Source: Tolypothrix carrinoi HA7290-LM1
GTDB taxonomy: Bacteria > Cyanobacteriota > Cyanobacteriia > Cyanobacteriales > Nostocaceae
DNA length: 64,000 nucleotides
Reading direction: 5' to 3'
Assembly (NCBI GenBank): GCA_019358935.1
Contig: JAHHIK010000009.1
Span: 32,001-96,000, forward strand
Shown here piece by piece: positions 1-64,000 of the stretch (positions within the stretch are counted from its first letter, which is position 1; the number at the start of each line of letters is the position of its first letter). The translations under genes and the position numbers were made by a program. The notes beneath the pieces were generated by a model. That model did no database searches. It saw only the letters and a program-made list of their open reading frames with translations, and was not told where the DNA came from.

Positions 1-168
1 CCCCAGTACCGAGCAAAATTAGAGGCTTTGACAAAACTCATCGAGCGTCATCAGCTTCGCCCAGTGATTGATTCAGTATTGTCTTGGGATCAGGTCGTTC
101 TGGCACATCAGCGTCTAGAGCAGGGAGGAACATGGGGCAAAATTGTGCTGAAGTTTACAGAAAATTAG
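1..168 (+). CDS. 3' end of a zinc-binding alcohol dehydrogenase / quinone oxidoreductase (MDR family), partial
   Basis: Frame 1 reads PQYRAKLEALTKLIERHQLRPVIDSVLSWDQVVLAHQRLEQGGTWGKIVLKFTEN*. RPVID...AH..LE.G...GKIVL is the typical MDR C-terminus. Confidence 0.8.
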   Translation, partial: PQYRAKLEALTKLIERHQLRPVIDSVLSWDQVVLAHQRLEQGGTWGKIVLKFTEN

Positions 169-226
169 ACCAGCTTTACGGCGTTGGTAATTGCTAAACG
201 GATCGGAGTTTGATTGTGTGCTGAAG

Positions 227-465
227 ATGAGAAGGCAGAAGTACGAAGGCAGAGGGCAGAAGGGAAACCCCATAAATGAATTTAGGGGTTTCTACTTAGA
301 ATATCTTGTGCCTTGCACTACGTGTCTCTGCACAAATCTTTTCTTTTCTCCACGAATGAATTCGGGGGCTTGAAACCTTTCGGGCAGAATGCATCGGACG
401 AAATTGTTTGGTATAAATCTTTCTTAAACCTTCTGCCCTCTGCCCTCAGCCTTCTGCCTTTTTTC
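227..465. mobile_element. MITE-like insertion with terminal inverted arrays of GGCAGA(A/G) heptamers
   Basis: Left gaaggcagaagtacgaaggcagagggcagaagg is an imperfect inverted match to right ccttctgccctctgccctcagccttctgccttttttc. The element interrupts one copy of a repeat that is intact at 1680. Confidence 0.6.
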
Positions 466-496
466 GGTCAACATTGATTGGAACAGGAGAAACAGG

Positions 497-706
497 ATGA
501 TACTGCAAGACAAAGTGGCTAGTTGCTAGAGGAACATCAGGAACTGGCAGAGCAACCGCCACCCTTGCGGTATCTGCGGAGCAGCGCGCTTTTGGTGCTG
601 CGGGCGCAAAATGGTCTTCTGCGACAAACCCGATGTAGAAGGGGAAGAAACTGCTGCTCTTATTCGCGAGACTGGAGCGGAGTGCTTGTTTTCAATCGCA
701 CAGTAA
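497..706 (+). pseudogene. Short-chain dehydrogenase (SDR) N-terminal remnant
   Basis: Across frameshifts it reads MILQDKVA..ARGTSGTGRATA...AFGAAGAK...VEGEETAALIRETGAECLF, a degenerate TGxxxGIG Rossmann motif. Truncated. Confidence 0.7.
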
Positions 707-806
707 CACCATAAGAATCTGACAAACGGCCCTAAGAATCTGAAAGAAACCAAGCCTGGGAACTGGCTACACTCCAGATATATATGTAGAAAAGGACTTA
801 GACACC

Positions 807-1205
807 ATGAGAAAGCAACTTGTGAATCCGCCACAACGGTATGATGGCAAACCACACGGATTGTCCCACGCTGTTATCGATACCGCAACAGGCACCGTCT
901 ACATCTCGGGTCAAGTTGACTGGGACATGAACCACCAAGTTTCATCCCACACCGTCGAGGGGCAACTCAAGAACGCGCTAAATAACCTAACGATCGTCCT
1001 AGATGCATCGGGAAGCTCCGTAGAGAATTTGCTGAACCTTCGCATCTACATTCGCGGTGAATTTGGAGAATTCCTTGAGGATATTGCACCAATTCTCGCA
1101 CAATTTCTGGCAAACTCGCGCCCCGCGCTTACTGGCATCGGTGTTGCCTCACTCGCCTCCCCAGAAATATTAGTTGAGATTGAGGCAACAGCAGCCCTTA
1201 AGTAA
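807..1205 (+). CDS. RidA/YjgF/YER057c family protein
   Basis: VYISGQV, RPALTGIGVASLA and LVEIEATA motifs; 132 aa. Confidence 0.85.
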   Translation: MRKQLVNPPQRYDGKPHGLSHAVIDTATGTVYISGQVDWDMNHQVSSHTVEGQLKNALNNLTIVLDASGSSVENLLNLRIYIRGEFGEFLEDIAPILAQFLANSRPALTGIGVASLASPEILVEIEATAALK

Positions 1206-1348
1206 TTATCTGCTTACTGGGTTGGCGAAATCCCTCCAATGGGAGAAGCATCGATCGCGGAATCAAGGTTAGTATGTATTCTTCCTGTTGGATTTCTGGC
1301 TGGTGACTATTTTTGCTGCGCCAAAATCAGGCTGAAAAAAGCTAGAAC

Positions 1349-1675
1349 GTGTTTATTCTGCAACTGCAAGCAATCGGTGAGAGCATCTCCTTAGTTCTGG
1401 GTACAGTGTTGCTCGCACTCGTCACGCCCGTCGGCGAGGAACTGCTCTTCCGAGGTGTCATCACTAATGCACTGCTACGCTACGGTCCGTTCATCGGGGT
1501 CGTGGGCAGCACCCTGATCTTCGCCCTCATGCACGGCTTCAACACCGTCTTCCCCGCCGCCTTGGTGGTCGGTCTCGTCACCGCCGAGGTGTACCGCCGC
1601 AACGGATCGGTCTGGCCCGCCGTTGTCGTCAACCTGCCCACAATCCCCGTGATGGTGCTCGCTGGCACGGGCTGA
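1349..1675 (+). pseudogene. CPBP/Abi (CAAX) intramembrane protease, N-terminally truncated
   Basis: EELLFRG and FALMH motifs are present. The final HxxxN motif is missing (WPAVVVNL). DNA is markedly more GC-rich than its flanks. Confidence 0.7.
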
Positions 1676-1880
1676 TATGACGGATCGGAGTTTGATTTTG
1701 TGCTGAAGGTCGATATTAATTGAAATCATTGAGAGTGCCTGGGGAGATTTTCCATCCTCCTACCGTTTAGTCATCAGCCAACCTCAGAACATTGTGTATG
1801 TAGCCTGCCCGACTGACTTTGCTCCTGAGTTGAATTACATGCGAAATATCGAGGCAATTCAATGTAAGCGTTTTTCCATA

Positions 1881-2000
1881 TTTTAGAGAGCGATTGACGT
1901 GACGATTCAAAAACTTTTAAAAACTTGCCACCAAATTTTAGAGAGCGACTGACGCGACAATTGAAAACCGTTTAAAAACTTTCCACCAACTTTTAGAGAG
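1881..2000. repeat. 55-bp imperfect tandem repeat (2 copies plus a partial third)
   Basis: ttttagagagcga.tgacg.gac.att.aaaa...tttaaaaactt.ccaccaa at 1881 and 1936; ttttagagag again at 1991. Confidence 0.85.
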
Positions 2001-2419
2001 GGAGTGCCAATTTAGTTTGTGAATAAGTGTGTAAAGGAGCTCTTTCTCACCGGGGGAACTGATGTAATTTGGTTCTGGGTTACCTGACATATAGTTGAAG
2101 CAAGCTGGATATCCGCTTTCAACGTACATATAAATGATGCGACATCTGGTTCCGTTGAATGCAGCACAATTACCGCTTCGGTGGTTTGGATGAGTCGTAT
2201 TGGTACTGTTTGCATTCTTTACCGCCACTGGTGTCGCTGTAGTGAATTGGATCTACAGTGCAAGGGAGATATTTGTTGGAGGTGAAGTAGGAGCAAGTTT
2301 GGCAGGACATAGTTTTTGAATGAGTTGTTAATTCAGTTTCGCGGAGCGCGATTGTAAAACTGCCTGAATGTCAACTAAATTTTCAGTGAGCTTAAGCGTG
2401 ATTTTGCCAGTGTAGTATA

Positions 2420-2887
2420 TTAACCATCTTTGTATTTTTTAGTTGATATGTTGTTTAATAAACCCGCGATATCTTCGGCATTAAACTTGTGTTTATTTTT
2501 AAGGTAATTAGGATATGTGGGTTTAATTAATTCTGGAGGACACATTTCTTCAGCCCGTCTAGATATTTCTTTAATAAGTTGATTTGTTGTACATTTTCTT
2601 AACTGAAACATTCTCTCTTTAATACTTTCAATGTCAGTATTGTCCCATATAATGATTATTTCCCCACCTAGCGCCTTGATAACATTTTCGACTGTTTTTA
2701 ACTTAGACCTTTCAGGTTCTTCAAAAAATTTGCCAATTGCTGAATGATATCTTGTTGCTGGGCTATTTTCTTCTCCAGTAATCTCTGCATATTTCTTGGC
2801 TAATTTGTATAGCGTCCATCCTAAATCTTCAAGCCTGAGTTCGAGTAATTCTTTCCACCCAATATTGCTATTAAATCTAAACCACAT
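2420..2887 (-). CDS. XRE-like helix-turn-helix DNA-binding protein
   Basis: GWTLYKLAKK...SKLKTVENVIKALGGEI pattern; divergent from the ParM gene. Confidence 0.6.
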   Translation of the reverse strand: MWFRFNSNIGWKELLELRLEDLGWTLYKLAKKYAEITGEENSPATRYHSAIGKFFEEPERSKLKTVENVIKALGGEIIIIWDNTDIESIKERMFQLRKCTTNQLIKEISRRAEEMCPPELIKPTYPNYLKNKHKFNAEDIAGLLNNISTKKYKDG

Positions 2888-3066
2888 AATTAATTGCCAT
2901 GCGTTTGTTCAGGGGGAAAGGAGCATAGCTAGAGTGGTAGTTTATGTTATTACAATATCTTAATAAAAAATAGGGTTTTTGAAATTTGTATGAACTAATC
3001 CCCTCTCATTTACGTGTGAGTTAGATTGGTTGTTACAAAATCATTCGTTAATAAAAAATTTCATAT

Positions 3067-4323
3067 ATGGCTAAAACTAGCGATAAAGCTCAACCTGAGA
3101 AAATTGTTTTAACTTTAGACATGGGCGGAAGCAAGACTAAGGCGATTGTACAGGAATATCCGGAAGGAAAGCCGCAAGTTTTGTTGATGGACTCTGAAGT
3201 TGCTGATGTGGCGAAGGCTTCGGTTGAGAATATACAACCAGAAGGGCTGCCTGAATCTCGTACTTGGGTAGGTGTGGGTGGAGAATACTATGTACTGGGT
3301 ACACTTGCTCGGCACCAGTTTCGGGGAATATCGCAATTGAAGGAACTTAAGTACGAACTGGCAGTACCCAAGGTATGTGGGGCAATTTGGTTGGCGAAAG
3401 AGAAATTGGGACTGGGGAATAATGTTTCTGTTTATTTGAATATTTTGCTGCCACCAGGGGAAACTCAAGACAAGGTTCAGTTGGAAACTCGATTGAAGGA
3501 GGTTTTTACAGGATTTGAAACTCCAGCGGGTAAGATGCGGGTGAAGATGGCTTATTATAACGTGGCATCTGAAGGAAGCGGTATATTCTTTTATCGCAGA
3601 CGCACCTTGGGGGGTACTATACCTACCTCGATGTTTGTGATGGTGGGTTATCGCAATGCGAGCGCTTTTATTGTTCGAGATGGTGTTCCCAGTCGGGGAA
3701 TTACTAGCGATTTGGGTATGTCTTGGCTTGTCAACAATTTTGTTGACAAAACATCAGGACTAAGTCCTGATGATACTAGTATTGTTGAGGTTTTGGTTGA
3801 GGCGGGTGCAAGTTGTGACTCCCAGGTGTTACAAAAACTTTCTCGCAAGCGCAAACCTGATGAGATCAAGGCTGATGGGGAGTCTATGTCTAAGGCTTTA
3901 TTGCTTGCTAGGGATGAGTACTGGCGGGCAATGGCGAGGTGGTTGCGCTCCAGAATAGAGGATGATGTGTGCGAGTTGATATTTTGTGGGGGTACAGCTG
4001 ATTACATCCGCCTTGAGATTGATGCTTATTTTAAGAAACAAGGTATTCCAATATCTTGGCACGCCGACATTGCGATTCCAGATATAGCCAGTAGCCTGGG
4101 CAATCGCATGACAGATGTAATTGCTCTGCACGAGCACATAGTGTTGGAATTGGATAGGTTAACTCATTACGAGCGCTCTCAATCTTTGTTTGATGCTCCT
4201 ACGGTTAAACCTTCCTCGGTTGCTGATATTGAGGTGAAAGCTAATACCCCTACTAAGTTTGTTCCCAATTATACTCCCCGCCCTGTCCCCAAGGAGTTTC
4301 TCACGATGAGCGATAAGATTTAG
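3067..4323 (+). CDS. parM: ParM/StbA family actin-like plasmid segregation ATPase
   Basis: Actin-fold motifs LDMGGSKTK, SEGSG, MVGYRN and IFCGGTA; 418 aa. Confidence 0.85.
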   Translation: MAKTSDKAQPEKIVLTLDMGGSKTKAIVQEYPEGKPQVLLMDSEVADVAKASVENIQPEGLPESRTWVGVGGEYYVLGTLARHQFRGISQLKELKYELAVPKVCGAIWLAKEKLGLGNNVSVYLNILLPPGETQDKVQLETRLKEVFTGFETPAGKMRVKMAYYNVASEGSGIFFYRRRTLGGTIPTSMFVMVGYRNASAFIVRDGVPSRGITSDLGMSWLVNNFVDKTSGLSPDDTSIVEVLVEAGASCDSQVLQKLSRKRKPDEIKADGESMSKALLLARDEYWRAMARWLRSRIEDDVCELIFCGGTADYIRLEIDAYFKKQGIPISWHADIAIPDIASSLGNRMTDVIALHEHIVLELDRLTHYERSQSLFDAPTVKPSSVADIEVKANTPTKFVPNYTPRPVPKEFLTMSDKI

Positions 4324-4445
4324 CCTATGCCAGCGTGGATGTACAGTAGTTTGAGATACTGTTTCTGTTGCAAAAGTTGAGCGATCGCTCTTGAATCTGT
4401 TGAAAAACAAACAGCCAGGATGTTATCCCGACTGTTTGTTATTTG

Positions 4446-4823
4446 TTAGAATGGTATTTCTTGTTCTACCAGTTCAGCTTCAGCATATTGCTTTTGCCGC
4501 TGTTCCCGGCGTTGCCAAGATTTCTTGTTGTACAGTAAAAGTTCTTCCATTCCCAAGTTGAACTTCTCTTTAGCAAAAGCTAGAAGCTGTTCGATGGTGT
4601 ATCGTTTATCTTCTGCTTTGCCAAAGGTGAGTTCAAACTGGATTTTGAATGCATCTTTGTCGAATGCTTCGCCTAACATCCGCTTTGATTCGAGATAGTG
4701 GATGTCTTTAATGCTGTAGAATATCGCATTATATTTGCGTTCATCAAAAGCATTAATTTGGAATTCACCCATTAAGGAATCGTCGATTATGGAAAGCTGA
4801 GTTTTGGTCGATTTAGTAGGCAT
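4446..4823 (-). CDS. Hypothetical protein, paralog of the upstream gene; ends EQEIPF
   Basis: ATG at 4823. Shares DS.MG..Q, F...FG, YT.EQ...F, FN.G.EELL..N.K.WQRRE with 4926-5282. Confidence 0.75.
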   Translation of the reverse strand: MPTKSTKTQLSIIDDSLMGEFQINAFDERKYNAIFYSIKDIHYLESKRMLGEAFDKDAFKIQFELTFGKAEDKRYTIEQLLAFAKEKFNLGMEELLLYNKKSWQRREQRQKQYAEAELVEQEIPF

Positions 4824-4925
4824 ATTTATCTCCTGTTGAATGTTTTTTCTGTATTTATTGTGCGAATGCACCTGTAAAAAAAGGAAATCTCACTCAAATC
4901 ACGAGTGAGATTTCTTTTAGATTGA

Positions 4926-5282
4926 CTAGATAACTTCTGGTTGATTGGCAAGATATTTCTCTCGACGCTGCCAGGTTTTGCGGTTGACTTCAAGAAGTTC
5001 TTCTAACCCCTTGTTGAAACGGTCGATTGAGAATTGAATCATCTGTTCAACCGTGTACTTGGGTTGTTCAACTGTGCCGAAGGTTTCCTGGAACTTTGCT
5101 TTGAATTCCTCCCATTCAGCCTTTTTCCACTTTGTACCAGACTTAGCCTCAGAGGATTTTCCATAAACTTCCTGTAGTCCGTAGTAGACTGCCTTGAGCT
5201 TGCTTTCTTGATATGATCGGAGTTGGTAAATACCCATTGTAGAATCATTAATTTTGACAAGCTTGTTGGTTTTAGTAGCCAT
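4926..5282 (-). CDS. Hypothetical protein, tandem paralog
   Basis: 118-aa ORF with an upstream GGAG; clear similarity to 4446-4823. Confidence 0.75.
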   Translation of the reverse strand: MATKTNKLVKINDSTMGIYQLRSYQESKLKAVYYGLQEVYGKSSEAKSGTKWKKAEWEEFKAKFQETFGTVEQPKYTVEQMIQFSIDRFNKGLEELLEVNRKTWQRREKYLANQPEVI

Positions 5283-5644
5283 AGTTATATCTCCACAAGT
5301 ATGAGTTATTTTTATTCATAATTTATCGGCGAACGCCGCTGCAAAAAATAAACGTATGAGTTATTTTTTTTCCTGTTAGTAATCTTCTTTATTTTGCGTA
5401 GCAGCTACTTGGGACGTGGATTTTTCCGGCTATGTAGTTTATAAAGACAGCTTCAGCTAAATATTTAAGTGCCTAAAGCCTTTACTTAGAAAGTTTTTAC
5501 TTTGCTTAAGAATGTAATTATGATGTTCTCCAACTTTAGTTGTACTTAATTACTAAATATTTGTTTGTTGTGGAAATTTCGGTATGTAAGTGAAGATAAA
5601 AACTTGATTGTAATTTATCTTTTTTACACGAGGAACTTGCATCT

Positions 5645-6244
5645 ATGTTGGCTTTAAAGCAAGAATTTTTTTCCAGCTATACGGCGGTTACACTTAACGA
5701 AGACACTTCTCCAACGCACAGTTTTCGCAATATAAACTGGGGAATGGGCCAGATTTATTTTGCCGATTCTGGTAATTATCAACCATTAGAAGTGAAAACC
5801 ATCTACTATAAGAATTCACCTATCCGCGTTGTCATAACTCCCGACGGTTTAGAGTGGGTTGCGCTTGATATTTTGCGTGCTTTGTTTTCTTCGGATCGGT
5901 TGTGCAATTATTACTGGGCATTGCAAACCTTGCCTATAATTTTTCGTCCAAAGCGATTAATTAAATCTTCAGGAGTAATTCAGTCCGAGGAAAATATGTC
6001 TAATGCTCTATTGAAGATAAAACACACGCTTCGTGTTGATGAAATTCATTGTTCAAAAATGCAGAATGAAGCATCTTTCAGAACAGTTATTCTTCACGAA
6101 GTTTTATTTAGCTGGCTATCTAAATATCTGAGCGATGAATCAATTTATGAATTTTGCGACTGGTTTTCCAACCACACCCAATTAGTGGATATGGGTTGTG
6201 AACGCCAGTATCAACCAGAAGTAATTGCATATTTCGCCGCTTAG
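5645..6244 (+). CDS. Hypothetical protein with a possible divergent Bro-N (antirepressor-like) domain
   Basis: YKNSPIRVVITPDGLEWVALDILRAL resembles the Bro-N N-terminus; F.DW near the C-terminus. Confidence 0.5.
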   Translation: MLALKQEFFSSYTAVTLNEDTSPTHSFRNINWGMGQIYFADSGNYQPLEVKTIYYKNSPIRVVITPDGLEWVALDILRALFSSDRLCNYYWALQTLPIIFRPKRLIKSSGVIQSEENMSNALLKIKHTLRVDEIHCSKMQNEASFRTVILHEVLFSWLSKYLSDESIYEFCDWFSNHTQLVDMGCERQYQPEVIAYFAA

Positions 6245-6767
6245 TATACACAGATGCACGACTACTATAATTCTGATGAGTTGCTCGTTTCCCAGTTGAA
6301 GCGTCAATGCAACTTTTGGGTTGATTCGCTCTTATTTGCGGCATTCTTATATCGCAATTGAACTTTTCTCTTGCCCGATTTATGAAACAGGTAAAGCGTG
6401 GGATAAAGGCTACTGTTTGGGATATGTCATTTATGCGTTACCTGGGGACTTAACCTATCTTAAGATCCGTGAAGATATTCTTTATCGCGTAGCCCATAGC
6501 TTATCTAGATTTTTTTATGCATAGTAGATGATGCTTGCCCTTATCAGGTTGTTAATGTAGTTAGTCAAGCGCGTATGATGAATGTTCATCCCATGAATCA
6601 AGCTCTATTTTTAGAGTATTGTTTGCAACTTGATTCCTCTCAATCAAAAGTCTTATAAACAATTGCAGCACTCAATCATTAGTATCTATCGGGTGCAGTG
6701 TGTTTCCAGAAGGAGAGGGGGGTAAAGATAAATATGCAACCCCCACTTTTGTTTATAATTAGCGCCT

Positions 6768-7748
6768 CTAAATCGTTTCTTTTTCTGCTTCGATCTCATT
6801 TGAAGGCTGCATTAAATCCAGAAGCTGTTTTAATAATTTATCAACTTTATTTAACCTTTTTTTATCTTCTAAAAGGGTTTTATCTTTCATTATCAACGAT
6901 GAAATTTTTACCATTTGTGCAGCTAATTCTCTTGTAGGCGTTTTTTGTTTTTCTTGTTTGCTAGTTTCCAGGATGCCCCCTACTATCTCTCTTATCTGTG
7001 ATAGGGATAGTTTTTCCTCAATTACCTTTTTTAAACAAGCTTGTCGTTGTGCTAAATCCTTAATTTTGGAGATGGCAGTTGCTTTGGTATATTCCAGTTC
7101 CCCTATGAGGAGTACTTCCTGAATGTCGGCGGGTAATTTGAGTAGGGGTAGGCGGTTAGCTACAAATGATTGCCATGTAATTTTGCCTAATTTAGAGAAA
7201 ATGTCTTGTATGGTAAGTCCTTCCGAACTAACCATAACGTTATGGTTAGAATTTCCCTTAGCTTCGTTATTCATGTCATATAGTAGTGAAACTACCATAT
7301 CTCTGTCAATATCTAGCTCGTTGGCGAGTAGTTCAATAATGCCGATAGTTTCTTCATAAGCGTTGAGGTCTTCTCTTTGTAGGTTTTCGCCCAACCGGAT
7401 GCGGCTTGCAGTTTGGTCATCGCAGTCAATGATATTGACGGGTATTTCTTCTAACCCAATTAAAGCGCAAGCACGAAGGCGGCGTTCGCCAGCCATGAGT
7501 TCGTAAGTGCTGCCTTCTGTAGGTCTGACTGCAATGGGTGCAAGAAGCCCATTTTGTTTGATATCGTTGGCTAGAGATTGTAGTGCTTCGGCATCAAAGT
7601 AGCGTCTTGGTTGGGATGGGGGAAGGATGATTGAATCTATTGGTAGGGTACTAGTGTTTTTGTTATTTGTGTTTTCTTCACTGGCACTACCCAATAAATC
7701 ATCAAGTGCATTTTTGTCGTATCCTTTCAGTTCAATTTGTTTGGTCAT
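6768..7748 (-). CDS. parB: ParB/RepB/Spo0J partition protein
   Basis: QPRRYF, AGERRLRA and ENLQREDLN motifs; directly downstream of parA. Confidence 0.95.
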   Translation of the reverse strand: MTKQIELKGYDKNALDDLLGSASEENTNNKNTSTLPIDSIILPPSQPRRYFDAEALQSLANDIKQNGLLAPIAVRPTEGSTYELMAGERRLRACALIGLEEIPVNIIDCDDQTASRIRLGENLQREDLNAYEETIGIIELLANELDIDRDMVVSLLYDMNNEAKGNSNHNVMVSSEGLTIQDIFSKLGKITWQSFVANRLPLLKLPADIQEVLLIGELEYTKATAISKIKDLAQRQACLKKVIEEKLSLSQIREIVGGILETSKQEKQKTPTRELAAQMVKISSLIMKDKTLLEDKKRLNKVDKLLKQLLDLMQPSNEIEAEKETI

Positions 7749-7750
7749 AT

Positions 7751-8527
7751 TTAAAGTTTGACGAGGTAAGAAGCTATTTCTTCTAAGATACTAACTGCGG
7801 GGTGGTTTTTTTTCCACAGAGCAAGTGGAAGATGTGCTTGTGATGCGCTTGGAAAATCTATTGATTTAGGAATAGGGGTAGTTATGTGGACGCGTCCTGA
7901 CATTTGGTTTTTGATGGCTTCGAGTATACCTGATTGTTGCAGGGTGCGTTTATCGTGCTGGGTTGGTATAAAAGCTGCAATTTGTAAGTCTTTGTGTCCT
8001 CCTTTTTTGAGACGGGCAATTGTTGTTAGTAGTTGTTCTGTGGCTGCATAGCATTTATATTCTGTCTGGACTGGTATCAATATATGGGTAGCAGCAAGCA
8101 GGCTCATAATGCTTAAATAGCCCAGTGAGGGAGGGCAATCTATCAAGATGTAATCGTATTTATCGGCTATTGGTTCGAGTATAAATTTTAGTTTTTGACG
8201 GTTGTCGGTTGTAATATCGCGTCCTAACTCTAGTTCAGCACCAGCTAAAGCATTATTGCTGGGTACAAGATGCATCTTGTGGATGGGTTCGTGCCAAATA
8301 TCTAGGTGTGCGCGTTCGGTGACAGCAGCATATATTGTCTGCTCGGATTTTAGTTCTTTGGGTTCAATCCCCATGAAGGTTGTCAGGCTGGCTTGGGGGT
8401 CCATATCGACAAGCAGGACTTGGTGTTTTTGTGCAAGATGATACCCCAGGTTGTGTACAGTTGTTGTTTTTCCAGCACCGCCTGACTGGTTAAATGCGGC
8501 AATTATCTTGGTCTTTTTGTTGTACAT
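7751..8527 (-). CDS. parA: ParA partition ATPase
   Basis: NQSGGAGKTT deviant Walker A, DMDPQ, DCPP; likely ATG at 8527. Confidence 0.95.
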   Translation of the reverse strand: MYNKKTKIIAAFNQSGGAGKTTTVHNLGYHLAQKHQVLLVDMDPQASLTTFMGIEPKELKSEQTIYAAVTERAHLDIWHEPIHKMHLVPSNNALAGAELELGRDITTDNRQKLKFILEPIADKYDYILIDCPPSLGYLSIMSLLAATHILIPVQTEYKCYAATEQLLTTIARLKKGGHKDLQIAAFIPTQHDKRTLQQSGILEAIKNQMSGRVHITTPIPKSIDFPSASQAHLPLALWKKNHPAVSILEEIASYLVKL

Positions 8528-8586
8528 AGGTAATTGGGTTCTTAAATATGTAATTGAGTTCTTAAGTAGGTAATTGGGTTCAAAAT
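8527..8586. repeat. Three 20-bp direct repeats abutting the parA start (candidate operator or centromere)
   Basis: taggtaattgggttcttaaa / tatgtaattgagttcttaag / taggtaattgggttcaaaat. Confidence 0.75.
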
Positions 8587-8982
8587 CAACTGTCACACGC
8601 CCTTATAATCCTTACCTTATGGAAGTATTATATTCGCTCTTGTGTTACAGTTTTACAAATAAGAAGCCGTAGATAGGTTAACTCTACTATTTCTGACGGT
8701 TCAATGAGTGCATTTTTGAGGTACAGAAAATTGATAAATCTAGTTTTACTCAAGGTTTGAGATATAGGACGAGTTGTAAATTGTATTAGCCTTGAAGCAA
8801 TACTTTGTCTAAGATGCTCGCCGAAGACAGCGCCCGTCCTGCCATAAGCGATAAGCGAGCAAAGCGCCCGCACTATATAAGTGCAACTCTATCAAACGGT
8901 AATGAAAAAAAGTAAAGAAAATAATGTCAGGATGAGTGTTTAGACTCACACTAACATTATTCTTAAATGAAATCAGAATTTA

Positions 8983-9402
8983 TTAAAATGCCGGCACCTC
9001 GCTTAGTTCCTCATCGCTATCGCTGGAAATATTTTCTTCTAGCAATTCTTGTGCGAAGTCGGGAGTTTCTTCTTTTGTAGATTCAAATTGCACTAATTCC
9101 TGGATAGTTTTTCCAGTTGAGATGAACCCTCTAATTACGAGGCTAGCAACTTTTTCTTTGTAGCCTTCTCGTTCGTTGACTTGTAAGTCGATGTATCCGG
9201 TAGCTATGCCTTGGGAGTTTCCCCCGGAACATTTGATGTCTACGGCTGGGATACCTTTGGCACGGTAGGAAATTTCATCTATTACCGCCCCATCTTTACC
9301 CCGATAGCTAAATTCAGCTATTCCGTAAGTGATTAAACTACCCAATGAGTCGTGGGACTCATTGACGCTTTTGATTACTACTGTTGCGTTGGTTTCAATC
9401 AT
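8983..9402 (-). CDS. Divergent cyanobacterial-type SSB-like OB-fold protein
   Basis: G.IDLQVNEREGYKEKVASLVI resembles cyanobacterial second-SSB (Ycf41-like) proteins; acidic tail DEELSEVPAF; next to ssb. Confidence 0.55.
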   Translation of the reverse strand: MIETNATVVIKSVNESHDSLGSLITYGIAEFSYRGKDGAVIDEISYRAKGIPAVDIKCSGGNSQGIATGYIDLQVNEREGYKEKVASLVIRGFISTGKTIQELVQFESTKEETPDFAQELLEENISSDSDEELSEVPAF

Positions 9403-9478
9403 GATGTTGTAAAACAATTCACTAAACGAACAATGCCCCAACCGATTGTTCTGGGCTGGGGACTTGACGAAGATATTT

Positions 9479-9862
9479 TTAGTAATTTGCGTTAGCAATG
9501 CTTGCGGTTTGTTTTTCTTCTTTATAGGATTTATCCTCGTTCTTTGGAGAACCTAATAATTCGATTGTTTGAACCGTTACTATTGGTTTAGACCGCATTG
9601 CACCTGAATTTTTGTCTGTCCACCTATCGAATCCAAATTCACCTACTATAGCGATTTGTGTTCCCTTTTTGACGTAATTTGCAATTACCTCGGCGGTTGA
9701 ACCCCAGGCGATAAGGTCGAACCATAATGCATTTTCACTTTTGTAAGGAGGTCTAACTGCAACCGAGATACTTGCTTTTACCGAGCCACTTTCAAAATAA
9801 CGGATTTCCGGGTCTTGACCGCAGCGTCCGACAATTGTGATGCGATTGAGATACTCGCTCAT
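9479..9862 (-). CDS. ssb: Single-stranded DNA-binding protein
   Basis: LNRITIVGRCGQDPEIRYFESG, WFDLIAWG, YVKKGTQIAIVG. Confidence 0.95.
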   Translation of the reverse strand: MSEYLNRITIVGRCGQDPEIRYFESGSVKASISVAVRPPYKSENALWFDLIAWGSTAEVIANYVKKGTQIAIVGEFGFDRWTDKNSGAMRSKPIVTVQTIELLGSPKNEDKSYKEEKQTASIANANY

Positions 9863-10044
9863 AAAATTTGTTGAAATTTTTAATACTTCAAATCCTTTTT
9901 GCGTAAGCACCTGTCTTGTTTGTGGTTGTTTGCGACTGGATGGGGGATATCCACAATTTTTCTAATATCTGGCTATCTTGTTTATCTATTGGTAGAAAAG
10001 TTATAGATACGGGAAATATATATGTATCGATTTATTAATTATTT

Positions 10045-11034
10045 ATGGAAACATTTAAATTAGAAGTAGATGTAGCACGCTCTTTTAAATCAAGATTTAT
10101 CAAATGTAAGTTAGTCTTGCTTGCTCTAATGTGGATGCAATATGATGAAGACCAACACGGAGATGGAAGTGCTAATTACTCGTCGCCTTTATTTGTAGAC
10201 AATTCCGAATGGTGGGATAGAAATGGTGGTTCCGATGTCGAACATTTTAGAAAGGTATCTAATACAGCTCGAATTGGTGCTTGGGATGAGGTGATGTCAC
10301 TTTGTTTGGTAGACCTTCTTTCTCCCAACCCAACTTGCTTGCATGATGCTTCTTATTCTGCTCTTGTGGCAATTCTCATGCATCTTGTAGATAATGAGCT
10401 TGAGGGAAGATTTATCAACTCTACCGACCAATATTTTGCTCGCAAGATCGCTTATCAAAGCTTAAAAACTTTGGGTGAGAAATATTTTATTGGCACAGAT
10501 AGTTTTTCTCTAACTGGAATTGAGGACGGAGATCCTTTGATGTGGGGGTTGGCGCTACATTATCTTGCGCTTGAGGTTGTAGCTATAGGTGATTTTGGTA
10601 TGGCGAATAGCGATATAGATGAAGAGGGAATTGAAGATTTCCTGGACAATATGGATGATGTTGAAAGGGCTGAGTTTAACATTCAACTTGGGTTTCTGCC
10701 AGATGGTTATTTTCAGGTCTTGCCCTATGTTGAAAAATGGACTGACCGCACCGCAGTTTTATCAAGATTAATCCATAGGATAGTGTATTACATATTTGTT
10801 GGGCATGGGTATGATGCTAATTGCCTTAACGAGATAATGTCGATTCCGTTTAATTCTCGCGTCCCCACTACTTTTCAATCGTTGTTGGTTGCTGCTGTTT
10901 ATCGGGTTGGTTATTTTATAACTAATAGGGGTGTTGAGGAATGGCAGGAAAGTAGAAACTGGTTTTTATGGGAGGCTTTTTCTAATTTATTACCCTTCTA
11001 TAACAGGGGTAGAAAAGATGCTGCGGAATTGTAG
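10045..11034 (+). CDS. Hypothetical acidic protein
   Basis: 329-aa open frame; no recognised motif; the only plus-strand gene in the replication block. Confidence 0.65.
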   Translation: METFKLEVDVARSFKSRFIKCKLVLLALMWMQYDEDQHGDGSANYSSPLFVDNSEWWDRNGGSDVEHFRKVSNTARIGAWDEVMSLCLVDLLSPNPTCLHDASYSALVAILMHLVDNELEGRFINSTDQYFARKIAYQSLKTLGEKYFIGTDSFSLTGIEDGDPLMWGLALHYLALEVVAIGDFGMANSDIDEEGIEDFLDNMDDVERAEFNIQLGFLPDGYFQVLPYVEKWTDRTAVLSRLIHRIVYYIFVGHGYDANCLNEIMSIPFNSRVPTTFQSLLVAAVYRVGYFITNRGVEEWQESRNWFLWEAFSNLLPFYNRGRKDAAEL

Positions 11035-11123
11035 GAAAAAATCAGGTTGGTTTAACCAATCCTGATAATACTTTGCTTGATTTATAGTTGCACAGCTATA
11101 ACTGCATGATAGCTGTTGGTTGT

Positions 11124-11786
11124 TTAAAAAAGTGATAATTGGGGATTATTTTCCTCTGTAGATTGATTGTTTAAGAGGGGTTTTTGCTTAAGCTTTTTAC
11201 CCCATTCGTTACTTGCACCCTTTACCACATAAGCGCGGATATCGGTGGCGAGAGTTTCATAATCATGCTGAATTTGTTTGTAATTGATTGGCGTTATACC
11301 AATACTTTCCCAAAGTTTATCGTAATCATAATTTGGAAATGGTTTGTGTTTGGAGAGAGTAGTATGTGAAGCCCAAAGGTATACGTTTGTCCACTCCCAA
11401 GATAGTGGAACTTCAAAAGTAATTGGCATTATTACAGCAAGCACTTCGCTTGGCGTAGCAAGTTTCCCTACCTCACCTTTATCTACCTCCTCTAGGATTG
11501 TATCTAGTCTGTCAACTACAATTGCTTGCCACACCCAATTAGGAATAGCATCCCTCCATTCTCGCCGACCAGTGATTGTGGGACCAGCTAGATATTTAAT
11601 TAATTGTGCATCCACCTCTGCTAGTTCTAACAAACAGGCGAATACCTTTCTATCCATACCCATGCTGGCTAGAATCTTAAGCATTTTTTGAATATTTGGA
11701 GTTAGTATTTTTTCTCCTTTTAATTTACTATTTTTGATTGTTTGTTCAATATCAAACAGGCTTTGTTGTTGCATTTTAACCTCCAT
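11124..11786 (-). CDS. Hypothetical protein with clamp-binding-like motifs at both ends
   Basis: N-terminal QQSLF and C-terminal PQLSLF*; directly downstream of holB. Confidence 0.7.
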   Translation of the reverse strand: MEVKMQQQSLFDIEQTIKNSKLKGEKILTPNIQKMLKILASMGMDRKVFACLLELAEVDAQLIKYLAGPTITGRREWRDAIPNWVWQAIVVDRLDTILEEVDKGEVGKLATPSEVLAVIMPITFEVPLSWEWTNVYLWASHTTLSKHKPFPNYDYDKLWESIGITPINYKQIQHDYETLATDIRAYVVKGASNEWGKKLKQKPLLNNQSTEENNPQLSLF

Positions 11787-11847
11787 ATAAAAAGCCGTCA
11801 GCTAATTATTACTAGCTGGCGGCTGCCTTCATCTTTTGGGGATTTTT

Positions 11848-12660
11848 TTAGCGCAAGAGTAGGTTATCCCATACGTTTCTAGGTGATACGTGACATTGAA
11901 ATTGTTCTCTTGCTGTCGTAAAGAAAGCGAGCAATCCCGTCTTTTTAGTCTTTTCCCACCATCTTGTCTCTAAGTAGGTGAGTAATAAAGCTTGGGTTGA
12001 TTTATCCTGTTTACTTGTCCAATTACTCACTTCTAGGGCTGTAATTACATTTTTGGGAGGTACTTGCAGTTGGTCGAGTATGCTTTCTGGTATGGAATTT
12101 AACAGACTGTGGAATGCGATCGCACGACCAGGACTGCCTAAACAAAGTTCGAGTATGTCTTGATGGAGGTAGATTTTATGGTTTTCCAGAATAGTTTTTA
12201 GTTCATCAATAGGTAGTTGAGCAAATGGGATTATTTGACACCTACTTTTTATGGTAGGCAGTATATTCTGGGCTTGGGATGTAATGAGGATAAATATTCC
12301 TTTTCCTGGTGACTCTAAGATTTTAAGTAAGGCGTTGGCGGCGTTTAGCGTGATACTGTCGCAGTCGTGGATAATTACTATTTTGCGATCGCCTTCAATA
12401 GGAGAGGTTGAAAGGAAGGCGATCGTTTCCCGTACCTGTTCTACTCCGATAGTAGAATTGTCTTCTTGCGGACGCACTTCCAGCATATCTGTGGTGCTAC
12501 AGATGTAGTCAGCAAATAGTCGGGCAGTTTTGGTTTTACCTACCCCTTCGACGGTGCTGGTAAATAGGTAGGCGCTTGAAATTTGATTTTGGGCAATCGC
12601 ATTATTTAAGATTAGTTTTGCGGTATGCTGCCCGATTATCTCGTTAAAGAGGTTGTTCAT
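11848..12660 (-). CDS. holB: DNA polymerase III clamp-loader delta-prime subunit
   Basis: AYLF..GVGKT, AANALLKILESP, TIKSRCQ, GSPGRA; ATGA overlap with holA. Confidence 0.9.
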   Translation of the reverse strand: MNNLFNEIIGQHTAKLILNNAIAQNQISSAYLFTSTVEGVGKTKTARLFADYICSTTDMLEVRPQEDNSTIGVEQVRETIAFLSTSPIEGDRKIVIIHDCDSITLNAANALLKILESPGKGIFILITSQAQNILPTIKSRCQIIPFAQLPIDELKTILENHKIYLHQDILELCLGSPGRAIAFHSLLNSIPESILDQLQVPPKNVITALEVSNWTSKQDKSTQALLLTYLETRWWEKTKKTGLLAFFTTAREQFQCHVSPRNVWDNLLLR

Positions 12661-13610
12661 AGGGTGCAGATTTTGATGATGGTGGGGGTGAAGTTGTCAA
12701 TGCCAGACTTGAGTTCACCTTCAAGTTGGATTAGTGCTACGAGTATTTGTTTGAGTTTAACGACGCTTACAGCTTCGACTTCTTTTTTGAGGAAGTACAG
12801 CCTTTTGGGGTTGCTGAGTTCGGCGAGTGTTGAGATTTTATTGTCGGGCAGTTTTTCTTCTACCCCAGCTTTCGTAATTAACCAAGTGCGGAAGTAACTT
12901 ATGAGGGTGGCGACTATTTTAAGAGGGTGTTCATCCTCAACTAGTAGGCGGTGGAGTATTTGTCCTGCTGTATCGGCTCTACTATTTTTAATGGCGTGGG
13001 CGAGTTCGGTACAACTGATATTGTTGTTGCTTATAAGTGACTGAACATCTCCTAACTCCAATTTTTGCCCCTGAGCGTAGATAGCAAGTTTGGTTAATTC
13101 GCTATCGAGCCGTGCAGTATTGTTTCCAATTGCCTCCACTAGATAGGTAGTGGCGGCGGGGACAAGCTCTAAGGAATGGGTTTTTACTGCTGCTTGAATT
13201 AGTTTTTCTATTCCTTGTTTATCCCAACTGGGGATGAGAGGAAATTCTTCAACTTCGGCGTGTTTGAATAGTGCTTTGACGACTTTGCTTCTACCATCAG
13301 GTTTCCAAAGTGAGGTAATTAAAAGTAGGTTTGGAGTAGGTACTTTGTCAAGATTTTTTAAGAGTGAGGAAATTATTTCATCCGAACATTTATTGAATAT
13401 TGTCCCATCTGTAATGTGGACAATTTTTCCACCTTCCCCCAAGGGAACTGTCATTACCTCTGTTATTGCCTGGGGTATTGCTGCTGCTTTGTTATCAACT
13501 CGAATGTAGTTGAAGATTTCCCACTCTTGGGTAGTAAAATCTTTAATTAATTCTTCCACCCTTTTTGATATTGAGTGGATATCTTCCCCATAAATTAATT
13601 TTACTGGCAT
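12657..13610 (-). CDS. holA: DNA polymerase III clamp-loader delta subunit
   Basis: LIYGED, KPDGRSK, GNNTARLDSELTKL, EHPLKIVATL and NPKRLYFL match cyanobacterial HolA. Confidence 0.9.
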   Translation of the reverse strand: MPVKLIYGEDIHSISKRVEELIKDFTTQEWEIFNYIRVDNKAAAIPQAITEVMTVPLGEGGKIVHITDGTIFNKCSDEIISSLLKNLDKVPTPNLLLITSLWKPDGRSKVVKALFKHAEVEEFPLIPSWDKQGIEKLIQAAVKTHSLELVPAATTYLVEAIGNNTARLDSELTKLAIYAQGQKLELGDVQSLISNNNISCTELAHAIKNSRADTAGQILHRLLVEDEHPLKIVATLISYFRTWLITKAGVEEKLPDNKISTLAELSNPKRLYFLKKEVEAVSVVKLKQILVALIQLEGELKSGIDNFTPTIIKICTL

Positions 13611-14088
13611 GGGTATCTTGCTAAATGTTTATATATAAGTGCGTTAGCTAGCAAGTGGTGGTAAATAAATTTTCAAGTTATTGATATTTGTAGTTAGTCA
13701 TTATTTCTCCTGTAAATTAGATGGTTAAATTTAATTTTTACAAATTTTATCAATTCGATTCTTTATCATTAGAGTTATTTTAATTAACTTATTTATCCCT
13801 AAATTCATTATTTATAACTTTTGACTGGAGTCTATAAAAAATTAACGCTTGATTTTAATTTTGATGCTATTAGATAACATCCTAGGCTGAAGAGAAGACT
13901 CGCAATTAATGTAAGTACCGCAATTCTAACTAGCGACATTGCGAATAAATCATCTAAATTTTTATAAACTAATCTAGGATTATTATTTCCTATTGGAGTT
14001 ATTATCCACATTACTTTTTGTATATTTAGTGTGAAAAATATTACCACAGACTTATTAATTAGGCTGTAGTAATATCATTTTTATCCTT

Positions 14089-14874
14089 TTATAGGATTCC
14101 CTTGTTGCCAACCGATTGTATATCAACTTTACTTTGGTTGACATCTTGAACTGAATTTATAACTTGCTGAGTACCGTGATATTTGCGCCAGCCATCTAAG
14201 TCGCTTAGGTATTGCAACAGCGCAGATGGACCAGCTACCTGATATAGCGAGATGGCTGATTCCCACTCCCGAAAATTTGCTTTTTTATCGTTGAGAATTT
14301 TGATAATGGCACTGGGAAGTTTGTATCGAGTGCCACTATTTAAATTAATGTGCGGTGTGGTTTCTAGAAGTAGTTCCTGTTCGGATAGGGGTACACCGCC
14401 ATCTTTAAGATTTATCTCGTTTAGTTGGGCAGTTATACCTGAGAGAGGTAGGGTTTGTTGGGTTATACTGGCGACTAATATTTTCTGTTTAGTCTTCCTA
14501 GATTTGACAACTACAGGGTTTTTGGGAATGGGTATTAAGTAGCTTTGTGGAAGTTCAAGTGATAGCTGTTCTTTGAGTCGGTAGGGTAAGGTTTGTTTTT
14601 GGGCTGGGGTAATCTCGTAGGAGAAATTGGCTGTTTGTCTGGGGTCGCCAAACTTTCGGAGTTTGATTCTTACCTTGTAAGATATACTTCCTTGAATGAG
14701 TGTATGACTGTCAATAACTGTAGGTATACTATGTTCCCACCATACAATTTCAACAACTCGGTCGCCGTCTAATGAGTTATAGACATTGGTTAATCTGGCG
14801 TAGGGCTTTACTTCAAGGAAGTTATTTAACCACTTGCGTTGTTTTTTGTTGAGCAGTGATAATTTTTTAGCCAT
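14089..14874 (-). CDS. Hypothetical protein directly downstream of the family-B polymerase
   Basis: 261-aa ORF starting 2 nt after the polymerase stop; internal EQLSLEL. Confidence 0.65.
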   Translation of the reverse strand: MAKKLSLLNKKQRKWLNNFLEVKPYARLTNVYNSLDGDRVVEIVWWEHSIPTVIDSHTLIQGSISYKVRIKLRKFGDPRQTANFSYEITPAQKQTLPYRLKEQLSLELPQSYLIPIPKNPVVVKSRKTKQKILVASITQQTLPLSGITAQLNEINLKDGGVPLSEQELLLETTPHINLNSGTRYKLPSAIIKILNDKKANFREWESAISLYQVAGPSALLQYLSDLDGWRKYHGTQQVINSVQDVNQSKVDIQSVGNKGIL

Positions 14875-14876
14875 TG

Positions 14877-16691
14877 TTAGAAAAGAGTCAGTTGTTTGCC
14901 GCTGTTTAGCATTTTAGGGTTTGCAATTTGCAGGATTTCTACTCGTTTTTGGGCGAGTAATTTGATGTAATACTGTGATGAATACTTTTGTAGGCTGTTG
15001 ATGTCTGTTACACCCAGAATGCTGTAATAATAAGTCACGACATCTCCGGGTTTTCCAAGTTTGAGAAGTTCTTTTTCACCCTCTTTAATTCTGCGAGTAA
15101 TGCACAAGTTTTCTTTTGGATATTCCCTTGATAAAATATGGGATAAAATGTGGGTGTAATACTCTTCTGCTGCTGATATATCTTGGATTAGGAGAGTTAA
15201 ATACTGAATGGAAAACTCTTTCTCTAGTTGCGAGCGATCGCGATTGCGCCAGTTGCCTTTGGTGATGATTTTCCCGTGCGGAAGCCATAGGAGGTAGTTT
15301 TTGGTTCCTCTTTCCGGGATAAACATCGCCGAAGCGATAAACTCTAGTTTGACGGTTATCCCTTCAGGCAGTTGAGATTGAAGTAAACAATGTATCTCTT
15401 CTGGATTGGGGTGGGTGAAAAACACCCCGTCAGTGTCAACTTCCACGGGAGTACCCCCTTCATAAGTGATAATTTCAATCATGAGTTTGAGTACCTTTCT
15501 GCTGTAGGCTGTCACCAAAGCCGCAGCCTCCATATCGTTGAAGGCGAGTTCAGATGTGCCGAAGAAGCCAAATTCGGAGTTAGCTAGAACTTTGACAGAT
15601 TCTCTCTTCTCCTTGGCAGCAATATTTCCACTAGATGCAAGTTGTTCCAGTCTAGATTTTTCATTCACCAGATATTGCAGGATACTTAGCCCAATACGTT
15701 TTGTATCTTTGATTGAGCAAATACCCTTGTCTAGCATTGCCCAAGGGTGCATTGAGCTAATATCTGCATATCCGACCTTTCTATACAGTCCAGGGATAGA
15801 GTAGGCCATGCCTCCCTGGAATTTGTACTTGCGATCGGGTTTGGGTTTATAGCCTGGATAATGATGCTCAAATATTCGCTCCCACTTGGTACCATTACCA
15901 GCAAGTGCTAGCTGCTGGAGATTCATTTCCGGTACAATTAGTGCTTCGTAATAGTATGACGGTACAAGTCTGTTAGCAATTAACTGCGTGTCTTCGAGGT
16001 CGTACACAAGATACTCTTTTAGCCGTTTCCATCCCTTACTGTTGGGGCCATCTTTCCAACAAGCGAGGATTTCCTCATAAGGAAGAACCAGTCTGGTGTT
16101 TTGGCGCAGTCCCATGTCCAATACAGCTTTTTTGAGCGACCTTCCGTTGGTTAGCTTTTTGGTGACAAAATCCCACCTGAGAACGCAGATGTAAACGTCT
16201 ACATGCTGGCTATTTTGGACAAATACCTCCCGAATTTTTAGCGGTTCGCCTCGTACCTTGGCAGTTCGGATAGTCCGAGATTTGGATGCAATTTTAAATG
16301 GGTGTTTTATACCATGCAGGTTGGATCTAGTGATAATGAATGGAATGTCAAATTCCATCCCGTTGTAGGTGAAAATTACATCTGGATTTTTCTTCTTTAA
16401 GTGATTGAAAAAGTCTGTGATAGTTTGTGCTTCTGAAATATTCATAAAAACAGTAGGATATCCCATTTCATCCATACACCCGATGGCATAAATGCGATTT
16501 TCAATTGGGTCTATACCTGCTGTTTCAATATCGACAAATAACTGTGAAAGTTCCTGGTATGGCTTGAGTTGTACTTGCGGTTGCCAGGGTTGAATTGGAG
16601 TGGGGTCTTTCCAATAAATGTCTAGTTTATCTTCATCGACAATGATTATACCCCTAGATTTTTTGACAAAATCCCTGTGGTTATAACTCAT
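14877..16691 (-). CDS. polB: Family B DNA polymerase with a 3'-5' exonuclease domain
   Basis: Exo I VDIET, Exo II YNGMEFD, Exo III YLVYD; polymerase motifs DISSMHP, KVLANSEFG, VDTDG; C-terminal KQLTLF. Confidence 0.9.
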   Translation of the reverse strand: MSYNHRDFVKKSRGIIIVDEDKLDIYWKDPTPIQPWQPQVQLKPYQELSQLFVDIETAGIDPIENRIYAIGCMDEMGYPTVFMNISEAQTITDFFNHLKKKNPDVIFTYNGMEFDIPFIITRSNLHGIKHPFKIASKSRTIRTAKVRGEPLKIREVFVQNSQHVDVYICVLRWDFVTKKLTNGRSLKKAVLDMGLRQNTRLVLPYEEILACWKDGPNSKGWKRLKEYLVYDLEDTQLIANRLVPSYYYEALIVPEMNLQQLALAGNGTKWERIFEHHYPGYKPKPDRKYKFQGGMAYSIPGLYRKVGYADISSMHPWAMLDKGICSIKDTKRIGLSILQYLVNEKSRLEQLASSGNIAAKEKRESVKVLANSEFGFFGTSELAFNDMEAAALVTAYSRKVLKLMIEIITYEGGTPVEVDTDGVFFTHPNPEEIHCLLQSQLPEGITVKLEFIASAMFIPERGTKNYLLWLPHGKIITKGNWRNRDRSQLEKEFSIQYLTLLIQDISAAEEYYTHILSHILSREYPKENLCITRRIKEGEKELLKLGKPGDVVTYYYSILGVTDINSLQKYSSQYYIKLLAQKRVEILQIANPKMLNSGKQLTLF

Positions 16692-16804
16692 GAACTAGAG
16701 ACTTTTCTAATTGTGAATGAAAGATTTTTCGCGTTCAGGATATATTGCAATACTTGTGGGTACTGACTGAGGAAGTATTCTATATCTTTAATACTGGTAA
16801 TCAT
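16688..16804 (-). CDS. 38-aa small ORF overlapping the polB start
   Basis: MITSIKDIEYFLSQYPQVLQYILNAKNLSFTIRKVSSS*; its TGA overlaps the polB ATG (ATGA). Confidence 0.4.
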   Translation of the reverse strand: MITSIKDIEYFLSQYPQVLQYILNAKNLSFTIRKVSSS

Positions 16805-17288
16805 TAACTCTTTATTTTATTCGCACTAGTTAATAATTGGATACTCTAGATTAGAATACTTCAGATTAAAAATAATTTTAATATCAGAATACACCCCATG
16901 ATTTTAAATTTTACTACGTAACAAGAGGAAACTAAACTTATAAACTTATCTAGACTATTTATATTTATAAGATTATGTTTATTCATACTAACTTTAATTA
17001 AGATTATTACCTTTATGGCGTATGCTTGTGCCGTGGTTAACCTCGGTCGCAAAATATTTATAATATTTTTATTAAAGAAAAACCAATTGCTTATCCAATA
17101 CATATACTGATGCTATTGGTTTAATTTTAATATATTTACTGTTTTGCTATTATTATCGTGAAAAAATACGTACTTGAATGGGAAAAGAGAAAAATTATGT
17201 TTAAATGTTAAGCCCAAAAATAAAAAAAATTAATTAAAAAGTTGAAACCTCTTTTAATTGCCAAAACTAAAAGAGGTTTTAACTTATG

Positions 17289-17519
17289 CTATGCTTGTTG
17301 GCTGTTGTTCAAGTATGCTTGAAATCGTTGGACTATGGCTTTGATTTCTTGTGCAGCTAGTACAGCAGCGAAAGTATCATTTGCTAGTTCTTGGTTAATA
17401 AACATCCCATGTTCATTTTTAGGACTTTCTTCGATTTGTCCTCCTGCATCATTTTCAATTTGTTCTCCTAATTCTTCTAAAGTTTTTAATTGTTGTTGAA
17501 ATAATTTGCGATATTCCAT
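17289..17519 (-). CDS. Small hypothetical helical protein
   Basis: 76-aa ORF co-oriented between dnaX and polB, followed by a hairpin. Confidence 0.55.
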   Translation of the reverse strand: MEYRKLFQQQLKTLEELGEQIENDAGGQIEESPKNEHGMFINQELANDTFAAVLAAQEIKAIVQRFQAYLNNSQQA

Positions 17520-17627
17520 GTATTTAACAAAGAAATTGTAAGTTGTATAATATTAAGAGCGTTAGCTATAGCTGCGGTTTTATTTGAACTAATAACTAAC
17601 TCTCCCTAATCAGGGAGAGTTGCTATT

Positions 17628-18917
17628 CTAAGCTTGTTGCAGTTGTGTTTGTTGCAACTTTTGAATAACTTCCACCCACACTAAGGCTTTCTTTCCATTA
17701 ATGGGTGTAAGCTTTTGCCAGTGTTCCTGTAACTGTGTCTGCGATAAGTGGGGTAACTGTTCTTTTGCCCAGTTAATTGCGTCTTGGGCAGTTTTCCAAT
17801 CCTTCCAGGGTTGAGTTTGGGAACTATTCTTTGTGGTTTGAACTATCTCGATAATGGTAGCTTCCATCCACAAGTGCGCGTTTTCATCTCGCATAAGATT
17901 TTGACGTGCCATCAGGAGTGCGATCGCACTGTGGATGTGGTTAACGCTCCACGATTTGGAGATTGTTGTAAGGGAATTCCAGGTTTCCTCTTCGAGTTGG
18001 GTAATATTTCTGCCATCGGGGTTGGTTTTGCAGACAAGCAGGTCTTTTAGAAAGCTGACAAGGCTTGTGTGGATGGTGATTGGGTGCTTGCCGCATTCAA
18101 TCCAATTTTGGAGAATGCCTAAATTGCCTGTAATTTGTCTAAGAGTGATATTTTCAAAGAAAGTGACTAAATCGTATTCGGGGATAATACCCGATAGTTC
18201 CCATACCCAATTGGGAGTGATTTCTCCTTCTCCCAGCAAGGTTAGTTGGTCTAAAAGTTTGAGTGAGTCGCGCAAGTGTCCCTTGTTTGTTTTGGCGACG
18301 GCTGTTAATGCTAGCGGATTGATATTTATACCTTCCTGGTGGGCAACTTTTTCTAGGTAATTTACAACTAGTGAGAGGGTAACCCTTCTAAAATCGAACT
18401 TTTGGCAGCGGGAGGTAATAGTTTCTGGGACTTTGTGTACCTCGGTGGTACAGAAGATGAACACAACATGGGCTGGTGGTTGTTCTAATGTTTTGAGTAA
18501 TGCTTGCCACGATTGGTGGGAAAGGGCATGACATTCATCTATTATTAGGATTTTGTACCTACCCTCGATTGGTTTAAGTTGAAGGTTGGATACCATCTCG
18601 CGGATGTTATCTACACCAGAGTGGCTGGCGGCATCAAGTTCGGTTACATCGAGAGATGAGGAGTGGGAAATAGTCTGACAAGAATTGCACTCGCCACAGG
18701 GTTCGGTTGTTGGTTCCTCTGTTGATTGACAGTTGAGAGATTTGGCGAGAATGCGCGCTGTAGTCGTTTTACCCGTACCCTTGGGACCGGTAAATAGATA
18801 GGCTGGGGCAGTCTTTTTGAGCAAGATCGCATTATTCAGGGTGCGTACAATATGTTCTTGTCCGACTATTTGTGAAAGTTGCTGGGGGCGATACTTGAGA
18901 TGCAGTGGTGTGTACAT
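17628..18917 (-). CDS. dnaX: DNA polymerase III clamp-loader subunit gamma/tau
   Basis: LKYRPQ, GPKGTGKTT, zinc module C..PCGEC..C, ELDAASHSGVD, IIDECH, TITSRCQ. Confidence 0.95.
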   Translation of the reverse strand: MYTPLHLKYRPQQLSQIVGQEHIVRTLNNAILLKKTAPAYLFTGPKGTGKTTTARILAKSLNCQSTEEPTTEPCGECNSCQTISHSSSLDVTELDAASHSGVDNIREMVSNLQLKPIEGRYKILIIDECHALSHQSWQALLKTLEQPPAHVVFIFCTTEVHKVPETITSRCQKFDFRRVTLSLVVNYLEKVAHQEGININPLALTAVAKTNKGHLRDSLKLLDQLTLLGEGEITPNWVWELSGIIPEYDLVTFFENITLRQITGNLGILQNWIECGKHPITIHTSLVSFLKDLLVCKTNPDGRNITQLEEETWNSLTTISKSWSVNHIHSAIALLMARQNLMRDENAHLWMEATIIEIVQTTKNSSQTQPWKDWKTAQDAINWAKEQLPHLSQTQLQEHWQKLTPINGKKALVWVEVIQKLQQTQLQQA

Positions 18918-18987
18918 ATTTGAGAAAGTCAAATTTTCTAAATGGATTTGTGTATAGCCAGTAAAAATGCTGGCTATACTTGTTGGT

Positions 18988-20304
18988 CTATAAAGCTGCT
19001 GTTTCTACTGGTTTTGCTTCCTGCTTGCGCTTGCGGGATTTTGACTTGCTGGTGCTAGCTGTATCAGACGGGGATGTTTCTGTTATGCTGGTTGTTTCAT
19101 TAGATACCTCTTGTTCGGAAATATCTACTGTTTCACTTTCTGGCTTGGAAGTGGTGGCAAGATTTTCTGGTTTATCGAAATCTTGGACGTCTACGGGCAT
19201 AATTAGTGTTAATTGGTCGAGCAATCCACCTACAGGAGAAATGATGACTGGTTGGAGGGGTTTGTTAAATCTGAATAGGATTTCATCGGTTGAAATGTGT
19301 TTGAGTGCTTCTTGTAGATAGCTACTGTTTACCCCAATACCGATGTTTTCCCCTATACTGGTTTGGGTTTTCATAAGTAAAGAATCTACCGCATCGCCAA
19401 TATCAGTATTACCTGTCATTAATGTTGCTTGTTGATCGTTCACCTCCCACAGGATTTTAACAATCTTGTGTTTTTTCTCTGCGAAATGGCTGATTCTTTT
19501 GAGAATAATTTCCATACCCTTGCGCTCTACAATTAGCTCGTTGGCAAAGCTTTTAGGTATAAGGTTGTTGATACGGGGAAATTCTCCTTCTAACAACCTG
19601 GATGTCAGTTCGGCATTTGGCAAGATAAACTGGATGGTGTTGTTTGCGACTTTGAGCGTACAACTGTTATTTTCGGCTGTTGTCGCCAAGATTTTTGCCA
19701 ACTCGGTGAGGCTTCTTCTAGGGACTGTGAATGATAGTGGTTCGTAGTTTCGCTCCAGCTTGGAAGATACAAACGCAAGGCGGTGTCCGTCGGTGCTGGC
19801 GCAACTCCAATTTTCACCTTGTAACTGAAAATGTACGCCTGTGAGGATGAGTTTGGTTTCGTCTGCGCTGCTGCAATACAGACAAGCTTCCAAGGCAGCT
19901 TGTAGCTTCTTGCTAGGAATGCTGATTTCGGTAGGGTTTTCTGTTTGTGGGATGCTTGGAAAATCTTCTGGATTTCCTCCTATAATACGACATTTTCCCG
20001 TGCTGTGGCTGATAACACAGGCGCGATCGCTTACTTCAATGTCCAGTTCGCCGCTTCCTAGATTGTTAACTGTATCGACTAGTAGTTTGGCGTTTAAAGC
20101 GACTACACCTGAGCGTATAATATTAATTATCGCTGTAGTTTTGATACTTACATTCAGGTCAGTACCAATGACGGTAAGTCTGCCCGAATCCGAGGCTTCG
20201 ATTAACAAACTTCCGAGTATAGGGTCTACTGGTTTTGTGGATATGCCGTTTTTGGCTGTTTCTAAGAGTTCCGCCAGTACAGATTGAGTAATTATTAGTT
20301 TCAT
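18988..20304 (-). CDS. dnaN: DNA polymerase III beta sliding clamp with a C-terminal extension
   Basis: PILGSLLIEA, GTDL, STDGHRLA, SRLLEGEFP, LIMPV, then a 67-aa low-complexity tail. Confidence 0.95.
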   Translation of the reverse strand: MKLIITQSVLAELLETAKNGISTKPVDPILGSLLIEASDSGRLTVIGTDLNVSIKTTAIINIIRSGVVALNAKLLVDTVNNLGSGELDIEVSDRACVISHSTGKCRIIGGNPEDFPSIPQTENPTEISIPSKKLQAALEACLYCSSADETKLILTGVHFQLQGENWSCASTDGHRLAFVSSKLERNYEPLSFTVPRRSLTELAKILATTAENNSCTLKVANNTIQFILPNAELTSRLLEGEFPRINNLIPKSFANELIVERKGMEIILKRISHFAEKKHKIVKILWEVNDQQATLMTGNTDIGDAVDSLLMKTQTSIGENIGIGVNSSYLQEALKHISTDEILFRFNKPLQPVIISPVGGLLDQLTLIMPVDVQDFDKPENLATTSKPESETVDISEQEVSNETTSITETSPSDTASTSKSKSRKRKQEAKPVETAAL

Positions 20305-20376
20305 GGTGTATTTTGCCAGGGCATGATTTGTAAAGTGCTAGCGTGTTAACTAGCACCCTTGAAGTTTTACAAATGG

Positions 20377-21288
20377 TTAGTAAGGCAATTTGTCTAATTC
20401 GGATGAATTAGCTGGTGAGATTCCGACTGTTTCTACTGCACTTGGTAGTAGTAAATTATTATCTAGACCTGGAATTGCCATAGGTTTGTTGGGTTCGAGG
20501 GATTCCCATACGTAATTCTTAACGTCAGCTTTAAACCCTACGAAGTAGTTTTGCCATGTTTCTAGTGTTGGGGTTTCGTGTTCGACTACCTTGCAAGCAA
20601 AACTTTTTTGTTTGGTTCCAGCTTGTTCTCTAGCTGTTTTGAAGCAAAAGATTCCTAGAGAATAAAACAAGGTATTTTTTTGTTTGGCTGGGATACCATT
20701 AATAATTGAATGGCAAGTATTTAATTCTTTGCAGAATTCTTGCCAATGAGTGGCAAAGGATGCTTGATTTGCGCCCATTGCCTTATAAGTTAGGGGAATT
20801 TGATGCAGGGGTTGATTATTTTTGTCTAGCAGGAAGACTTGAAAATACTGTAGGTTGCCAATATTTTCGTCTTCTTTCATTTCAAGAGTGTACTTTCCTA
20901 AAATTATTGTTGACGAGTTTGGTTCTTGGGATTGCTTTCTATCAAATCCCAACACTGGCGATTTGGGACACACCAACATTCTGGGATTTTGGATAAGAAT
21001 ACCCTTTTCTTCACCACCGCTAGACTCAAACGTGTAGGTTATGAGTTGCTTGTCGTCAAAGTCCATCCAACCTGCATTTGCCATTTGGTCTACACTTATG
21101 AAATACCCGCAGGTTTGTGAGGTAGTACCGCGAAGTGCTTGGATGCGAGGGAGTCGTGCATTTGGGTCTAAAAACTCAGGCGAACAAAATTCATCTTTTT
21201 CTGTTACTTGAGGAATTGTTGTTGAATGAGTTTCGGCAGTATTACTTTTTGTTTGAGTTTCATTTAAATTGGCTTGAGTTTTAGCCAT
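20377..21288 (-). CDS. Conserved cyanobacterial plasmid protein (DUF5895-like, from recall)
   Basis: 303 aa; LPRIQALRG...GYFI motif; ends ELDKLPY. Confidence 0.55.
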   Translation of the reverse strand: MAKTQANLNETQTKSNTAETHSTTIPQVTEKDEFCSPEFLDPNARLPRIQALRGTTSQTCGYFISVDQMANAGWMDFDDKQLITYTFESSGGEEKGILIQNPRMLVCPKSPVLGFDRKQSQEPNSSTIILGKYTLEMKEDENIGNLQYFQVFLLDKNNQPLHQIPLTYKAMGANQASFATHWQEFCKELNTCHSIINGIPAKQKNTLFYSLGIFCFKTAREQAGTKQKSFACKVVEHETPTLETWQNYFVGFKADVKNYVWESLEPNKPMAIPGLDNNLLLPSAVETVGISPANSSELDKLPY

Positions 21289-21402
21289 ATTTATCCTTAT
21301 TGAACTAGTTCATATACCCTGTGCATTTGCATATGCCGTGATAAAAAATAAAGTTGCCTGTTATAAACAAGTAACTTAAAAGTTAATCTTGGAAGTAATT
21401 AT

Positions 21403-21663
21403 TTAAGTAATCTCTTCTAAGTCGTATGAATATTCTCCTTCTAAATACTCATTTTTAGTCTTAATAAGTTTGTGATACGTTTTTTCTAAATTGCTGATTA
21501 ATTCTTGAAGAACTAGCGTGGTTTCAGTAGTGAAAGTTAGACTCACTGTTGTGCCAATTGAATTATGTATTGCGACTGTTTGTTCATCTGGACTACCGTA
21601 CACTGTGACGCTACTTTCTTTTCCAGGAATAAATCTGTAGGATGTGATTGTCTGAATTGTCAT
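21403..21663 (-). CDS. Hypothetical protein
   Basis: 86-aa ATG ORF co-oriented in the block. Confidence 0.5.
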   Translation of the reverse strand: MTIQTITSYRFIPGKESSVTVYGSPDEQTVAIHNSIGTTVSLTFTTETTLVLQELISNLEKTYHKLIKTKNEYLEGEYSYDLEEIT

Positions 21664-21890
21664 TTTACTTCTTGGCTATTTTGGTTTTTTTTGCAACATA
21701 TTGTTGACTAAATTAGTGATATTACTTAGCTTTAAACTAGCTAGTTTGCACTTGCTTACAGCATCTTCTAACTTCCAACTCTTGCTATTCAAGTATTTTG
21801 TAGCTAATGTGCTTCTCTCATATGGGAAATAGGTATGTTATATACCTATTCCTATTTTCGTCAACCTGCCAGTATACAATGCGTTTATAA

Positions 21891-22031
21891 TAGACCTGTC
21901 CGCAAATAAAGCTCAAAATAGCTGAAACCCTTACATAGCTTACTTTTTAGCTCAGGGAAGAGAGAAAACTCTAAAACCCTCTCCAGAGCTAGGTTTCAGG
22001 CAAATAAAGTTATCATTTCCGGATAAGTCTA
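21891..22031. mobile_element. 141-bp MITE-like element
   Basis: Imperfect 17-bp terminal inverted repeats tagacctgtccgcaaat / atttccggataagtcta; no coding content. Confidence 0.6.
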
Positions 22032-22036
22032 ATACA

Positions 22037-23098
22037 TTAAGGCTTGTATATTTTGATGATGCGGGTGGCTACGCTTGTGGGGTTATTTGATTGCAAAAAG
22101 GCATCTTTGGGTAGAGACTCATCATATAAATTCCAATTTTCTAGCCATTCTTTAAAATCCTTATATTTATTGTTGAAGAATACTGACTCTGGAACTATTG
22201 CTATCAGGATTCCTCCTGAATGAATTAACTTCCACGCATGGTAAATATGTTCAATTAATTGAGAGAAGGGAGGGTTCATAATGATATGAGAGTATAAATT
22301 TTCGGCTGTACAACCTAGAAAATCTCTACCTACTAAGTTGAACCCTTTCAATTCGAGGATTCTACGTAGAGTTGGGTTAATCTCTACTACTTCTAAATTG
22401 ACTTGATGATATTTATTGAGTATGGATTCGGCAATACAGCCAGAGCCAGCGCTGGGTTCAAGTATGCGAGAGCTTTCATTAATTTCTGCTAACTGAATTA
22501 GGCGATCGCAAACAGGAGGTGGGCTGGGGAAGAAGTCTCCAGACTTCATTCCAATGATTTTTAACTCCAGCCGATTTAGCTCTTGTTGAGTAGTATTAAC
22601 CTTATCAGGTTTAACAACTTTCTGAATTTCAGCTATCGCAGACATAATCTCGCCTGCGGTGCAAATACTTGCGCGGTAGAGAGACTTTATCCTATCTTGA
22701 TAATACTCATTGGAGAGAATTTCTTCTACCTCTTCGAGAGTCCTTGCTCTTTGAGAGATTTTGTACAGTGCTTCTGCTTGGGACTTTTGGGAGATGCCCC
22801 GCAGCACTTCGGGGGTATTTCCCACAAACCACATTTGGGCTATAGCAAGTAACCAAGATTGGATTGTTTGTAGTTCTACTCCTTCGGCGATAATTGATTG
22901 AGCGATTGTTTTGCGGCGTTTGGTTGCCCGCTGTTTGTTTATGGCAGGATTGAGCTTATTGTCAATTGATTGTTGCATCGAGGTGGCAAGTTCTTGCAGT
23001 TTCGCGGCTTGCTTCGGGTTGGGAGTGTTGAGATTGAAGGTGTAGATTTCGCCGGGGGTTGTATGTTCTGGGATTATTTTAAAGAGCGATAGTTGCAT
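22037..23098 (-). CDS. Amino (N6A/N4C-type) methyltransferase, probably acting on DNA
   Basis: DFFPSP, ILEPSAGSG (motif I), IIMNPPF (motif IV); likely start MQLSLF at 23098. Confidence 0.8.
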   Translation of the reverse strand: MQLSLFKIIPEHTTPGEIYTFNLNTPNPKQAAKLQELATSMQQSIDNKLNPAINKQRATKRRKTIAQSIIAEGVELQTIQSWLLAIAQMWFVGNTPEVLRGISQKSQAEALYKISQRARTLEEVEEILSNEYYQDRIKSLYRASICTAGEIMSAIAEIQKVVKPDKVNTTQQELNRLELKIIGMKSGDFFPSPPPVCDRLIQLAEINESSRILEPSAGSGCIAESILNKYHQVNLEVVEINPTLRRILELKGFNLVGRDFLGCTAENLYSHIIMNPPFSQLIEHIYHAWKLIHSGGILIAIVPESVFFNNKYKDFKEWLENWNLYDESLPKDAFLQSNNPTSVATRIIKIYKP

Positions 23099-23399
23099 TT
23101 TCTTGTAGATCCTTGAGCGCGCATTTGACAATGAGTGATTCTTCTGTACCCCAGACTTTTATTTCCCAAGGAGTATTTAGGCGTTCGCTTGGGCGAATTA
23201 CAGCTTTAGTGCATTTGTCCTTACGGGTTATCCATACAAGGAAGCTTTCGGCTTTTTCCTTAGAGTTAAACCCAAAGTAGGTAGTTTTTCTTACTCCCGT
23301 AGGGCTGGTAATGGTGGCGACTCGCGGAGATAAAATGTTAAATGTCCAACCATCGGGGGTAAGTTCAACTTTTTTGACTTTAATTTCTGGGGAGTTCAT
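23079..23399 (-). CDS. Hypothetical protein
   Basis: 106 aa; overlaps both neighbours, consistent with an operon. Confidence 0.6.
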   Translation of the reverse strand: MNSPEIKVKKVELTPDGWTFNILSPRVATITSPTGVRKTTYFGFNSKEKAESFLVWITRKDKCTKAVIRPSERLNTPWEIKVWGTEESLIVKCALKDLQENATIAL

Positions 23400-24070
23400 A
23401 ATTCAACTTCAGGAATGGCATCTAGATATTCTTTAGTTGTAATTTCCCTATTCATCCACTTGTGATGGATGATTTCTAAACTTTCTTGCTCAACTTCTTG
23501 TTGAATTTCCTCTACCGCAAACTGTGTAATAATAGACAACAGTCTTTCTTTGAAAGCTATGTGTTTTACTTCTGAATAGGTGAATTGGTAAATATCCGCT
23601 GTGTTGACGAACAAGTAGATTAGATTAATTTTTTCCGCTGGTAATTGGGTTTTCTCATAGAGTAAGAATAATCTTAGTTGAGTATGAAATGAATTCTCTA
23701 AAGACTGAAAATTTGATGGTTTTTGGATAGTCCAGTCCAGTGCAATTACCTGTTGTTCCTGATAAATGATTAAGTCATAATTAGCGTGGACTAACTGTGA
23801 CTTGTAGAGATACTGCGCTTCGGCATTCCATTGTTTGTTACCAGGAATTTCTAGAAATGGTAGCAGCACTTTTACCCACTTGCCTAATTGAGGATATGCC
23901 TTTAAGAATGGTTCTACAGGTAGTCCTAGCCCAATCTGCTGCATGATGATGTGAAACTTGCCACCAAGTTTTTCACCTTGGCTAATTGGTGATGTACGTA
24001 TGGTGTTTTTACCTGAACTTTTACTTTCACATTCAAGCTTTTCTAACAGACTTGGATTAAATCTGTCCAT
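23396..24070 (-). CDS. PD-(D/E)XK (RecB-like) nuclease-fold protein, possibly inactive
   Basis: G..FH, E, YDLII, LDWT (DWK expected), QLRLFL. Confidence 0.6.
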   Translation of the reverse strand: MDRFNPSLLEKLECESKSSGKNTIRTSPISQGEKLGGKFHIIMQQIGLGLPVEPFLKAYPQLGKWVKVLLPFLEIPGNKQWNAEAQYLYKSQLVHANYDLIIYQEQQVIALDWTIQKPSNFQSLENSFHTQLRLFLLYEKTQLPAEKINLIYLFVNTADIYQFTYSEVKHIAFKERLLSIITQFAVEEIQQEVEQESLEIIHHKWMNREITTKEYLDAIPEVEL

Positions 24071-24134
24071 AATAAAAATCTGTCCTAAAAAATACTCAGG
24101 ACAGATATGTGTTAACTGTTGTGGTTGTTTTTAT

Positions 24135-24968
24135 TTAGACAGTGTGATATTTATCTAAGTTTTTAACTGTGGTTTGGATACTGCGACAAGACATAGAAAT
24201 TAGGTTGAAGTAGCTAACAAACTTGCTTATTTTTCCTATTAGGGTTAACTCTAATAGGTATTGGGATGCAATGGCTGATGTCATGCGGTTTATGAATAGA
24301 GTTTGGTGATTAAGTATTTGAATTTCCGCACACGAGAGGTTGTTGCTGCTAAGTTCTTCAGGCTTTGGGATTAGTAATTCGGGATGTACCAGCGCTGGGG
24401 ATGGTAGGTGTTTCCAGAATGCGGGTTTATCTGGGTTATTGGAGGCGGTTACAATATTGAAATCAGCGTGGGTTCCTAATATAACTTGTCCTGATAGTGA
24501 ACTGTTACCGCAGTCTAGCCAGAAGAAGTCAGCTTGTTCGCGCGGGCTGTTATATTTTAAACACGAGTGAATTTGTGCCCTGGCGGCAGCATTGTCCACG
24601 CAGCCGATGATAATTGTGAGGGTATTCCACTTGTAATTTTCTACATGGTTAGGGGAAAACCAATCTGAAATTGCTGTTACTACTACCCCATATTTGGCAC
24701 TGCACCTGGTGGCTAGACATTGTGCTTTGGGAAAACTTATCTCAGATGGTTGGTAATTTTGGCGTGCGATATTTTTAGGTTCGACGCTATCTCCATCGAT
24801 GATGGTGAGGTTAGCCTTTTTCTCGTTTTGCTGTAGCTGTACTATGAGGCGGCAAACATCTTCGGCAAGATACCCCCCTGTGCCACCAGCCCCTACTAAA
24901 ATAAAATTTACTTTGCGGTGGGGACGGGGGAGAACGGGTAAGAAAAATTCTGTGTCGATTTGTATCAT
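24135..24968 (-). CDS. ThiF/E1-like adenylyltransferase of a PRTRC-type cassette
   Basis: LVGAGGTGG, DGDSVEPKNIARQ, GCVDNAAAR, WLDCGN, GQVILG, LSCAE. Confidence 0.9.
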   Translation of the reverse strand: MIQIDTEFFLPVLPRPHRKVNFILVGAGGTGGYLAEDVCRLIVQLQQNEKKANLTIIDGDSVEPKNIARQNYQPSEISFPKAQCLATRCSAKYGVVVTAISDWFSPNHVENYKWNTLTIIIGCVDNAAARAQIHSCLKYNSPREQADFFWLDCGNSSLSGQVILGTHADFNIVTASNNPDKPAFWKHLPSPALVHPELLIPKPEELSSNNLSCAEIQILNHQTLFINRMTSAIASQYLLELTLIGKISKFVSYFNLISMSCRSIQTTVKNLDKYHTV

Positions 24969-25537
24969 AACTCAAATATCAAATTAGGGTCAATTTCAAT
25001 GAAGTGGTTGTATGCCCCTACGCGGGTGTAGATGGTAGGCTTTTTGTCAACTGTGCCGATAATTCCAAATATGCGGAACTTTCCTGACTCCTCTTGGTTG
25101 TCTTGGTTGCTGGGGATTGCTCTCATACAGCCGTGTGAGTGGATTTCAACCAATGTTTGGCTGTATCTGAGGTTTGTATTTTCCAGCGAGCGCACATGAG
25201 TTGAGGATGCTTCTTGTGCTGGTGTGTGACACCACCATTGGCTATTTGCAACCCCCAAATAAAAAAGGATTTCTTGATGGGGATTAATCCGCGCAGCATT
25301 GATGATGTCTGCAATTATGCTTGCTGGCACTTTTGGTACATTTAACTTGAAATAGGGTTGTATTTGTGCCAATCCTATTATGTGGGTATGGGCGATTTGC
25401 AAGCAGATTTCTAATTCTGGGCGGTGCGATCGCGCATATACTCCATCAGATGCAAGCCAGTATTCCTGAAGTTTTTGGCTCTTTGGGGGAAGGTTGTGAC
25501 TGACAGCGTAGTTATAGCTGATGAAGAGGTTATTCAT
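24965..25537 (-). CDS. JAB/MPN metallopeptidase (PRTRC protein A-like)
   Basis: Upstream E (HQEIL) and EIHSHG...PSNQD JAMM motif. Confidence 0.85.
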   Translation of the reverse strand: MNNLFISYNYAVSHNLPPKSQKLQEYWLASDGVYARSHRPELEICLQIAHTHIIGLAQIQPYFKLNVPKVPASIIADIINAARINPHQEILFYLGVANSQWWCHTPAQEASSTHVRSLENTNLRYSQTLVEIHSHGCMRAIPSNQDNQEESGKFRIFGIIGTVDKKPTIYTRVGAYNHFIEIDPNLIFEL

Positions 25538-26246
25538 GTTGGAATAGATACTTGGGTATATCGTTTGGCGTTTTGATTGTTTGATACTCTCTAGCGACTA
25601 ATTCCTTTGCTGGGAAGGATTTTGTGGTTCGTAGGCTGATCAACAAGTCGCAGACATTGTGGGGGTGTGATTTTGATTTGTTTTGGCTGAAGTCTTGGTT
25701 GAAAGGGCTGTTCCAGAACAATTTCCAGGTTTTATTGATTGAGTCGGGATTACAAGCAGGTGGGATGTTCCTACCGAAGCAAATTTTATTTGAGTCGTCC
25801 CAAATATTTGGTAACGGCGCTTTGTATAATTGACAATCCTGCTTGAAGGTTCTTCCTTTAACTGCCCATAAGTAGTAGCTGCTGTTGCATCCAGCGAATA
25901 TAAATGCTGGCATGGGAATAGTTATTGTATTGTTTCCTTCTGGAGTTTGTATTGAGACTGAATATTTTTGGGGCGGGTAAAATTGAATAATACCTTCTCC
26001 ATTTGGTGTTATTTCCCACCACAGCGTATTGGGAGATAACCATCCTGAATTTACAGTTTTGGCTGTAAACGCTTTTTCCACAGCTTCAGGCGATAGAAAT
26101 TTATGCTGTGTTTTATTACCTTCTTTTTCTATCAGTACAAACTGTCCTTTGAGAATGATTAGATGCCCTAAAATTTCCTGCTGTGGAATGTTATTCAGTA
26201 TGACTTGAGTGTTTAATCCTGTATTTATATGGCAGCTTGATTCCAT
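25530..26246 (-). CDS. Prokaryotic E2 family protein (PRTRC protein B-like)
   Basis: IPMPAFIF, LWAVK, LYKAPLPNIW...KICFG, FWNSPFN. Confidence 0.8.
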   Translation of the reverse strand: MESSCHINTGLNTQVILNNIPQQEILGHLIILKGQFVLIEKEGNKTQHKFLSPEAVEKAFTAKTVNSGWLSPNTLWWEITPNGEGIIQFYPPQKYSVSIQTPEGNNTITIPMPAFIFAGCNSSYYLWAVKGRTFKQDCQLYKAPLPNIWDDSNKICFGRNIPPACNPDSINKTWKLFWNSPFNQDFSQNKSKSHPHNVCDLLISLRTTKSFPAKELVAREYQTIKTPNDIPKYLFQHE

Positions 26247-26947
26247 ATTTTGACTACCTTCTTTCGATTGGCTATTGATACTTCTATCCAGTCTGATAAC
26301 TCTTCAAATTGGTTTAATATGATGCTGGCTTCTTGCCATTTATCGGCGATCAGTAATACATTTTCTTCACTCCACTCCCACCAATATCCAGTTTCATAGG
26401 TTGTGTCTAACCAAATATTGCCTGTTGAATAGTCGAGAACACTCAGGCTAGTTACTAAATATTTGATTGGTGATTTTAACTTGTTACAGATTTTTACAAG
26501 TTTTTGAAAGTCTATATTTTCCACATCTGCTATATAATCAGGTTTAAACCCAAATTCTTCTTCCCAATATTCAAGGCTATACCCACTACCCATAACCGAG
26601 AGTAAGAATTTTTCGCTTGCCTCTAAATCTTCAAGGTTTTCATTCCACCATTCAAGTCTTTGTGGTAATATAGCTATACTTTCATACTCTCCGTATGTTT
26701 CTATTTCATCAATAAATTCAACTGGAAACAAGTTTGAATTTACTAGGTGAATAAATTCAATTTCTCTATCTGAATATATGCAATCAGGATGTGTTTTTCT
26801 GTTTATAGGTGTTTTTGACTCATACCATTCTTCTGCAAATAGTTTTTGATATAAACTGAGTAAACTTGCTTTTTGAGAGAAGTTTTCCAGATAGGTGATT
26901 GCTTCTGTACAGGTGATGGGTATTTTAAATAGTTCTAGTGATATCAT
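26225..26947 (-). CDS. Hypothetical acidic protein in the PRTRC cassette (positional equivalent of protein F)
   Basis: Lies between the Ubl and E2 genes and overlaps E2; STGNIWLD motif. Confidence 0.55.
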   Translation of the reverse strand: MISLELFKIPITCTEAITYLENFSQKASLLSLYQKLFAEEWYESKTPINRKTHPDCIYSDREIEFIHLVNSNLFPVEFIDEIETYGEYESIAILPQRLEWWNENLEDLEASEKFLLSVMGSGYSLEYWEEEFGFKPDYIADVENIDFQKLVKICNKLKSPIKYLVTSLSVLDYSTGNIWLDTTYETGYWWEWSEENVLLIADKWQEASIILNQFEELSDWIEVSIANRKKVVKIWNQAAI

Positions 26948-26991
26948 GATGAACGATAACTGCCGCTAGTGTGGATAGCGGCGTTGCTTAA

Positions 26992-27414
26992 CTACAATAC
27001 GGGATAATTGCTGGATGCAGGGGGTTGTTGTCCGAGGGACTTAAAAACCTTATCTGTATATGTTTCCCAGTTTTCCCCCATTTTGATTGTCTGATTTATT
27101 TGTGAGCGCATACTAATTAAAACTTCTAAAGTTAGTTGATTTTTTATTTCTAGAAGCTTCAATTCCCAAGCTAATACAAACGCTGGGTTAATTTGTTCAG
27201 ATGCTAATTTGAGTTCTGTGATGCAATTACCCTTGGTTCCAGCGCGTTTAACAAGTCTTATTTCGGTTGTTTCTCCTGTAGTTGTACGAGTAATTTCGGC
27301 ATTGGCATATTCTGGAAAATAAGTGCTGATTGCCAGTCTTAGCTTGTTGTCATCTATTGCTGTATTTGGTGGGATAGGAACTTGCTGCCCTTCGATAATA
27401 GCGATATAATTCAT
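26992..27414 (-). CDS. Prokaryotic ubiquitin-like protein (PRTRC protein C-like) with a 78-aa C-terminal extension
   Basis: YFPEYANAEI...LVKRAGTKG is the protein C signature but occurs internally, ending at residue 62 of 140. Confidence 0.75.
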   Translation of the reverse strand: MNYIAIIEGQQVPIPPNTAIDDNKLRLAISTYFPEYANAEITRTTTGETTEIRLVKRAGTKGNCITELKLASEQINPAFVLAWELKLLEIKNQLTLEVLISMRSQINQTIKMGENWETYTDKVFKSLGQQPPASSNYPVL

Positions 27415-27419
27415 GGCGA

Positions 27420-27869
27420 TTAGAATAGTGAAAGTTGTTGTTTATCCGACTCGTTTGGATGGAAGTTATTAGATAAATCTCGTTTTTGTACTTGTTTACG
27501 CTCCTGAGATTGATTAATATGATTAAGAGCAATCTTTCTTTTTTCGGCGGCTTCAATAATTTTAGGTAAGGCTACCTCTAATTCTTGAATACTTTCTTGA
27601 ATGATGGTTTGTTGGGTTATTTCCTGATAGCTAGCATTTTTGATAATGGGAGGTGCATTTTTAATACCAATGGAGAAAATAGCCTGTTGCTCGTCTGGAT
27701 AAATTTGGATGGTTATTAGATAGACTTTAGGGTTTGATATGCTGTTGCTGTTATCTTCATAATCATCTGTTTCATCACTATCTTCTAAGCTATTGTTGTT
27801 ACTAGAATTCAAATCACTACTGTAACTAGCTTTGGAGTTAGTTACACTTTCTTGCTCTTGATTGTTCAT
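27420..27869 (-). CDS. Hypothetical protein (positional equivalent of PRTRC protein E) ending QQLSLF
   Basis: ATG at 27869 overlaps the primase stop (ATGA); acidic N-terminus; stop lies 5 nt before the Ubl gene. Confidence 0.6.
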   Translation of the reverse strand: MNNQEQESVTNSKASYSSDLNSSNNNSLEDSDETDDYEDNSNSISNPKVYLITIQIYPDEQQAIFSIGIKNAPPIIKNASYQEITQQTIIQESIQELEVALPKIIEAAEKRKIALNHINQSQERKQVQKRDLSNNFHPNESDKQQLSLF

Positions 27870-28834
27870 GAGAGGTTGGCAAATTTTGCAAGGGTACGAA
27901 TGGTAATGCCTGTTCTGCGGAAAGACTGCCATTTGTAGGCACATTCTCCTGGTTTGTATTTGGGTGATAGTTGACTCCATATGTCCCAGGCTTTGAGTAA
28001 GGTAGGGCTGACTGATTTAAGTGCCATTCCAACTTGAATCCAAGTTGTATAGTCAGAAGCGAACCTGGGGTGTATGACTTCTAAGAATGTAAGTGCAGCT
28101 TGAATATTGGTTTCAATATCGGGGTATAAGTTTACGCATCTGTTTGCCTGATGTGTGCGGTTAGATTTTTCTTGGAGAGAACTCGATGGAGAGTGAATTA
28201 CCCTTTCCTTCTCCTGCTTTAATAGCATTTGGGCTACTACCCAATCTGGTGCGTAAGCAACTTGTTTTTCTTGCGGACTGCAACCGGGAACCCACCGATA
28301 GTATCTTCCTTCTGGGTGGTAGGAAGGAGGTAAAACTGACGCATGATTTTTACCTCTAAACTCCAGATTTGAGATTTTGCTGGACTTGATTGATGATTTT
28401 TCAGTGATTAAGTATAGAAGTTGGCGCTTGTATTCACCTCCAGAGGTGAAGGCGACAGTCGCCGGGAGGTATGCAAGTGCGCTTTCGTATAACTTTTGGG
28501 GAGAAATTTTGTCTATTTCACCCTCTTCTAGTTTTTTGTTGAGGATTAGAATTTGACCCCAGGCGCGGAATCCGTCGCAGTCGATAGCGACGATGTGTCC
28601 TTCGGGTTGGTTATCGCCGCAGACAATAGCAACCCCAGTGGCAGGTGTATACCTCTTCCCCGACCAAATTTTGCATCTAGTACGAATGAGTTCGGCTTGT
28701 AGCTGTTTGGGTGAGTAAGTTTTATACTGCCATTCTTTTCCCCCCAGAGGTCGCTTGCCAAATGTGGGTATAACCCTCCATCTGTCGGGTAGTGTTTCCA
28801 GGGACGAGATAATTTTACCTGCCTGGGCGTGCAT
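27866..28834 (-). CDS. Bifunctional primase-polymerase (Prim-Pol, AEP fold) with a PriCT-2 domain
   Basis: VIP..GKRP, TGVAIVCG, VAIDCDG, SVLPPSYHP; C-terminal DYTTWIQVGMALK...WDIWSQLSPKYKPGEC..KWQSF. Confidence 0.85.
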   Translation of the reverse strand: MHAQAGKIISSLETLPDRWRVIPTFGKRPLGGKEWQYKTYSPKQLQAELIRTRCKIWSGKRYTPATGVAIVCGDNQPEGHIVAIDCDGFRAWGQILILNKKLEEGEIDKISPQKLYESALAYLPATVAFTSGGEYKRQLLYLITEKSSIKSSKISNLEFRGKNHASVLPPSYHPEGRYYRWVPGCSPQEKQVAYAPDWVVAQMLLKQEKERVIHSPSSSLQEKSNRTHQANRCVNLYPDIETNIQAALTFLEVIHPRFASDYTTWIQVGMALKSVSPTLLKAWDIWSQLSPKYKPGECAYKWQSFRRTGITIRTLAKFANLS

Positions 28835-28940
28835 GATTTCATTTGATTCCTACTAGTTAACTTTAGTAACTAGATGCATGAGCTTTTGGTGGTGGTTAGC
28901 TGTATTTTGGGCAAGCAGTTATTACTACTTGCCCTATGTT

Positions 28941-29672
28941 TTAGGCTAATCGTTGACTAAGAGCATTTTCCACTTGATAAGTTCCAAGAGTGCAGTTTGC
29001 ATCATAGGGGAAAGTGGGAAATTCCGGGAATTTATTTATAGCTTTTGTTACCCTACACATCACCATTGCTCCCTCCCTTCCCTTTTTGTTTAGTAAGTGA
29101 TGATAGCTGATGACTTCAAATTCATTGTTACCTGCTTCAAATTTGCTTTTTGCGTGTAGGGAAATAGCCTTTTCCCAATTGGGTTGCCATGACATAAGGG
29201 TATTGATTGCTTTTTCTCTAAATGTCGTGTTATCCATGTAATTAAGAATATCTGATACACAACTCTCCCTTTTAGCTATAACTTCGCGAGCGTAATTAAT
29301 TAACCAGTATTCTGCTTCTTGAAGTAGGGTGCGTGATTTTCTATCCAGGCATATTTCGTCATGGCTTTTTGCCATTACATATGCCCGTTGCTCAAAAACC
29401 ATACCGTTAAGGCGCATTTTTAAATCAGATGGATAAAAGGTCATCAAATCAGCTAATTCATCACTAATTGCAGGTAAGGGATATTTGATCGGGGGATAGA
29501 TTTTGACTTGATATCCTAAATTTACTGCATGTTCAACTATTAGGTGAATATCGGATGCAGGGATACAATCACCTATTTGGTAATTTTTATCCAGAAGTAA
29601 ATATGTTGGCGCATGAACAATTTGGAATTTTTGAGGTGATTGTTCGCAGTCAGGAACTAGCTCTACGTACAT
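28941..29672 (-). CDS. Hypothetical protein
   Basis: About 243-aa ORF between the helicase and primase genes. Confidence 0.6.
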   Translation of the reverse strand: MYVELVPDCEQSPQKFQIVHAPTYLLLDKNYQIGDCIPASDIHLIVEHAVNLGYQVKIYPPIKYPLPAISDELADLMTFYPSDLKMRLNGMVFEQRAYVMAKSHDEICLDRKSRTLLQEAEYWLINYAREVIAKRESCVSDILNYMDNTTFREKAINTLMSWQPNWEKAISLHAKSKFEAGNNEFEVISYHHLLNKKGREGAMVMCRVTKAINKFPEFPTFPYDANCTLGTYQVENALSQRLA

Positions 29673-29815
29673 AATACTAACCAAATTATTTTTTATTTGG
29701 TTAGGCGTTAGTTAGTGTCGTGATTTTGCTGTTGCAGTGTTGTGTAAAATTTCTTATAAAGCTAATAGACTTCATATAAAAAGTTCTGCTCTTAATGTAT
29801 AGAGCAGAACTTGTT

Positions 29816-32518
29816 TTAGACTATTTGTACTTCTTGTTGGATTAAATTTTGAAGTATAAGTAATCCAACTTGTTTGGAGATTGCTGTATTGTCATCGGGG
29901 CATCTGTAAATAACAGTACAGTTTGAACACCCGTGCTTGCATGGACAATTTTCCACTAAGAATCTTGCCCTCGATACGGCTTTTTCCAGATATTGAAATA
30001 GTGTATTGCACATTCCGGTTCCTCCCTCAACTGTATCGAAGAAGTAGCCGACTAAGTTAGGCTGAGTTGGTTCTTCATAAAGCATAAAGTCAATATCTTT
30101 ACTACTAGCACCATGTTCAACTAGTGGTAATGCTAGCATCAGTTGATGTGCTAGACTGTGGATACAAATGTCGGTTTCTTTATATTCAAATAACTCCCTC
30201 TCCTCTTTTGGAATGTACTTCTGATTCTTTATTGGTAACCTAATTTGCTCTACTTTTGACTTGAAGAAATTTCTCGCTTGTCGGTCTATCTCAATTTGCA
30301 AACAACTGGTAGAACAGCTAATAGTCAAAGCTTCCTTATATAATACTTCTTCTACTAGTTGGATTATGTCTTTATCTGTGAGTTCGCTGTTGCATATGGA
30401 ACAGTTTTGTAGTTTACTTGCTAGAGATTGATTGTGGTTTCTGCAATCTTGGTTTGGACAAGTCCATTTTGACTCTCGATTGTATAACCTGTATCCGGAC
30501 ACTGACTCAGAGATGTTACATATTTTAGGAGTAAGTTTTATTACTCCCATTGGCAGTTTGATTGACTTTGCTTCCCCAGTAGTTTTAACTTCCTCAAATT
30601 TAATTAGTCCTTGAGGGCGGGTAAATAAATTTGTTTGTCCAATAGGCTTGAGGAAAGCTTGCCCTTCTTGGATTTTTAACTCTGATGATTTATACCAAAC
30701 TGGATTACCATCAAAATCCTGGGCTGTATAAATTGCATTAGGGTATACTTCTCTTAAAGCAGTGTTGACCGCACTTTGTTCAAACTCCTCCCCAGTTGAG
30801 GTGTTGATATAGTTGATATTGTTGCTTCTGCTCCCCCTAATCTTGATATCGCCGTGTACGTAACCTAAATTGCGGGCGCACGCTAGCTTGCTGTTGAAGC
30901 TGTACACGAGCTTGTTTTCTTGAAGAAGTTGGTTTGCGATCGCAAGTCCAGTTTGTCCGAAATGCTTGCTGATTTGGTTGATTGTCGGGCGTGACTCTTT
31001 GCAGCAGGCTAGAATATGGCACGCGAGTAGATTTTCAAAATTGGGGTTGAAGTTGATGATCTCCGGTGGGTCGGTTAACAACCGTTCGGGATTTTTCGAG
31101 TAGTAAGAGTCTAAAATAGACTGTTTGGAAGGTATGAAGACAACTAGCCCTTCTTGTTTTCTGCCGGCACGACCTGCCCTTTGCCGGAAGGATAGGATGC
31201 TTCCAGGATACTTGCAAATCAGGACGGCATCAATACAGCCGAGGTCTAACCCCGCTTCGAGAGCTGACGTTGACACGATAAACTTGATTTCCCCAGATTT
31301 GATATCTGCAATGATTTTCCTCCTTTGGTTGTTTTTCAAATTGGCGTAAAATGCAGAAATACTATTTTGGAGGTGAAATAACCCATTTTCAGTTAATATT
31401 TTGCGGATTGTTTGGGTTAGGGTTTTGACCATTTCTCTGCTGTCGCAAAAGCATATTCCCACCACATCTTTACTGACAAGTGAAGCTGCTATTTCGGCGG
31501 TTGCGTACAAAGTACTATTCTGGGGTTTGAGACTGATAAATGTGGTTTCAGCTTTTCTTGCACCGCTTTGGCTAATTACTGTAAAATTGCTTTTACGGTT
31601 GGAAATCTTTTGGGCTATCTCTTGGCTATTGCTGATAGTAGCTGAGGCAAAGATATATTGTAATTTGGATATATCACTTCCAGCTAGTTTTATCAGTAGT
31701 TGAGTGCGACGGTTTAGCAAAGCGAAATTGCTACCAAAAATACCACTATAGTAATGAGCCTCATCAACCGTGATTATGGAAATTTTGCGTAGTGTTTCAA
31801 TGAAGTTATAGTTATCAAATTGGTAGTTGGTAAGCTCGTGATTCCAAACATCGGGCGTGACGCAAATAATCGAGGGTTTATGTGTATAAAGCTTTTTGCG
31901 CTCTTGGGATGGAGTATCGCCATTAATATTTAGAATTGCGGGGCGGATAGGCTCTGGTAGGAGATTGATAAACTCCTTTATTTTCTCCTCTTGGTCAAAT
32001 GCAAGGGCTTTGAGGTTGAAGAAGATGATACATGAATTGCCTTTGAGACATTCGTGAATAACTGGAAGTAGGAATGAAATCGATTTTCCACTACTTGTTG
32101 GAGTTTCGAGAATGATATCTGATGATTGGTTGTATGCTGACCATGCTTGAATCTGGTGGGAGTATAATTGATTAATTCCTAATTGAGCGAGAGCCATACT
32201 TACTGCTGGATGGACATTTTCTGGTATTGGTTGATAGTTTGCCGCTTGTTCGGGAATTATATCGCAGTGGGCAAGTTTATTTCTACCTTCTAGCTCAGAT
32301 GCTATTTGTTGATAAATTAAACTTCTTGGAGATAGAGCATTTTGAACAGGGCTAAGATTTCCTTGTTCTATTTCCTCCCTCCAATTGAAGATAACTTGGC
32401 TAATATTCCCTTTTATGAAATGGAGATTTTCGCCAATAATTGTGCTAATTTGAATTGTTCCGTACTGTTTGGAGTAAATGCTGCGACTTGGTTGTAACCA
32501 CTCTGGTCGGTTGTTCAT
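29816..32518 (-). CDS. SF2 DEAH helicase with a C-terminal DUF1998/4-Cys zinc domain (Hrq1/MrfA/SftH-like)
   Basis: LYSHQ, TPTSSGKS, VDEAH, ASAT, STSALEAGLD, QRAGRAGR, FDTVEGGTG, CPCKHGCSNC...C. Confidence 0.9.
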   Translation of the reverse strand: MNNRPEWLQPSRSIYSKQYGTIQISTIIGENLHFIKGNISQVIFNWREEIEQGNLSPVQNALSPRSLIYQQIASELEGRNKLAHCDIIPEQAANYQPIPENVHPAVSMALAQLGINQLYSHQIQAWSAYNQSSDIILETPTSSGKSISFLLPVIHECLKGNSCIIFFNLKALAFDQEEKIKEFINLLPEPIRPAILNINGDTPSQERKKLYTHKPSIICVTPDVWNHELTNYQFDNYNFIETLRKISIITVDEAHYYSGIFGSNFALLNRRTQLLIKLAGSDISKLQYIFASATISNSQEIAQKISNRKSNFTVISQSGARKAETTFISLKPQNSTLYATAEIAASLVSKDVVGICFCDSREMVKTLTQTIRKILTENGLFHLQNSISAFYANLKNNQRRKIIADIKSGEIKFIVSTSALEAGLDLGCIDAVLICKYPGSILSFRQRAGRAGRKQEGLVVFIPSKQSILDSYYSKNPERLLTDPPEIINFNPNFENLLACHILACCKESRPTINQISKHFGQTGLAIANQLLQENKLVYSFNSKLACARNLGYVHGDIKIRGSRSNNINYINTSTGEEFEQSAVNTALREVYPNAIYTAQDFDGNPVWYKSSELKIQEGQAFLKPIGQTNLFTRPQGLIKFEEVKTTGEAKSIKLPMGVIKLTPKICNISESVSGYRLYNRESKWTCPNQDCRNHNQSLASKLQNCSICNSELTDKDIIQLVEEVLYKEALTISCSTSCLQIEIDRQARNFFKSKVEQIRLPIKNQKYIPKEERELFEYKETDICIHSLAHQLMLALPLVEHGASSKDIDFMLYEEPTQPNLVGYFFDTVEGGTGMCNTLFQYLEKAVSRARFLVENCPCKHGCSNCTVIYRCPDDNTAISKQVGLLILQNLIQQEVQIV

Positions 32519-32963
32519 AAAAAACTACCTACTTGTTGTTTGTAACAAGTAGGCGTTAGCGATGGCGGTGGTTTTTATGCAAGCAAATTATAGTCATTAA
32601 TTTGTGGCTTTCAAATTTAGATAAAATTTACCGGAGAATAACCTTTCCGGTAAATCTTTATTGTAATGGGATTGTCTACGCCGCAGTAAACAACGTAATT
32701 AATTATACAATATTTCTCAATTGCCAAAAAAATAATCAAAATAATACTAGGAATTACGGTTTGTTAGATGTTTGAGGGTAATAAAACTTCTGATATAGTT
32801 ACTGATGTAGATATTGTTATTTGAAATTTTTGTATTTCAAATACGAATATGATTTAGCTTCATGATGTTTTTATATAAGTAAGTGAATTTTTATTAAAGG
32901 TAATATCAACTTGACGATTTAAATATATGGGTTAATTTGGATTATGTATGCGGGTGTTTATTT

Positions 32964-33377
32964 ATGAATTTTGAACAGACATCTCAAGTTAATTTGATAA
33001 TTGAGCGGGCGAAACAAGAGAAATTTAATGATAACGAAATTGCCCTGTACGACGATTTTTTGATTGAAGGGGGAATAAAAAATCCTGCCAAGATGACGGA
33101 GCAAGATGCCACTAATTTTGTGAATTTTCTAGACAGTTGTGATGCTTCTAACGAATTTGTGGCGATGGCTTTAACTAGATTGGCGCAGATTGCCCCTCAG
33201 GGTGCGATGGCAAGAATACTGGAAAGTGATTCTGACGGTGATGGTCTAACCCTTGCTGAGGAGCTAAAACTTGGAACCAAAGCTACTGAATTTGATACAC
33301 CTGCCGAGATAGCTGCCTCGCAACAACGGCAATTTCAGGCTTTCTCATCCAAAGATTCTGCGGCATTTGAACTTTAA
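32964..33377 (+). CDS. Hypothetical protein with a DxDGDG calcium-binding-like repeat
   Basis: DSDGDGLTLAEELKLGT motif. Confidence 0.6.
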   Translation: MNFEQTSQVNLIIERAKQEKFNDNEIALYDDFLIEGGIKNPAKMTEQDATNFVNFLDSCDASNEFVAMALTRLAQIAPQGAMARILESDSDGDGLTLAEELKLGTKATEFDTPAEIAASQQRQFQAFSSKDSAAFEL

Positions 33378-33439
33378 ATAGACCTAAGAAGCATTCTGAT
33401 GAACGTTGTCAGCATCTCGCTCAAAAATACTAACAACGC

Positions 33440-33551
33440 ATTTTGAGAATTAATTGCAAAATATATGCAAGGAGTTTTGGGCAGCTGGATGCGATTTTCC
33501 AACATGACCCAAGGAAGGTCTAGGGGATTTATAGTTTTTATCTTCAATCAT
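33440..33551 (-). pseudogene. GIY-YIG-like nuclease N-terminal remnant
   Basis: ATG at 33551, a frameshift, then NPLDLPWVMLENRIQLPKTPCIYFAINSQN; the YIG half is absent. Confidence 0.5.
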
Positions 33552-33685
33552 CCTCAAAAATTTCTTCTAGTGTTAGCGGTTTACCCGCTAATTCAGAAGC
33601 CAAATCTCTAAGCTTAAACAAAGTTTCAAACTGCCCCCGTTCCAGTTGTCCTTTTTTGGCAGCTGACAGGGTTCTCTTATCAATA
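33544..33685 (-). pseudogene. HTH-like regulator remnant
   Basis: IDKRTLSAAKKGQLERGQFETLFKLRDLASELAGKPLTLEEIFEDD* has no in-frame start; its stop overlaps the GIY-YIG remnant start. Confidence 0.4.
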
Positions 33686-33879
33686 CGTCAACGTAGGTAT
33701 GCTAAAGGATATAACAAAGGGCGATCGCTCTTCCCTATAAGCAAAGCAATAAGTGCGATCTTCCCCCCATCACTATTGCTTAACTTCAGTTTTGACAGAT
33801 GGAAGGAGAATTACGAGAAGAGAGAAAATAACTCGACACAAACAGGGCGCTGTTTGTTGCATTTTGAAGTGCGGCTGCG

Positions 33880-33932
33880 ATCGCACAAGTGAAATCGCGG
33901 GTACGCCATCGCACAAGTGAAATCGCGGGTAC
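33880..33932. repeat. Perfect 25-bp direct repeat
   Basis: atcgcacaagtgaaatcgcgggtac at 33880 and 33908. Confidence 0.9.
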
Positions 33933-34272
33933 TTCAAAAGCACCTTTCCCTTAACTCCCTTTCTCAATCCACTCCCGTCCCGCTTTTTCCGCCGCTTCCG
34001 CTGTGTAATAAATTTTGCGTTCCCCGAACACTGCACCGCCCGGACTAACCACCCGAAACTGCCTTTACTTGAGCTTCAGTATAAAATACTACGCTTAGTA
34101 ACATTCTGGATGCTAGTGCTAGGTGAACTGTGGTTTTAGTCATAGTGCGAGTGTTACAACAGTAGCGTTCTAACTATGGGATTATATTGCGTGAGCGATG
34201 GCGCTCCGCGCCCGTCGTAGACGATCGCATAAAAATCTGGGAGATAAGCGGAGTGCGTAAACGCTTTCATAC

Positions 34273-34530
34273 CTATTTCTGGTCATCGTTTCCTTTTTCT
34301 GGTATGTAAGTTAGTAATTCCCCAGGTTGACAGTTGAGAGCTTTGCAGTATTTTTCCAATGTCTCTCGCTCCAGTCTTTCTGGCATAACTCTCATATTTT
34401 TGTGTTTGCTAACAGTGACGTGGTGCAATCCCGCCATGTCAGCCAATTGCTTGTAATCAACTTCTCTATCAGCCATCAATACTGCTAAACGCCACTTTAT
34501 TGGCATGGATTCTTCTATAACTCTCAGCAT
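34273..34530 (-). CDS. Cro/C1-type HTH transcriptional regulator
   Basis: LAVLMADR...LADMAGL...TLEKYCKALNCQPGELL. Confidence 0.85.
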   Translation of the reverse strand: MLRVIEESMPIKWRLAVLMADREVDYKQLADMAGLHHVTVSKHKNMRVMPERLERETLEKYCKALNCQPGELLTYIPEKGNDDQK

Positions 34531-34667
34531 ATCTAACTTACACCGCCTTTAAAATGGCGCATTAACGGCTGCGACTATGGTATAAAGCTCTGCGAAGAAC
34601 CAGTTAGTTGATAATTTGATTTTTTTAATCGTTGCGACTAATATGATAACTACAGCCACTAATTAAA

Positions 34668-34728
34668 AAGGCGATCGCGAAGCGCGCCAAGAAGCTGCGA
34701 TACCAAAGGCGCGCTTCGCGATCGCCTT
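34668..34728. repeat. Perfect 21-bp inverted repeat with a HIP1 site in each arm
   Basis: aaggcgatcgcgaagcgcgcc ... ggcgcgcttcgcgatcgcctt with a 19-bp loop. Confidence 0.9.
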
Positions 34729-34765
34729 CAACGTAGTAAACCCCCACTAACGGGAGACAAACACA

Positions 34766-35146
34766 ATGATGACACAATCACAAACGCTCGTTATTGACTC
34801 TCAAGCGATCGCCCAATTGGAACTTGAGTTGTACATAGCTCAACAAGCAGGGGCGACAGCACTCGAAGAGGGCGGAAATTATGCCGTGCAGCCCACAAAG
34901 AAAGGCTTTTTACCTGACGCTGATGCTCAAAACGTACCTATCCTCAGCCAGGGAAGTTCCCAAACAGAGCCAAACCGGGAACCACTTAAACATCTATTAA
35001 TTGGTACGGCGAGAACTGTAACCAGCACAATTCACTACTTACAAGTAATTGGTTATGCGGATGTTGGCGATTGGAGTCCACTACTGCCAAGTCCTAATCC
35101 AGGCGAGGTAATGAGTATTTTGGTGCGCTCAATCTTGGTGCAGTAG
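34766..35146 (+). CDS. Cyanobacterial hypothetical protein
   Basis: EPLKHLLIG...TIHYLQVIGYA...WSPLLP...GEVMSIL; divergent from the HTH gene. Confidence 0.65.
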   Translation: MMTQSQTLVIDSQAIAQLELELYIAQQAGATALEEGGNYAVQPTKKGFLPDADAQNVPILSQGSSQTEPNREPLKHLLIGTARTVTSTIHYLQVIGYADVGDWSPLLPSPNPGEVMSILVRSILVQ

Positions 35147-35148
35147 TT

Positions 35149-36126
35149 ATGACAGATAATTCACAAACTCAACTTGATTCGTTAAATCCTCAAACCGAGT
35201 ATGATTCGCCCTGGAAAGATGTCTTAGAAAGATATTTTGAAGATTTCATGCTATTTTTCTTCCCCCAAGCACATCGAAGGATTGATTGGACTAGGAAGCA
35301 TGAATTCCTCGATAAAGAACTGCTTTCTGTGGTTGGCGATGCAGAAATTGGTACACGATTTGCCGATAAATTAGTCAAGATTTATCGTATTTCTGGAGAA
35401 GAAAATTGGATACTTATTCATGTCGAAATTCAAAGTCAAGAAGAATCTAATTTTGCTTTACGGATGTACACCTACAATTATCGTATTTACGACAAATATC
35501 AAAAGTTTGTAGTATCTCTGGCTATTCTCGGTGATGAAAACCCAAATTGGCGACCATCGCAATTTAATTCTCAACTATTTGGTTGTGGGATAAGTTTTCG
35601 ATTTCCAGTAATAAAACTGCTAGACTACGAACAAAGGTTGTCGGAGCTTGAAGCTAGTCGCAATCCCTTTACTATTGTGGTTATGGCGCATCTACAAGCT
35701 AAGGCAACAACCAGCAATCGCACCGAGCGCAAGCAGCAAAAATTAACTTTGGTAAAAAGGTTGTATGACTTAGGATTTGAGCGGGATTCGATAATTATCT
35801 TATTCAAGTTCATCGATTGGATGATGACTTTACCCGCTAATTTAGCACGGGAGTTTTGGCAAGAATATAGTAGTTTTGAGGAATCTAGACGTATGCAGTA
35901 TGTAACGAGCGTTGAGCGCATTGGCATTGAGAAAGGTACTCGCAAAGGTTTATTACAAGGAATTGACACCTGTTTGCAATTGAAATTTGGTGCAATGCAG
36001 TCAGAACTATTTGAGGAAATTTCCCAAATTCAAGATGTCGAGCAATTGGAAGCAATTTTAACTGCATTAAAAACAGTTAACACGGTGGAGGAATTAAGAG
36101 AAATTTACCAACCGATAACTGAGTAA
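35149..36126 (+). CDS. Rpn/YhgA-like PD-(D/E)XK nuclease (putative transposase family)
   Basis: YDSPWK, FLDKEL, ADKLVK, IHVEIQSQ, RMYTYNYR, internal MQYVTSVER. Confidence 0.8.
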   Translation: MTDNSQTQLDSLNPQTEYDSPWKDVLERYFEDFMLFFFPQAHRRIDWTRKHEFLDKELLSVVGDAEIGTRFADKLVKIYRISGEENWILIHVEIQSQEESNFALRMYTYNYRIYDKYQKFVVSLAILGDENPNWRPSQFNSQLFGCGISFRFPVIKLLDYEQRLSELEASRNPFTIVVMAHLQAKATTSNRTERKQQKLTLVKRLYDLGFERDSIIILFKFIDWMMTLPANLAREFWQEYSSFEESRRMQYVTSVERIGIEKGTRKGLLQGIDTCLQLKFGAMQSELFEEISQIQDVEQLEAILTALKTVNTVEELREIYQPITE

Positions 36127-36645
36127 GCCATGAATAGAGAGCAAGCACGCTTGCGATCGCTAACGATGCTAATAACTTGAGTAATCAAGGCTTACAGCGT
36201 TCTTCGGCAAGGAAGATATCGTGAAGGGCATAGCTTAATCCGTGGCTACTGTTGAAGCTGGCAGACAGTGCCGACAGTTTTTAAAACAGCCAAAAATAGA
36301 ACGAGGTTTAGCAATACTCGAACAAATGCACAAGCAGTAATTGCTGTATTGCTGCAATCGCCGAACACCCCCAACCTGATTGGGGGTTATTTTGTGCCAT
36401 CCAACATAAGCAACCATAAAGTACATGCATCCACTATTATTTGTCAAGCTGTCTTGACTATTTGTAATAATATTGTGAAATTTATTACCTGCCCTTGGTA
36501 CTTATTGAGGGATTTTCTTTGAAGGGCAATGAAATTACGGATAGAAGCCCAGATAACTTTAGTTTTTTGCTCATCCAAGCAACTCTATATTTCATAGTTA
36601 TTCTATTATAACTTCATCCATTTATATGTAAATAGAAAGTGGTGA

Positions 36646-37470
36646 TTATATGCCGAAGCCGAAAATGATATTTATTACATCATCTAGACTAAGTTTGAAT
36701 TTGCGCGCAATGTTATTTATATTTGCCTCTCCATTCATGTGTTCTTCTAATATTAGGCGAATAGTTGATTCAGATATTTTAACTTTTTTATCTTGACCGA
36801 TACTGATATAAAAGTTTTTGATAAACTTGTTTATTTCTGCTCGTTCGAGTTCTTGCCAATATTTTTTACGATTGCTCCAAAAGCAATTGCCGGGTGCGTA
36901 ATTTACTGTGGTATCAATACGAGCAATTATTGTATTATTTGGGGCTTTTCCCATATCTAGAAGAAACTGGTTAAAGTTATCTCTCCAAGATGGATGTACT
37001 TCAATTCCACATCCCCCATGTTTTTTGTAAAAAGGGTGATTTTTATTATAGCAAGCTTGTTTTATATAGTTCCAAGAATGGTATTCTCTCAAGTTTTCTG
37101 GATTAATTTTGAGCGATAATTCTCTTCTCAGACAACCGCAGCTATTAGTGCTGTTGCTGATTAAACTATGCTTGTACACATATTTTTCAGTCCCGCAGCT
37201 ACATCTCACCAAGACTTTTGCTAACCTACCTAGTTGTTTTATCTCTTGGTTATCAATTACTGTTAGTCTACCGAAAATTGTACCTATTTCTAGAAGGCTT
37301 CCTTTTTTGACGCAACCACAACTTTTTGTCTTGCCGTTTAAAAGATTAAACTTAAATACTTTTCTTTGGATTTCGCAGGCTGTACACTGGCATAGTATTT
37401 CCGTCCCTTGGTTTTCAAGTACCTGCCAGTAACCAAACTTTTCTCCAATGTCAATAGTTCGACTACGCAT
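36646..37470 (-). CDS. Phage-type HNH-related protein with two Cys-rich repeats
   Basis: Two G..FG...V...C.C...K.V....L....T.SCGC repeats, then GG.GIEV...W...F..F..DMG....RID....Y.PGNC.W. Confidence 0.7.
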   Translation of the reverse strand: MRSRTIDIGEKFGYWQVLENQGTEILCQCTACEIQRKVFKFNLLNGKTKSCGCVKKGSLLEIGTIFGRLTVIDNQEIKQLGRLAKVLVRCSCGTEKYVYKHSLISNSTNSCGCLRRELSLKINPENLREYHSWNYIKQACYNKNHPFYKKHGGCGIEVHPSWRDNFNQFLLDMGKAPNNTIIARIDTTVNYAPGNCFWSNRKKYWQELERAEINKFIKNFYISIGQDKKVKISESTIRLILEEHMNGEANINNIARKFKLSLDDVINIIFGFGI

Positions 37471-37612
37471 ATATAGTAATATTAGGTGATTTTTAATTTT
37501 TAGTATTTCTTTTTTAATGATAAAGTAAGTAATGAAAATTCCTCAAGTTTAAATGCTAAACTTGAGGATTCAGGGAACTGCAAAGAGCATTGGATAGGCA
37601 ATAGGCTTTCTT

Positions 37613-37990
37613 TTAAGCAGCGAGTCCCATCAAAGCGTATACCTGATCCAAACGGGGTTGATGTTTTTCCTCTGTACTCGACACTAGATTTAACCATTCG
37701 CATTTGGTAAGAGTGTAGAGATTGTATGTCTCGTTTGGCTCAACGATAAATTTATCGCCAAAAGCGGCGATGAACGAGTATGACTTTTTGGTGAGGGTAT
37801 TTTTGACAGATACCTGTACCCTGCCGGAGATAATTATAAACAGTTCGCTTTCATCTTTTTGAGAGTAGCTACCGTGAGTTTTGCGTTCTTGGAGGCATTG
37901 ATAATTTACTTTTACCCAGGAGCCTTTTGTATGGCTGAAAGAGAAATTATTTTCCTCGGTAATTGAAACTGAGGATGTTAGTATTTGCAT
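37613..37990 (-). CDS. Cupin-fold protein
   Basis: ELFIIISGRVQV...GDKFIVEPN. Confidence 0.55.
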   Translation of the reverse strand: MQILTSSVSITEENNFSFSHTKGSWVKVNYQCLQERKTHGSYSQKDESELFIIISGRVQVSVKNTLTKKSYSFIAAFGDKFIVEPNETYNLYTLTKCEWLNLVSSTEEKHQPRLDQVYALMGLAA

Positions 37991-38358
37991 GATTGTTTAC
38001 CTGTTTTCAATTGAATGAGATGGATTTCTACAGCAAAGAGAATTTCGTCGCAAGTTTCAGCTTCGTTCAAGTCCTTATTTTTATTTATGGCATCTATAAG
38101 GTTATTTATTTCTATTAAATTCATTCCTTCTACAAGAGCTAATGCTTCATTTAGGTTATCGCTATATTCCCCTGTTCGATGATTTAAATTTTTGAAGATA
38201 GCGTTATAGTTACCTGCCATTTCTACTGCTATTGCCCAAACGCATAATTTTGCTTGAAATTCTACTTTCTCATGTGACTCTAGCTTTTCTAAGTGATTGC
38301 CGAATCTTGTAAACAAATTATTTGGTTTGGTGGTAAATGCTCTTACTTTTGAAAACAT
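37978..38358 (-). CDS. Hypothetical protein
   Basis: 126 aa; overlaps the cupin gene. Confidence 0.55.
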   Translation of the reverse strand: MFSKVRAFTTKPNNLFTRFGNHLEKLESHEKVEFQAKLCVWAIAVEMAGNYNAIFKNLNHRTGEYSDNLNEALALVEGMNLIEINNLIDAINKNKDLNEAETCDEILFAVEIHLIQLKTGKQSCKY

Positions 38359-38633
38359 CTTTCAATCTGACCTTGATTTATTCATAATCTATCAGTATTT
38401 TTACTATTATTGATGTCTTATATTTAAGCTTTTGATGAAGATTTTTAAGTTTGAATTACCTCATCTTTTTAAAGATATTATTTATAGATGAGAAATAATC
38501 TTCAAAATCTTTATATTTTTATAAAGCAGAATACTAAGTATTCTTACTGTTGTAATTTTTCGTAATTAACAATATTTTCAAAGCCGTATTTACATATTTC
38601 CGGGGCTTTCAAGCGGTTTTTTTGTAAATAATC

Positions 38634-41171
38634 TCAAAGTTCTACCCCTCCTCCCACTTTTTTGCGTGGGGGTGCAGGGGCGGCGACTTTTTGTTTTTTG
38701 TATTCCCTAACAACTTGGGTGGGAGTAAACTGCTGTTTGATTTCTTCAGCCCGCCACTGTTGTAAATCCTGCATGATGTCTTTTAGTGGGGTAAATTCTA
38801 TGGTGCTTTCCCCTTGTTTTTGCGCCTCGTTTGTTTTGTGAGTCATAATTTTGAGGTACATTTCTCGTTGATCGGCGATAGGGAGCTTGCCATTGTTATC
38901 TTTAAGCTTTTGCAGGATTTCTTCATTGCCTTGATTCATTGCCCCTCCCCAAGCCGGACCGCCTTTTTTCGTCATCTCTGCCCACTCTTGGGCGATGTAG
39001 GGGTGAACCTGGACAGGGATATCACCTGCACTTTGGATTTGTTGAGGTTGAGGAACCTGCTGGGTGCTCCCTTCTCCTTGGTTAGGTGGTTGTTGCGTCT
39101 GTGCTGTTTGCCCCCCTTCAAATACCTGTTCAAGATTAAGCTTGTTGGCGTTTTGGGCAATAAACTTCACTTGGTTGATGTCATAGTCGCTGATATTCAT
39201 CTTGGCGACCTCTTTTTTTATGCCCTCCTCAGTTTTGGTTAAATCAAATTTGACTAATTCCTGAGTACCCCTTTCCTCGGTCGTTTTAAACAGTTGCAGG
39301 CTGGCTTTTTTCCCTTCAGGGTCGCGGGTGCGTTTAATCGTAAATTCTCCTACGGCAAGTTCATCTTTAAGTGCTACCAAAAGTGTGTTGTTGAGAGTGT
39401 CCAACATTTCGTTTTGTTTGAATACCTCCAAGGTTTTAATAGTACCAGCAGGAGCGAGACTGCCGAGGCTATTTGCCACATCCCGGATGTCTGAAGAACT
39501 TAGATCGGGTAGTTTGCCTTTATCCTGAAGGTGTTCGCCTATTATCAGGAATTCCTGACGTTCGACCCCTAACATTTTAGTAGGCTGTTTGGTGATTTTG
39601 GGTTCTTTATCTCCTTTACCGGGTTTGAACTTCATCAGCGAATTACTCCACCCCTGGAGTTCATCACTGCGGCGATGGATGCTGACGGTATCCCCTTCTT
39701 GCCGAATTATAAAGGCATCACTTCTGTAAATACGAGAACCATCTTGCTCAATGATGCCGTATTTTTTCAACATTTCGGTTGCAGCTTGGGCAATATCTTT
39801 GTTCTCGCCGTTGTAGCGTTCCTTTTCTGTTTGTTTGTTTTTTATCTCGTATACTGGTACTTCTACTTGACGCGCCCATTGTTGCGCTTGTGGTTCTACC
39901 CCCTCGGAGTTGGCTGCTTGTTGGTAAGTGTATTGAGCGGCGTATTGTTCCTCTTCTTCTAAATTTTCTTTTTTGGGAGTTACGCTTGGATTTTCTGAAT
40001 CAACAAATTTCTTTTTATTGGTAACTGTTATTTCATTTGAGGTATAATTTTCCTGATTTTCTACCTCTTCCTGAAGATTATTGATGATAACTTCTTCAAA
40101 GTTATGTTCGGCTGACTCTGCTACAGTTGATAGTGTGGACTCAGAATTTTCAACATTTAAAGGTTGGTTATCTATCTGATTGTTGGGTTCTAGTATAGTG
40201 TTGTCTATTAATTCAACTTCGTAATGATTTTGAGCGATCGCAGTAATTTGCTCATCTTCATCTGGTGGATCATCAAAATCTGGAGGATTGCTAATATCTA
40301 TATTTTCTACAAAGTCAATTGTCTCTTCATCTGGGGGTATATCTTCTACTGTAATAAATTCTACTGACTGAATTTTCTCTGTACTAGCAATTAGCTCTGT
40401 TACATTTTCTTCCAAATAAGTATTATTTAATACTTTTGAAAGCATATCATTTGCTGCTGTCGATATATTGTCAAATTGGCTGCTTTCAATATCAGATGGT
40501 TGGCTGTTCACGTTAGTTTCAGGTTGAAAATTCTCACTCTTTTCTAGAAAATTTTTAGTATCTTGGTAATTTTTAACGATATCAGATGAAGGAGGTAGTA
40601 GCTTTATGAGTGGCTCGTAAGCCACATCCATAATTTCATCTTGGGAGAGATTTTCTGTAATTAAATTTGTTCGACATTTGCCTGATGAATCTTGCTCGTA
40701 AATGACAGTTTTATTGCCTAATTCAGTGTAGGCAGTTATCCTGATAGCTGGTTCATAATCGCTGCTTGAATTTTCACCTAAATCGGGTACATCTTGTACA
40801 ATTCGGGCGGCGAGAGTTTGTGCTTGATAATCGCTAGGTTCGTTGTGTGTCTCAAACTCTATGCTGTACCGTACATTATCCATGTACATATCTGGCATGA
40901 GGATTACTGTGTCTCTACCATCTATCCCCTGGTTTAAATCTACTTTTTCCCATTTGTAAGCCCCAGGGGTAGATTTATCGGGTACGAGGTTGTAGGTATC
41001 TTTGCCAACTTCAATTGCTATTTTATCTGTTTCTTCCCCCTCTTTAAATATTTCTCGAATTTTATTAAAAGTGTCAATCAGGATTTTGGCTAATTCTAAG
41101 GCTGCTTTACCAGTAGTATCAGCCAGTTGAAGATAGTTATCTGCTATTCGTTGTTGCTGAGGGTCAAACAT
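38634..41171 (-). CDS. Large acidic hypothetical protein at the end of the transfer cluster
   Basis: 845 aa; low-complexity acidic middle; basic tail RKKVGGGVEL. Confidence 0.75.
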   Translation of the reverse strand: MFDPQQQRIADNYLQLADTTGKAALELAKILIDTFNKIREIFKEGEETDKIAIEVGKDTYNLVPDKSTPGAYKWEKVDLNQGIDGRDTVILMPDMYMDNVRYSIEFETHNEPSDYQAQTLAARIVQDVPDLGENSSSDYEPAIRITAYTELGNKTVIYEQDSSGKCRTNLITENLSQDEIMDVAYEPLIKLLPPSSDIVKNYQDTKNFLEKSENFQPETNVNSQPSDIESSQFDNISTAANDMLSKVLNNTYLEENVTELIASTEKIQSVEFITVEDIPPDEETIDFVENIDISNPPDFDDPPDEDEQITAIAQNHYEVELIDNTILEPNNQIDNQPLNVENSESTLSTVAESAEHNFEEVIINNLQEEVENQENYTSNEITVTNKKKFVDSENPSVTPKKENLEEEEQYAAQYTYQQAANSEGVEPQAQQWARQVEVPVYEIKNKQTEKERYNGENKDIAQAATEMLKKYGIIEQDGSRIYRSDAFIIRQEGDTVSIHRRSDELQGWSNSLMKFKPGKGDKEPKITKQPTKMLGVERQEFLIIGEHLQDKGKLPDLSSSDIRDVANSLGSLAPAGTIKTLEVFKQNEMLDTLNNTLLVALKDELAVGEFTIKRTRDPEGKKASLQLFKTTEERGTQELVKFDLTKTEEGIKKEVAKMNISDYDINQVKFIAQNANKLNLEQVFEGGQTAQTQQPPNQGEGSTQQVPQPQQIQSAGDIPVQVHPYIAQEWAEMTKKGGPAWGGAMNQGNEEILQKLKDNNGKLPIADQREMYLKIMTHKTNEAQKQGESTIEFTPLKDIMQDLQQWRAEEIKQQFTPTQVVREYKKQKVAAPAPPRKKVGGGVEL

Positions 41172-41434
41172 GGTGGTGTTGGAAACCTATCGATAAGTAT
41201 TGAATTTTGATATTTAACGAACACTAATTGATTATCAAATCTGATGATTAGTAATGATGGTTTAGCACCAGTTTGGTAAAAAATATCGCAATAAATATTA
41301 TTTTGGCTATTGCGGTTGTAATGGTAAACTAGGATATTGTCGAAATAATGTTCTTCCACATCAGGTGGAAATTGATAATTCCATTTCGGGAAAATTTGAT
41401 ATTTATTAATTTCTTTTATTATCTCTTTATTCAT
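41144..41434 (-). CDS. Hypothetical protein
   Basis: 96 aa; starts 8 nt after the coupling-protein stop and overlaps the next gene. Confidence 0.5.
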   Translation of the reverse strand: MNKEIIKEINKYQIFPKWNYQFPPDVEEHYFDNILVYHYNRNSQNNIYCDIFYQTGAKPSLLIIRFDNQLVFVKYQNSILIDRFPTPPCLTLSNNE

Positions 41435-41442
41435 TATGTTTA

Positions 41443-43212
41443 TTATTTAAAAAAATCGGCATAACTGTCTACAGGTAATGGTGAATTCCCAGCCTGTACG
41501 GGCGCTTGGGGAATGGGGAAACGCTTATCTACTTCTTTTACTCTGAGATCTAAATCTTCTTGAGTAGGTCGTTTTTGGGTGCTTTTCCGTGCTAACTGCT
41601 TGATAAGCTTGTCCCAATTGTTTCCGTTTTCTTCCTCCAAGCCAATCAAATATTTTGATACTTTAATAGTCTTTAATAGGGGTACAGAACCTTCCTTTTT
41701 ATTATCATAACCAGGGTTAATAAATACACATTTACCAGGTGGCAATTTGAGGAATTGGGCAGGTTCAAAAAGCTTGCGAGTTTTTTCCTGGTCGGAGATA
41801 GATGTTGAAGCTTTGCCCCCTCCAGTTGACCGGGATTTTTGTTTGTAGCTGATTTCCTCTTCACCTAAATAAGCACTAAAAAGCCTTGCAGATTCCTCTT
41901 CCCCAGGATTAAATACAAACTTGGTACCGCACGCACCAAGGATTGCTTTTGAGATTTCCTTGCCGTAAATTTTTTCCAACTGACCCATGTTTTGCCATCC
42001 GAGGATTCCACAGAATCCTTCAGAACGCGACTCGTTAAGCCATTTAAACAAGTCTGGTAAAAAAATTGACGGTAGTTCGTCAACGCTAACCACAAGTGGA
42101 CCAGAATATTTCCTCTTTTTGGCAATACTGCGAGCGACGGTCATGTGTAAAATAGAAGTCATGAGTGGACCTACTGCGTCGCGGCGTTCGCGGTCGAGTC
42201 CAAAGATAATCATCTGTTTTTTACCTACCTCTAGTGGTAAGGTGGTCTCACCGATAAAACAGCCCAAAGTGTTCTTAGCCATGAATCTCGTAAACATGAG
42301 CGATGCGGTACCGGCGATACCTGCGATGGTTTTCTCCGATCCGCTAGAGCTAAATAACTGACCAAAAGCTATTCTTATCCAAGGGTTGAGGCTCGCAGCC
42401 ATCAAACGTTCGACCATCTTTTCACTCGATAGAACTGCTGCTGCGGTCATGATATCGGCGAACTCGCCAAACTCCTTGGTGAGCATGAGGATTGCCTGGG
42501 TGAGTTGATCCCCCGCAGGTCCAAAAAATGCGTCCTCATTGGCGCCTCCCAACATCCGGAAGTTTTTATTTATCACAGTTGCAAGCTGACGTGCGGTTTC
42601 AGCATCGCTACTGTCGCGCAAGAAATCAATGGGGTTGCATACCTCCGATTCGGGGAATCCTGGCGCAAAGACGTGTACTTCATACCCCTTTGATTTAGCA
42701 TAAGAAGCGATTTTGGCTTGTGAGGGGTATTTAAAATCGTATAGTACAATACCAAATCCTTGGTCAATTGCTGAATATAGCATGGGGTTGATTGCCGAAA
42801 AAGATTTACCGCTACCGGGTGCCCCAATGACGGCTGTACCTCTTTGAACATCAGGCACGTACATGGGTGTTCCCCCACTCCCCTTTGGTAGTTTTTGACC
42901 TTTATATTTATGTACTCCAATATACAAACTAGCCGAATCGCATTTGGGGGAAGTGACTTGCTTGATAGCCTTTTTCTTGGCGCGGTTTGTTTCTTGACCC
43001 CCACCCCAATAGCTAGTGGCAAGTTTGCCTTTTTTGCCTCCAGAAAACATCTGTAAGAGAAATAGTCCTAATATCCCCCCGGCGAGTGCTAGTCCTTGGG
43101 GAGACATCAGTTGGTTGGTATATTTGCTGAAGTCATAGCCAGACGAAGGTAAGGATTCTGTAGCAGTTTGAACTTTAGTGCTTGGGGTTTGAGCTAGGTA
43201 TAAATTATTCAT
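41443..43212 (-). CDS. virD4: Type IV coupling protein (VirD4/TraD-like)
   Basis: N-terminal TM segment, GAPGSGKS, YDFK, VDELP, RSEG...WQN..QL...YG. Confidence 0.9.
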   Translation of the reverse strand: MNNLYLAQTPSTKVQTATESLPSSGYDFSKYTNQLMSPQGLALAGGILGLFLLQMFSGGKKGKLATSYWGGGQETNRAKKKAIKQVTSPKCDSASLYIGVHKYKGQKLPKGSGGTPMYVPDVQRGTAVIGAPGSGKSFSAINPMLYSAIDQGFGIVLYDFKYPSQAKIASYAKSKGYEVHVFAPGFPESEVCNPIDFLRDSSDAETARQLATVINKNFRMLGGANEDAFFGPAGDQLTQAILMLTKEFGEFADIMTAAAVLSSEKMVERLMAASLNPWIRIAFGQLFSSSGSEKTIAGIAGTASLMFTRFMAKNTLGCFIGETTLPLEVGKKQMIIFGLDRERRDAVGPLMTSILHMTVARSIAKKRKYSGPLVVSVDELPSIFLPDLFKWLNESRSEGFCGILGWQNMGQLEKIYGKEISKAILGACGTKFVFNPGEEESARLFSAYLGEEEISYKQKSRSTGGGKASTSISDQEKTRKLFEPAQFLKLPPGKCVFINPGYDNKKEGSVPLLKTIKVSKYLIGLEEENGNNWDKLIKQLARKSTQKRPTQEDLDLRVKEVDKRFPIPQAPVQAGNSPLPVDSYADFFK

Positions 43213-43289
43213 ATTTACTAAAAATTGGTATGAAGAAATATACTTTTGGATTGCATATTTCTCCTTGTGGTGTTAAAGGTCGGTGAGTG

Positions 43290-44870
43290 TCAAAGAGTTG
43301 GTTTTTTAGGCACTGTGAGGGGTGTGCCTAAAATAATTGAGTCCATCTCGCTATAGTTTAAGAATGGAACAGGACCGATAAAGTAGGGCGTGCAGGTGCG
43401 ACCAACGAAGGGGATCGTTTTGCAGAAACGGAAGAACATCGCAGTAGTTATACTTCCGTCAGCTTCGTTGACATCCCAGATAACTTGTTTGAATGATTTA
43501 CCGAAGGGATGTCTTCCGGTTGGTTCTTTCCCGCCGTTAACACCACCGAGAATACCGAATCCACCCTTGACTTTTTGGAACTTGCCTGACATCCATGCCG
43601 CACCAGTTAGGTTATCGTTTCCAGCTACTTCGATGTGGGCGCATTTTTTGTTGTAGCAGGGGACGTTAAATCCTTCTTGCTCGCTACCCGATATTGATTT
43701 CCACCTGCCGTTTTCTACCTCTTTAAGTACCACATCCACCTTACCGATAAAGCTGGTATCGGGTACGGGTACTCCAGGTAACTGGTCAAATGGTACTTTT
43801 CCCAATCCCGGAACCTTGCCGATAATAGTATTTTCCCAGTTGTTAAACTTTTTGAGGGCGGCTTTATCGATACCGGGAATGCTGGTGAGTTTGTATTTAT
43901 CAAGTTTGAGGTATTTGCCAAGTTCGGCGGTTTCAAGTTTGGGGTAACTTTCGAGTGCTTCTCCTACAGTCAAGCTGCTTGTTGCATCCCCTGTCACTTT
44001 ACTAACTAAATCATCAATTGCTGGAATATCGGCAACTTCTAATTTGGATAATCCTGGGATAGCTGAAGCTAAATCGCCGAGTGACTGCCACTTAAGTGTC
44101 TCAAAGTCTGATAGTTTGAGATTTTTGAGGCTGGTATCCGTTATTTTTGAGATTTGACTGAGGTTAAGATTTTCGATTTTGAATTCTGTTGCCTCAAAAT
44201 CTCCCAACTGCATTACCTCAGCAAGTGACTGTCCCGCGTTCCAAACACGCTTTCCTTTGAGTTTTAAGTCTTTAATGTTAGGAAATTCGACTTCCCCTGC
44301 ACTTGAAAACTTCATGCTATCAAAGTTAATCTTGCTCCAGTCAGGGACAGGCATCCCATTGATATACTTGACCGCAAGGAGTTGTTTTTTCGGTGTTTTA
44401 GCTTGTTTGCTCGAATGATTCAAATTTGAATCATTCGGGGAGAGGTTTACCGAAGTGTTCCCGAAGTACCCTGCTCTAAGCCGCTTTGCCTCTAGTGCTG
44501 GAGGGAGTATAGAACCAGCAACTTCTCTCAAATTTGAAACATTTGTTGGTGTAGCTGCGACAGCTTTATTCTCAAATACGAGACTGCCGATATTGTAGCT
44601 ACCCCCGAATCTAATTAACCCGTGGAGGGCGAGTCCTGCCACCATACCAGCAGCCATGAGGTAGCGCCATACATTCATCTTTGTAGTGCGCCATTGATAC
44701 CCCTTACTTGGTTCATTTTTAGGAGGGTTGTAATTCGTGGTTGTAACTGGAACAATGGCGACTATCTCCGAGTTAACTTGGATGGCGCTAGTCTGCGGGT
44801 GGATTGCTTCTGTTGTAATATTTATTACTTTAAATGTTGGATTATCTGTTAAAAAATCTTTGGTTTCCAT
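43290..44870 (-). CDS. Conjugation cluster exported protein (MPF_C accessory)
   Basis: Hydrophobic segment, L..IPGL repeats, SISGS..GF.VPC, EPTGRHPFG; located within the T4SS cluster. Confidence 0.65.
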   Translation of the reverse strand: METKDFLTDNPTFKVINITTEAIHPQTSAIQVNSEIVAIVPVTTTNYNPPKNEPSKGYQWRTTKMNVWRYLMAAGMVAGLALHGLIRFGGSYNIGSLVFENKAVAATPTNVSNLREVAGSILPPALEAKRLRAGYFGNTSVNLSPNDSNLNHSSKQAKTPKKQLLAVKYINGMPVPDWSKINFDSMKFSSAGEVEFPNIKDLKLKGKRVWNAGQSLAEVMQLGDFEATEFKIENLNLSQISKITDTSLKNLKLSDFETLKWQSLGDLASAIPGLSKLEVADIPAIDDLVSKVTGDATSSLTVGEALESYPKLETAELGKYLKLDKYKLTSIPGIDKAALKKFNNWENTIIGKVPGLGKVPFDQLPGVPVPDTSFIGKVDVVLKEVENGRWKSISGSEQEGFNVPCYNKKCAHIEVAGNDNLTGAAWMSGKFQKVKGGFGILGGVNGGKEPTGRHPFGKSFKQVIWDVNEADGSITTAMFFRFCKTIPFVGRTCTPYFIGPVPFLNYSEMDSIILGTPLTVPKKPTL

Positions 44871-44950
44871 AATCTTTACTACTTTTCAACAACTAGGTTT
44901 TCTGGTGTAGGTTGAGTATTATTTGTTTCTACTGGTTTGGGAGGGGCATC

Positions 44951-45688
44951 TCAAAATAAGCGTTTTCCACCCATAAGCATGAGCTTTTCAACTAATTTCA
45001 TCGATACCCCGGTGTTGGTTGCAGCGATGGTGAGTTCTTCACCAGTGCGTCGCAACTCGACTAGTTTGGTTAATCTTTCCCACAGTGGGGTATTGCTGTT
45101 TATCCACTGTTTGTCAAGTGCAACCTGCATTCCTTTGGCGATATATTTGCTATCAGATACGGCAGTGTAATCAGATGAAGGTTTTTCTGGTTCCCGGTTA
45201 TTGCTTGAGTCACCTATAATTTCTAGTTGGCTGTATTCGGGTTTTCCACTGCCTGGTATGATTTGGAAATGATAAGATTTTTTATTACCTCCAGATTCAG
45301 TAATTACTGTCAGGTGCGAACCATAATTAGCTTGTGGCAATCCAGGTATTTTGACTGTTTCGATACGGCGGAGATGAATAAGTCCTGCTCCAGTTCCTTC
45401 GGACGAACATTTTCCCAATCCTTCCAAACAGCCATCTACGTCAATTACAAATTTGGAGGGGTCATCCAACCAGATTTTTTTAATAACTTCCCCGGTGCGG
45501 TAAAACGAAATTGATACTCCATGTCCGTTCCAAACCTTGACGGTTTGTAGTTGGGCGGTTTCTCCCGATACCATGTATGCTTCTATTTGACGGACAATAC
45601 CTGCTGTCGCACTTTGTATAGGTAGTACAGGCAGCGCGATCGCCCAAGATAAAAGTAAGCTGAAACTGAATAAATATTTAGCTACCAT
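44951..45688 (-). CDS. T4SS secreted component (VirB9-like by position)
   Basis: Signal peptide; IKKIWLDDPS; adjacent to the VirB10-like gene. Confidence 0.55.
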   Translation of the reverse strand: MVAKYLFSFSLLLSWAIALPVLPIQSATAGIVRQIEAYMVSGETAQLQTVKVWNGHGVSISFYRTGEVIKKIWLDDPSKFVIDVDGCLEGLGKCSSEGTGAGLIHLRRIETVKIPGLPQANYGSHLTVITESGGNKKSYHFQIIPGSGKPEYSQLEIIGDSSNNREPEKPSSDYTAVSDSKYIAKGMQVALDKQWINSNTPLWERLTKLVELRRTGEELTIAATNTGVSMKLVEKLMLMGGKRLF

Positions 45689-45697
45689 GACGGTTTG

Positions 45698-47437
45698 TTA
45701 CAGTTTGATGGAGCGATTGACGAGAATAGAGATTTTGGTGTAAGCAGGTATATACCAGATGTTTGGACGGCTGGTAATTTCACTAGTAGCTTGTTGGGTG
45801 CGGCTTGTAATGGTTTCCGATAGCTTGCCAAAAGCGCCTTCTAAAAATGCACCTGTGATATTGCGATTATTTCCTGTGGTGCGCGTGCGGCTGCCACCGA
45901 AGGGGAGGTCTTCTGTGGTTTGGTCTTGTCTGTTGATTATTTCTCCTACTTTTGCAAGTCCCGCGATAGTGCCAAGAGTGGTATCAAAAAGAGCGATTTC
46001 TCCTCCCTTATCTTTGTAGGGACGGGCGATGAGGGGGTTATTACCTTTACCTAGAATTGAGATTGCGCCGGGGGAGATGGGATATTCAGTACCATCTTTA
46101 AGTATTGCAATTACTTCAGCGGTGATATTAAATCCACTATCAACAGAGACAAGTGCGATCGCAACTTGCGTACCAGCACTTAGGGCTATTCCACCTGTGT
46201 TGCTTTTGATTGGTTCATCCAAACGGGCTACAAATCTGAGGTTGCTGTTTGTGCTGCCTTGAGTAAGTATTAAAGGAGTAACTAAGGTAGCGCTTGTGGA
46301 AGAACCTACTACTAAATATTGGGTTTGTCTTTCCTCTAAAATTTGGGCTTCTTCAGTTAGGTAATTAATAGAACTAAGTTGGGCTTGCTTGCTTTTAGAA
46401 GTAGTAAACTCGACAGCATTAGTTGGTTCCCATCGGGGGCGCAGTTCTTCAACTTCCCCTGTGTTGTTGGGTGTACTGTTAGGTGTAATATCGACTGTAT
46501 TTTCACCGCGACGGTTGCGGCGGCGGGGTGTTTCATCTTTATAAACTTCCTCTTCTGTTCTACTGCTAGCAATAGTAGTGCTGTCAGTATTGTTACCATA
46601 TTCAACTCGACCGACATTACCCAGACTGCGGAGGCGTTCGAGTTCGGCTAGGGGGTCTTTCTGTGTTTCTGTACGACTCTCGCTGGATGATGGTACTGCT
46701 TTTGTGGTTTTGCTACTTACCGGAAGAGTTATTTTTGGTAAAGTTGTAGTGGGGCGTAAGGGTTCGACGGGACGGGACGCAAGGACTGCACTGCGTGTTG
46801 GTCTGTTGTATTCAGTTTCAGGATTTGGTTCCCGGTATACACGGTAGCTGCGCGGAGGGGGAGGTGTTTCTTGAGATGTGACCCTAGCTTGAGTTGTCGT
46901 AGACAAAGCGGGAGTGCTGGCGTTAGGAATTTGTTTTTTACTGTTTTTACCGTCTGGAGTTTCTTCCCTTTCAGTATTATTTCCTTTGGTTTCTTTCTCT
47001 TTACCGTTGAGTGTTTCAAGTTCTTGCTGTTGCTTTTGGAGAGCTAGTTTTGCATAAGCATCCCCGTCCTTTTCTTCAAATGGTGCGGATGTAGGAGTAT
47101 TACTGGGAGTAGCAATTGGAGTTTGAGCAGTGTTGCTGCCACCGTTGATCATGCTGTTGAGGACGACAAACATAAGTACAAAACCTACTCCAAATGCACC
47201 CCCAATAATGCCGAGTCTCGACCAGGGAGAGGTTACAAAATCGTGTTTGGTTTGAACGGCTGCGGGATTTTCCTCATCATCTTCTGTTGATTCTTTTTCT
47301 AATTCATTTTCACATTCAGTTGGTTTAACTCTATCTTCATCGAGTGGTAAAAGTGCATCAACAGAGTTATCTTGATTTAAATTATCGTTATTACTAATAA
47401 TCGTTTCTTGATTTTCGTCGGGAAAATTTAGTGCCAT
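45698..47437 (-). CDS. TrbI/VirB10-like T4SS core protein
   Basis: Single TM segment, long Pro/Thr/Ser-rich linker, C-terminal beta domain ending WYIPAYTKISILVN. Confidence 0.7.
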   Translation of the reverse strand: MALNFPDENQETIISNNDNLNQDNSVDALLPLDEDRVKPTECENELEKESTEDDEENPAAVQTKHDFVTSPWSRLGIIGGAFGVGFVLMFVVLNSMINGGSNTAQTPIATPSNTPTSAPFEEKDGDAYAKLALQKQQQELETLNGKEKETKGNNTEREETPDGKNSKKQIPNASTPALSTTTQARVTSQETPPPPRSYRVYREPNPETEYNRPTRSAVLASRPVEPLRPTTTLPKITLPVSSKTTKAVPSSSESRTETQKDPLAELERLRSLGNVGRVEYGNNTDSTTIASSRTEEEVYKDETPRRRNRRGENTVDITPNSTPNNTGEVEELRPRWEPTNAVEFTTSKSKQAQLSSINYLTEEAQILEERQTQYLVVGSSTSATLVTPLILTQGSTNSNLRFVARLDEPIKSNTGGIALSAGTQVAIALVSVDSGFNITAEVIAILKDGTEYPISPGAISILGKGNNPLIARPYKDKGGEIALFDTTLGTIAGLAKVGEIINRQDQTTEDLPFGGSRTRTTGNNRNITGAFLEGAFGKLSETITSRTQQATSEITSRPNIWYIPAYTKISILVNRSIKL

Positions 47438-47475
47438 ATATTACAACTTAATTGCTACAAGCTTTAATGAAATTA

Positions 47476-48258
47476 TTATTTTCTCTTTTTCCCAAGTTCG
47501 TAATCTACGATTTGGGTTATTTCTAAACCAGACATTTTAGCTTGATAAATTTTTTTGGCTATTTCACTAGTTTCGGGTGGGTTTTGGGGGCTATCTATTG
47601 CTGCTACGGTAATTGTTTTGTTGAAGGTAATGCCTTTACTTAGATTTCTTTCACCGTTGAATGTGACTAAATTACCGATAACATCAACTTCCCATTTCCC
47701 ATGTTCGATTTTACGTGGTTTGGAGACAAAGTTGGTTACAAGAGTGACTGTACCTTTTCCGGAAAGTATACCTTCAGGGATTGTTTCTGCTAGTTTTTTG
47801 AGGAAGCTGGCGCGGAAATCTTGATTTTCAGATAGTGTGAAAGCCCCTGACCAAACATCAGTGGGGATTTTTCTTCTAGCCCCATTTACCATTTCAATTT
47901 CTATTCCTTTATCTACTTTTTGAACGAGATTTCCATTATCGTCTTCATTGATAACTCCATCCCAGTTGAATAATTTAATTAAGCTATTAGTAACAAAATC
48001 ATTGATAACTTTGTCAGTTCTTTCTCCAGGAGCAACACTTTTGATAGTTTTGGTACTTCCATTTTCTAACTGGACAAATGTCATAGCTTTCATATATCTG
48101 TTATTAGCAGAAGTTGCCCCAAAATTGATAAATTGTAATAGAAGAGAGAGGATGCCAGAGAAGGCGCCTAATGTAGTTGCGATTGCGACTGGTGCTGATG
48201 TAGATTGTCCGTAACTGAGTAGGCGAAGCGGTTGTGATTTTGGTTTAAATTTGAGCAT
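47476..48258 (-). CDS. T4SS bitopic inner-membrane protein (VirB8-like)
   Basis: N-terminal TM segment, FVQLENG, FV...L..LFNW. Confidence 0.55.
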   Translation of the reverse strand: MLKFKPKSQPLRLLSYGQSTSAPVAIATTLGAFSGILSLLLQFINFGATSANNRYMKAMTFVQLENGSTKTIKSVAPGERTDKVINDFVTNSLIKLFNWDGVINEDDNGNLVQKVDKGIEIEMVNGARRKIPTDVWSGAFTLSENQDFRASFLKKLAETIPEGILSGKGTVTLVTNFVSKPRKIEHGKWEVDVIGNLVTFNGERNLSKGITFNKTITVAAIDSPQNPPETSEIAKKIYQAKMSGLEITQIVDYELGKKRK

Positions 48259-48264
48259 TGTTGA

Positions 48265-49413
48265 TTATTTTTTTCTTACTTTTGCAGCGACAAATTTTGT
48301 GGCATTTACGCCTACTGTTGCTGCTGTGCTTGCTCCGGCTGTAGCGATTGGAGCTGCAACTTGAGATCCAAACGATGCGGCTTTACCCAATCCTGACCAA
48401 ACAGCAAGTCCGCCGCCAGCCGCCAGAGATGATGCCAGGATAGGAGAAACCAACCCAACGAAAAGAAGAAATATCATTGGCTGGTTTTGCTCGGAATTTG
48501 CAATCAGTTGTCCGCACAAACCAATAATGATGTTGAAGCAAAGTTTTGCGATGCCGACTGAAAAATAGCCAGTCAACCAGGCAAAAATTGGTTTAGCGCC
48601 AAACGGGAGTAATGAACCACCCACTGCAAGCGGACCGAGAAGGGCAGTTAACAGCATCGTAAATTCAATGCCCCACTGGTAGGCATTATTTAGGGCAAGT
48701 AATATGACGGCGACAAAACCAGTTATCATTGAGCCGATGGTACTGGTGATTGTGTTACCGACTTTTTCTATCACTTGACCGGGAGAAAGATTTGAGAGTG
48801 CGTCTTTAGCGTCGGATAGGGACTTAAGGGGGTTAAATTCCCAACTTCCTTCGCTAGGTGCTTCTCCCTTAAATAAGCCTGGTGCAGACTTTTTGATTTC
48901 AAGTTCGGCTTGTTGGAGACAAGCGATCGCATCACCAGTACCACCCGGAATCGACCGACATCTTTCCATCGCGCCTCCGACTTGCTGTTGAAGGGCGATA
49001 TTTCCAACTGCGCGGTTGAATGCTACCTCAAGGTTTGCTCCTGCGGCTGTAAAATTGAGTACATCGTTGTTGACGTTATTGATATACCCTCTGATTGTAA
49101 GGGTTCCGCTTCTAAGTAGGGTGCCGTTGTTTGCCAACAATCCAATGACTATGATGGGCCATATCCAACTTGATAACGCCTTCATGTCTTCTTGGTTGAT
49201 GAAGTTTTTACCAAGTTCCACCATATATAGAGTGAGGGTGGCGAGGGCGAAAAACTGACCGACCTTACACATTGCACCATATAAATTTCCGTTGAGGGTT
49301 TCTTGCCAGAGTTCGTTAAACCCCTCAGCTACTAGTTGCGCTCCCCCGGCGGCGTTTTCGAGGATATCTTGTCCAAAATATGGGTCAGTGGCAATTATCA
49401 GATGGTCTAACAT
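48265..49413 (-). CDS. Polytopic T4SS membrane protein (VirB6/TrbL-like)
   Basis: Multiple TM helices, LLGPLAVGGSLLP, Gly/Ala-rich tail. Confidence 0.7.
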   Translation of the reverse strand: MLDHLIIATDPYFGQDILENAAGGAQLVAEGFNELWQETLNGNLYGAMCKVGQFFALATLTLYMVELGKNFINQEDMKALSSWIWPIIVIGLLANNGTLLRSGTLTIRGYINNVNNDVLNFTAAGANLEVAFNRAVGNIALQQQVGGAMERCRSIPGGTGDAIACLQQAELEIKKSAPGLFKGEAPSEGSWEFNPLKSLSDAKDALSNLSPGQVIEKVGNTITSTIGSMITGFVAVILLALNNAYQWGIEFTMLLTALLGPLAVGGSLLPFGAKPIFAWLTGYFSVGIAKLCFNIIIGLCGQLIANSEQNQPMIFLLFVGLVSPILASSLAAGGGLAVWSGLGKAASFGSQVAAPIATAGASTAATVGVNATKFVAAKVRKK

Positions 49414-49483
49414 GGGCACTTGTGTTATACCGTTTGTAGGGAGCCATCTCTGCAATCAGAGATGACTAATTGATTAAAGAAAA

Positions 49484-50230
49484 TTACTTACCAGCAGTAG
49501 TTTTGAGAGAGCTAAACCCGCTAATTTCTATGTATTGGGAGGTAATACCGTCCATCATCAGGTTTTGACGGCGGCGATCGCTTGCACCAAGTTCTGCAAT
49601 TTGAGATAGCATCAAGTTAGTTTGTTGTGAGTCGTGTCGCTGTTGCAGTCCGTCAGTGCGCGATTGTCCCAACATTGAGACAACCTGGGCGTTTTGGGCA
49701 GCAATCACCTTGAGGATATTTTGTGAAGCATCCATTTCTTGCGCTTCGTTAGCCAAATCTTGCGCCGAGGCTACTGTTTGTTGGGTTGCTTCAATTTCCT
49801 TTTTGGTACGTTCTTGCCCTTTTTCGCCCAGGACACTTTCAACTGTGGCGCGGGTGGTTTCCCGTTCCAATTCGTTGGCTGCACCTACAGCACCTTCAAC
49901 TGTGTTACTTTCGTTCCAGTTACCCTTGCCCAAAAGTTGCTCTTTTAACTTATCGGCTGAGTTTACTGGGTCTGGCATATCCATACTGCCAGTCTTAATA
50001 GCAGTTTTGGCTTCGCCTTTCATCCCACCCCAACTTTGATTAATGGCAGCGGTGAGTTCGCCCTTAGTTTCTTCAAAATAGCTATTGAGTTCGCCCAATA
50101 ATTCATTAAAGAAACTATTAACATCTAGTGAGAGGGCTAGTACAGGTTCTGTTCCAAGAAAAATACATACCCCAATTACCGAGCCGATTATTAGTCGTTT
50201 TTTGGGTTGAAACTTGAATGGTCGTTTCAT
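49484..50230 (-). CDS. T4SS secreted helical protein (VirB5/TrbJ-like)
   Basis: Signal peptide; Gln/Ala-rich helices; lies between virB4 and the VirB6-like gene. Confidence 0.55.
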   Translation of the reverse strand: MKRPFKFQPKKRLIIGSVIGVCIFLGTEPVLALSLDVNSFFNELLGELNSYFEETKGELTAAINQSWGGMKGEAKTAIKTGSMDMPDPVNSADKLKEQLLGKGNWNESNTVEGAVGAANELERETTRATVESVLGEKGQERTKKEIEATQQTVASAQDLANEAQEMDASQNILKVIAAQNAQVVSMLGQSRTDGLQQRHDSQQTNLMLSQIAELGASDRRRQNLMMDGITSQYIEISGFSSLKTTAGK

Positions 50231-50378
50231 AATTTACTCGTGTATTTGTCCATGTGGCAGTGGTAACTTAGTCTTAAATTTGGTTACTTTTAGCCACTTT
50301 TTTAGGTATTTATTCTATTAGTTTTTCTTCTATCGCTTGTACATTTAGTACGGGATTTTTACCAACTAAATTTAATGC

Positions 50379-53240
50379 TTATTGGTTGTTTTCTGTTGGT
50401 TGTTCTATAGGTTGTACGTTGATTACGAATTTTTTATTAGTTGAATTTAATAGCTCTTTGGTTTCTTCTGTTGGTTCTTCTTGGCGAATCATTCCCACAT
50501 ATGCTTCAGAGAATTTAACCATTCCCAACATGGGATTTTGTTTATATTTGGTGAGATATAGGGTACGTAATTCTTGTTCGTTGGGGTTATTAGCAACGGC
50601 AGCGAGCAGGCAATAAGCTGGATAATATCTACAAAAAGTTAGTTTGCCATTATCGTCAAGTAACCACTGCGAGTAAATACTTTCGCGTTTGGGGAAGAAA
50701 GCTTCTGTGCTGTTACGAGAAATAATTTCTGATGGATATTTAAATCTGGCGATAAATGGGTCTACTGCTGATGTTTGAATCCGTCCTATAAGACGGGTTG
50801 TGAGGTTAGCGAATATCTTAGGAGCAGATTTACTTTGGAAGATACTTTCCGGTTCTTGGGCTGATAGAATAACTCTGATACCAGCTTTTGCACCGTTAGC
50901 GCAGAGTCTGCCGATTAGTTCGGCTATACTTTCAAAGTTGAAGAGAATCGGCGCTTCATCTAGGAAAAAAATCGATGCTTTACTCGACAATGCTCGACGT
51001 AGGGCGGCTGCATATGCTGAGAGTGCAAGTATTGCTGCGTCTGTTTCGCTCCCTAGCGATCGCAAGGCAAATACTAATAGCCGAGCATCTGTTCTAAAAC
51101 TAGATGGTTTAGCAACTGACTGACCTACTCTTGAATTTAGCCAGAATTTTATCCGCAGTCTAATTTGGTCAAGTGCATCTAAAATATCCTTACTGTTATT
51201 GGCAATTAAATCTAATTTGATATACCCAGGCGAACAGAAATTATAGAAATCTTGGAGAGTTGGAATATCATTCCACTCAGGTGTTCCTACACCTGATTCA
51301 AAAGCAAGTTTATATCGTAATTTGATATCATCGTCGTTAAAGAAAGTTTCAATCCCAAGGGTCAGAATACTTTCAATATTTGATATCATCGTGGGACTAA
51401 CGTTAGCTCGGTTAGTACCAAGTACCATTGTCATAAGTGTTGATTTCAAGAACTCCTTGAAATCAGTCATTCGCTCTTTGATAAGCTCAGGTTCGTATCC
51501 CCTTAAGTCGGGAAGTTCAAATAAGTTATTTGCCTCCTTAGTGATGTCAAAGTAAGCACCTTCTTCACCCATCAACTGCGTATAATCTGTGAAAGTAGAA
51601 CTACCGTCTGGTTTGGGATAGTCCAGGGCGATGACGGGGATACCTTGAGCTAAAGCTGGTGTTAATAACCCGGCTACTAGTACAGATTTACCAGCCCTAG
51701 TTGTACCGAAGACTGCAAGATTTTTGTGCTGGGTGTACAAGTCGAGATGTACGGGGGTTCCTCCTTCTTCGGCTATAAGCTCAAACCCAGATTTATCGCC
51801 TGTGGAGGTACGTACTAGGGGCATAATTCCCGGTACCTCAGAAGAGAAATAGGGGAGACGGCGATTAAACGGTTTTGTTAGTAAATTTTCCCAAATAATA
51901 GGTACTGTTTGCGACCAGGTTTTCCATGCGTATTCTATTTCTCTATCAACTACTGTCGGTCGTAGGAAACAACTGGAGATATATCTGCAAGCTTCATCAA
52001 GTTTTTGACGGCTGCTACGGTAAATACAGAAGACAACCGCCGTGTGGATAGGGATAGAACCATTAAGGATAGTTTCTTGTGCCCGCACAGCCTCCTCGAT
52101 GTTCATGTTTGCCTTGACATCAATAGAGCCTTTATCGGCAGACATGGCGCTGGAAGTTATTGACTGTTTGGTTATGCGCTGAAGGGCAGTTTTAGCTAGT
52201 CCTTGGTTAGCCTTGGATAACTGGCAGATAATTTCGGTATCAGAGATTTTCTCTTTAGAAATTACCTCCCAGAGGTATCGTAGTTGGTCGTACTCATCAA
52301 CCCAGCCTTGAGGTTTTTCGCTAAATTGTAGGACACCGATATACTTGTTTTGGAGTTTGACCCAGCTGCGGTCGAGGAAGGGAACCGATTGTTCGTTTTC
52401 CAGGACTAAGTGTTTGATATGGAAATCGCTTGTTTGTTCTTCTTTGAGTCCTGTTTCATCAAGGATAAGGCGATTGGGGATGGGGGGTACTTCACTACGG
52501 TTAAATTGATTCCAGATAACTTCCCAGATATCGCTTGCTGTAAGTACTTTGGCGCTTAACCCCATTGTGTTGGAGATAATTTGCTCCCACATTTGAAATC
52601 CAGATGTGAAGCTATCTTTTAAAATAGTTTCAATGCGCTGGTGCCTGACAGCATGAATTTCTCCAGTAAATCCTTGCCAGTATGTTTGCAGTTGCTTGAT
52701 AGTTTTTTCAATGGGGTCGTTGCTTTTGCTGCTTTCAGCTGCAAGTACGGTATAAGTACACCAGAAGCGGAGGAATTTATTTTTACGTACCCCTGCGAGT
52801 GTGAGTTCGCGCGCTCGCAGGCGTTCTGACCTTATTAGTAGAGTTAGCTGTTCGAGATCGCACTGTTTTTCGACTTTCTTCAGCTCTTGTTGCCGAAAGG
52901 TATCATCGGTAAACGAACCAATGTGGATTGTTAGGGTTTCGCGTTCGGGTAGTTCCTTGAGTCCACCCTCGATATTTTCAAATATAGGTAGGATTTGTTC
53001 TTCAAGAAGGGATGGGTGAATCCCTTGGATATCAAAGCAAAACCTAATTTGAATATCTTCCTTTTTCTTGAGAATGACTGCGCCAACATTCTTACGACCG
53101 CCAAGTGAGATACTTGCAATTCCTGCTAAGTGGGTAATATCCTCAAATGGCGTGAGACCTTTTACTACCCCAAGTTGTTCGGTTTCGAGGGATTGTCTGC
53201 CAAGTTTATCTTTTGGCTTCTTGGGTTTGGTCGAAGTCAT
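50379..53240 (-). CDS. virB4: VirB4-like conjugation ATPase
   Basis: 953 aa; GTTRAGKS Walker A, FFLDEAP Walker B, GAKAGIRVILSAQ. Confidence 0.85.
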   Translation of the reverse strand: MTSTKPKKPKDKLGRQSLETEQLGVVKGLTPFEDITHLAGIASISLGGRKNVGAVILKKKEDIQIRFCFDIQGIHPSLLEEQILPIFENIEGGLKELPERETLTIHIGSFTDDTFRQQELKKVEKQCDLEQLTLLIRSERLRARELTLAGVRKNKFLRFWCTYTVLAAESSKSNDPIEKTIKQLQTYWQGFTGEIHAVRHQRIETILKDSFTSGFQMWEQIISNTMGLSAKVLTASDIWEVIWNQFNRSEVPPIPNRLILDETGLKEEQTSDFHIKHLVLENEQSVPFLDRSWVKLQNKYIGVLQFSEKPQGWVDEYDQLRYLWEVISKEKISDTEIICQLSKANQGLAKTALQRITKQSITSSAMSADKGSIDVKANMNIEEAVRAQETILNGSIPIHTAVVFCIYRSSRQKLDEACRYISSCFLRPTVVDREIEYAWKTWSQTVPIIWENLLTKPFNRRLPYFSSEVPGIMPLVRTSTGDKSGFELIAEEGGTPVHLDLYTQHKNLAVFGTTRAGKSVLVAGLLTPALAQGIPVIALDYPKPDGSSTFTDYTQLMGEEGAYFDITKEANNLFELPDLRGYEPELIKERMTDFKEFLKSTLMTMVLGTNRANVSPTMISNIESILTLGIETFFNDDDIKLRYKLAFESGVGTPEWNDIPTLQDFYNFCSPGYIKLDLIANNSKDILDALDQIRLRIKFWLNSRVGQSVAKPSSFRTDARLLVFALRSLGSETDAAILALSAYAAALRRALSSKASIFFLDEAPILFNFESIAELIGRLCANGAKAGIRVILSAQEPESIFQSKSAPKIFANLTTRLIGRIQTSAVDPFIARFKYPSEIISRNSTEAFFPKRESIYSQWLLDDNGKLTFCRYYPAYCLLAAVANNPNEQELRTLYLTKYKQNPMLGMVKFSEAYVGMIRQEEPTEETKELLNSTNKKFVINVQPIEQPTENNQ

Positions 53241-53281
53241 GACGATAACTCTCTGCGTTAATATTTCTTGACAATTGAAGA

Positions 53282-53614
53282 TTATTTGCGCTTTTTGCGT
53301 TTGGGTTTTCTTGTTGGTGAGGATGGTGGATTCACCAGTGACACGAAGGGTTTATATCCGCGAGTGATGCGGGGAGTACCGACAAACTTACCTAAGAAGG
53401 CTTTATTTGATGTGACCGTCCACCAAGTTGCCCATCCCCAGGTGATTGATATTCCCGTTGCCAGCCATCCTGCTTGAAGAAATCCCTGAACTACGAAATA
53501 CATAATGAGTGCGATCGCACTCCAAGGAACAATTTGGTCGGCAGGAAATGGACCGAGCCGAGGTTGGTCGCCTAAGACTTGGTTGACGGTACGGAATTCT
53601 CTGTCTCTAGGCAT
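53282..53614 (-). CDS. VirB3-like membrane protein
   Basis: Two TM segments; immediately upstream of virB4. Confidence 0.6.
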   Translation of the reverse strand: MPRDREFRTVNQVLGDQPRLGPFPADQIVPWSAIALIMYFVVQGFLQAGWLATGISITWGWATWWTVTSNKAFLGKFVGTPRITRGYKPFVSLVNPPSSPTRKPKRKKRK

Positions 53615-53662
53615 TGCTTTTTGGGTTGGGAGTGGTAAAAAACCACTCCTTTCATGATTTGA

Positions 53663-54283
53663 TTAGCCGACTGCGCCACCGCCACCAACGACGAGTCCTG
53701 AAAGAATGTCACCAACAACTACGGTGATGGCGATAATAATTGGGGTACGGGCAATGGTCTGCCAATCTTCGTCATTTCTTGCTGCTTGCACCACCCGAAT
53801 AAGACCTATAGCAAGATAGATAAGGAACAGACCGCGCAGTACTGCGAAGATGAATCCAGTTACTTTTTGATCTATACCGGGGAAGTAATTGGCATCTTTG
53901 AAGAATTTTTCAGCGTTGTTCATGAATTGGGCGCTGGCGGGTGCAACTGACATATCCAGTAGAAATACCGCACCCACTAAGCAAAACATGATTGTGTAAA
54001 TGTTTACGCCGTACTTGCGCTGCCATTTTTCAAAGTTGGAAAGCAGGCTGTTTGCTTCTTTGGGCATTAATGCGACACCGGCAGTAGCGAACGCTAATGA
54101 TGCCATGAGCATATTGTGGATTGAAATATCTACAAGCATCAATCCGGTACCAACAACCATCAAACCGGCGATTGTGCCATTTTCTTTTGAATTGCGGCGG
54201 CGACGTACTGGTGCGGGATATCCGTATTCTTGTTCGTATGATGTGTAGTCGTTATTGTAATCGGGGTCGTAGTTTGTTCTCAT
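53663..54283 (-). CDS. Pilin-like (VirB2-like) membrane protein
   Basis: PASAQF processing-like site followed by two hydrophobic helices; first gene of the cluster. Confidence 0.55.
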   Translation of the reverse strand: MRTNYDPDYNNDYTSYEQEYGYPAPVRRRRNSKENGTIAGLMVVGTGLMLVDISIHNMLMASLAFATAGVALMPKEANSLLSNFEKWQRKYGVNIYTIMFCLVGAVFLLDMSVAPASAQFMNNAEKFFKDANYFPGIDQKVTGFIFAVLRGLFLIYLAIGLIRVVQAARNDEDWQTIARTPIIIAITVVVGDILSGLVVGGGGAVG

Positions 54284-54585
54284 GTGCGCGTAATTATGAA
54301 TTTATGAGAGCTAATTTCAACAAAAAGAACGGCGTTGGGTATTTTAGTCCCGGCAAAGTACCCTACGAGAAGAGCAAAGCCTAATGGAGAATTGGTATTT
54401 TTTTAAACTCTTAAAAGCTTTGCGGCTTATGTGTTTATTCTATGGGTGGTAGTAATTCGGATACATCCGATTAATTGTTTAAGTTTTGACGTTATCTTTG
54501 CCTATGAAGTGTTGAAGTAAATTTTAAATATAGTTGGATTGACAAAGTTAATAATGTATCTCAACCTTATTTTGAAGCAAAGTAA

Positions 54586-54616
54586 AATCCCTAAAAGCAA
54601 CTTTGCTTTTAGGGAT
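54586..54616. terminator. Hairpin upstream of the transfer cluster
   Basis: aatccctaaaagcaa-c-ttgcttttagggatt-type inverted repeat with an A-tract on the left (U-tract on the minus strand). Confidence 0.5.
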
Positions 54617-54903
54617 TGAATACCTGATTATTGCTAATACATTAAGGCAAAAAAAGTGACTAGCCTTGTTTTCTATATCCTCTCCCAAAGGGAGACGCTC
54701 TTGCGCGAACGATACAAGAGCGACTTTTTACTTTAGAAGGCGTGGGAGCCAAAACCTTAGAAATAGGGCAGGCTTTATTAACTAGTCGTAGGGTGTTGGA
54801 TACTGATGTTCGGATGAGAAGCCTGCCCTATTTCTTACGGCAACTTCCAGGTCACTTTTTTCCGACTTCCTCCACTAATATGTTATTTGATGATGAATTG
54901 AGA

Positions 54904-55431
54904 CTATTTAATATTTAGTTTTATAAATTTACCATTATTTAACCCTAGAGAATCTACGCTATTTGCGGGCAATTCTATTACTTGATTTACAGGATGAACT
55001 GAATTGTATTTAGGACATTCCCTCGTTGTACAGGGTGGTGCATTCCTGACGATATGTTTAATTTCTCCATCTTTGAGAAATATCATATCTAGGGGGATGT
55101 GAGTATCCTTCATCCACAGGCTAATTGGTTCGGGTTTGTTGATAACAAATAGCATTCCGTGGTTGTTCGGTAAGTATGAGCGGAATTTGAGTCCTTTAGA
55201 TAGTTCCTTATTTTCTCTTGCTACCTCTAGTTGGAAGGTTTGATTGTTGGTAGTAAAGCTTGCACTAATCGGTAGGTACTGGGGCTGACAAGTCCAAAAG
55301 TAGAGTGCTAGGGGTGAGAGAGCAGCAGTAAAGCCAGCAATTGGTCCAGCGAAATTCAGAATTTTGAAGAATAGGCTTTTTTCTGGAGTTTGCGATCGCT
55401 TAGTTTGATTGGTTTGTTTTGTGAATTCCAT
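54904..55431 (-). CDS. DUF192 family protein
   Basis: LEVA...GLKFR...GMLF...WMKDT.IPLDMIF...VIELPA. Confidence 0.9.
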   Translation of the reverse strand: MEFTKQTNQTKRSQTPEKSLFFKILNFAGPIAGFTAALSPLALYFWTCQPQYLPISASFTTNNQTFQLEVARENKELSKGLKFRSYLPNNHGMLFVINKPEPISLWMKDTHIPLDMIFLKDGEIKHIVRNAPPCTTRECPKYNSVHPVNQVIELPANSVDSLGLNNGKFIKLNIK

Positions 55432-55636
55432 AATTTTAGATAAATCAAGTAGCAAAGTGGTTAGATTTCTATCGTTTAATTGGAGATTTAATGCAGTTAA
55501 AACTGCATGAGTTGCTTTCCTTCGAGGTCGTGCTAACACGCTCGTTTACCGCATACCAAGAGGTTTATTATGAACTGGTATGCTTGCATTGATTCCCAAA
55601 CATTTCTGGAAACTTTGAACTGATTTATGATGTTTG

Positions 55637-57295
55637 CTAGCTGAAAATATCAATGTTACCAACAGCAAATTTAGACTCATCGAGGGGGCTAGATGGTAAA
55701 GCTTGTTGGTCTGCCTTATTCCGCATCGACTCAACTTTATCAGCTTCTCGAATGGCAAGGGGGTTCATCTGGCGGCGTTCTTCTAACAGTGCTTCGATGG
55801 TTAGTTCGAGTGGAGGAAGTTCGCTTGGATTATGCGTATTTTCTGCTACTGTCTCATAGAATATTGTACTGGCGGCGCGTTCGACAATTGTCTGGATTTC
55901 AGCACCTACACACCTATTGGTAGCTTTAAGTATTCTGCGCCACTGTTCTGAGTCCCAAGGGTCGCCGCCATTACGGAATCGCTTGTCAAATCGAGCGGCG
56001 TGCAGTTTGAAGATAGTATACCTTTCCCCATTGTTGGGCAGGTCTATCTTGAATAGGTAGTCAAACCGTCCGGCGCGGGTTAACTCTGGCGGCAACCACT
56101 CCATACGGTTGACAGAGGCGATAATTAATACATCTGACTGTCTTTCTTGCATCCATGTCAATAGCTTACCCGCTAATCGTTTAGCTAGGTCATCATCACC
56201 GGCAAAACCTTTATCAAAATCGTCAAAATAAAGTATTATTTGTGACAATTTATCGGCTAATTTGAGCAATCGTTCGAGTTTGATTTCAGCGAGAGAGCCG
56301 AAACTGCGGAAGTTGCCCCAATCGACCATTATTAAGGGTATGCCCATATTCTGGGAGCAGGTTTTTGCCGAATGGGATTTACCCGTCCCTGGTGGTCCTA
56401 CTAGCATAATACCTTTGGGTACTTTGAGGTTATATTGCTTGGCGCGGGGGGTAAGCAGCCTTTTGAATTTTTTGAATGACTCTTGCATAAGTTCTAACCC
56501 ACCGAGTTGGACTTTGGGTGGGGGTAAAAACTCAATATCATAGAGGCGGTTGAGGAGTTGAATTTTATGTTTGAGGAGGGATTGCGCTACAGATCCTGAA
56601 TTACTGAAATCTGTGGTTTTTCTAATACATGCGAGCAGGTTAAGTATATCTGATATATACAACCCCATTCCGGCGTTCGCTACTGTGAGGTAGTCTGTAT
56701 CTGCATATTCTGGGGGTAGTACACAGCCTTGAGTGAGTGATTTGATAATTTCTCCTACATCAGGTAAATCTTGTTTCCAGATAGGAATTTCGGCGGCGAT
56801 ATCGCTACTAATATCAGCAGTTGCTCCGAGAAGTAGGGCAACTTTACCAGTATTCTGGTTATAAAGTTTAATATTAATCAGTGAAGATTTAATCCACTCT
56901 GATATTAATAAAAATTCAGCTTCTGGTAAACTATTTTCTTGAATCCAAGGGTATATATTCTCGACGATTAATACCCCATTTTCCTGATATTCTTTCCAAA
57001 AATTGAGTATCTGAAAATAATCTTCTTTATTATGTTTTGGTTTGGGAATGTAGCCTTTAAATTCTCCAATCGCTAATTTTAAATTTTCTACTGTCAATTC
57101 TTTGATACTCTCTTCTCCCAGGTTCCAAAGGTAGCATTTATTTCCAGTGGTTTGGCAGAACTGGCTGATATGGGTGAGCAGGCGCAGTCTTTCCTGGAGG
57201 GGAGATTCGCAGGCGATGAGGGGATATTGTTCTTGAATCAGTCCTTCGAGTATCTGGAAGCTGTACATACCTTGTCCGGAGTGTTTTTGGTACAT
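55637..57295 (-). CDS. AAA+ ATPase (Ycf46-like)
   Basis: GPPGTGKS, LYFDDFDK, LLTWMQE, LPPELTRAGRFD. Confidence 0.85.
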   Translation of the reverse strand: MYQKHSGQGMYSFQILEGLIQEQYPLIACESPLQERLRLLTHISQFCQTTGNKCYLWNLGEESIKELTVENLKLAIGEFKGYIPKPKHNKEDYFQILNFWKEYQENGVLIVENIYPWIQENSLPEAEFLLISEWIKSSLINIKLYNQNTGKVALLLGATADISSDIAAEIPIWKQDLPDVGEIIKSLTQGCVLPPEYADTDYLTVANAGMGLYISDILNLLACIRKTTDFSNSGSVAQSLLKHKIQLLNRLYDIEFLPPPKVQLGGLELMQESFKKFKRLLTPRAKQYNLKVPKGIMLVGPPGTGKSHSAKTCSQNMGIPLIMVDWGNFRSFGSLAEIKLERLLKLADKLSQIILYFDDFDKGFAGDDDLAKRLAGKLLTWMQERQSDVLIIASVNRMEWLPPELTRAGRFDYLFKIDLPNNGERYTIFKLHAARFDKRFRNGGDPWDSEQWRRILKATNRCVGAEIQTIVERAASTIFYETVAENTHNPSELPPLELTIEALLEERRQMNPLAIREADKVESMRNKADQQALPSSPLDESKFAVGNIDIFS

Positions 57296-57463
57296 TGTCT
57301 TCCATCTGACTCTTAATCTGCATCCAATTTTAGTTGTAAAAAATATGCAACATTTATTGGTTTAAATTACTTCTGCATAGCTGTAAAACTGAGTGTAACA
57401 CTATTTTTTATTTGAAGAATATGTGAAGTTGCAGCCTATTATTTAAAGTTTTGATTAATAAGC

Positions 57464-58051
57464 ATGACTAAATCGTCATTACCAGTTCCGTCTTTTCCCC
57501 AAATATTTGTCCCCCAATTGGTTAAAGATAATAAATTTGCTCCCGTGACTGCACCTTCGGGTACGGGTGATGCTCCTGTAGGTGCAAGTGAGAAATTATT
57601 TGAGAATGTCTTGAAGCATTACTTTGGTGAGGGACTTGTTTTACCCCAACAGAAGATGTTACCGACGGGGCACGATTTACATTACACGGCTGACTTTTTG
57701 ATTGTGGAACCCACTACTGGGCTACACCTAGATGTTGAAGTTGATGAGCCGATATCGTTTGCGACTCTTAAACCTACCCACTGTGTTGGGGAGGATGATT
57801 ATCGCAACAAGTGCTTTGTCGAAGCTAACTGGGTGGTGGTGCGGTTTGCAGAAGAACAGGTTTCCAGCCAGCCGGAGCGTTGCGCGCTTGTTATAGCTAC
57901 TGCGATCGCAAAACTGACGGGCAATACTACATATGAAGAGAAGTTGCGCCATGCGGGTAGGGTAGATGCTATCAAGCAATGGACACCTCGTCAGGCTACG
58001 AAGTTGAAGAAAGGTAATTACCGTCAGGGTTATTTGGCAAGGAGGAACTAG
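57464..58051 (+). CDS. DUF559/Vsr-like PD-(D/E)XK endonuclease
   Basis: YTADF...LDVEVDEP...DDYRN..F...NWVVVRFAEEQV. Confidence 0.7.
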   Translation: MTKSSLPVPSFPQIFVPQLVKDNKFAPVTAPSGTGDAPVGASEKLFENVLKHYFGEGLVLPQQKMLPTGHDLHYTADFLIVEPTTGLHLDVEVDEPISFATLKPTHCVGEDDYRNKCFVEANWVVVRFAEEQVSSQPERCALVIATAIAKLTGNTTYEEKLRHAGRVDAIKQWTPRQATKLKKGNYRQGYLARRN

Positions 58052-58134
58052 TACAGTTTTTCAGGTATTTAGCCGAGAGCGCTGGGCTACTAAGTAGGTG
58101 GTATTTTCGAGAAAAAATTAGGGAGTTTATCAAG

Positions 58135-58452
58135 ATGAGCAAGTGCGTTACATATTATATCCAGACGAATCCAATTGACCAACTTGTCGAGTATTTCGGC
58201 ACAACGCTAGAGAAACTTACCCTAGCTGATAAGCTGGCATTGCGGGTAACATTAACATATTGGTTATTCCACCGCGAAGTCGCTGATTTAGGTGAGTATA
58301 CTTTAAATCATGCTATGGAAGATACGATGCAAGGATATTCAGGAGACTGTCAAATTAACCTGAAAGAAGCGATTGCCATTTTAGAAGGTATTGGCAAGGA
58401 TGAAGCAGAAGGGTTAATTGAATCACTTACGGCTCAACTGCGCTGTTTGTAA
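58135..58452 (+). CDS. Hypothetical protein
   Basis: 105-aa ATG ORF with an upstream GGGAG. Confidence 0.6.
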   Translation: MSKCVTYYIQTNPIDQLVEYFGTTLEKLTLADKLALRVTLTYWLFHREVADLGEYTLNHAMEDTMQGYSGDCQINLKEAIAILEGIGKDEAEGLIESLTAQLRCL

Positions 58453-58603
58453 AAAATATTGAACTAACGGCTTTGGGCTTTGGCGCTAAGTAGGAAAGCA
58501 CAAATAAACACAACTATGTGAATAAAGATTAAGGTATTAAAATCTTCTTCCCTTTAGCATAACTGCCTTGTCTCAACGACAAATATTTATGCTGACCTAC
58601 TTA

Positions 58604-58987
58604 TCATACGGGAATTAGTTTAAGTTCTTTTAATCGTTCCTGAATACCTACTACCTCAACTTTCCAGAATTTTTCAATTGCCAGGTAGAGTTTTTCAAAC
58701 TCTTCTGGCTGTTTTTCTAAGAAATTATTTAATTTCAGAGCTAAAGTATCTTCATCTATTGAATGATTGCTGTAAAAAGCTACTATTGTCTCGTCTTTTG
58801 AACCTTCACGGTCAAATGTAATGCCACACTTAATCTCTTGAATAAATATTTTGGGCGTGGGAAATTTGTTTTCTCTATCTTTGAAACTGAGGGCTATACT
58901 TTTGAGTTCTTCTATTGAAAAATTTTCCATGTTTCTCATACCTACATACTCTTTTATATTTGTATCTTCATTAAATAAAGTTGTCAA
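58604..58987 (-). CDS. Hypothetical protein
   Basis: 127-aa ORF; start uncertain. Confidence 0.5.
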   Translation of the reverse strand: MTTLFNEDTNIKEYVGMRNMENFSIEELKSIALSFKDRENKFPTPKIFIQEIKCGITFDREGSKDETIVAFYSNHSIDEDTLALKLNNFLEKQPEEFEKLYLAIEKFWKVEVVGIQERLKELKLIPV

Positions 58988-59194
58988 ATATAAAAAAAAT
59001 AGAGGCAGTATTTAAATACTACCTCTATAAAGGAGTAGTTTCACTCCTTGCACCACTTAATTTAAGCACTAGCTTATGCCGTAGTATTACTACAGTTCAC
59101 ATTTAATTTGTGTTAGTTTAATTGTTCACGACTCCACTACTTATCCAAAGGGCTTATATGTGCTAGTTGTTCAACTTCCTGTTTGGCTTAAGGT

Positions 59195-59899
59195 TTAGGT
59201 CTCGCTTTTCCCGCATTGTTTGGTGCAGGGTACGGCAGCAGTTAGGTTTATTTCAATGGGGTATTTGCCCTTTAGCCCCAAGACTATTTCTGTGGCAGCG
59301 GTATCGACTCCTAGTGCCATGCCAGAATAAAACTGAATGCGTTTGTATCCCCATTCAAGTGCGCGATTGCAAGCACGAACAATCATGCCTTCAAGTCGGC
59401 TATGTACCTGCTTCCATCCCGACTCATCAAATTTTTTATGCCTGTTTCCTGTGAATGCCACTTTTAGGGTTGGTTTATCTTCTATGAGGCAATCAACAAA
59501 CTCTTGGGGGAGCCAGATATTGGGAGGAAGATTGAAATTGCCAATCAGGGAAGCTATCTCTAAATCGGTGTATCCAGCAAGGTTGCATCCAATCCTGGTT
59601 GTTAGGAATTCTAGTTCAGGATGAGTATTTGCATATTCGACTAGTTTCTCAATTTGAGATTTGATTTGGGGAAGGGGGATTGACCGGATACCCTTATTTA
59701 AGTCTTTGGTTGCGATCGCCCAGGATTGTCCTTGTCGTCCTTGGGGATTGCCGTATTCTGCATTGCAGTACTGTCGCGCAAATAAAGCACTTCCAGCGCC
59801 ATGTCTTCCTTCTGTGTTGCTGCCAAAGACAAAAATCTGGTCTTTTAGTAGTTTGGTAATTCTGTCAGGAATAATTTTGTAGGGATGATTATTTGACAT
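59195..59899 (-). CDS. Fusion of a macrodomain-like (A1S_2505-type) domain and a truncated SLOG/YspA domain
   Basis: IFVFGSN..GRHGAGSA..A and TRIGCNLAG; then VAFTGNR...SGMALGVD...AAVPC..Q and an early stop. Confidence 0.7.
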   Translation of the reverse strand: MSNNHPYKIIPDRITKLLKDQIFVFGSNTEGRHGAGSALFARQYCNAEYGNPQGRQGQSWAIATKDLNKGIRSIPLPQIKSQIEKLVEYANTHPELEFLTTRIGCNLAGYTDLEIASLIGNFNLPPNIWLPQEFVDCLIEDKPTLKVAFTGNRHKKFDESGWKQVHSRLEGMIVRACNRALEWGYKRIQFYSGMALGVDTAATEIVLGLKGKYPIEINLTAAVPCTKQCGKSET

Positions 59900-60003
59900 T
59901 TGGTTATTTTATCCAAAAGATGCATATTGGGCTATTTTTAGTTAAATTTTTCTACTTTATATAAACTGATAGTAGAATGAATTCCTATCAGTTTATATTT
60001 TTA

Positions 60004-60378
60004 TTATGCTGACTGTTTAATTTGGGTTAAGGCTATTAACATTTCTTCTCGGTTGAGATGTCTTTTCTTACGTGATTGGGGCTTTTGTATGGCATAACTC
60101 CATTTTATTCCTGCCTGCGAACATTTTATTCTTAATTGTTGAACAGTTGGTTGTTTGCTTGTATATGGTTGATTTACGTTGGATTTCGATATTTGGGGAT
60201 TAAATTTTTTAGCTACTGTTTTGGTTGTAGCTACTGTGCGTGATGTAGGTGTACTACAATTACAGTGTTTCTCAAAAGCGACAGATATTTCTAGTATGAA
60301 TTGGAAAATAAAGAGAGTAGAAAATCCGTAGATGAGGATGTAGAGAATTGCTGTTAGGATAAACTGTGCTAATTCCAT
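60004..60378 (-). CDS. Hypothetical membrane-anchored protein
   Basis: N-terminal TM segment; basic C-terminal LR..C...GIKW. Confidence 0.55.
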   Translation of the reverse strand: MELAQFILTAILYILIYGFSTLFIFQFILEISVAFEKHCNCSTPTSRTVATTKTVAKKFNPQISKSNVNQPYTSKQPTVQQLRIKCSQAGIKWSYAIQKPQSRKKRHLNREEMLIALTQIKQSA

Positions 60379-60881
60379 TGTTTTAACTTTTGTTGATATA
60401 ACTTTAACTGGTTGTTTATGAAGCGATATACCAGTTGTTGCTTATATCAAGCGTCAGCTTTTGTGGTGTTTTCAAAAAAAAGAGGACAATATTGCTCTAT
60501 TGGATTTGATATTACATCAAAACCAAAAACTTTTATATTACAAGATGTAGTTCTAGGGGTTTGTGCTGATCGCATGGGTAGTACCTCTGGTTTGACTAAA
60601 CTTTTGGTTCAAGCAGTCGAAGACAATTTGCTGGTTGCGTCCTTTTTTGGGGACGAGTCCTTAGCTTTAGCGCGGTAGAAAGATATCAAAACATTCATGA
60701 CACTGTTGCAAAATAATATAGCTAATAGACCGACTAATAAATGGGAAAACGAGCTTGAGTTATAGCCTTTAAAAAAAATAAAAATGGTTAAGACTTTACT
60801 CTTAACCATCTTTTGAAAAATCTTATAAGTGAAAATGAAAGTCTAATCTGTTTATTTTTGATGCATTATTGTGGGTAGCCA

Positions 60882-61484
60882 CTAGTTGTGGTTTTTCTTA
60901 CTGCGGGCTTTTCCACCTGATTGCATTTTAAATCGTACCTGTTTCCCGATAGTTATCTCAGCAATATTGCTGACATCTCTACCAAATTTGTGTGCCTCTA
61001 GAATTGCCTTGTTATTAGCTTGGTACTTGATAATTCTAAACTCCGAAGGGAAATCTTCATCGTCTACCTCTACTAGCAAGTTAGCTACTTTGGTTGGGTT
61101 GTCCCTAATTTCAATTTCCCTTTCCTTGCCGAGGTTTCTGTCGTTGATTAGCCCAACTTTGTGGAGGTGGATGAGAGTGCGTTTGATTTGTTCAAGTTGG
61201 GTCTTCCGGCGTAAAATCACCTTATCGTGGAGTTCGATTGCCCGTGCTTTTCTTTCCTCCCATACTTCCAGATCAAGATTTAGCTGATCGACAACCCAGG
61301 CTAGAGCATCAATTTTGGTTTCCATGCCATCCTGGATTGCTATGAGGTTCTGGAGAAGTTCCTCAACTTTGCCCTCTTCCTTTAACTCGCTTGCTTCTTC
61401 TATCTGTGACCAAAGTTTAGCAGCATCTAAACTTAACTCTTTGAGCGTGAGTTGATTGATTTCGCGTTCAATTGCTTGAGACAT
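60882..61484 (-). CDS. Siphovirus Gp157-family coiled-coil protein
   Basis: KIDALAWV, IRDNP, NKAILEA. Confidence 0.7.
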   Translation of the reverse strand: MSQAIEREINQLTLKELSLDAAKLWSQIEEASELKEEGKVEELLQNLIAIQDGMETKIDALAWVVDQLNLDLEVWEERKARAIELHDKVILRRKTQLEQIKRTLIHLHKVGLINDRNLGKEREIEIRDNPTKVANLLVEVDDEDFPSEFRIIKYQANNKAILEAHKFGRDVSNIAEITIGKQVRFKMQSGGKARSKKNHN

Positions 61485-61573
61485 AATTTACTTTTCCTCT
61501 CTGAAAAACTAGTAGCAAGTAACTGCTACTAGTTGTTGACTAAAGTGAATTGATGCTTGAAGGGAGATTGAAT

Positions 61574-61741
61574 TTAGTACCCGTACCGCAAGTGATAGTA
61601 GTCTGACTTTATGAGTGCTAATTCTGCTTCGTAGTTGTAGTAATCTGCCTCATCTAGGAAGGTACTGACTTGCTGCGCTTGTAATGTGGGCTTTGGTGAT
61701 TTTTGGTCGGTTTTCGGGTTATAATTATTAACAGTTTTCAT
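61574..61741 (-). CDS. 55-aa small protein (below the ORF-track cutoff)
   Basis: MKTVNNYNPKTDQKSPKPTLQAQQVSTFLDEADYYNYEAELALIKSDYYHLRYGY*; co-oriented upstream of the Gp157 gene. Confidence 0.55.
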   Translation of the reverse strand: MKTVNNYNPKTDQKSPKPTLQAQQVSTFLDEADYYNYEAELALIKSDYYHLRYGY

Positions 61742-62044
61742 GTCTATACAACTTCAATTCATGCACTGAAGTTGCACGTTAGTGCTTGTTATAGTTCTGA
61801 CAATTAAGGGGAAAAATTATGATTTCAACTTTGAGTTTGCCGCAACGACAAGGTTATGGTTGAAAAAGTCGAGGCAATTAAAGTTTAAACCGTCAAAATT
61901 TCTGTCCTGTCCTATTTTTGTAATTATCAGTTGCCGGATTTGTGGATTCTCAAAGTAAATCGCTCCTCTAATACGTATTAAAAGAGGGCGATCACCTGTG
62001 CCGTCCAATACAAGAAAAAAAGTACTGAGACATACACCCCCAAC

Positions 62045-62410
62045 ACTTTTAATATCTCCCTTACTGGCTCTAACGAGTGCTCTAACCGCTGCACTTGGGC
62101 TAACAGCCGTTTGGGAATGTACAGGCGTGGATTTGATCAGGCGATCGCACACCCATGTGGAAAATTCTCCCAAGGTGGAAGTTGCAATTGTTCACAAATC
62201 TTTAAGTATTCCTTGTGTTGCTTGGATTCGATAATGACCCATCGGGGTCTACATCCAACGACGACTCGCAATAAATCGGGGAAGCGATCGCGCTCCGCCT
62301 GTTCAGCTTTCCGCCGTCCTTGTCGAGAGAAGGGTGGGCATGGCACTCCCGCCGAAACGATATCGAAGGCTCCGTCATAAGCGTGGGGGTTGAAGTTGGC
62401 GATAATTCAG
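62045..62410 (-). pseudogene. DNA (cytosine-5) methyltransferase remnant
   Basis: FDIVSAGVPCPPFSRQG (motif IV) and RPRWVIIE (part of motif VI); motif I is missing and the frame is broken. Confidence 0.75.
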
Positions 62411-62549
62411 TTGAGAAGGCTGAAACAGTTGGCAGGTGAGAATGACGAAAAAAGTATGTTCGCGTAGCGTCTTTGATGAACAATTAACCCCTGCTTTTAT
62501 AATTAGTTAATCTTTATTTATCTCAATACTATTAACTTTTCTTCTAATC

Positions 62550-62936
62550 ATGGGTAAATCTAAAAAATCTAATCATTTCGACTCAAGGATAGCTAAACAG
62601 CAATCTCGTCGCATACCTACTGTTCAACAGATAGAAAAATGGATAATAGAAGATAAGCGTTTGTCGGCTTGGTTGTTAAAAAAGACTGGCAGAAATTGTG
62701 ACGAAATTCTTCGGGTTTTATATATAAATGTCATTCAAGATATTAACCACGACCCTCGTGCAATAGACTTATATGACCCAAGAAAACTTGTTGTTGGCAT
62801 GAATGTCTTAAATTGGACTTTATGGTATGCCCAAAATAAAGTTATTCTTGGCTCTGAAGTTAAGGTTATAGAAGACTGGCAATACGATGCTTGGGGTCAA
62901 GAGATAAATACTGAAACGCAGTATATACCACAGTAA
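62550..62936 (+). CDS. Hypothetical protein
   Basis: 128-aa ATG ORF. Confidence 0.55.
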   Translation: MGKSKKSNHFDSRIAKQQSRRIPTVQQIEKWIIEDKRLSAWLLKKTGRNCDEILRVLYINVIQDINHDPRAIDLYDPRKLVVGMNVLNWTLWYAQNKVILGSEVKVIEDWQYDAWGQEINTETQYIPQ

Positions 62937-62999
62937 CTAATGTTACTAACAATGGGTGTTACAAAGAACGTGCTTCGCAATTTTGTTTTAAAAATCATA

Positions 63000-63902
63000 G
63001 AAACATCCCACCTACCTCGCTTTCACTCTGATTTTCTCGCTCACGAGTTAGGGTTGCGATATCAACTCCCAGCCTTTTCGCACTTATTTTCCCCCGTGTA
63101 GGGCTGAAGTTCTAATTGTGGAGGATGATAGTTAAAAGCTTGCCTTTTGTATCCTCCAAAGTTATGCGAACGCTGCTGACTAAGGGTTGCGATGGGCGTA
63201 CAGCGCTCCGCGCATGAAAACCGCGTAGCGTCTCGGAGAGAAGCCCCGCCGGAGGCGATCGCCCCCTCAATTTTTGCTAAGGAGTGTTGTAACTGCCTCT
63301 AGCTTTTGTTCCACATTGCCAAGGCGTGTTTCTGTACTATTGTCTGCACACACTTCTATACTGCCTGTCAGATACTTCAATTGTTCTTCGAGCTGGGCAA
63401 GACGATTTTCTACACTGTCTTCCATACCTGGAACTGAACCCAGGACGTGGTGCAGCCCTTGAATTACTGTCGGTTCGCGGACGGGCGTGAAAATTGTCGC
63501 AGACGGGCGTGAAAATATTCGCGGACAAGCTTGAAAATTATGTTTGTGAAACCCTAATTTTTTCGTGGTAAGCAGCGATCGCTGCTTACAGAATTATTAC
63601 TCCAAAGCCTTGTACTGTAATAAGTTGCACTTTTTTATCCTCCGAAGGCGGAAAATTTCAAGCTTGTCCGCAAATAAGGTCGGGAATTTTTCATCTACTC
63701 CACGACAAATTTTCACGCCCGTCTGCGACAAGGTACGCTAAAACCCTGATTATTCGGTTGAGATTTTTTCAAGCTTGTCTGCGAACCGACAATTACTAAA
63801 TCTGTAGCGGTGGTGTCTAGCTCAACTGCTTTGGCTCGAAGTGCGTCAGAATACGGTTTGGTCCGTTTTGAAATTGATTGATTCCCGTTCCATTTTTGCC
63901 AT
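63000..63902 (-). pseudogene. Ribbon-helix-helix/coiled-coil DNA-binding gene disrupted by insertions and frameshifts
   Basis: Reconstructs as MAKMERESINFK/..KPYSDALRAKAVELDTTATDLVI[324-bp insertion]QGLHHVLGSVPGMEDSVENRLAQLEEQL..., later KRLGVDIATLTRERENQSE. Confidence 0.7.
63468..63791. mobile_element. 324-bp non-autonomous transposon with TGT...ACA ends (Tn7/Tn5053/IS21-like end architecture)
   Basis: Terminal IR TGTCGGTTCGC(G/A)GAC; 5-bp target duplication ATTAC at 63463-63467 and 63792-63796; multiple ~22-bp sub-terminal repeats at both ends. Confidence 0.85.
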
Positions 63903-63976
63903 GTCTACACCCACGCATATACGGTCGTGTAGATAGTTTACAACTAGCATAAGATTCAGTTTGAGGAATAATTTTT

Positions 63977-64000
63977 TGTCAGTTCGCGGACAAAAAGTGC
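63977..64000 (+). mobile_element. Start of a second related transposon end (runs off the window)
   Basis: TGTCAGTTCGCGGACAA differs by one base from the first 15 nt of the left end at 63468. Confidence 0.6.

What the first reader, a model, noticed from the sequence alone, without database searches (positions are those of the whole stretch)
11124..27440. Beta-clamp-binding motifs on four neighbouring proteins, including a member of the Ubl cassette
Seen: PolB ends KQLTLF; the 11124-11786 protein ends PQLSLF and begins QQSLF; the gene just upstream of Ubl (27420-27869) ends QQLSLF; the methyltransferase begins MQLSLF. The 14089-14874 protein has an internal EQLSLEL. Established: QL[S/D]LF is the consensus bacterial beta-clamp-binding motif. 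Inference: the plasmid encodes its own set of clamp partners. The 27420 protein could be an adaptor bringing the Ubl machinery to the clamp, and the methyltransferase could act at the fork.
Basis: partly seen in the sequence, partly recalled or inferred. Interest (0 to 1): 0.85.

Follow-up and report, generated by a model that had tools for sequence, protein, structure and literature searches.

The report
Plasmid proteins tagged for sliding clamp
On a cyanobacterial plasmid that carries its own DNA sliding clamp, four or five proteins bear the short tag that bacterial proteins use to dock on the clamp; one of them belongs to an untested ubiquitin-like tagging system, which gives a first testable clue that this system acts on replicating DNA.

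Summary
Observation confirmed. The region is a Nostocales conjugative-plasmid block, syntenic with pCC7120beta, encoding DnaN, a clamp loader, PolB and a type-6d (PRTRC-like) Ubl/E2/JAB/E1 cassette. Terminal QL[STD]LF occurs in 4 of 25 ORFs here against 4 of 6952 elsewhere in the genome. It is conserved behind variable linkers: PolB 41 of 42, methyltransferase 12 of 14, 11124 protein 28 of 31, and the gene before Ubl ('E') 36 of 38 cassettes, 9 of 11 sequence clusters. EQLSLEL fits the hexameric consensus. E is modelled as a small folded core with a disordered tail ending in the motif. 'Own set of partners' is overstated: the plasmid clamp's pocket matches the chromosomal one, and tags persist on plasmids without dnaN. 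That E links the Ubl enzymes to the clamp is inference; no E-cassette contact or clamp binding was measured. The cassette is in print (Iyer 2006); the clamp link was not found in my searches. The scan noted the same link before on other DNA (five notes, including a Nostoc-type plasmid).

The parts
11124..11786 (-). 220-aa (probably 216-aa) mostly helical protein of no known family, directly after holB; motif at both ends
   Evidence: No Pfam/NCBIfam/PHROG family over cut-off; 31 homologs; AF2 model low confidence, pLDDT 48
11127..11141 (-). C-terminal QLSLF clamp-binding motif of the 11124 protein
   Evidence: 28 of 31 homologs, after a variable linker; QTNLF in two 40-44% homologs
11754..11768 (-). 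N-terminal QQSLF, possible second, weaker motif
   Evidence: Q.[SD]LF in 21 of 31; L10 and F11 invariant in 29 rows, Q not; may be structural
11848..13610 (-). Clamp-loader delta' (11848-12660) and delta (12657-13610)
   Evidence: PF13177; TIGR01128 above cut-off
14089..14874 (-). 261-aa unknown protein 2 bp after PolB, with hexamer-type QLSLEL (14551-14568) and a second QQTLPL (14443-14460)
   Evidence: QL.L.[LF] in 32 of 47 homologs covering the site, Q[LT]xLx[IL] in distant ones; both Q and L columns conserved in 19 diverse rows; 76 of 389 family genomes have a homolog
14877..16691 (-). Family-B DNA polymerase with 3'-5' exonuclease; C-terminal QLTLF at 14880-14894
   Evidence: PF03104, PF00136 (weak); DIET, YNGMEFD, YDLED, DISSMHP, DTDG present; motif in 41 of 42 distinct homologs reaching the C-terminus, down to 39% identity
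17628..18932 (-). Clamp-loader gamma/tau (DnaX)
   Evidence: TIGR02397 above cut-off
18988..20304 (-). Plasmid-encoded beta sliding clamp (DnaN) with conserved peptide pocket
   Evidence: TIGR00663 255.6 bits against cut-off 137.65; K151, L154, T171, H174, L176, P243, N326, Y329, L367, M369, P370 invariant in 11 clamps including the chromosomal one
22037..23098 (-). DNA amino-methyltransferase (EPSAGSG...NPPF) with N-terminal MQLSLF (23081-23095)
   Evidence: Motifs; PHROG DNA methyltransferases; tag in 12 of 14 full-length homologs, also at 37-43% identity
24135..24968 (-). E1-like ThiF protein
   Evidence: PF00899; TIGR03736 135.5 bits, under cut-off 144.75
24965..25537 (-). JAB peptidase (EIHSH...SNQD)
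   Evidence: PF14464; TIGR03735 under cut-off
25530..26246 (-). E2-like protein, family D, invariant Cys156
   Evidence: PF14460 137 bits; alignment
26225..26947 (-). Helical F-position protein
   Evidence: Position and conserved charged residues; no family hit
26992..27414 (-). Ubl precursor: about 62 residues ending AGTKG, then a 78-residue extension that is a separate gene in some relatives
   Evidence: K61 and G62 invariant; split forms; no Pfam hit, so Ubl by position and by the GTKG shared with annotated PRTRC C
27420..27869 (-). 'E-position' protein, 149 aa: disordered N-terminus, three strands and two helices (51-122), disordered tail ending QLSLF (27423-27437); 5 bp before Ubl
   Evidence: AF2 model; motif in 14 of 15 close homologs and 36 of 38 cassettes

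Best explanation
The motifs are true beta-clamp-binding motifs. The plasmid loads a clamp (its own DnaN with its own loader, or the host's) on its DNA during vegetative replication or second-strand synthesis after transfer, and PolB, the methyltransferase, the 11124 protein and probably the 14089 protein dock on it as a tool-belt. The methyltransferase would so methylate newly made plasmid DNA. E is a two-part tether: a disordered tail docks on the clamp and a small folded core recruits or presents the type-6d Ubl enzymes, so that Ubl activation and transfer happen at clamp-loaded DNA. The tags are generic and should bind both clamps. Shown here: motifs, enrichment, conservation, intact pockets, E architecture, gene linkage. 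Inferred: binding (about 0.85), E acting with the cassette at the clamp (about 0.55), any conjugation target (unknown).
For: Enrichment 4 of 25 against 4 of 6952. Conservation: PolB 41 of 42, MTase 12 of 14, 11124 protein 28 of 31. E: 36 of 38 cassettes from several cyanobacterial orders, 9 of 11 clusters at 40% identity with the motif left out; 79 strict and 103 strict-or-loose of 134 distant core-domain hits, against 18 and 67 of 6977 genome ORFs. Specific to E: 0 of 38 Ubl, 0 of 40 F, 0 of 42 E2, 0 of 37 JAB, 0 of 40 ThiF carry a terminal motif. Motif lies at the tip of a low-confidence tail, as for known partners (PMC11139829). dnaN found on 13 of 16 cassette plasmids tested, whereas the window's DnaN matched only 64 of 72,556 plasmid records at E 1e-25; dnaN directly precedes PRTRC E on Sulfuricystis pSTJ1. 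Precedent for clamp-guided methylation: DNMT1-PCNA (PMC9690074, passage).
Against: No binding or expression data. The distant-homolog count is biased upward because the search profile held the motif; kin are not independent. Two E-position genes miss the pattern (L019 QRSLF; L039 none). Canonical PRTRC E proteins mostly end in a Q-less tip (TAELF, LASLL, PASLW, LAERF), so a strong motif is not universal. No E-Ubl, E-F or E-E2 fusion among 148 E-family representatives. Five cyanobacterial plasmids have dnaN without an E2 hit, and PolB is absent from many cassette loci, so replisome block and cassette are separable.
Confidence: 0.58

Rival explanations
1. E binds the clamp but is not an adaptor: it is a clamp competitor or regulator (titrating the pocket, steering host Pol III against plasmid polymerase), or is itself the Ubl substrate whose modification switches its clamp binding.
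For: E is small and largely disordered; no fusion to cassette enzymes; one E-family domain is fused to a methyltransferase instead (P0213); pocket competitors exist (SocB, PMC9690074 passage).
Against: E stays directly before Ubl in nearly all cassettes, and the same slot is kept in canonical PRTRC, which argues for work with the cassette; the substrate version is compatible with this.
Confidence: 0.22
2. The plasmid has an orthogonal replisome: the tags prefer the plasmid DnaN and keep plasmid and host machines apart.
For: DnaN, DnaX, delta, delta', PolB, SSB and Prim-Pol are clustered and syntenic; plasmid DnaN is only 33.5% identical to the chromosomal one.
Against: Pocket residues identical in both clamps; the tags are the general consensus; E with EQMTLL on W11 and MTases with QLS[LI]F on W17 and W18 lie on plasmids with no dnaN match; three other genome ORFs carry the same terminal tag.
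Confidence: 0.1
3. The cassette does not tag proteins but uses the Ubl as a sulfur or chemical carrier to modify DNA or nucleotides at the clamp.
For: E1 is of the ThiF family; other clamp-tagged neighbours are DNA-acting enzymes; F has conserved charged residues and was suggested to be an enzyme (PMC1779556).
Against: An E2-fold protein with an invariant Cys and a JAB peptidase are kept, as expected for protein conjugation; no sulfur-donor gene was seen in the block.
Confidence: 0.06
4. The tags are not clamp motifs but another terminal signal (for example a degron) or chance.
For: No direct binding data; internal look-alikes exist that are probably structural (QLRLF in the 23396 nuclease-like protein).
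Against: Exact consensus at both N- and C-termini and on a PolB C-terminus; enrichment and conservation.
Confidence: 0.04

Closest known systems
Bacterial beta-clamp-binding motif (pentamer QL[S/D]LF; hexamer Q-phi-x-[L/M]-x-[F/L])
   Same: Four exact or near-exact pentamers at protein termini, one hexamer (QLSLEL); C-terminal position on PolB as in E. coli Pol II (PMC11139829).
   Different: Carried by a DNA methyltransferase, a Ubl-cassette protein and two unknown proteins; the word 'methyltransferase' does not occur in that review's main text; all on one plasmid next to its own clamp.
Operon type 6d of Iyer, Burroughs and Aravind 2006 (PMC1779556)
   Same: [quoted passage not shown]
   Different: The passages seen name no E gene and no clamp link ('clamp' occurs once, as an author name). 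Function untested there.
PRTRC system (TIGR03735-03737 and partners), protein E (PF19556)
   Same: Gene order E-C-F-B-A-ThiF; Ubl ending TKG; E has a short folded part plus a low-complexity tail with a hydrophobic tip.
   Different: Scores under all equivalog cut-offs; no hit for C, E, F; Prim-Pol, not ParB, precedes E; E homology only hinted (hhalign 52%, 24 columns); Ubl has a fused C-terminal extension; the motif is a full QLxLF here.
Eukaryotic PCNA ubiquitylation (Rad18-Rad6) and DNMT1-PCNA (analogy; Rad18 mechanism recalled, DNMT1)
   Same: A clamp-docking factor joined to a Ubl cascade; a methyltransferase guided by the clamp.
   Different: No homology; no RING E3 here; no target shown.

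Membership tests
Beta-clamp-binding motif | Q-phi-x-[L/M]-[F/L] or hexamer consensus | tested here: met
   QLTLF, QLSLF x3, QLSLEL; N-terminal QQSLF of 11124 misses position 2
Beta-clamp-binding motif | Conserved in homologs, in a flexible terminus or loop | tested here: met
   inconclusive for the internal 14089 sites, whose flanks are also partly conserved
Beta-clamp-binding motif | Physical binding to DnaN pocket | not testable with these tools
DnaN clamp | Three beta domains and intact peptide pocket | tested here: met
   mapping to E. coli pocket residues by motif, numbering context recalled
Type-6d Ubl operon (Iyer 2006) | Ubl + JAB + E1-like + E2-like (Cys, downstream His) + helical protein | tested here: met
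   Cys156 invariant, downstream His only partly conserved; Ubl fold itself not modelled
PRTRC (TIGRFAM definition) | Members score above TIGR03735/36/37 cut-offs; C, E, F models hit | tested here: not met
   53.4 < 101.8, 135.5 < 144.75, 63.5 < 131.45; no hit for C, E, F
PRTRC (TIGRFAM definition) | PRTRC ParB directly before E | tested here: not met
   Prim-Pol precedes E; the window's ParB lies 20 kb away and was not scanned against NCBIfam
PRTRC protein E (PF19556) | Homologous N-terminal domain | tested here: inconclusive
   0 of 50 family members hit PF19556; hhalign 0.7% then 52%, E 1.4e-4; cross-scores at most 3.4 bits
Protein-conjugating Ubl systems | Ubl transferred to a target protein | not testable with these tools
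   No biochemical data

The most novel reading that the evidence does not exclude
A bacterial counterpart of PCNA ubiquitylation on a mobile element: E docks on the beta clamp and brings E2~Ubl to modify the clamp itself or a clamp-bound partner, switching which of the plasmid's clamp-tagged proteins (PolB, methyltransferase, 11124, 14089) or host Pol III gets access; JAB reverses it.
Probability: 0.2. Interest if true: 0.92.

Novelty: new variant of a known kind. Interest (0 to 1): 0.6.

Why it matters
Type-6d/PRTRC cassettes have been known since 2006 and sit on hundreds of plasmids (318 records matched one B protein), yet I found no target or function for them in the papers searched. A conserved clamp tag on the E-position protein names a place (the clamp) and a short candidate list of substrates, testable on pCC7120beta in the model strain Anabaena PCC 7120. 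It also adds a bacterial DNA methyltransferase family and two unknown families as likely clamp partners, and shows a plasmid that stocks a clamp tool-belt.

Tried and rejected
Co-folding of E core (44-128) with the Ubl precursor: no answer, scores 0.30 and 0.20 against mark 0.32, controls not folded; not used either way. E-DnaN, E-E2 and E-F were not co-folded (one job). Fold search with the E model: no Foldseek match at E 0.001, VIA best Z 4.8; uninformative. AF2 model of the 11124 protein too poor to search. ESM Atlas gave no usable hit for the 11124 and 14089 proteins. LexA-box pattern (recalled consensus): 15 matches against 16 expected, rejected. RNA runs: no RNA holder listed. Conserved lysines on the plasmid clamps are too many to single out an acceptor. 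DnaE found only on C176 and C34, not on C9. Literature: seven paper searches bearing on the link ('PRTRC'; clamp/ubiquitin-like/JAB/plasmid/prokaryotic E2; clamp-binding motif/methyltransferase/QLSLF; cyanobacterial plasmids/dnaN; bacterial Ubl/Bub/ParB-related; plasmid-encoded clamp/loader/PolB; 111 alr75xx tags) listed no title or abstract start describing a clamp motif on these proteins; I saw listings only, and the library lacks most subscription papers. PMC7544198, PMC7283527 and PMC5101192 (passages) and PMC3976300 (abstract) added nothing on the motifs. Supplements of Iyer 2006 were not opened and may list the E gene or neighbouring dnaN.
Full report
Setting. The window is G000:C9:32001-96000. 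The - strand block 9-32 kb encodes SSB, delta', delta, PolB, DnaX, DnaN, DUF5895, a methyltransferase, ThiF, JAB, E2-D, Prim-Pol and an MrfA-type helicase. The same order is found on Nostoc PCC 7120 pCC7120beta and Brasilonema pBOCT1, so this is a Nostocales conjugative-plasmid module (plasmid by synteny; the contig is not closed). The chromosomal clamp is on C71 (33.5% identical) and a third clamp on C173.

Observation. Terminal QL[STD]LF is in 4 of 25 ORFs of the block, 0 of 86 other C9 ORFs and 4 of 6952 ORFs elsewhere; composition predicts 0.002. Region and pattern were fixed after the fact, but the gap is large.

Conservation. PolB: 41 of 42 distinct homologs whose match reaches the C-terminus end in the motif, the miss being QLSIF; it holds at 39% identity (one N-terminal fragment set aside; many rows are close kin). 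Methyltransferase: 12 of 14 full-length homologs (9 partial rows set aside), including Gloeothece and Microcystis copies near 40% identity. 11124 protein: C-terminal motif in 28 of 31 homologs (misses: one truncated, one QLSLL, one with QPDLF and QANLF); the N-terminal site has invariant LF but variable Q, 21 of 31. 14089 protein: QLSLEL is the hexameric consensus of PMC11139829 (passages); QL.L.[LF] in 32 of 47 homologs covering the site, Q[LT]xLx[IL] in the rest of those inspected, plus a second QxxLPL 36 residues on; only 1.6% of genome ORFs hold QL.L.L. Being internal with partly conserved flanks, it is the least certain.

The E-position protein. 14 of 15 close homologs end QLSLF; the other is an E-F chimera. 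Of 43 loci examined, 38 had a Ubl hit; the gene before it ended in Q[LIMV]x[LF][FL] in 36 (misses L019 QRSLFDLPS, L039). With the motif left out these fall into 11 clusters at 40% identity, 9 with the motif; Ubl, F, E2, JAB and ThiF had none at either end. A profile search found 391 proteins at E 0.001; of the best 150, 134 passed a core-only rescoring, 79 with a strict and 103 with a strict or loose terminal motif, against 18 and 67 of 6977 genome ORFs (upward bias, as the search profile held the motif). AF2 gives a confident three-strand, two-helix core (51-122) between disordered ends: the build of a tether.

Which clamp. Pocket positions are invariant across nine family clamps, the chromosomal clamp and the C173 clamp. 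dnaN was found on 13 of 16 cassette plasmids tested by HMM; over all 44 E2-positive plasmid records, 31 have dnaN, 3 do not, 10 were not settled. But E keeps EQMTLL on a plasmid without dnaN, and two methyltransferase plasmids without dnaN keep the tag. The tags are therefore generic; a plasmid clamp is a frequent companion, not a private receptor.

Mechanism. Shown: motifs, enrichment, conservation, intact catalytic residues, pockets, linkage. Inferred: the plasmid loader places clamps on plasmid DNA; PolB extends, the methyltransferase follows (as DNMT1 does on PCNA, PMC9690074 passage), and E holds the Ubl cascade there. JAB would trim the Ubl after KG62, ThiF adenylate it and pass it to E2 Cys156. 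The target is unknown: clamp, a tool-belt partner, or E. Against the adaptor reading: no fusion of E with cassette genes in 148 representatives, canonical PRTRC E mostly ends in a Q-less tip (32 of 46 with terminal [LM][FY]; other tips), and replisome and cassette occur apart.

Comparison. The cassette is type 6d of Iyer et al. 2006, whose table already lists Anabaena (PMC1779556, passages); it works like PRTRC by gene order but fails the TIGRFAM cut-offs, and homology of E to PF19556 is unresolved. The paper searches listed under Tried and rejected showed no report of the clamp link. The scan's own notes record it on other DNA: e1-3129552 and e1-5206347 on cyanobacterial plasmids, e1-2301952 and e1-5327955 on other E proteins, e1-6219586 on a Ubl that carries the motif itself; these are leads, not support, and the last prompted my choice of co-folding pair.

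Verdict. Real, strongly conserved, a new variant built from known parts. Interest 0.6: it makes the function of a long-known, untested Ubl cassette directly testable; the PCNA-ubiquitylation-like reading has about 0.2 probability.

Noticed in passing
G000:C24:47307-51477 (L042): Second, divergent cassette in the same genome; its E-position gene ends QLTLFGV. A third clamp with dnaX and holA lies on C173, possibly the same plasmid.
   Followed up: partly
L080:12946-15078, L081, L085: A family-A polymerase (PF00476 for L080 and L085) replaces PolB in the same slot before the 14089 homolog, so the polymerase is exchangeable while clamp and loader stay.
   Followed up: partly
L013:28990, L049:17224, L080:18645, L081, L082: delta' subunits of more distant elements begin with an extension carrying QLxLL, in loci where no 11124 homolog was detected; the window's delta' lacks it.
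   Followed up: partly
L089:12161-15892, L091: Homologs of the 11124 and 14089 proteins lie together in another kind of element with no dnaN or PolB within 20 kb.
   Followed up: partly
P0213: A methyltransferase of the same type fused to an E-family domain ending QLFLFG; real fusion or read-through not checked.
   Followed up: no
G000 C28:42491, C46:35083, C66:36204, C70:28012, C79:20845: Other genome ORFs with terminal QLxLF look like three DNA methyltransferases, an AlkB-like protein and a uracil-DNA glycosylase (named by eye from motifs, not scanned): clamp tags may be common on cyanobacterial DNA-modifying enzymes.
   Followed up: no
window 26992-27414: The 78-residue extension after the Ubl's KG is a separate gene in Oscillatoria, Planktothrix and Pseudanabaena cassettes, consistent with JAB cleavage of a precursor.
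   Followed up: partly
L047:18474-23669: 1731-aa methyltransferase-helicase on the Calothrix plasmid ends KQLSLFEL.
   Followed up: no

What the first reader, a model, noticed from the sequence alone, without database searches (positions are those of the whole stretch)
26992..27414. Ubiquitin-like protein made as a precursor: internal AGTKG followed by 78 extra residues
Seen: the protein C signature KRAGTKG ends at residue 62 (Gly codon 27229-27231), but the frame continues with a helical 78-aa segment. Established: E1 adenylation needs a free C-terminal Gly, and JAB peptidases can mature Ubl precursors. Inference: the adjacent JAB cleaves after Gly62, releasing mature Ubl and a second polypeptide that may have its own role.
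Basis: partly seen in the sequence, partly recalled or inferred. Interest (0 to 1): 0.7.

Follow-up and report, generated by a model that had tools for sequence, protein, structure and literature searches.

The report
Ubiquitin-like precursor with helical passenger
On a plasmid-like element, a small ubiquitin-like tag is encoded in one piece with a conserved 78-residue helical protein; the operon's protease likely cuts them apart, because related operons split the gene at that point and one lineage whose tag needs no trimming has deleted the protease while keeping the other genes.

Summary
Observation confirmed on the minus strand: a 140-aa ORF, with Gly62 at 27229-27231 and 78 residues after it. 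One correction: the JAB gene is the third gene downstream, not adjacent. The locus is a divergent PRTRC / Iyer-2006 type 6d cassette (Ubl, E2-like, JAB, E1) on a conjugative-plasmid-like element.

The extension is old, not a lost stop: 139 of the 150 best distant relatives carry it, and it is under purifying selection. Two separate lineages split the gene at or 2 residues after the Gly and keep the helix as its own gene. In operons with intact E1 and E2, JAB is present in 54 of 54 fused and 18 of 18 short-tailed cases. It is deleted in 5 of 6 cases where the Ubl ends at Gly (one event), and the remaining genes stay under selection.

Cleavage after Gly62 is therefore likely (0.85) but not shown; the passenger's function is unknown. 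Precursor Ubls are known (BubAB, BilA), and this scan noted similar PRTRC precursors on other DNA. The JAB-loss pattern and a clamp-motif neighbour beside a plasmid-borne clamp and clamp loader were not found in my searches.

The parts
26992..27414 (-). Ubl precursor gene, 140 aa (Ubl 1-62 + helical passenger 63-140)
   Evidence: homologs
27229..27414 (-). Ubiquitin-like (beta-grasp-type) domain, residues 1-62, ending KRAGTKG
   Evidence: AF2 model beta-beta-alpha-beta-beta; ubiquitins rank among the top Foldseek rows, prob up to 0.96 but E>0.1; VIA Z 5.3-5.7 over residues 1-60; hhalign to two annotated PRTRC protein C, prob 90%, E 1.6e-6
27229..27231 (-). Gly62 codon, predicted cleavage and adenylation site
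   Evidence: Gly kept in 146 of 147 distant relatives with a whole Ubl domain (partly by eye); natural stops fall at it or 2 codons after it
26992..27228 (-). Helical passenger, residues 63-140 (helical hairpin with conserved L68, N76-P77, I106, G113, L127 and a Pro-rich end, GF in most relatives)
   Evidence: 114 of 150 relatives end in GF; median dN/dS 0.26; separate gene in split operons; no in-frame start codon between residues 2 and 84
27420..27980 (-). Upstream gene in the protein-E slot, 186 aa, ending QLSLF (beta-clamp-binding-type motif)
   Evidence: no TIGR hit; motif in the last 9 residues in 86 of 93 loci vs 15 of 4777 background ORFs; consensus QLxLF from PMC4549789
26225..26947 (-). 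Gene in the protein-F slot, 240 aa, conserved in this subfamily, family not identified
   Evidence: alignment of 21 sequences; no match to PRTRC F by HMM or hhalign
25530..26246 (-). E2-like protein (Prok-E2_D, PRTRC B-like), Cys156
   Evidence: PF14460 E 5e-40; TIGR03737 63.5 bits, below cut-off 131.45; Cys invariant in 18 of 18
24965..25537 (-). JAB/JAMM metallopeptidase (PRTRC A-like), E89, H133, H135, S143, D146 intact
   Evidence: PF14464 E 1e-8; TIGR03735 53.4 bits, below cut-off 101.8; motif invariant in 18 of 18
24135..24968 (-). E1-like ThiF adenylyltransferase
   Evidence: TIGR03736 135.5 bits, cut-off 144.75; PF00899
18988..20304 (-). Context: element-borne DNA polymerase III beta clamp (dnaN) homolog, same strand
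   Evidence: three Pfam clamp domains
11848..18932 (-). Context: clamp-loader homologs (11848-12660, 12657-13610, 17628-18932) and a family B polymerase-like gene ending QLTLF (14877-16691)

Best explanation
The gene encodes a ubiquitin-like domain fused after Gly62 to a conserved helical protein, and the operon's JAB peptidase likely cuts the bond after Gly62, which would release a tag with a free C-terminal glycine and a separate 78-residue partner in equal amounts. Shown: the fusion, its age, selection on both halves, intact catalytic motifs, natural fissions at the junction, and JAB deletion in a lineage whose Ubl needs no trimming. Inferred from family knowledge: E1 would adenylate Gly62 and pass the tag through the E2 cysteine to a target. 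The passenger is likely a non-enzymatic adaptor subunit of the same system, because it always sits between the Ubl and the F-slot gene and has no conserved catalytic-type residues; this last step is weak (about 0.5). The most likely target is the element's own replication machinery, a guess at about 0.25.
For: (a) The Gly is kept in 146 of 147 relatives with a whole Ubl domain, while the next residue takes 14 different values; the top residue is at most 22% in columns 63-67. This segment is the model's least confident, pLDDT 63 for residues 61-70. (b) Split operons: the Ubl ends G*, GVK*, GVN*, GAT*, GTT* or GAI* and the helix is the next gene. (c) Two split clades are nested separately among fused lineages; monophyly of split forms is rejected at AU p=0.0007 and of fused forms at p=0.00015 (21 of 35 taxa, 2000 replicates). 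(d) Of 95 loci, those with intact E1+E2 keep the JAB motif in 54 of 54 fused and 18 of 18 short-tailed cases, but in 1 of 6 that end at Gly. (e) The JAB loss is a clean deletion of about 600 bp at one shared junction, leaving an 18-codon remnant. Ubl, helix, F-slot, E2 and E1 of four such operons have pairwise dN/dS 0.06-0.39. G499, G504 and G506 have no match to the JAB alignment. (f) Two Deinococcus plasmids and one Parabacteroides plasmid have protein C ending GTKG* and no PF14464 match on the record. (g) Unrelated passengers, including an HNH nuclease, and five-unit poly-Ubls follow the same motif. (h) Precedent: BubCD cuts BubAB after G229 (PMC11601596); BilC trims BilA after G97 (PMC10557695).
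Against: No cleavage, conjugation or expression was shown. The 5 JAB-less operons are one deletion event, and the 54 and 18 are largely close kin, so the table cannot be tested as independent counts. These operons decay often: 16 of the 95 loci have E1 or E2 broken, missing or cut by a contig end, so gene loss is common. JAB is also kept where no trimming is needed (L157; Methylomonas L168), which fits a deconjugating role equally well. Two of the four JAB-less operons used for dN/dS lie in genomes with a second operon that has a JAB (G502, G508); the chromosome behind L076 was not searched, nor were unrelated chromosomal JAB proteins in these genomes. One relative (P0145) has Ala in place of the Gly. 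The window E2 has Asp where Iyer 2006 describe a conserved His. The fold scores of the Ubl domain are modest.
Confidence: 0.85

Rival explanations
1. The fusion is not cut. The 140-aa protein works as a two-domain scaffold or adaptor, the GxKG motif is a binding surface, and JAB acts on other substrates.
For: The fused form is the commonest and appears ancestral in this subfamily. Two-domain proteins often split in their linker whether or not they are cleaved. No cleavage data exist.
Against: It does not explain why JAB is lost only where the Ubl ends at Gly, why E1 and the E2 cysteine are kept in operons with no other Ubl found, or why unrelated passengers and poly-Ubls follow the same Gly.
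Confidence: 0.08
2. The precursor is cut, but the released tag is a sulfur carrier (thiocarboxylate, ThiS/MoaD-like) or an adenylated donor for a small-molecule or nucleic-acid modification, not a protein tag.
For: E1/ThiF and JAB pairs also serve sulfur-transfer operons (PMC1779556 Table 1 rows 4a-4e). No conjugation by a PRTRC system appeared in my searches.
Against: An E2-family gene with an invariant Cys is part of the operon. No sulfur-metabolism gene was recognised among the window ORFs I scanned (not all ORFs were scanned). This rival accepts the cleavage step and differs only downstream.
Confidence: 0.12
3. The extension results from recent stop-codon loss or read-through and is functionless.
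For: Classical protein C can be a stand-alone protein of about 70 aa, and some relatives stop at the Gly.
Against: 139 of 150 distant relatives are fused, including sequences that sources name as Acidobacteria. The extension has median dN/dS 0.26. Split forms keep the helix as a gene and are nested among fused ones.
Confidence: 0.01
4. The passenger is an intramolecular lock or chaperone whose only job is to keep the Ubl inactive until JAB is switched on.
For: A blocked Gly cannot be adenylated (PMC10557695), so the fusion does gate activation.
Against: The helix is kept and selected as a separate gene where it no longer blocks the Gly, also in JAB-less operons (dN/dS 0.06-0.14). A 2-residue tail gives the same block.
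Confidence: 0.1

Closest known systems
PRTRC cassette (TIGR03734-03742) = operon type 6d of Iyer, Burroughs & Aravind 2006 (PMC1779556); equating the two is my inference from gene content
   Same: Ubl, alpha-helical gene, E2-like, JAB with N-terminal domain and E1-like genes in one operon on mobile elements. Table 1 row 6d lists Anabaena PCC 7120 and A. variabilis, whose plasmids carry this same 140-aa gene.
   Different: The paper describes small stand-alone Ubls with a C-terminal Gly and, in the parts I read, no extension. All window genes score below the TIGR cut-offs; the E- and F-slot genes are unmatched; no ParB gene lies beside the cassette. Long protein C also exists among annotated PRTRC systems (Rhodoferax 141 aa, Manganitrophus 105 aa), but those tails show no similarity to this helix.
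Type I Bub pre-protein BubAB cut by BubCD (PMC11601596)
   Same: A Ubl fused after its Gly to a folded partner and released by the operon's JAB domain; only Type I operons, where the Ubl is fused, encode the JAB (passages). This is the same logic as the JAB-loss pattern here.
   Different: There the passenger is the E2, JAB is fused to E1, and chemistry runs through Tyr/Ser oxyesters. Here the passenger is a helical hairpin of no known family, E2 is separate and has a Cys, and the setting is a plasmid replication region.
Type II Bil: BilA trimmed by BilC (PMC10557695)
   Same: JAB removes residues after the Ubl Gly before E1 can act; the short GVK*/GAT* tails of split relatives are of this kind.
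   Different: BilA tails are at most nine residues; here the tail is a conserved 78-residue domain that can be its own gene.
Eukaryotic ubiquitin fusion precursors (ubiquitin-ribosomal protein fusions, polyubiquitin); recalled, not from a call
   Same: Tag plus passenger made 1:1 and separated by a deubiquitinase; poly-unit forms also occur in this family (P0074, P0132).
   Different: No sequence relationship of the passenger; single terminal Gly in a GxKG motif instead of Gly-Gly.

Membership tests
PRTRC / type 6d cassette | E1-like ThiF family gene | tested here: met
   TIGR03736 is the best hit, E 1.8e-39, 135.5 bits, slightly under the 144.75 cut-off; PF00899 over cut-off
PRTRC / type 6d cassette | E2-like protein (Prok-E2_D) with conserved Cys | tested here: met
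   PF14460 137 bits; Cys156 invariant in 18 of 18
PRTRC / type 6d cassette | Conserved His C-terminal to the E2 Cys (Iyer 2006) | tested here: not met
   No invariant His in the alignment; the window has PFNQDF where others have PFNGHL. Which His the paper means is my reading of the text; the figure was not seen.
PRTRC / type 6d cassette | JAB peptidase with intact metal-binding motif | tested here: met
   PF14464 over cut-off; E89, H133, H135, S143, D146 invariant in 18 of 18
PRTRC / type 6d cassette | Ubl of the protein C / Prok_Ub family | tested here: met
   No direct hit for the window protein. 15 of 114 relatives hit PF14454 and 9 of 114 hit TIGR03738 weakly; relative L164 passes the PF14454 cut-off; hhalign prob 90%.
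PRTRC / type 6d cassette | Ubl is stand-alone with the Gly at the C-terminus | tested here: not met
   78 residues follow; several annotated protein C also have tails, so the feature does not hold for the whole family
PRTRC / type 6d cassette | Alpha-helical protein F and protein E | tested here: inconclusive
   Genes occupy both slots, but no TIGR or Pfam match and no hhalign match to four classical F-slot proteins
PRTRC / type 6d cassette | Adjacent PRTRC ParB-family gene | tested here: not met
   The nearest recognised ParB is at 6768-7748, about 16 kb away, beside ParA; not scanned against TIGR03734
Beta-grasp / ubiquitin fold | beta-beta-alpha-beta-beta fold superimposable on ubiquitin | tested here: met
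   Model pLDDT 85-97 over residues 1-60; VIA Z 5.3-5.7, rmsd 1.8-3.2, 52-60 aligned residues to several Ubls; Foldseek E-values not significant. Scores are modest.
JAB-processed Ubl pre-proteins (BubAB, BilA type) | Cleavage directly after the conserved Gly by the operon's JAB | not testable with these tools
   Only indirect genomic support
Type I Bub operon | Passenger is an E2; JAB fused to E1; BubE present | tested here: not met
   Passenger is a helical hairpin; JAB and E1 are separate genes; BubE not seen among the scanned neighbours

The most novel reading that the evidence does not exclude
These elements carry a PCNA-ubiquitination-like system. The JAB-matured tag is attached, through the neighbouring protein that ends in a beta-clamp-binding motif, to the element's own sliding clamp or a clamp-bound polymerase to control plasmid replication, and the co-made helical passenger is a previously unrecognised dedicated subunit (adaptor or E3-like) of the cascade.
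Probability: 0.15. Interest if true: 0.85.

Novelty: new variant of a known kind. Interest (0 to 1): 0.55.

Why it matters
PRTRC/6d cassettes have been catalogued since 2006; in my searches I found no experiment on them. The comparison here gives a predicted cut site, a predicted enzyme and a natural minimal system: the JAB-less operon on the Planktothrix agardhii plasmid, where the tag is born mature and should not be removed by a cognate JAB, so conjugates should accumulate and targets be easy to map. It also points to a small, overlooked component in the slot after protein C, and to a testable target class (the plasmid-borne clamp and loader). The same 140-aa gene is on plasmid beta of the laboratory strain Nostoc PCC 7120, so genetics is feasible.

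Tried and rejected
Passenger family: no Pfam or NCBIfam hit; no PDB sequence match below E 0.048; the Atlas returned only a 0.77 hit to a cluster with 11% PF14454; fold searches of the helix alone gave best Z 5.2 to generic hairpins and no BFVD match at E<=0.001. This does not show a new fold.

Idea that the helix is the missing N-terminus of classical protein F: no support by hmmsearch or hhalign against four sequences; a weak test.

Idea that the 71-aa Rhodoferax tail, the 71-aa Burkholderia ORF and the 37-aa Manganitrophus tail are homologs of the helix: no similarity detected.

A separate start codon for the passenger in the window: none in frame between residues 2 and 84.

G423, which ends at Gly and has a JAB: that JAB belongs to a different, second operon, so it is uninformative. 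L079 (tail GVN*, no JAB motif) is not a counter-example because the same deletion removes the E1 nucleotide-binding loop.

The invariance of G59 and G62 in alignment A2 is circular, because rows were picked by that motif; I use the unselected count instead.

No RNA holder listed. No phage record in INPHARED matched P0034. One metagenome scan found nothing and the other one short locus. Burroughs et al. 2011 (Mol Biosyst; recalled) was not held and may discuss these fusions.

Full report
Observation. The finding is an ORF on the minus strand, 27414..26992, 140 aa. KRAGTKG ends at Gly62 (codon 27231-27229) and 78 residues follow. The genes around it run the same way: 27980..27420 (186 aa), the Ubl gene, 26947..26225 (240 aa), 26246..25530 (Prok-E2_D, E 5e-40), 25537..24965 (Prok-JAB, E 1e-8) and 24968..24135 (ThiF; TIGR03736 135.5 bits against a cut-off of 144.75). 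JAB is thus the third gene downstream, not adjacent. The closest named proteins are from filamentous cyanobacteria (97% to a Hassallia protein), all 34 of 34 plasmid records hit are cyanobacterial, and the window has ParA/ParB and conjugation genes. I infer a cyanobacterial conjugative plasmid or similar element. The genome has a second, divergent copy of the operon with the same fusion.

Is the first half a Ubl? The window protein hits no family. Of 114 aligned relatives, 15 hit Prok_Ub and 9 hit PRTRC protein C weakly, and one viral-contig relative passes the Pfam cut-off. A profile of residues 1-62 aligns to two annotated protein C sequences at 90% probability, ending on the shared GTKG. 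The AlphaFold model (mean pLDDT 91.5, pTM 0.52) gives beta-beta-alpha-beta-beta for 1-55, a low-confidence stretch at 61-70 and helices after it. Ubiquitins are among the best structural neighbours of the first half, with modest scores. I accept the Ubl call.

Is the extension real and old? All 19 close homologs keep it (only 77-245 aa were searchable). An exhaustive profile search found 364 clusters at 50% identity and listed the best 150: 139 are Ubl plus helix, 5 Ubl alone or with another tail, 3 multi-Ubl and 3 helix alone. A full-length profile favours fused forms, so this is not a census. Among these 150, 144 matched a G-x-[KL]-[GA] pattern, 143 with Gly and one (P0145) with Ala; three more have the Gly by eye, giving 146 of 147 with a whole Ubl domain. 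The residue after it takes 14 values, and 114 of 150 proteins end in GF. Conservation collapses in columns 63-67 and returns at L68, N76, P77, I106, G113 and L127. Across 40 fused 140-codon genes, median pairwise dN/dS is 0.04 for the Ubl (515 usable pairs) and 0.26 for the extension (423 pairs). Sources name some relatives as Acidobacteria, and 4 viral contigs carry relatives, 2 of them full fusions.

Natural splits. In Oscillatoria PCC 7112 the Ubl ends GSKGVK* and an 82-aa helix gene starts 3 bases later; in Pseudanabaena ABRG5-3 it ends GTKGAT* before an 83-aa gene. In Planktothrix agardhii and relatives it ends exactly at Gly. A ThiF+E2 tree of 35 loci, rooted on Parabacteroides, places the Oscillatoria/Planktothrix split clade and the Pseudanabaena split clade at separate positions among fused lineages (supports 81-89 and 94). 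On 21 of these taxa, an AU test rejects one clade of split forms (p=0.0007) and one clade of fused forms (p=0.00015) (fast searches, 2000 replicates, fewer than the program advises). This assumes the Ubl gene travels with E1 and E2. In viral contig L164 the Ubl carries a different passenger and a helix-like gene follows separately (weak score).

JAB tracks the need to cut. I scored 95 loci. Among those with intact E1 and E2, the JAB motif is present in 54 of 54 with a long tail (52 with this helix, plus L164 and L165 with other or variant tails), 18 of 18 with a 2-residue tail, and 1 of 6 ending at Gly. One further intact locus lacks the Ubl half at a contig end, and 16 have E1 or E2 broken, missing or cut off and were set aside. 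The five JAB-less operons (L076, L123-L126) share one deletion of about 600 bp that leaves an 18-codon remnant, so they are one event. After it, four of them kept diverging under purifying selection: dN/dS 0.07-0.21 for Ubl, 0.06-0.14 for the helix (ORFs taken from a start 3 codons early in some), 0.08-0.20 for the F slot, 0.13-0.39 for E2 and 0.06-0.19 for E1. G499, G504 (87% complete), G506 and G246 have no match to the JAB alignment; G502, G508 and G423 have a second operon with a JAB. Outside cyanobacteria I read protein C in 7 plasmids. Three with tails (3, 37 and 71 aa) all have JAB; of four ending at Gly, Methylomonas keeps JAB, while two Deinococcus plasmids and one Parabacteroides plasmid have no Prok-JAB match (chromosomes not searched). 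The rule seen is one-way: a tail always comes with JAB, and no tail makes JAB optional. This is what maturation by JAB predicts. Against it: few independent events, frequent decay of these operons, and retention of JAB beside mature Ubls (L157, L168), which suggests a second, deconjugating role.

The passenger. Alone it folds confidently as a helical hairpin with a Pro-rich tail (pLDDT 95, pTM 0.72) with only generic structural neighbours. Its conserved residues are hydrophobic or structural, so I infer a binding subunit, not an enzyme. It has no in-frame start of its own near its beginning in the window, so here it can arise only from the fusion. Other sequences follow the same Gly in other relatives, among them an HNH nuclease (P0226) and several unrelated domains, so the Ubl behaves as a general cleavable leader. 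Classical cassettes also fill the slot after protein C with a short Pro-rich-ending polypeptide, fused in Rhodoferax and separate in Burkholderia, but I could not show homology. Its partner is untested.

What the system may act on. The gene just upstream ends in QLSLF, the beta-clamp-binding consensus (PMC4549789, passages). Defined by position, the upstream ORF has such a motif in its last 9 residues in 86 of 93 loci, against 15 of 4777 six-frame ORFs of the genome; the pattern was chosen after seeing the data and many loci are kin. The window encodes, on the same strand, a clamp, three clamp-loader homologs, a family B polymerase-like protein ending QLTLF, a primase-polymerase and a helicase. 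Six of 10 plasmids tested carry a clamp gene, 5 of 6 cyanobacterial and 1 of 4 others. In Leptolyngbya boryana the clamp lies about 1 kb upstream of the cassette and holA directly after E1. This makes the element's replisome the best guess for the target, but co-location in a plasmid backbone is a sufficient alternative, and the Pseudanabaena plasmid tested has neither a clear motif nor a clamp.

Comparison with what is known. Iyer, Burroughs and Aravind 2006 (PMC1779556; I read section 14, passages, Table 1 rows and term searches of 3 supplements; figures not seen, and supplement 2 gave only 20,032 characters of text) define type 6d, list Anabaena PCC 7120 and A. variabilis, and call the Ubls small and stand-alone, although their type protein RSc1661 is listed at 129 aa. 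JAB processing is shown for BubAB (PMC11601596, passages) and BilA (PMC10557695, passages). PMC11601603 had no relevant passage for my terms; PMC3318190 only names PRTRC (passages). Searches listed no paper on processing in PRTRC systems, on this passenger or on a clamp link; subscription papers, including Burroughs 2011, were not searchable. Earlier notes of this scan describe tailed, poly-unit and JAB-fused PRTRC Ubls on other DNA, but none on this sequence or on JAB loss.

Verdict. The system works like BubAB/BilA maturation and is a divergent member of the PRTRC/6d kind; it fails the 'stand-alone Ubl', 'E2 His' and 'adjacent ParB' features. Cleavage after Gly62 by the operon's JAB: 0.85. 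New variant of a known kind; interest 0.55.

Noticed in passing
window 11848-20304 (-), 27866-32518 (-): The element carries its own clamp, three clamp-loader homologs, a family B polymerase-like gene ending QLTLF, a primase-polymerase and a DEAD/MZB helicase, all on the strand of the Ubl cassette.
   Followed up: partly
window 27420-27980 (-): The gene before the Ubl ends in a clamp-binding-type motif in 86 of 93 loci.
   Followed up: partly
L089 (G000:C24, about 47300-51500): Second, divergent, apparently intact copy of the operon in the same genome, also with the fused Ubl.
   Followed up: partly
P0074, P0132: Five-unit poly-Ubl proteins, each unit ending AGTKG, with a 3-4 residue cap. Context not seen.
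   Followed up: no
P0226, P0133, P0134, P0215-P0233: Other passengers fused after the Ubl Gly, including a NUMOD4-HNH endonuclease; inserted genes may exploit the cut site.
   Followed up: partly
L153 about 216-430, L169 about 4160-4350, L166 4212-4427, L167 4001-4426: A short reading frame ending in a Pro-rich hydrophobic tail follows protein C in Deinococcus (unannotated) and Burkholderia, and is fused to it in Rhodoferax; possibly an overlooked general PRTRC component. No homology shown.
   Followed up: partly
L155 7221-7607: A Bacillus plasmid protein ending SGAKKG has an acidic N-terminal arm containing QLALF, i.e. a clamp-type motif in the same chain as a probable Ubl.
   Followed up: no
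L159 1-299 and 5272-6222: In Leptolyngbya boryana the cassette lies between a clamp gene and holA; its junction reads AGQNG and its JAB has HSHPP.
   Followed up: no
L035, L079, L078, L127, L003, L077, L073/L075: Frequent decay of the cassette by deletion, insertion or nonsense change.
   Followed up: partly
L002 8590-10156; L152 9277-10726: Defence-type genes (DncV-like cyclase with SAVED; SIR2) are annotated just downstream of the cassette in two plasmids.
   Followed up: no
L153 13-5675: Deinococcus proteolyticus has one protein C followed by two tandem sets of F-slot, E2-like and ThiF genes.
   Followed up: no
window 22037-23131 (-) and 23396-24070 (-): A methyltransferase-like gene with QLSLF near its start, and a weak PD-(D/E)XK-like gene, follow the cassette.
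   Followed up: no
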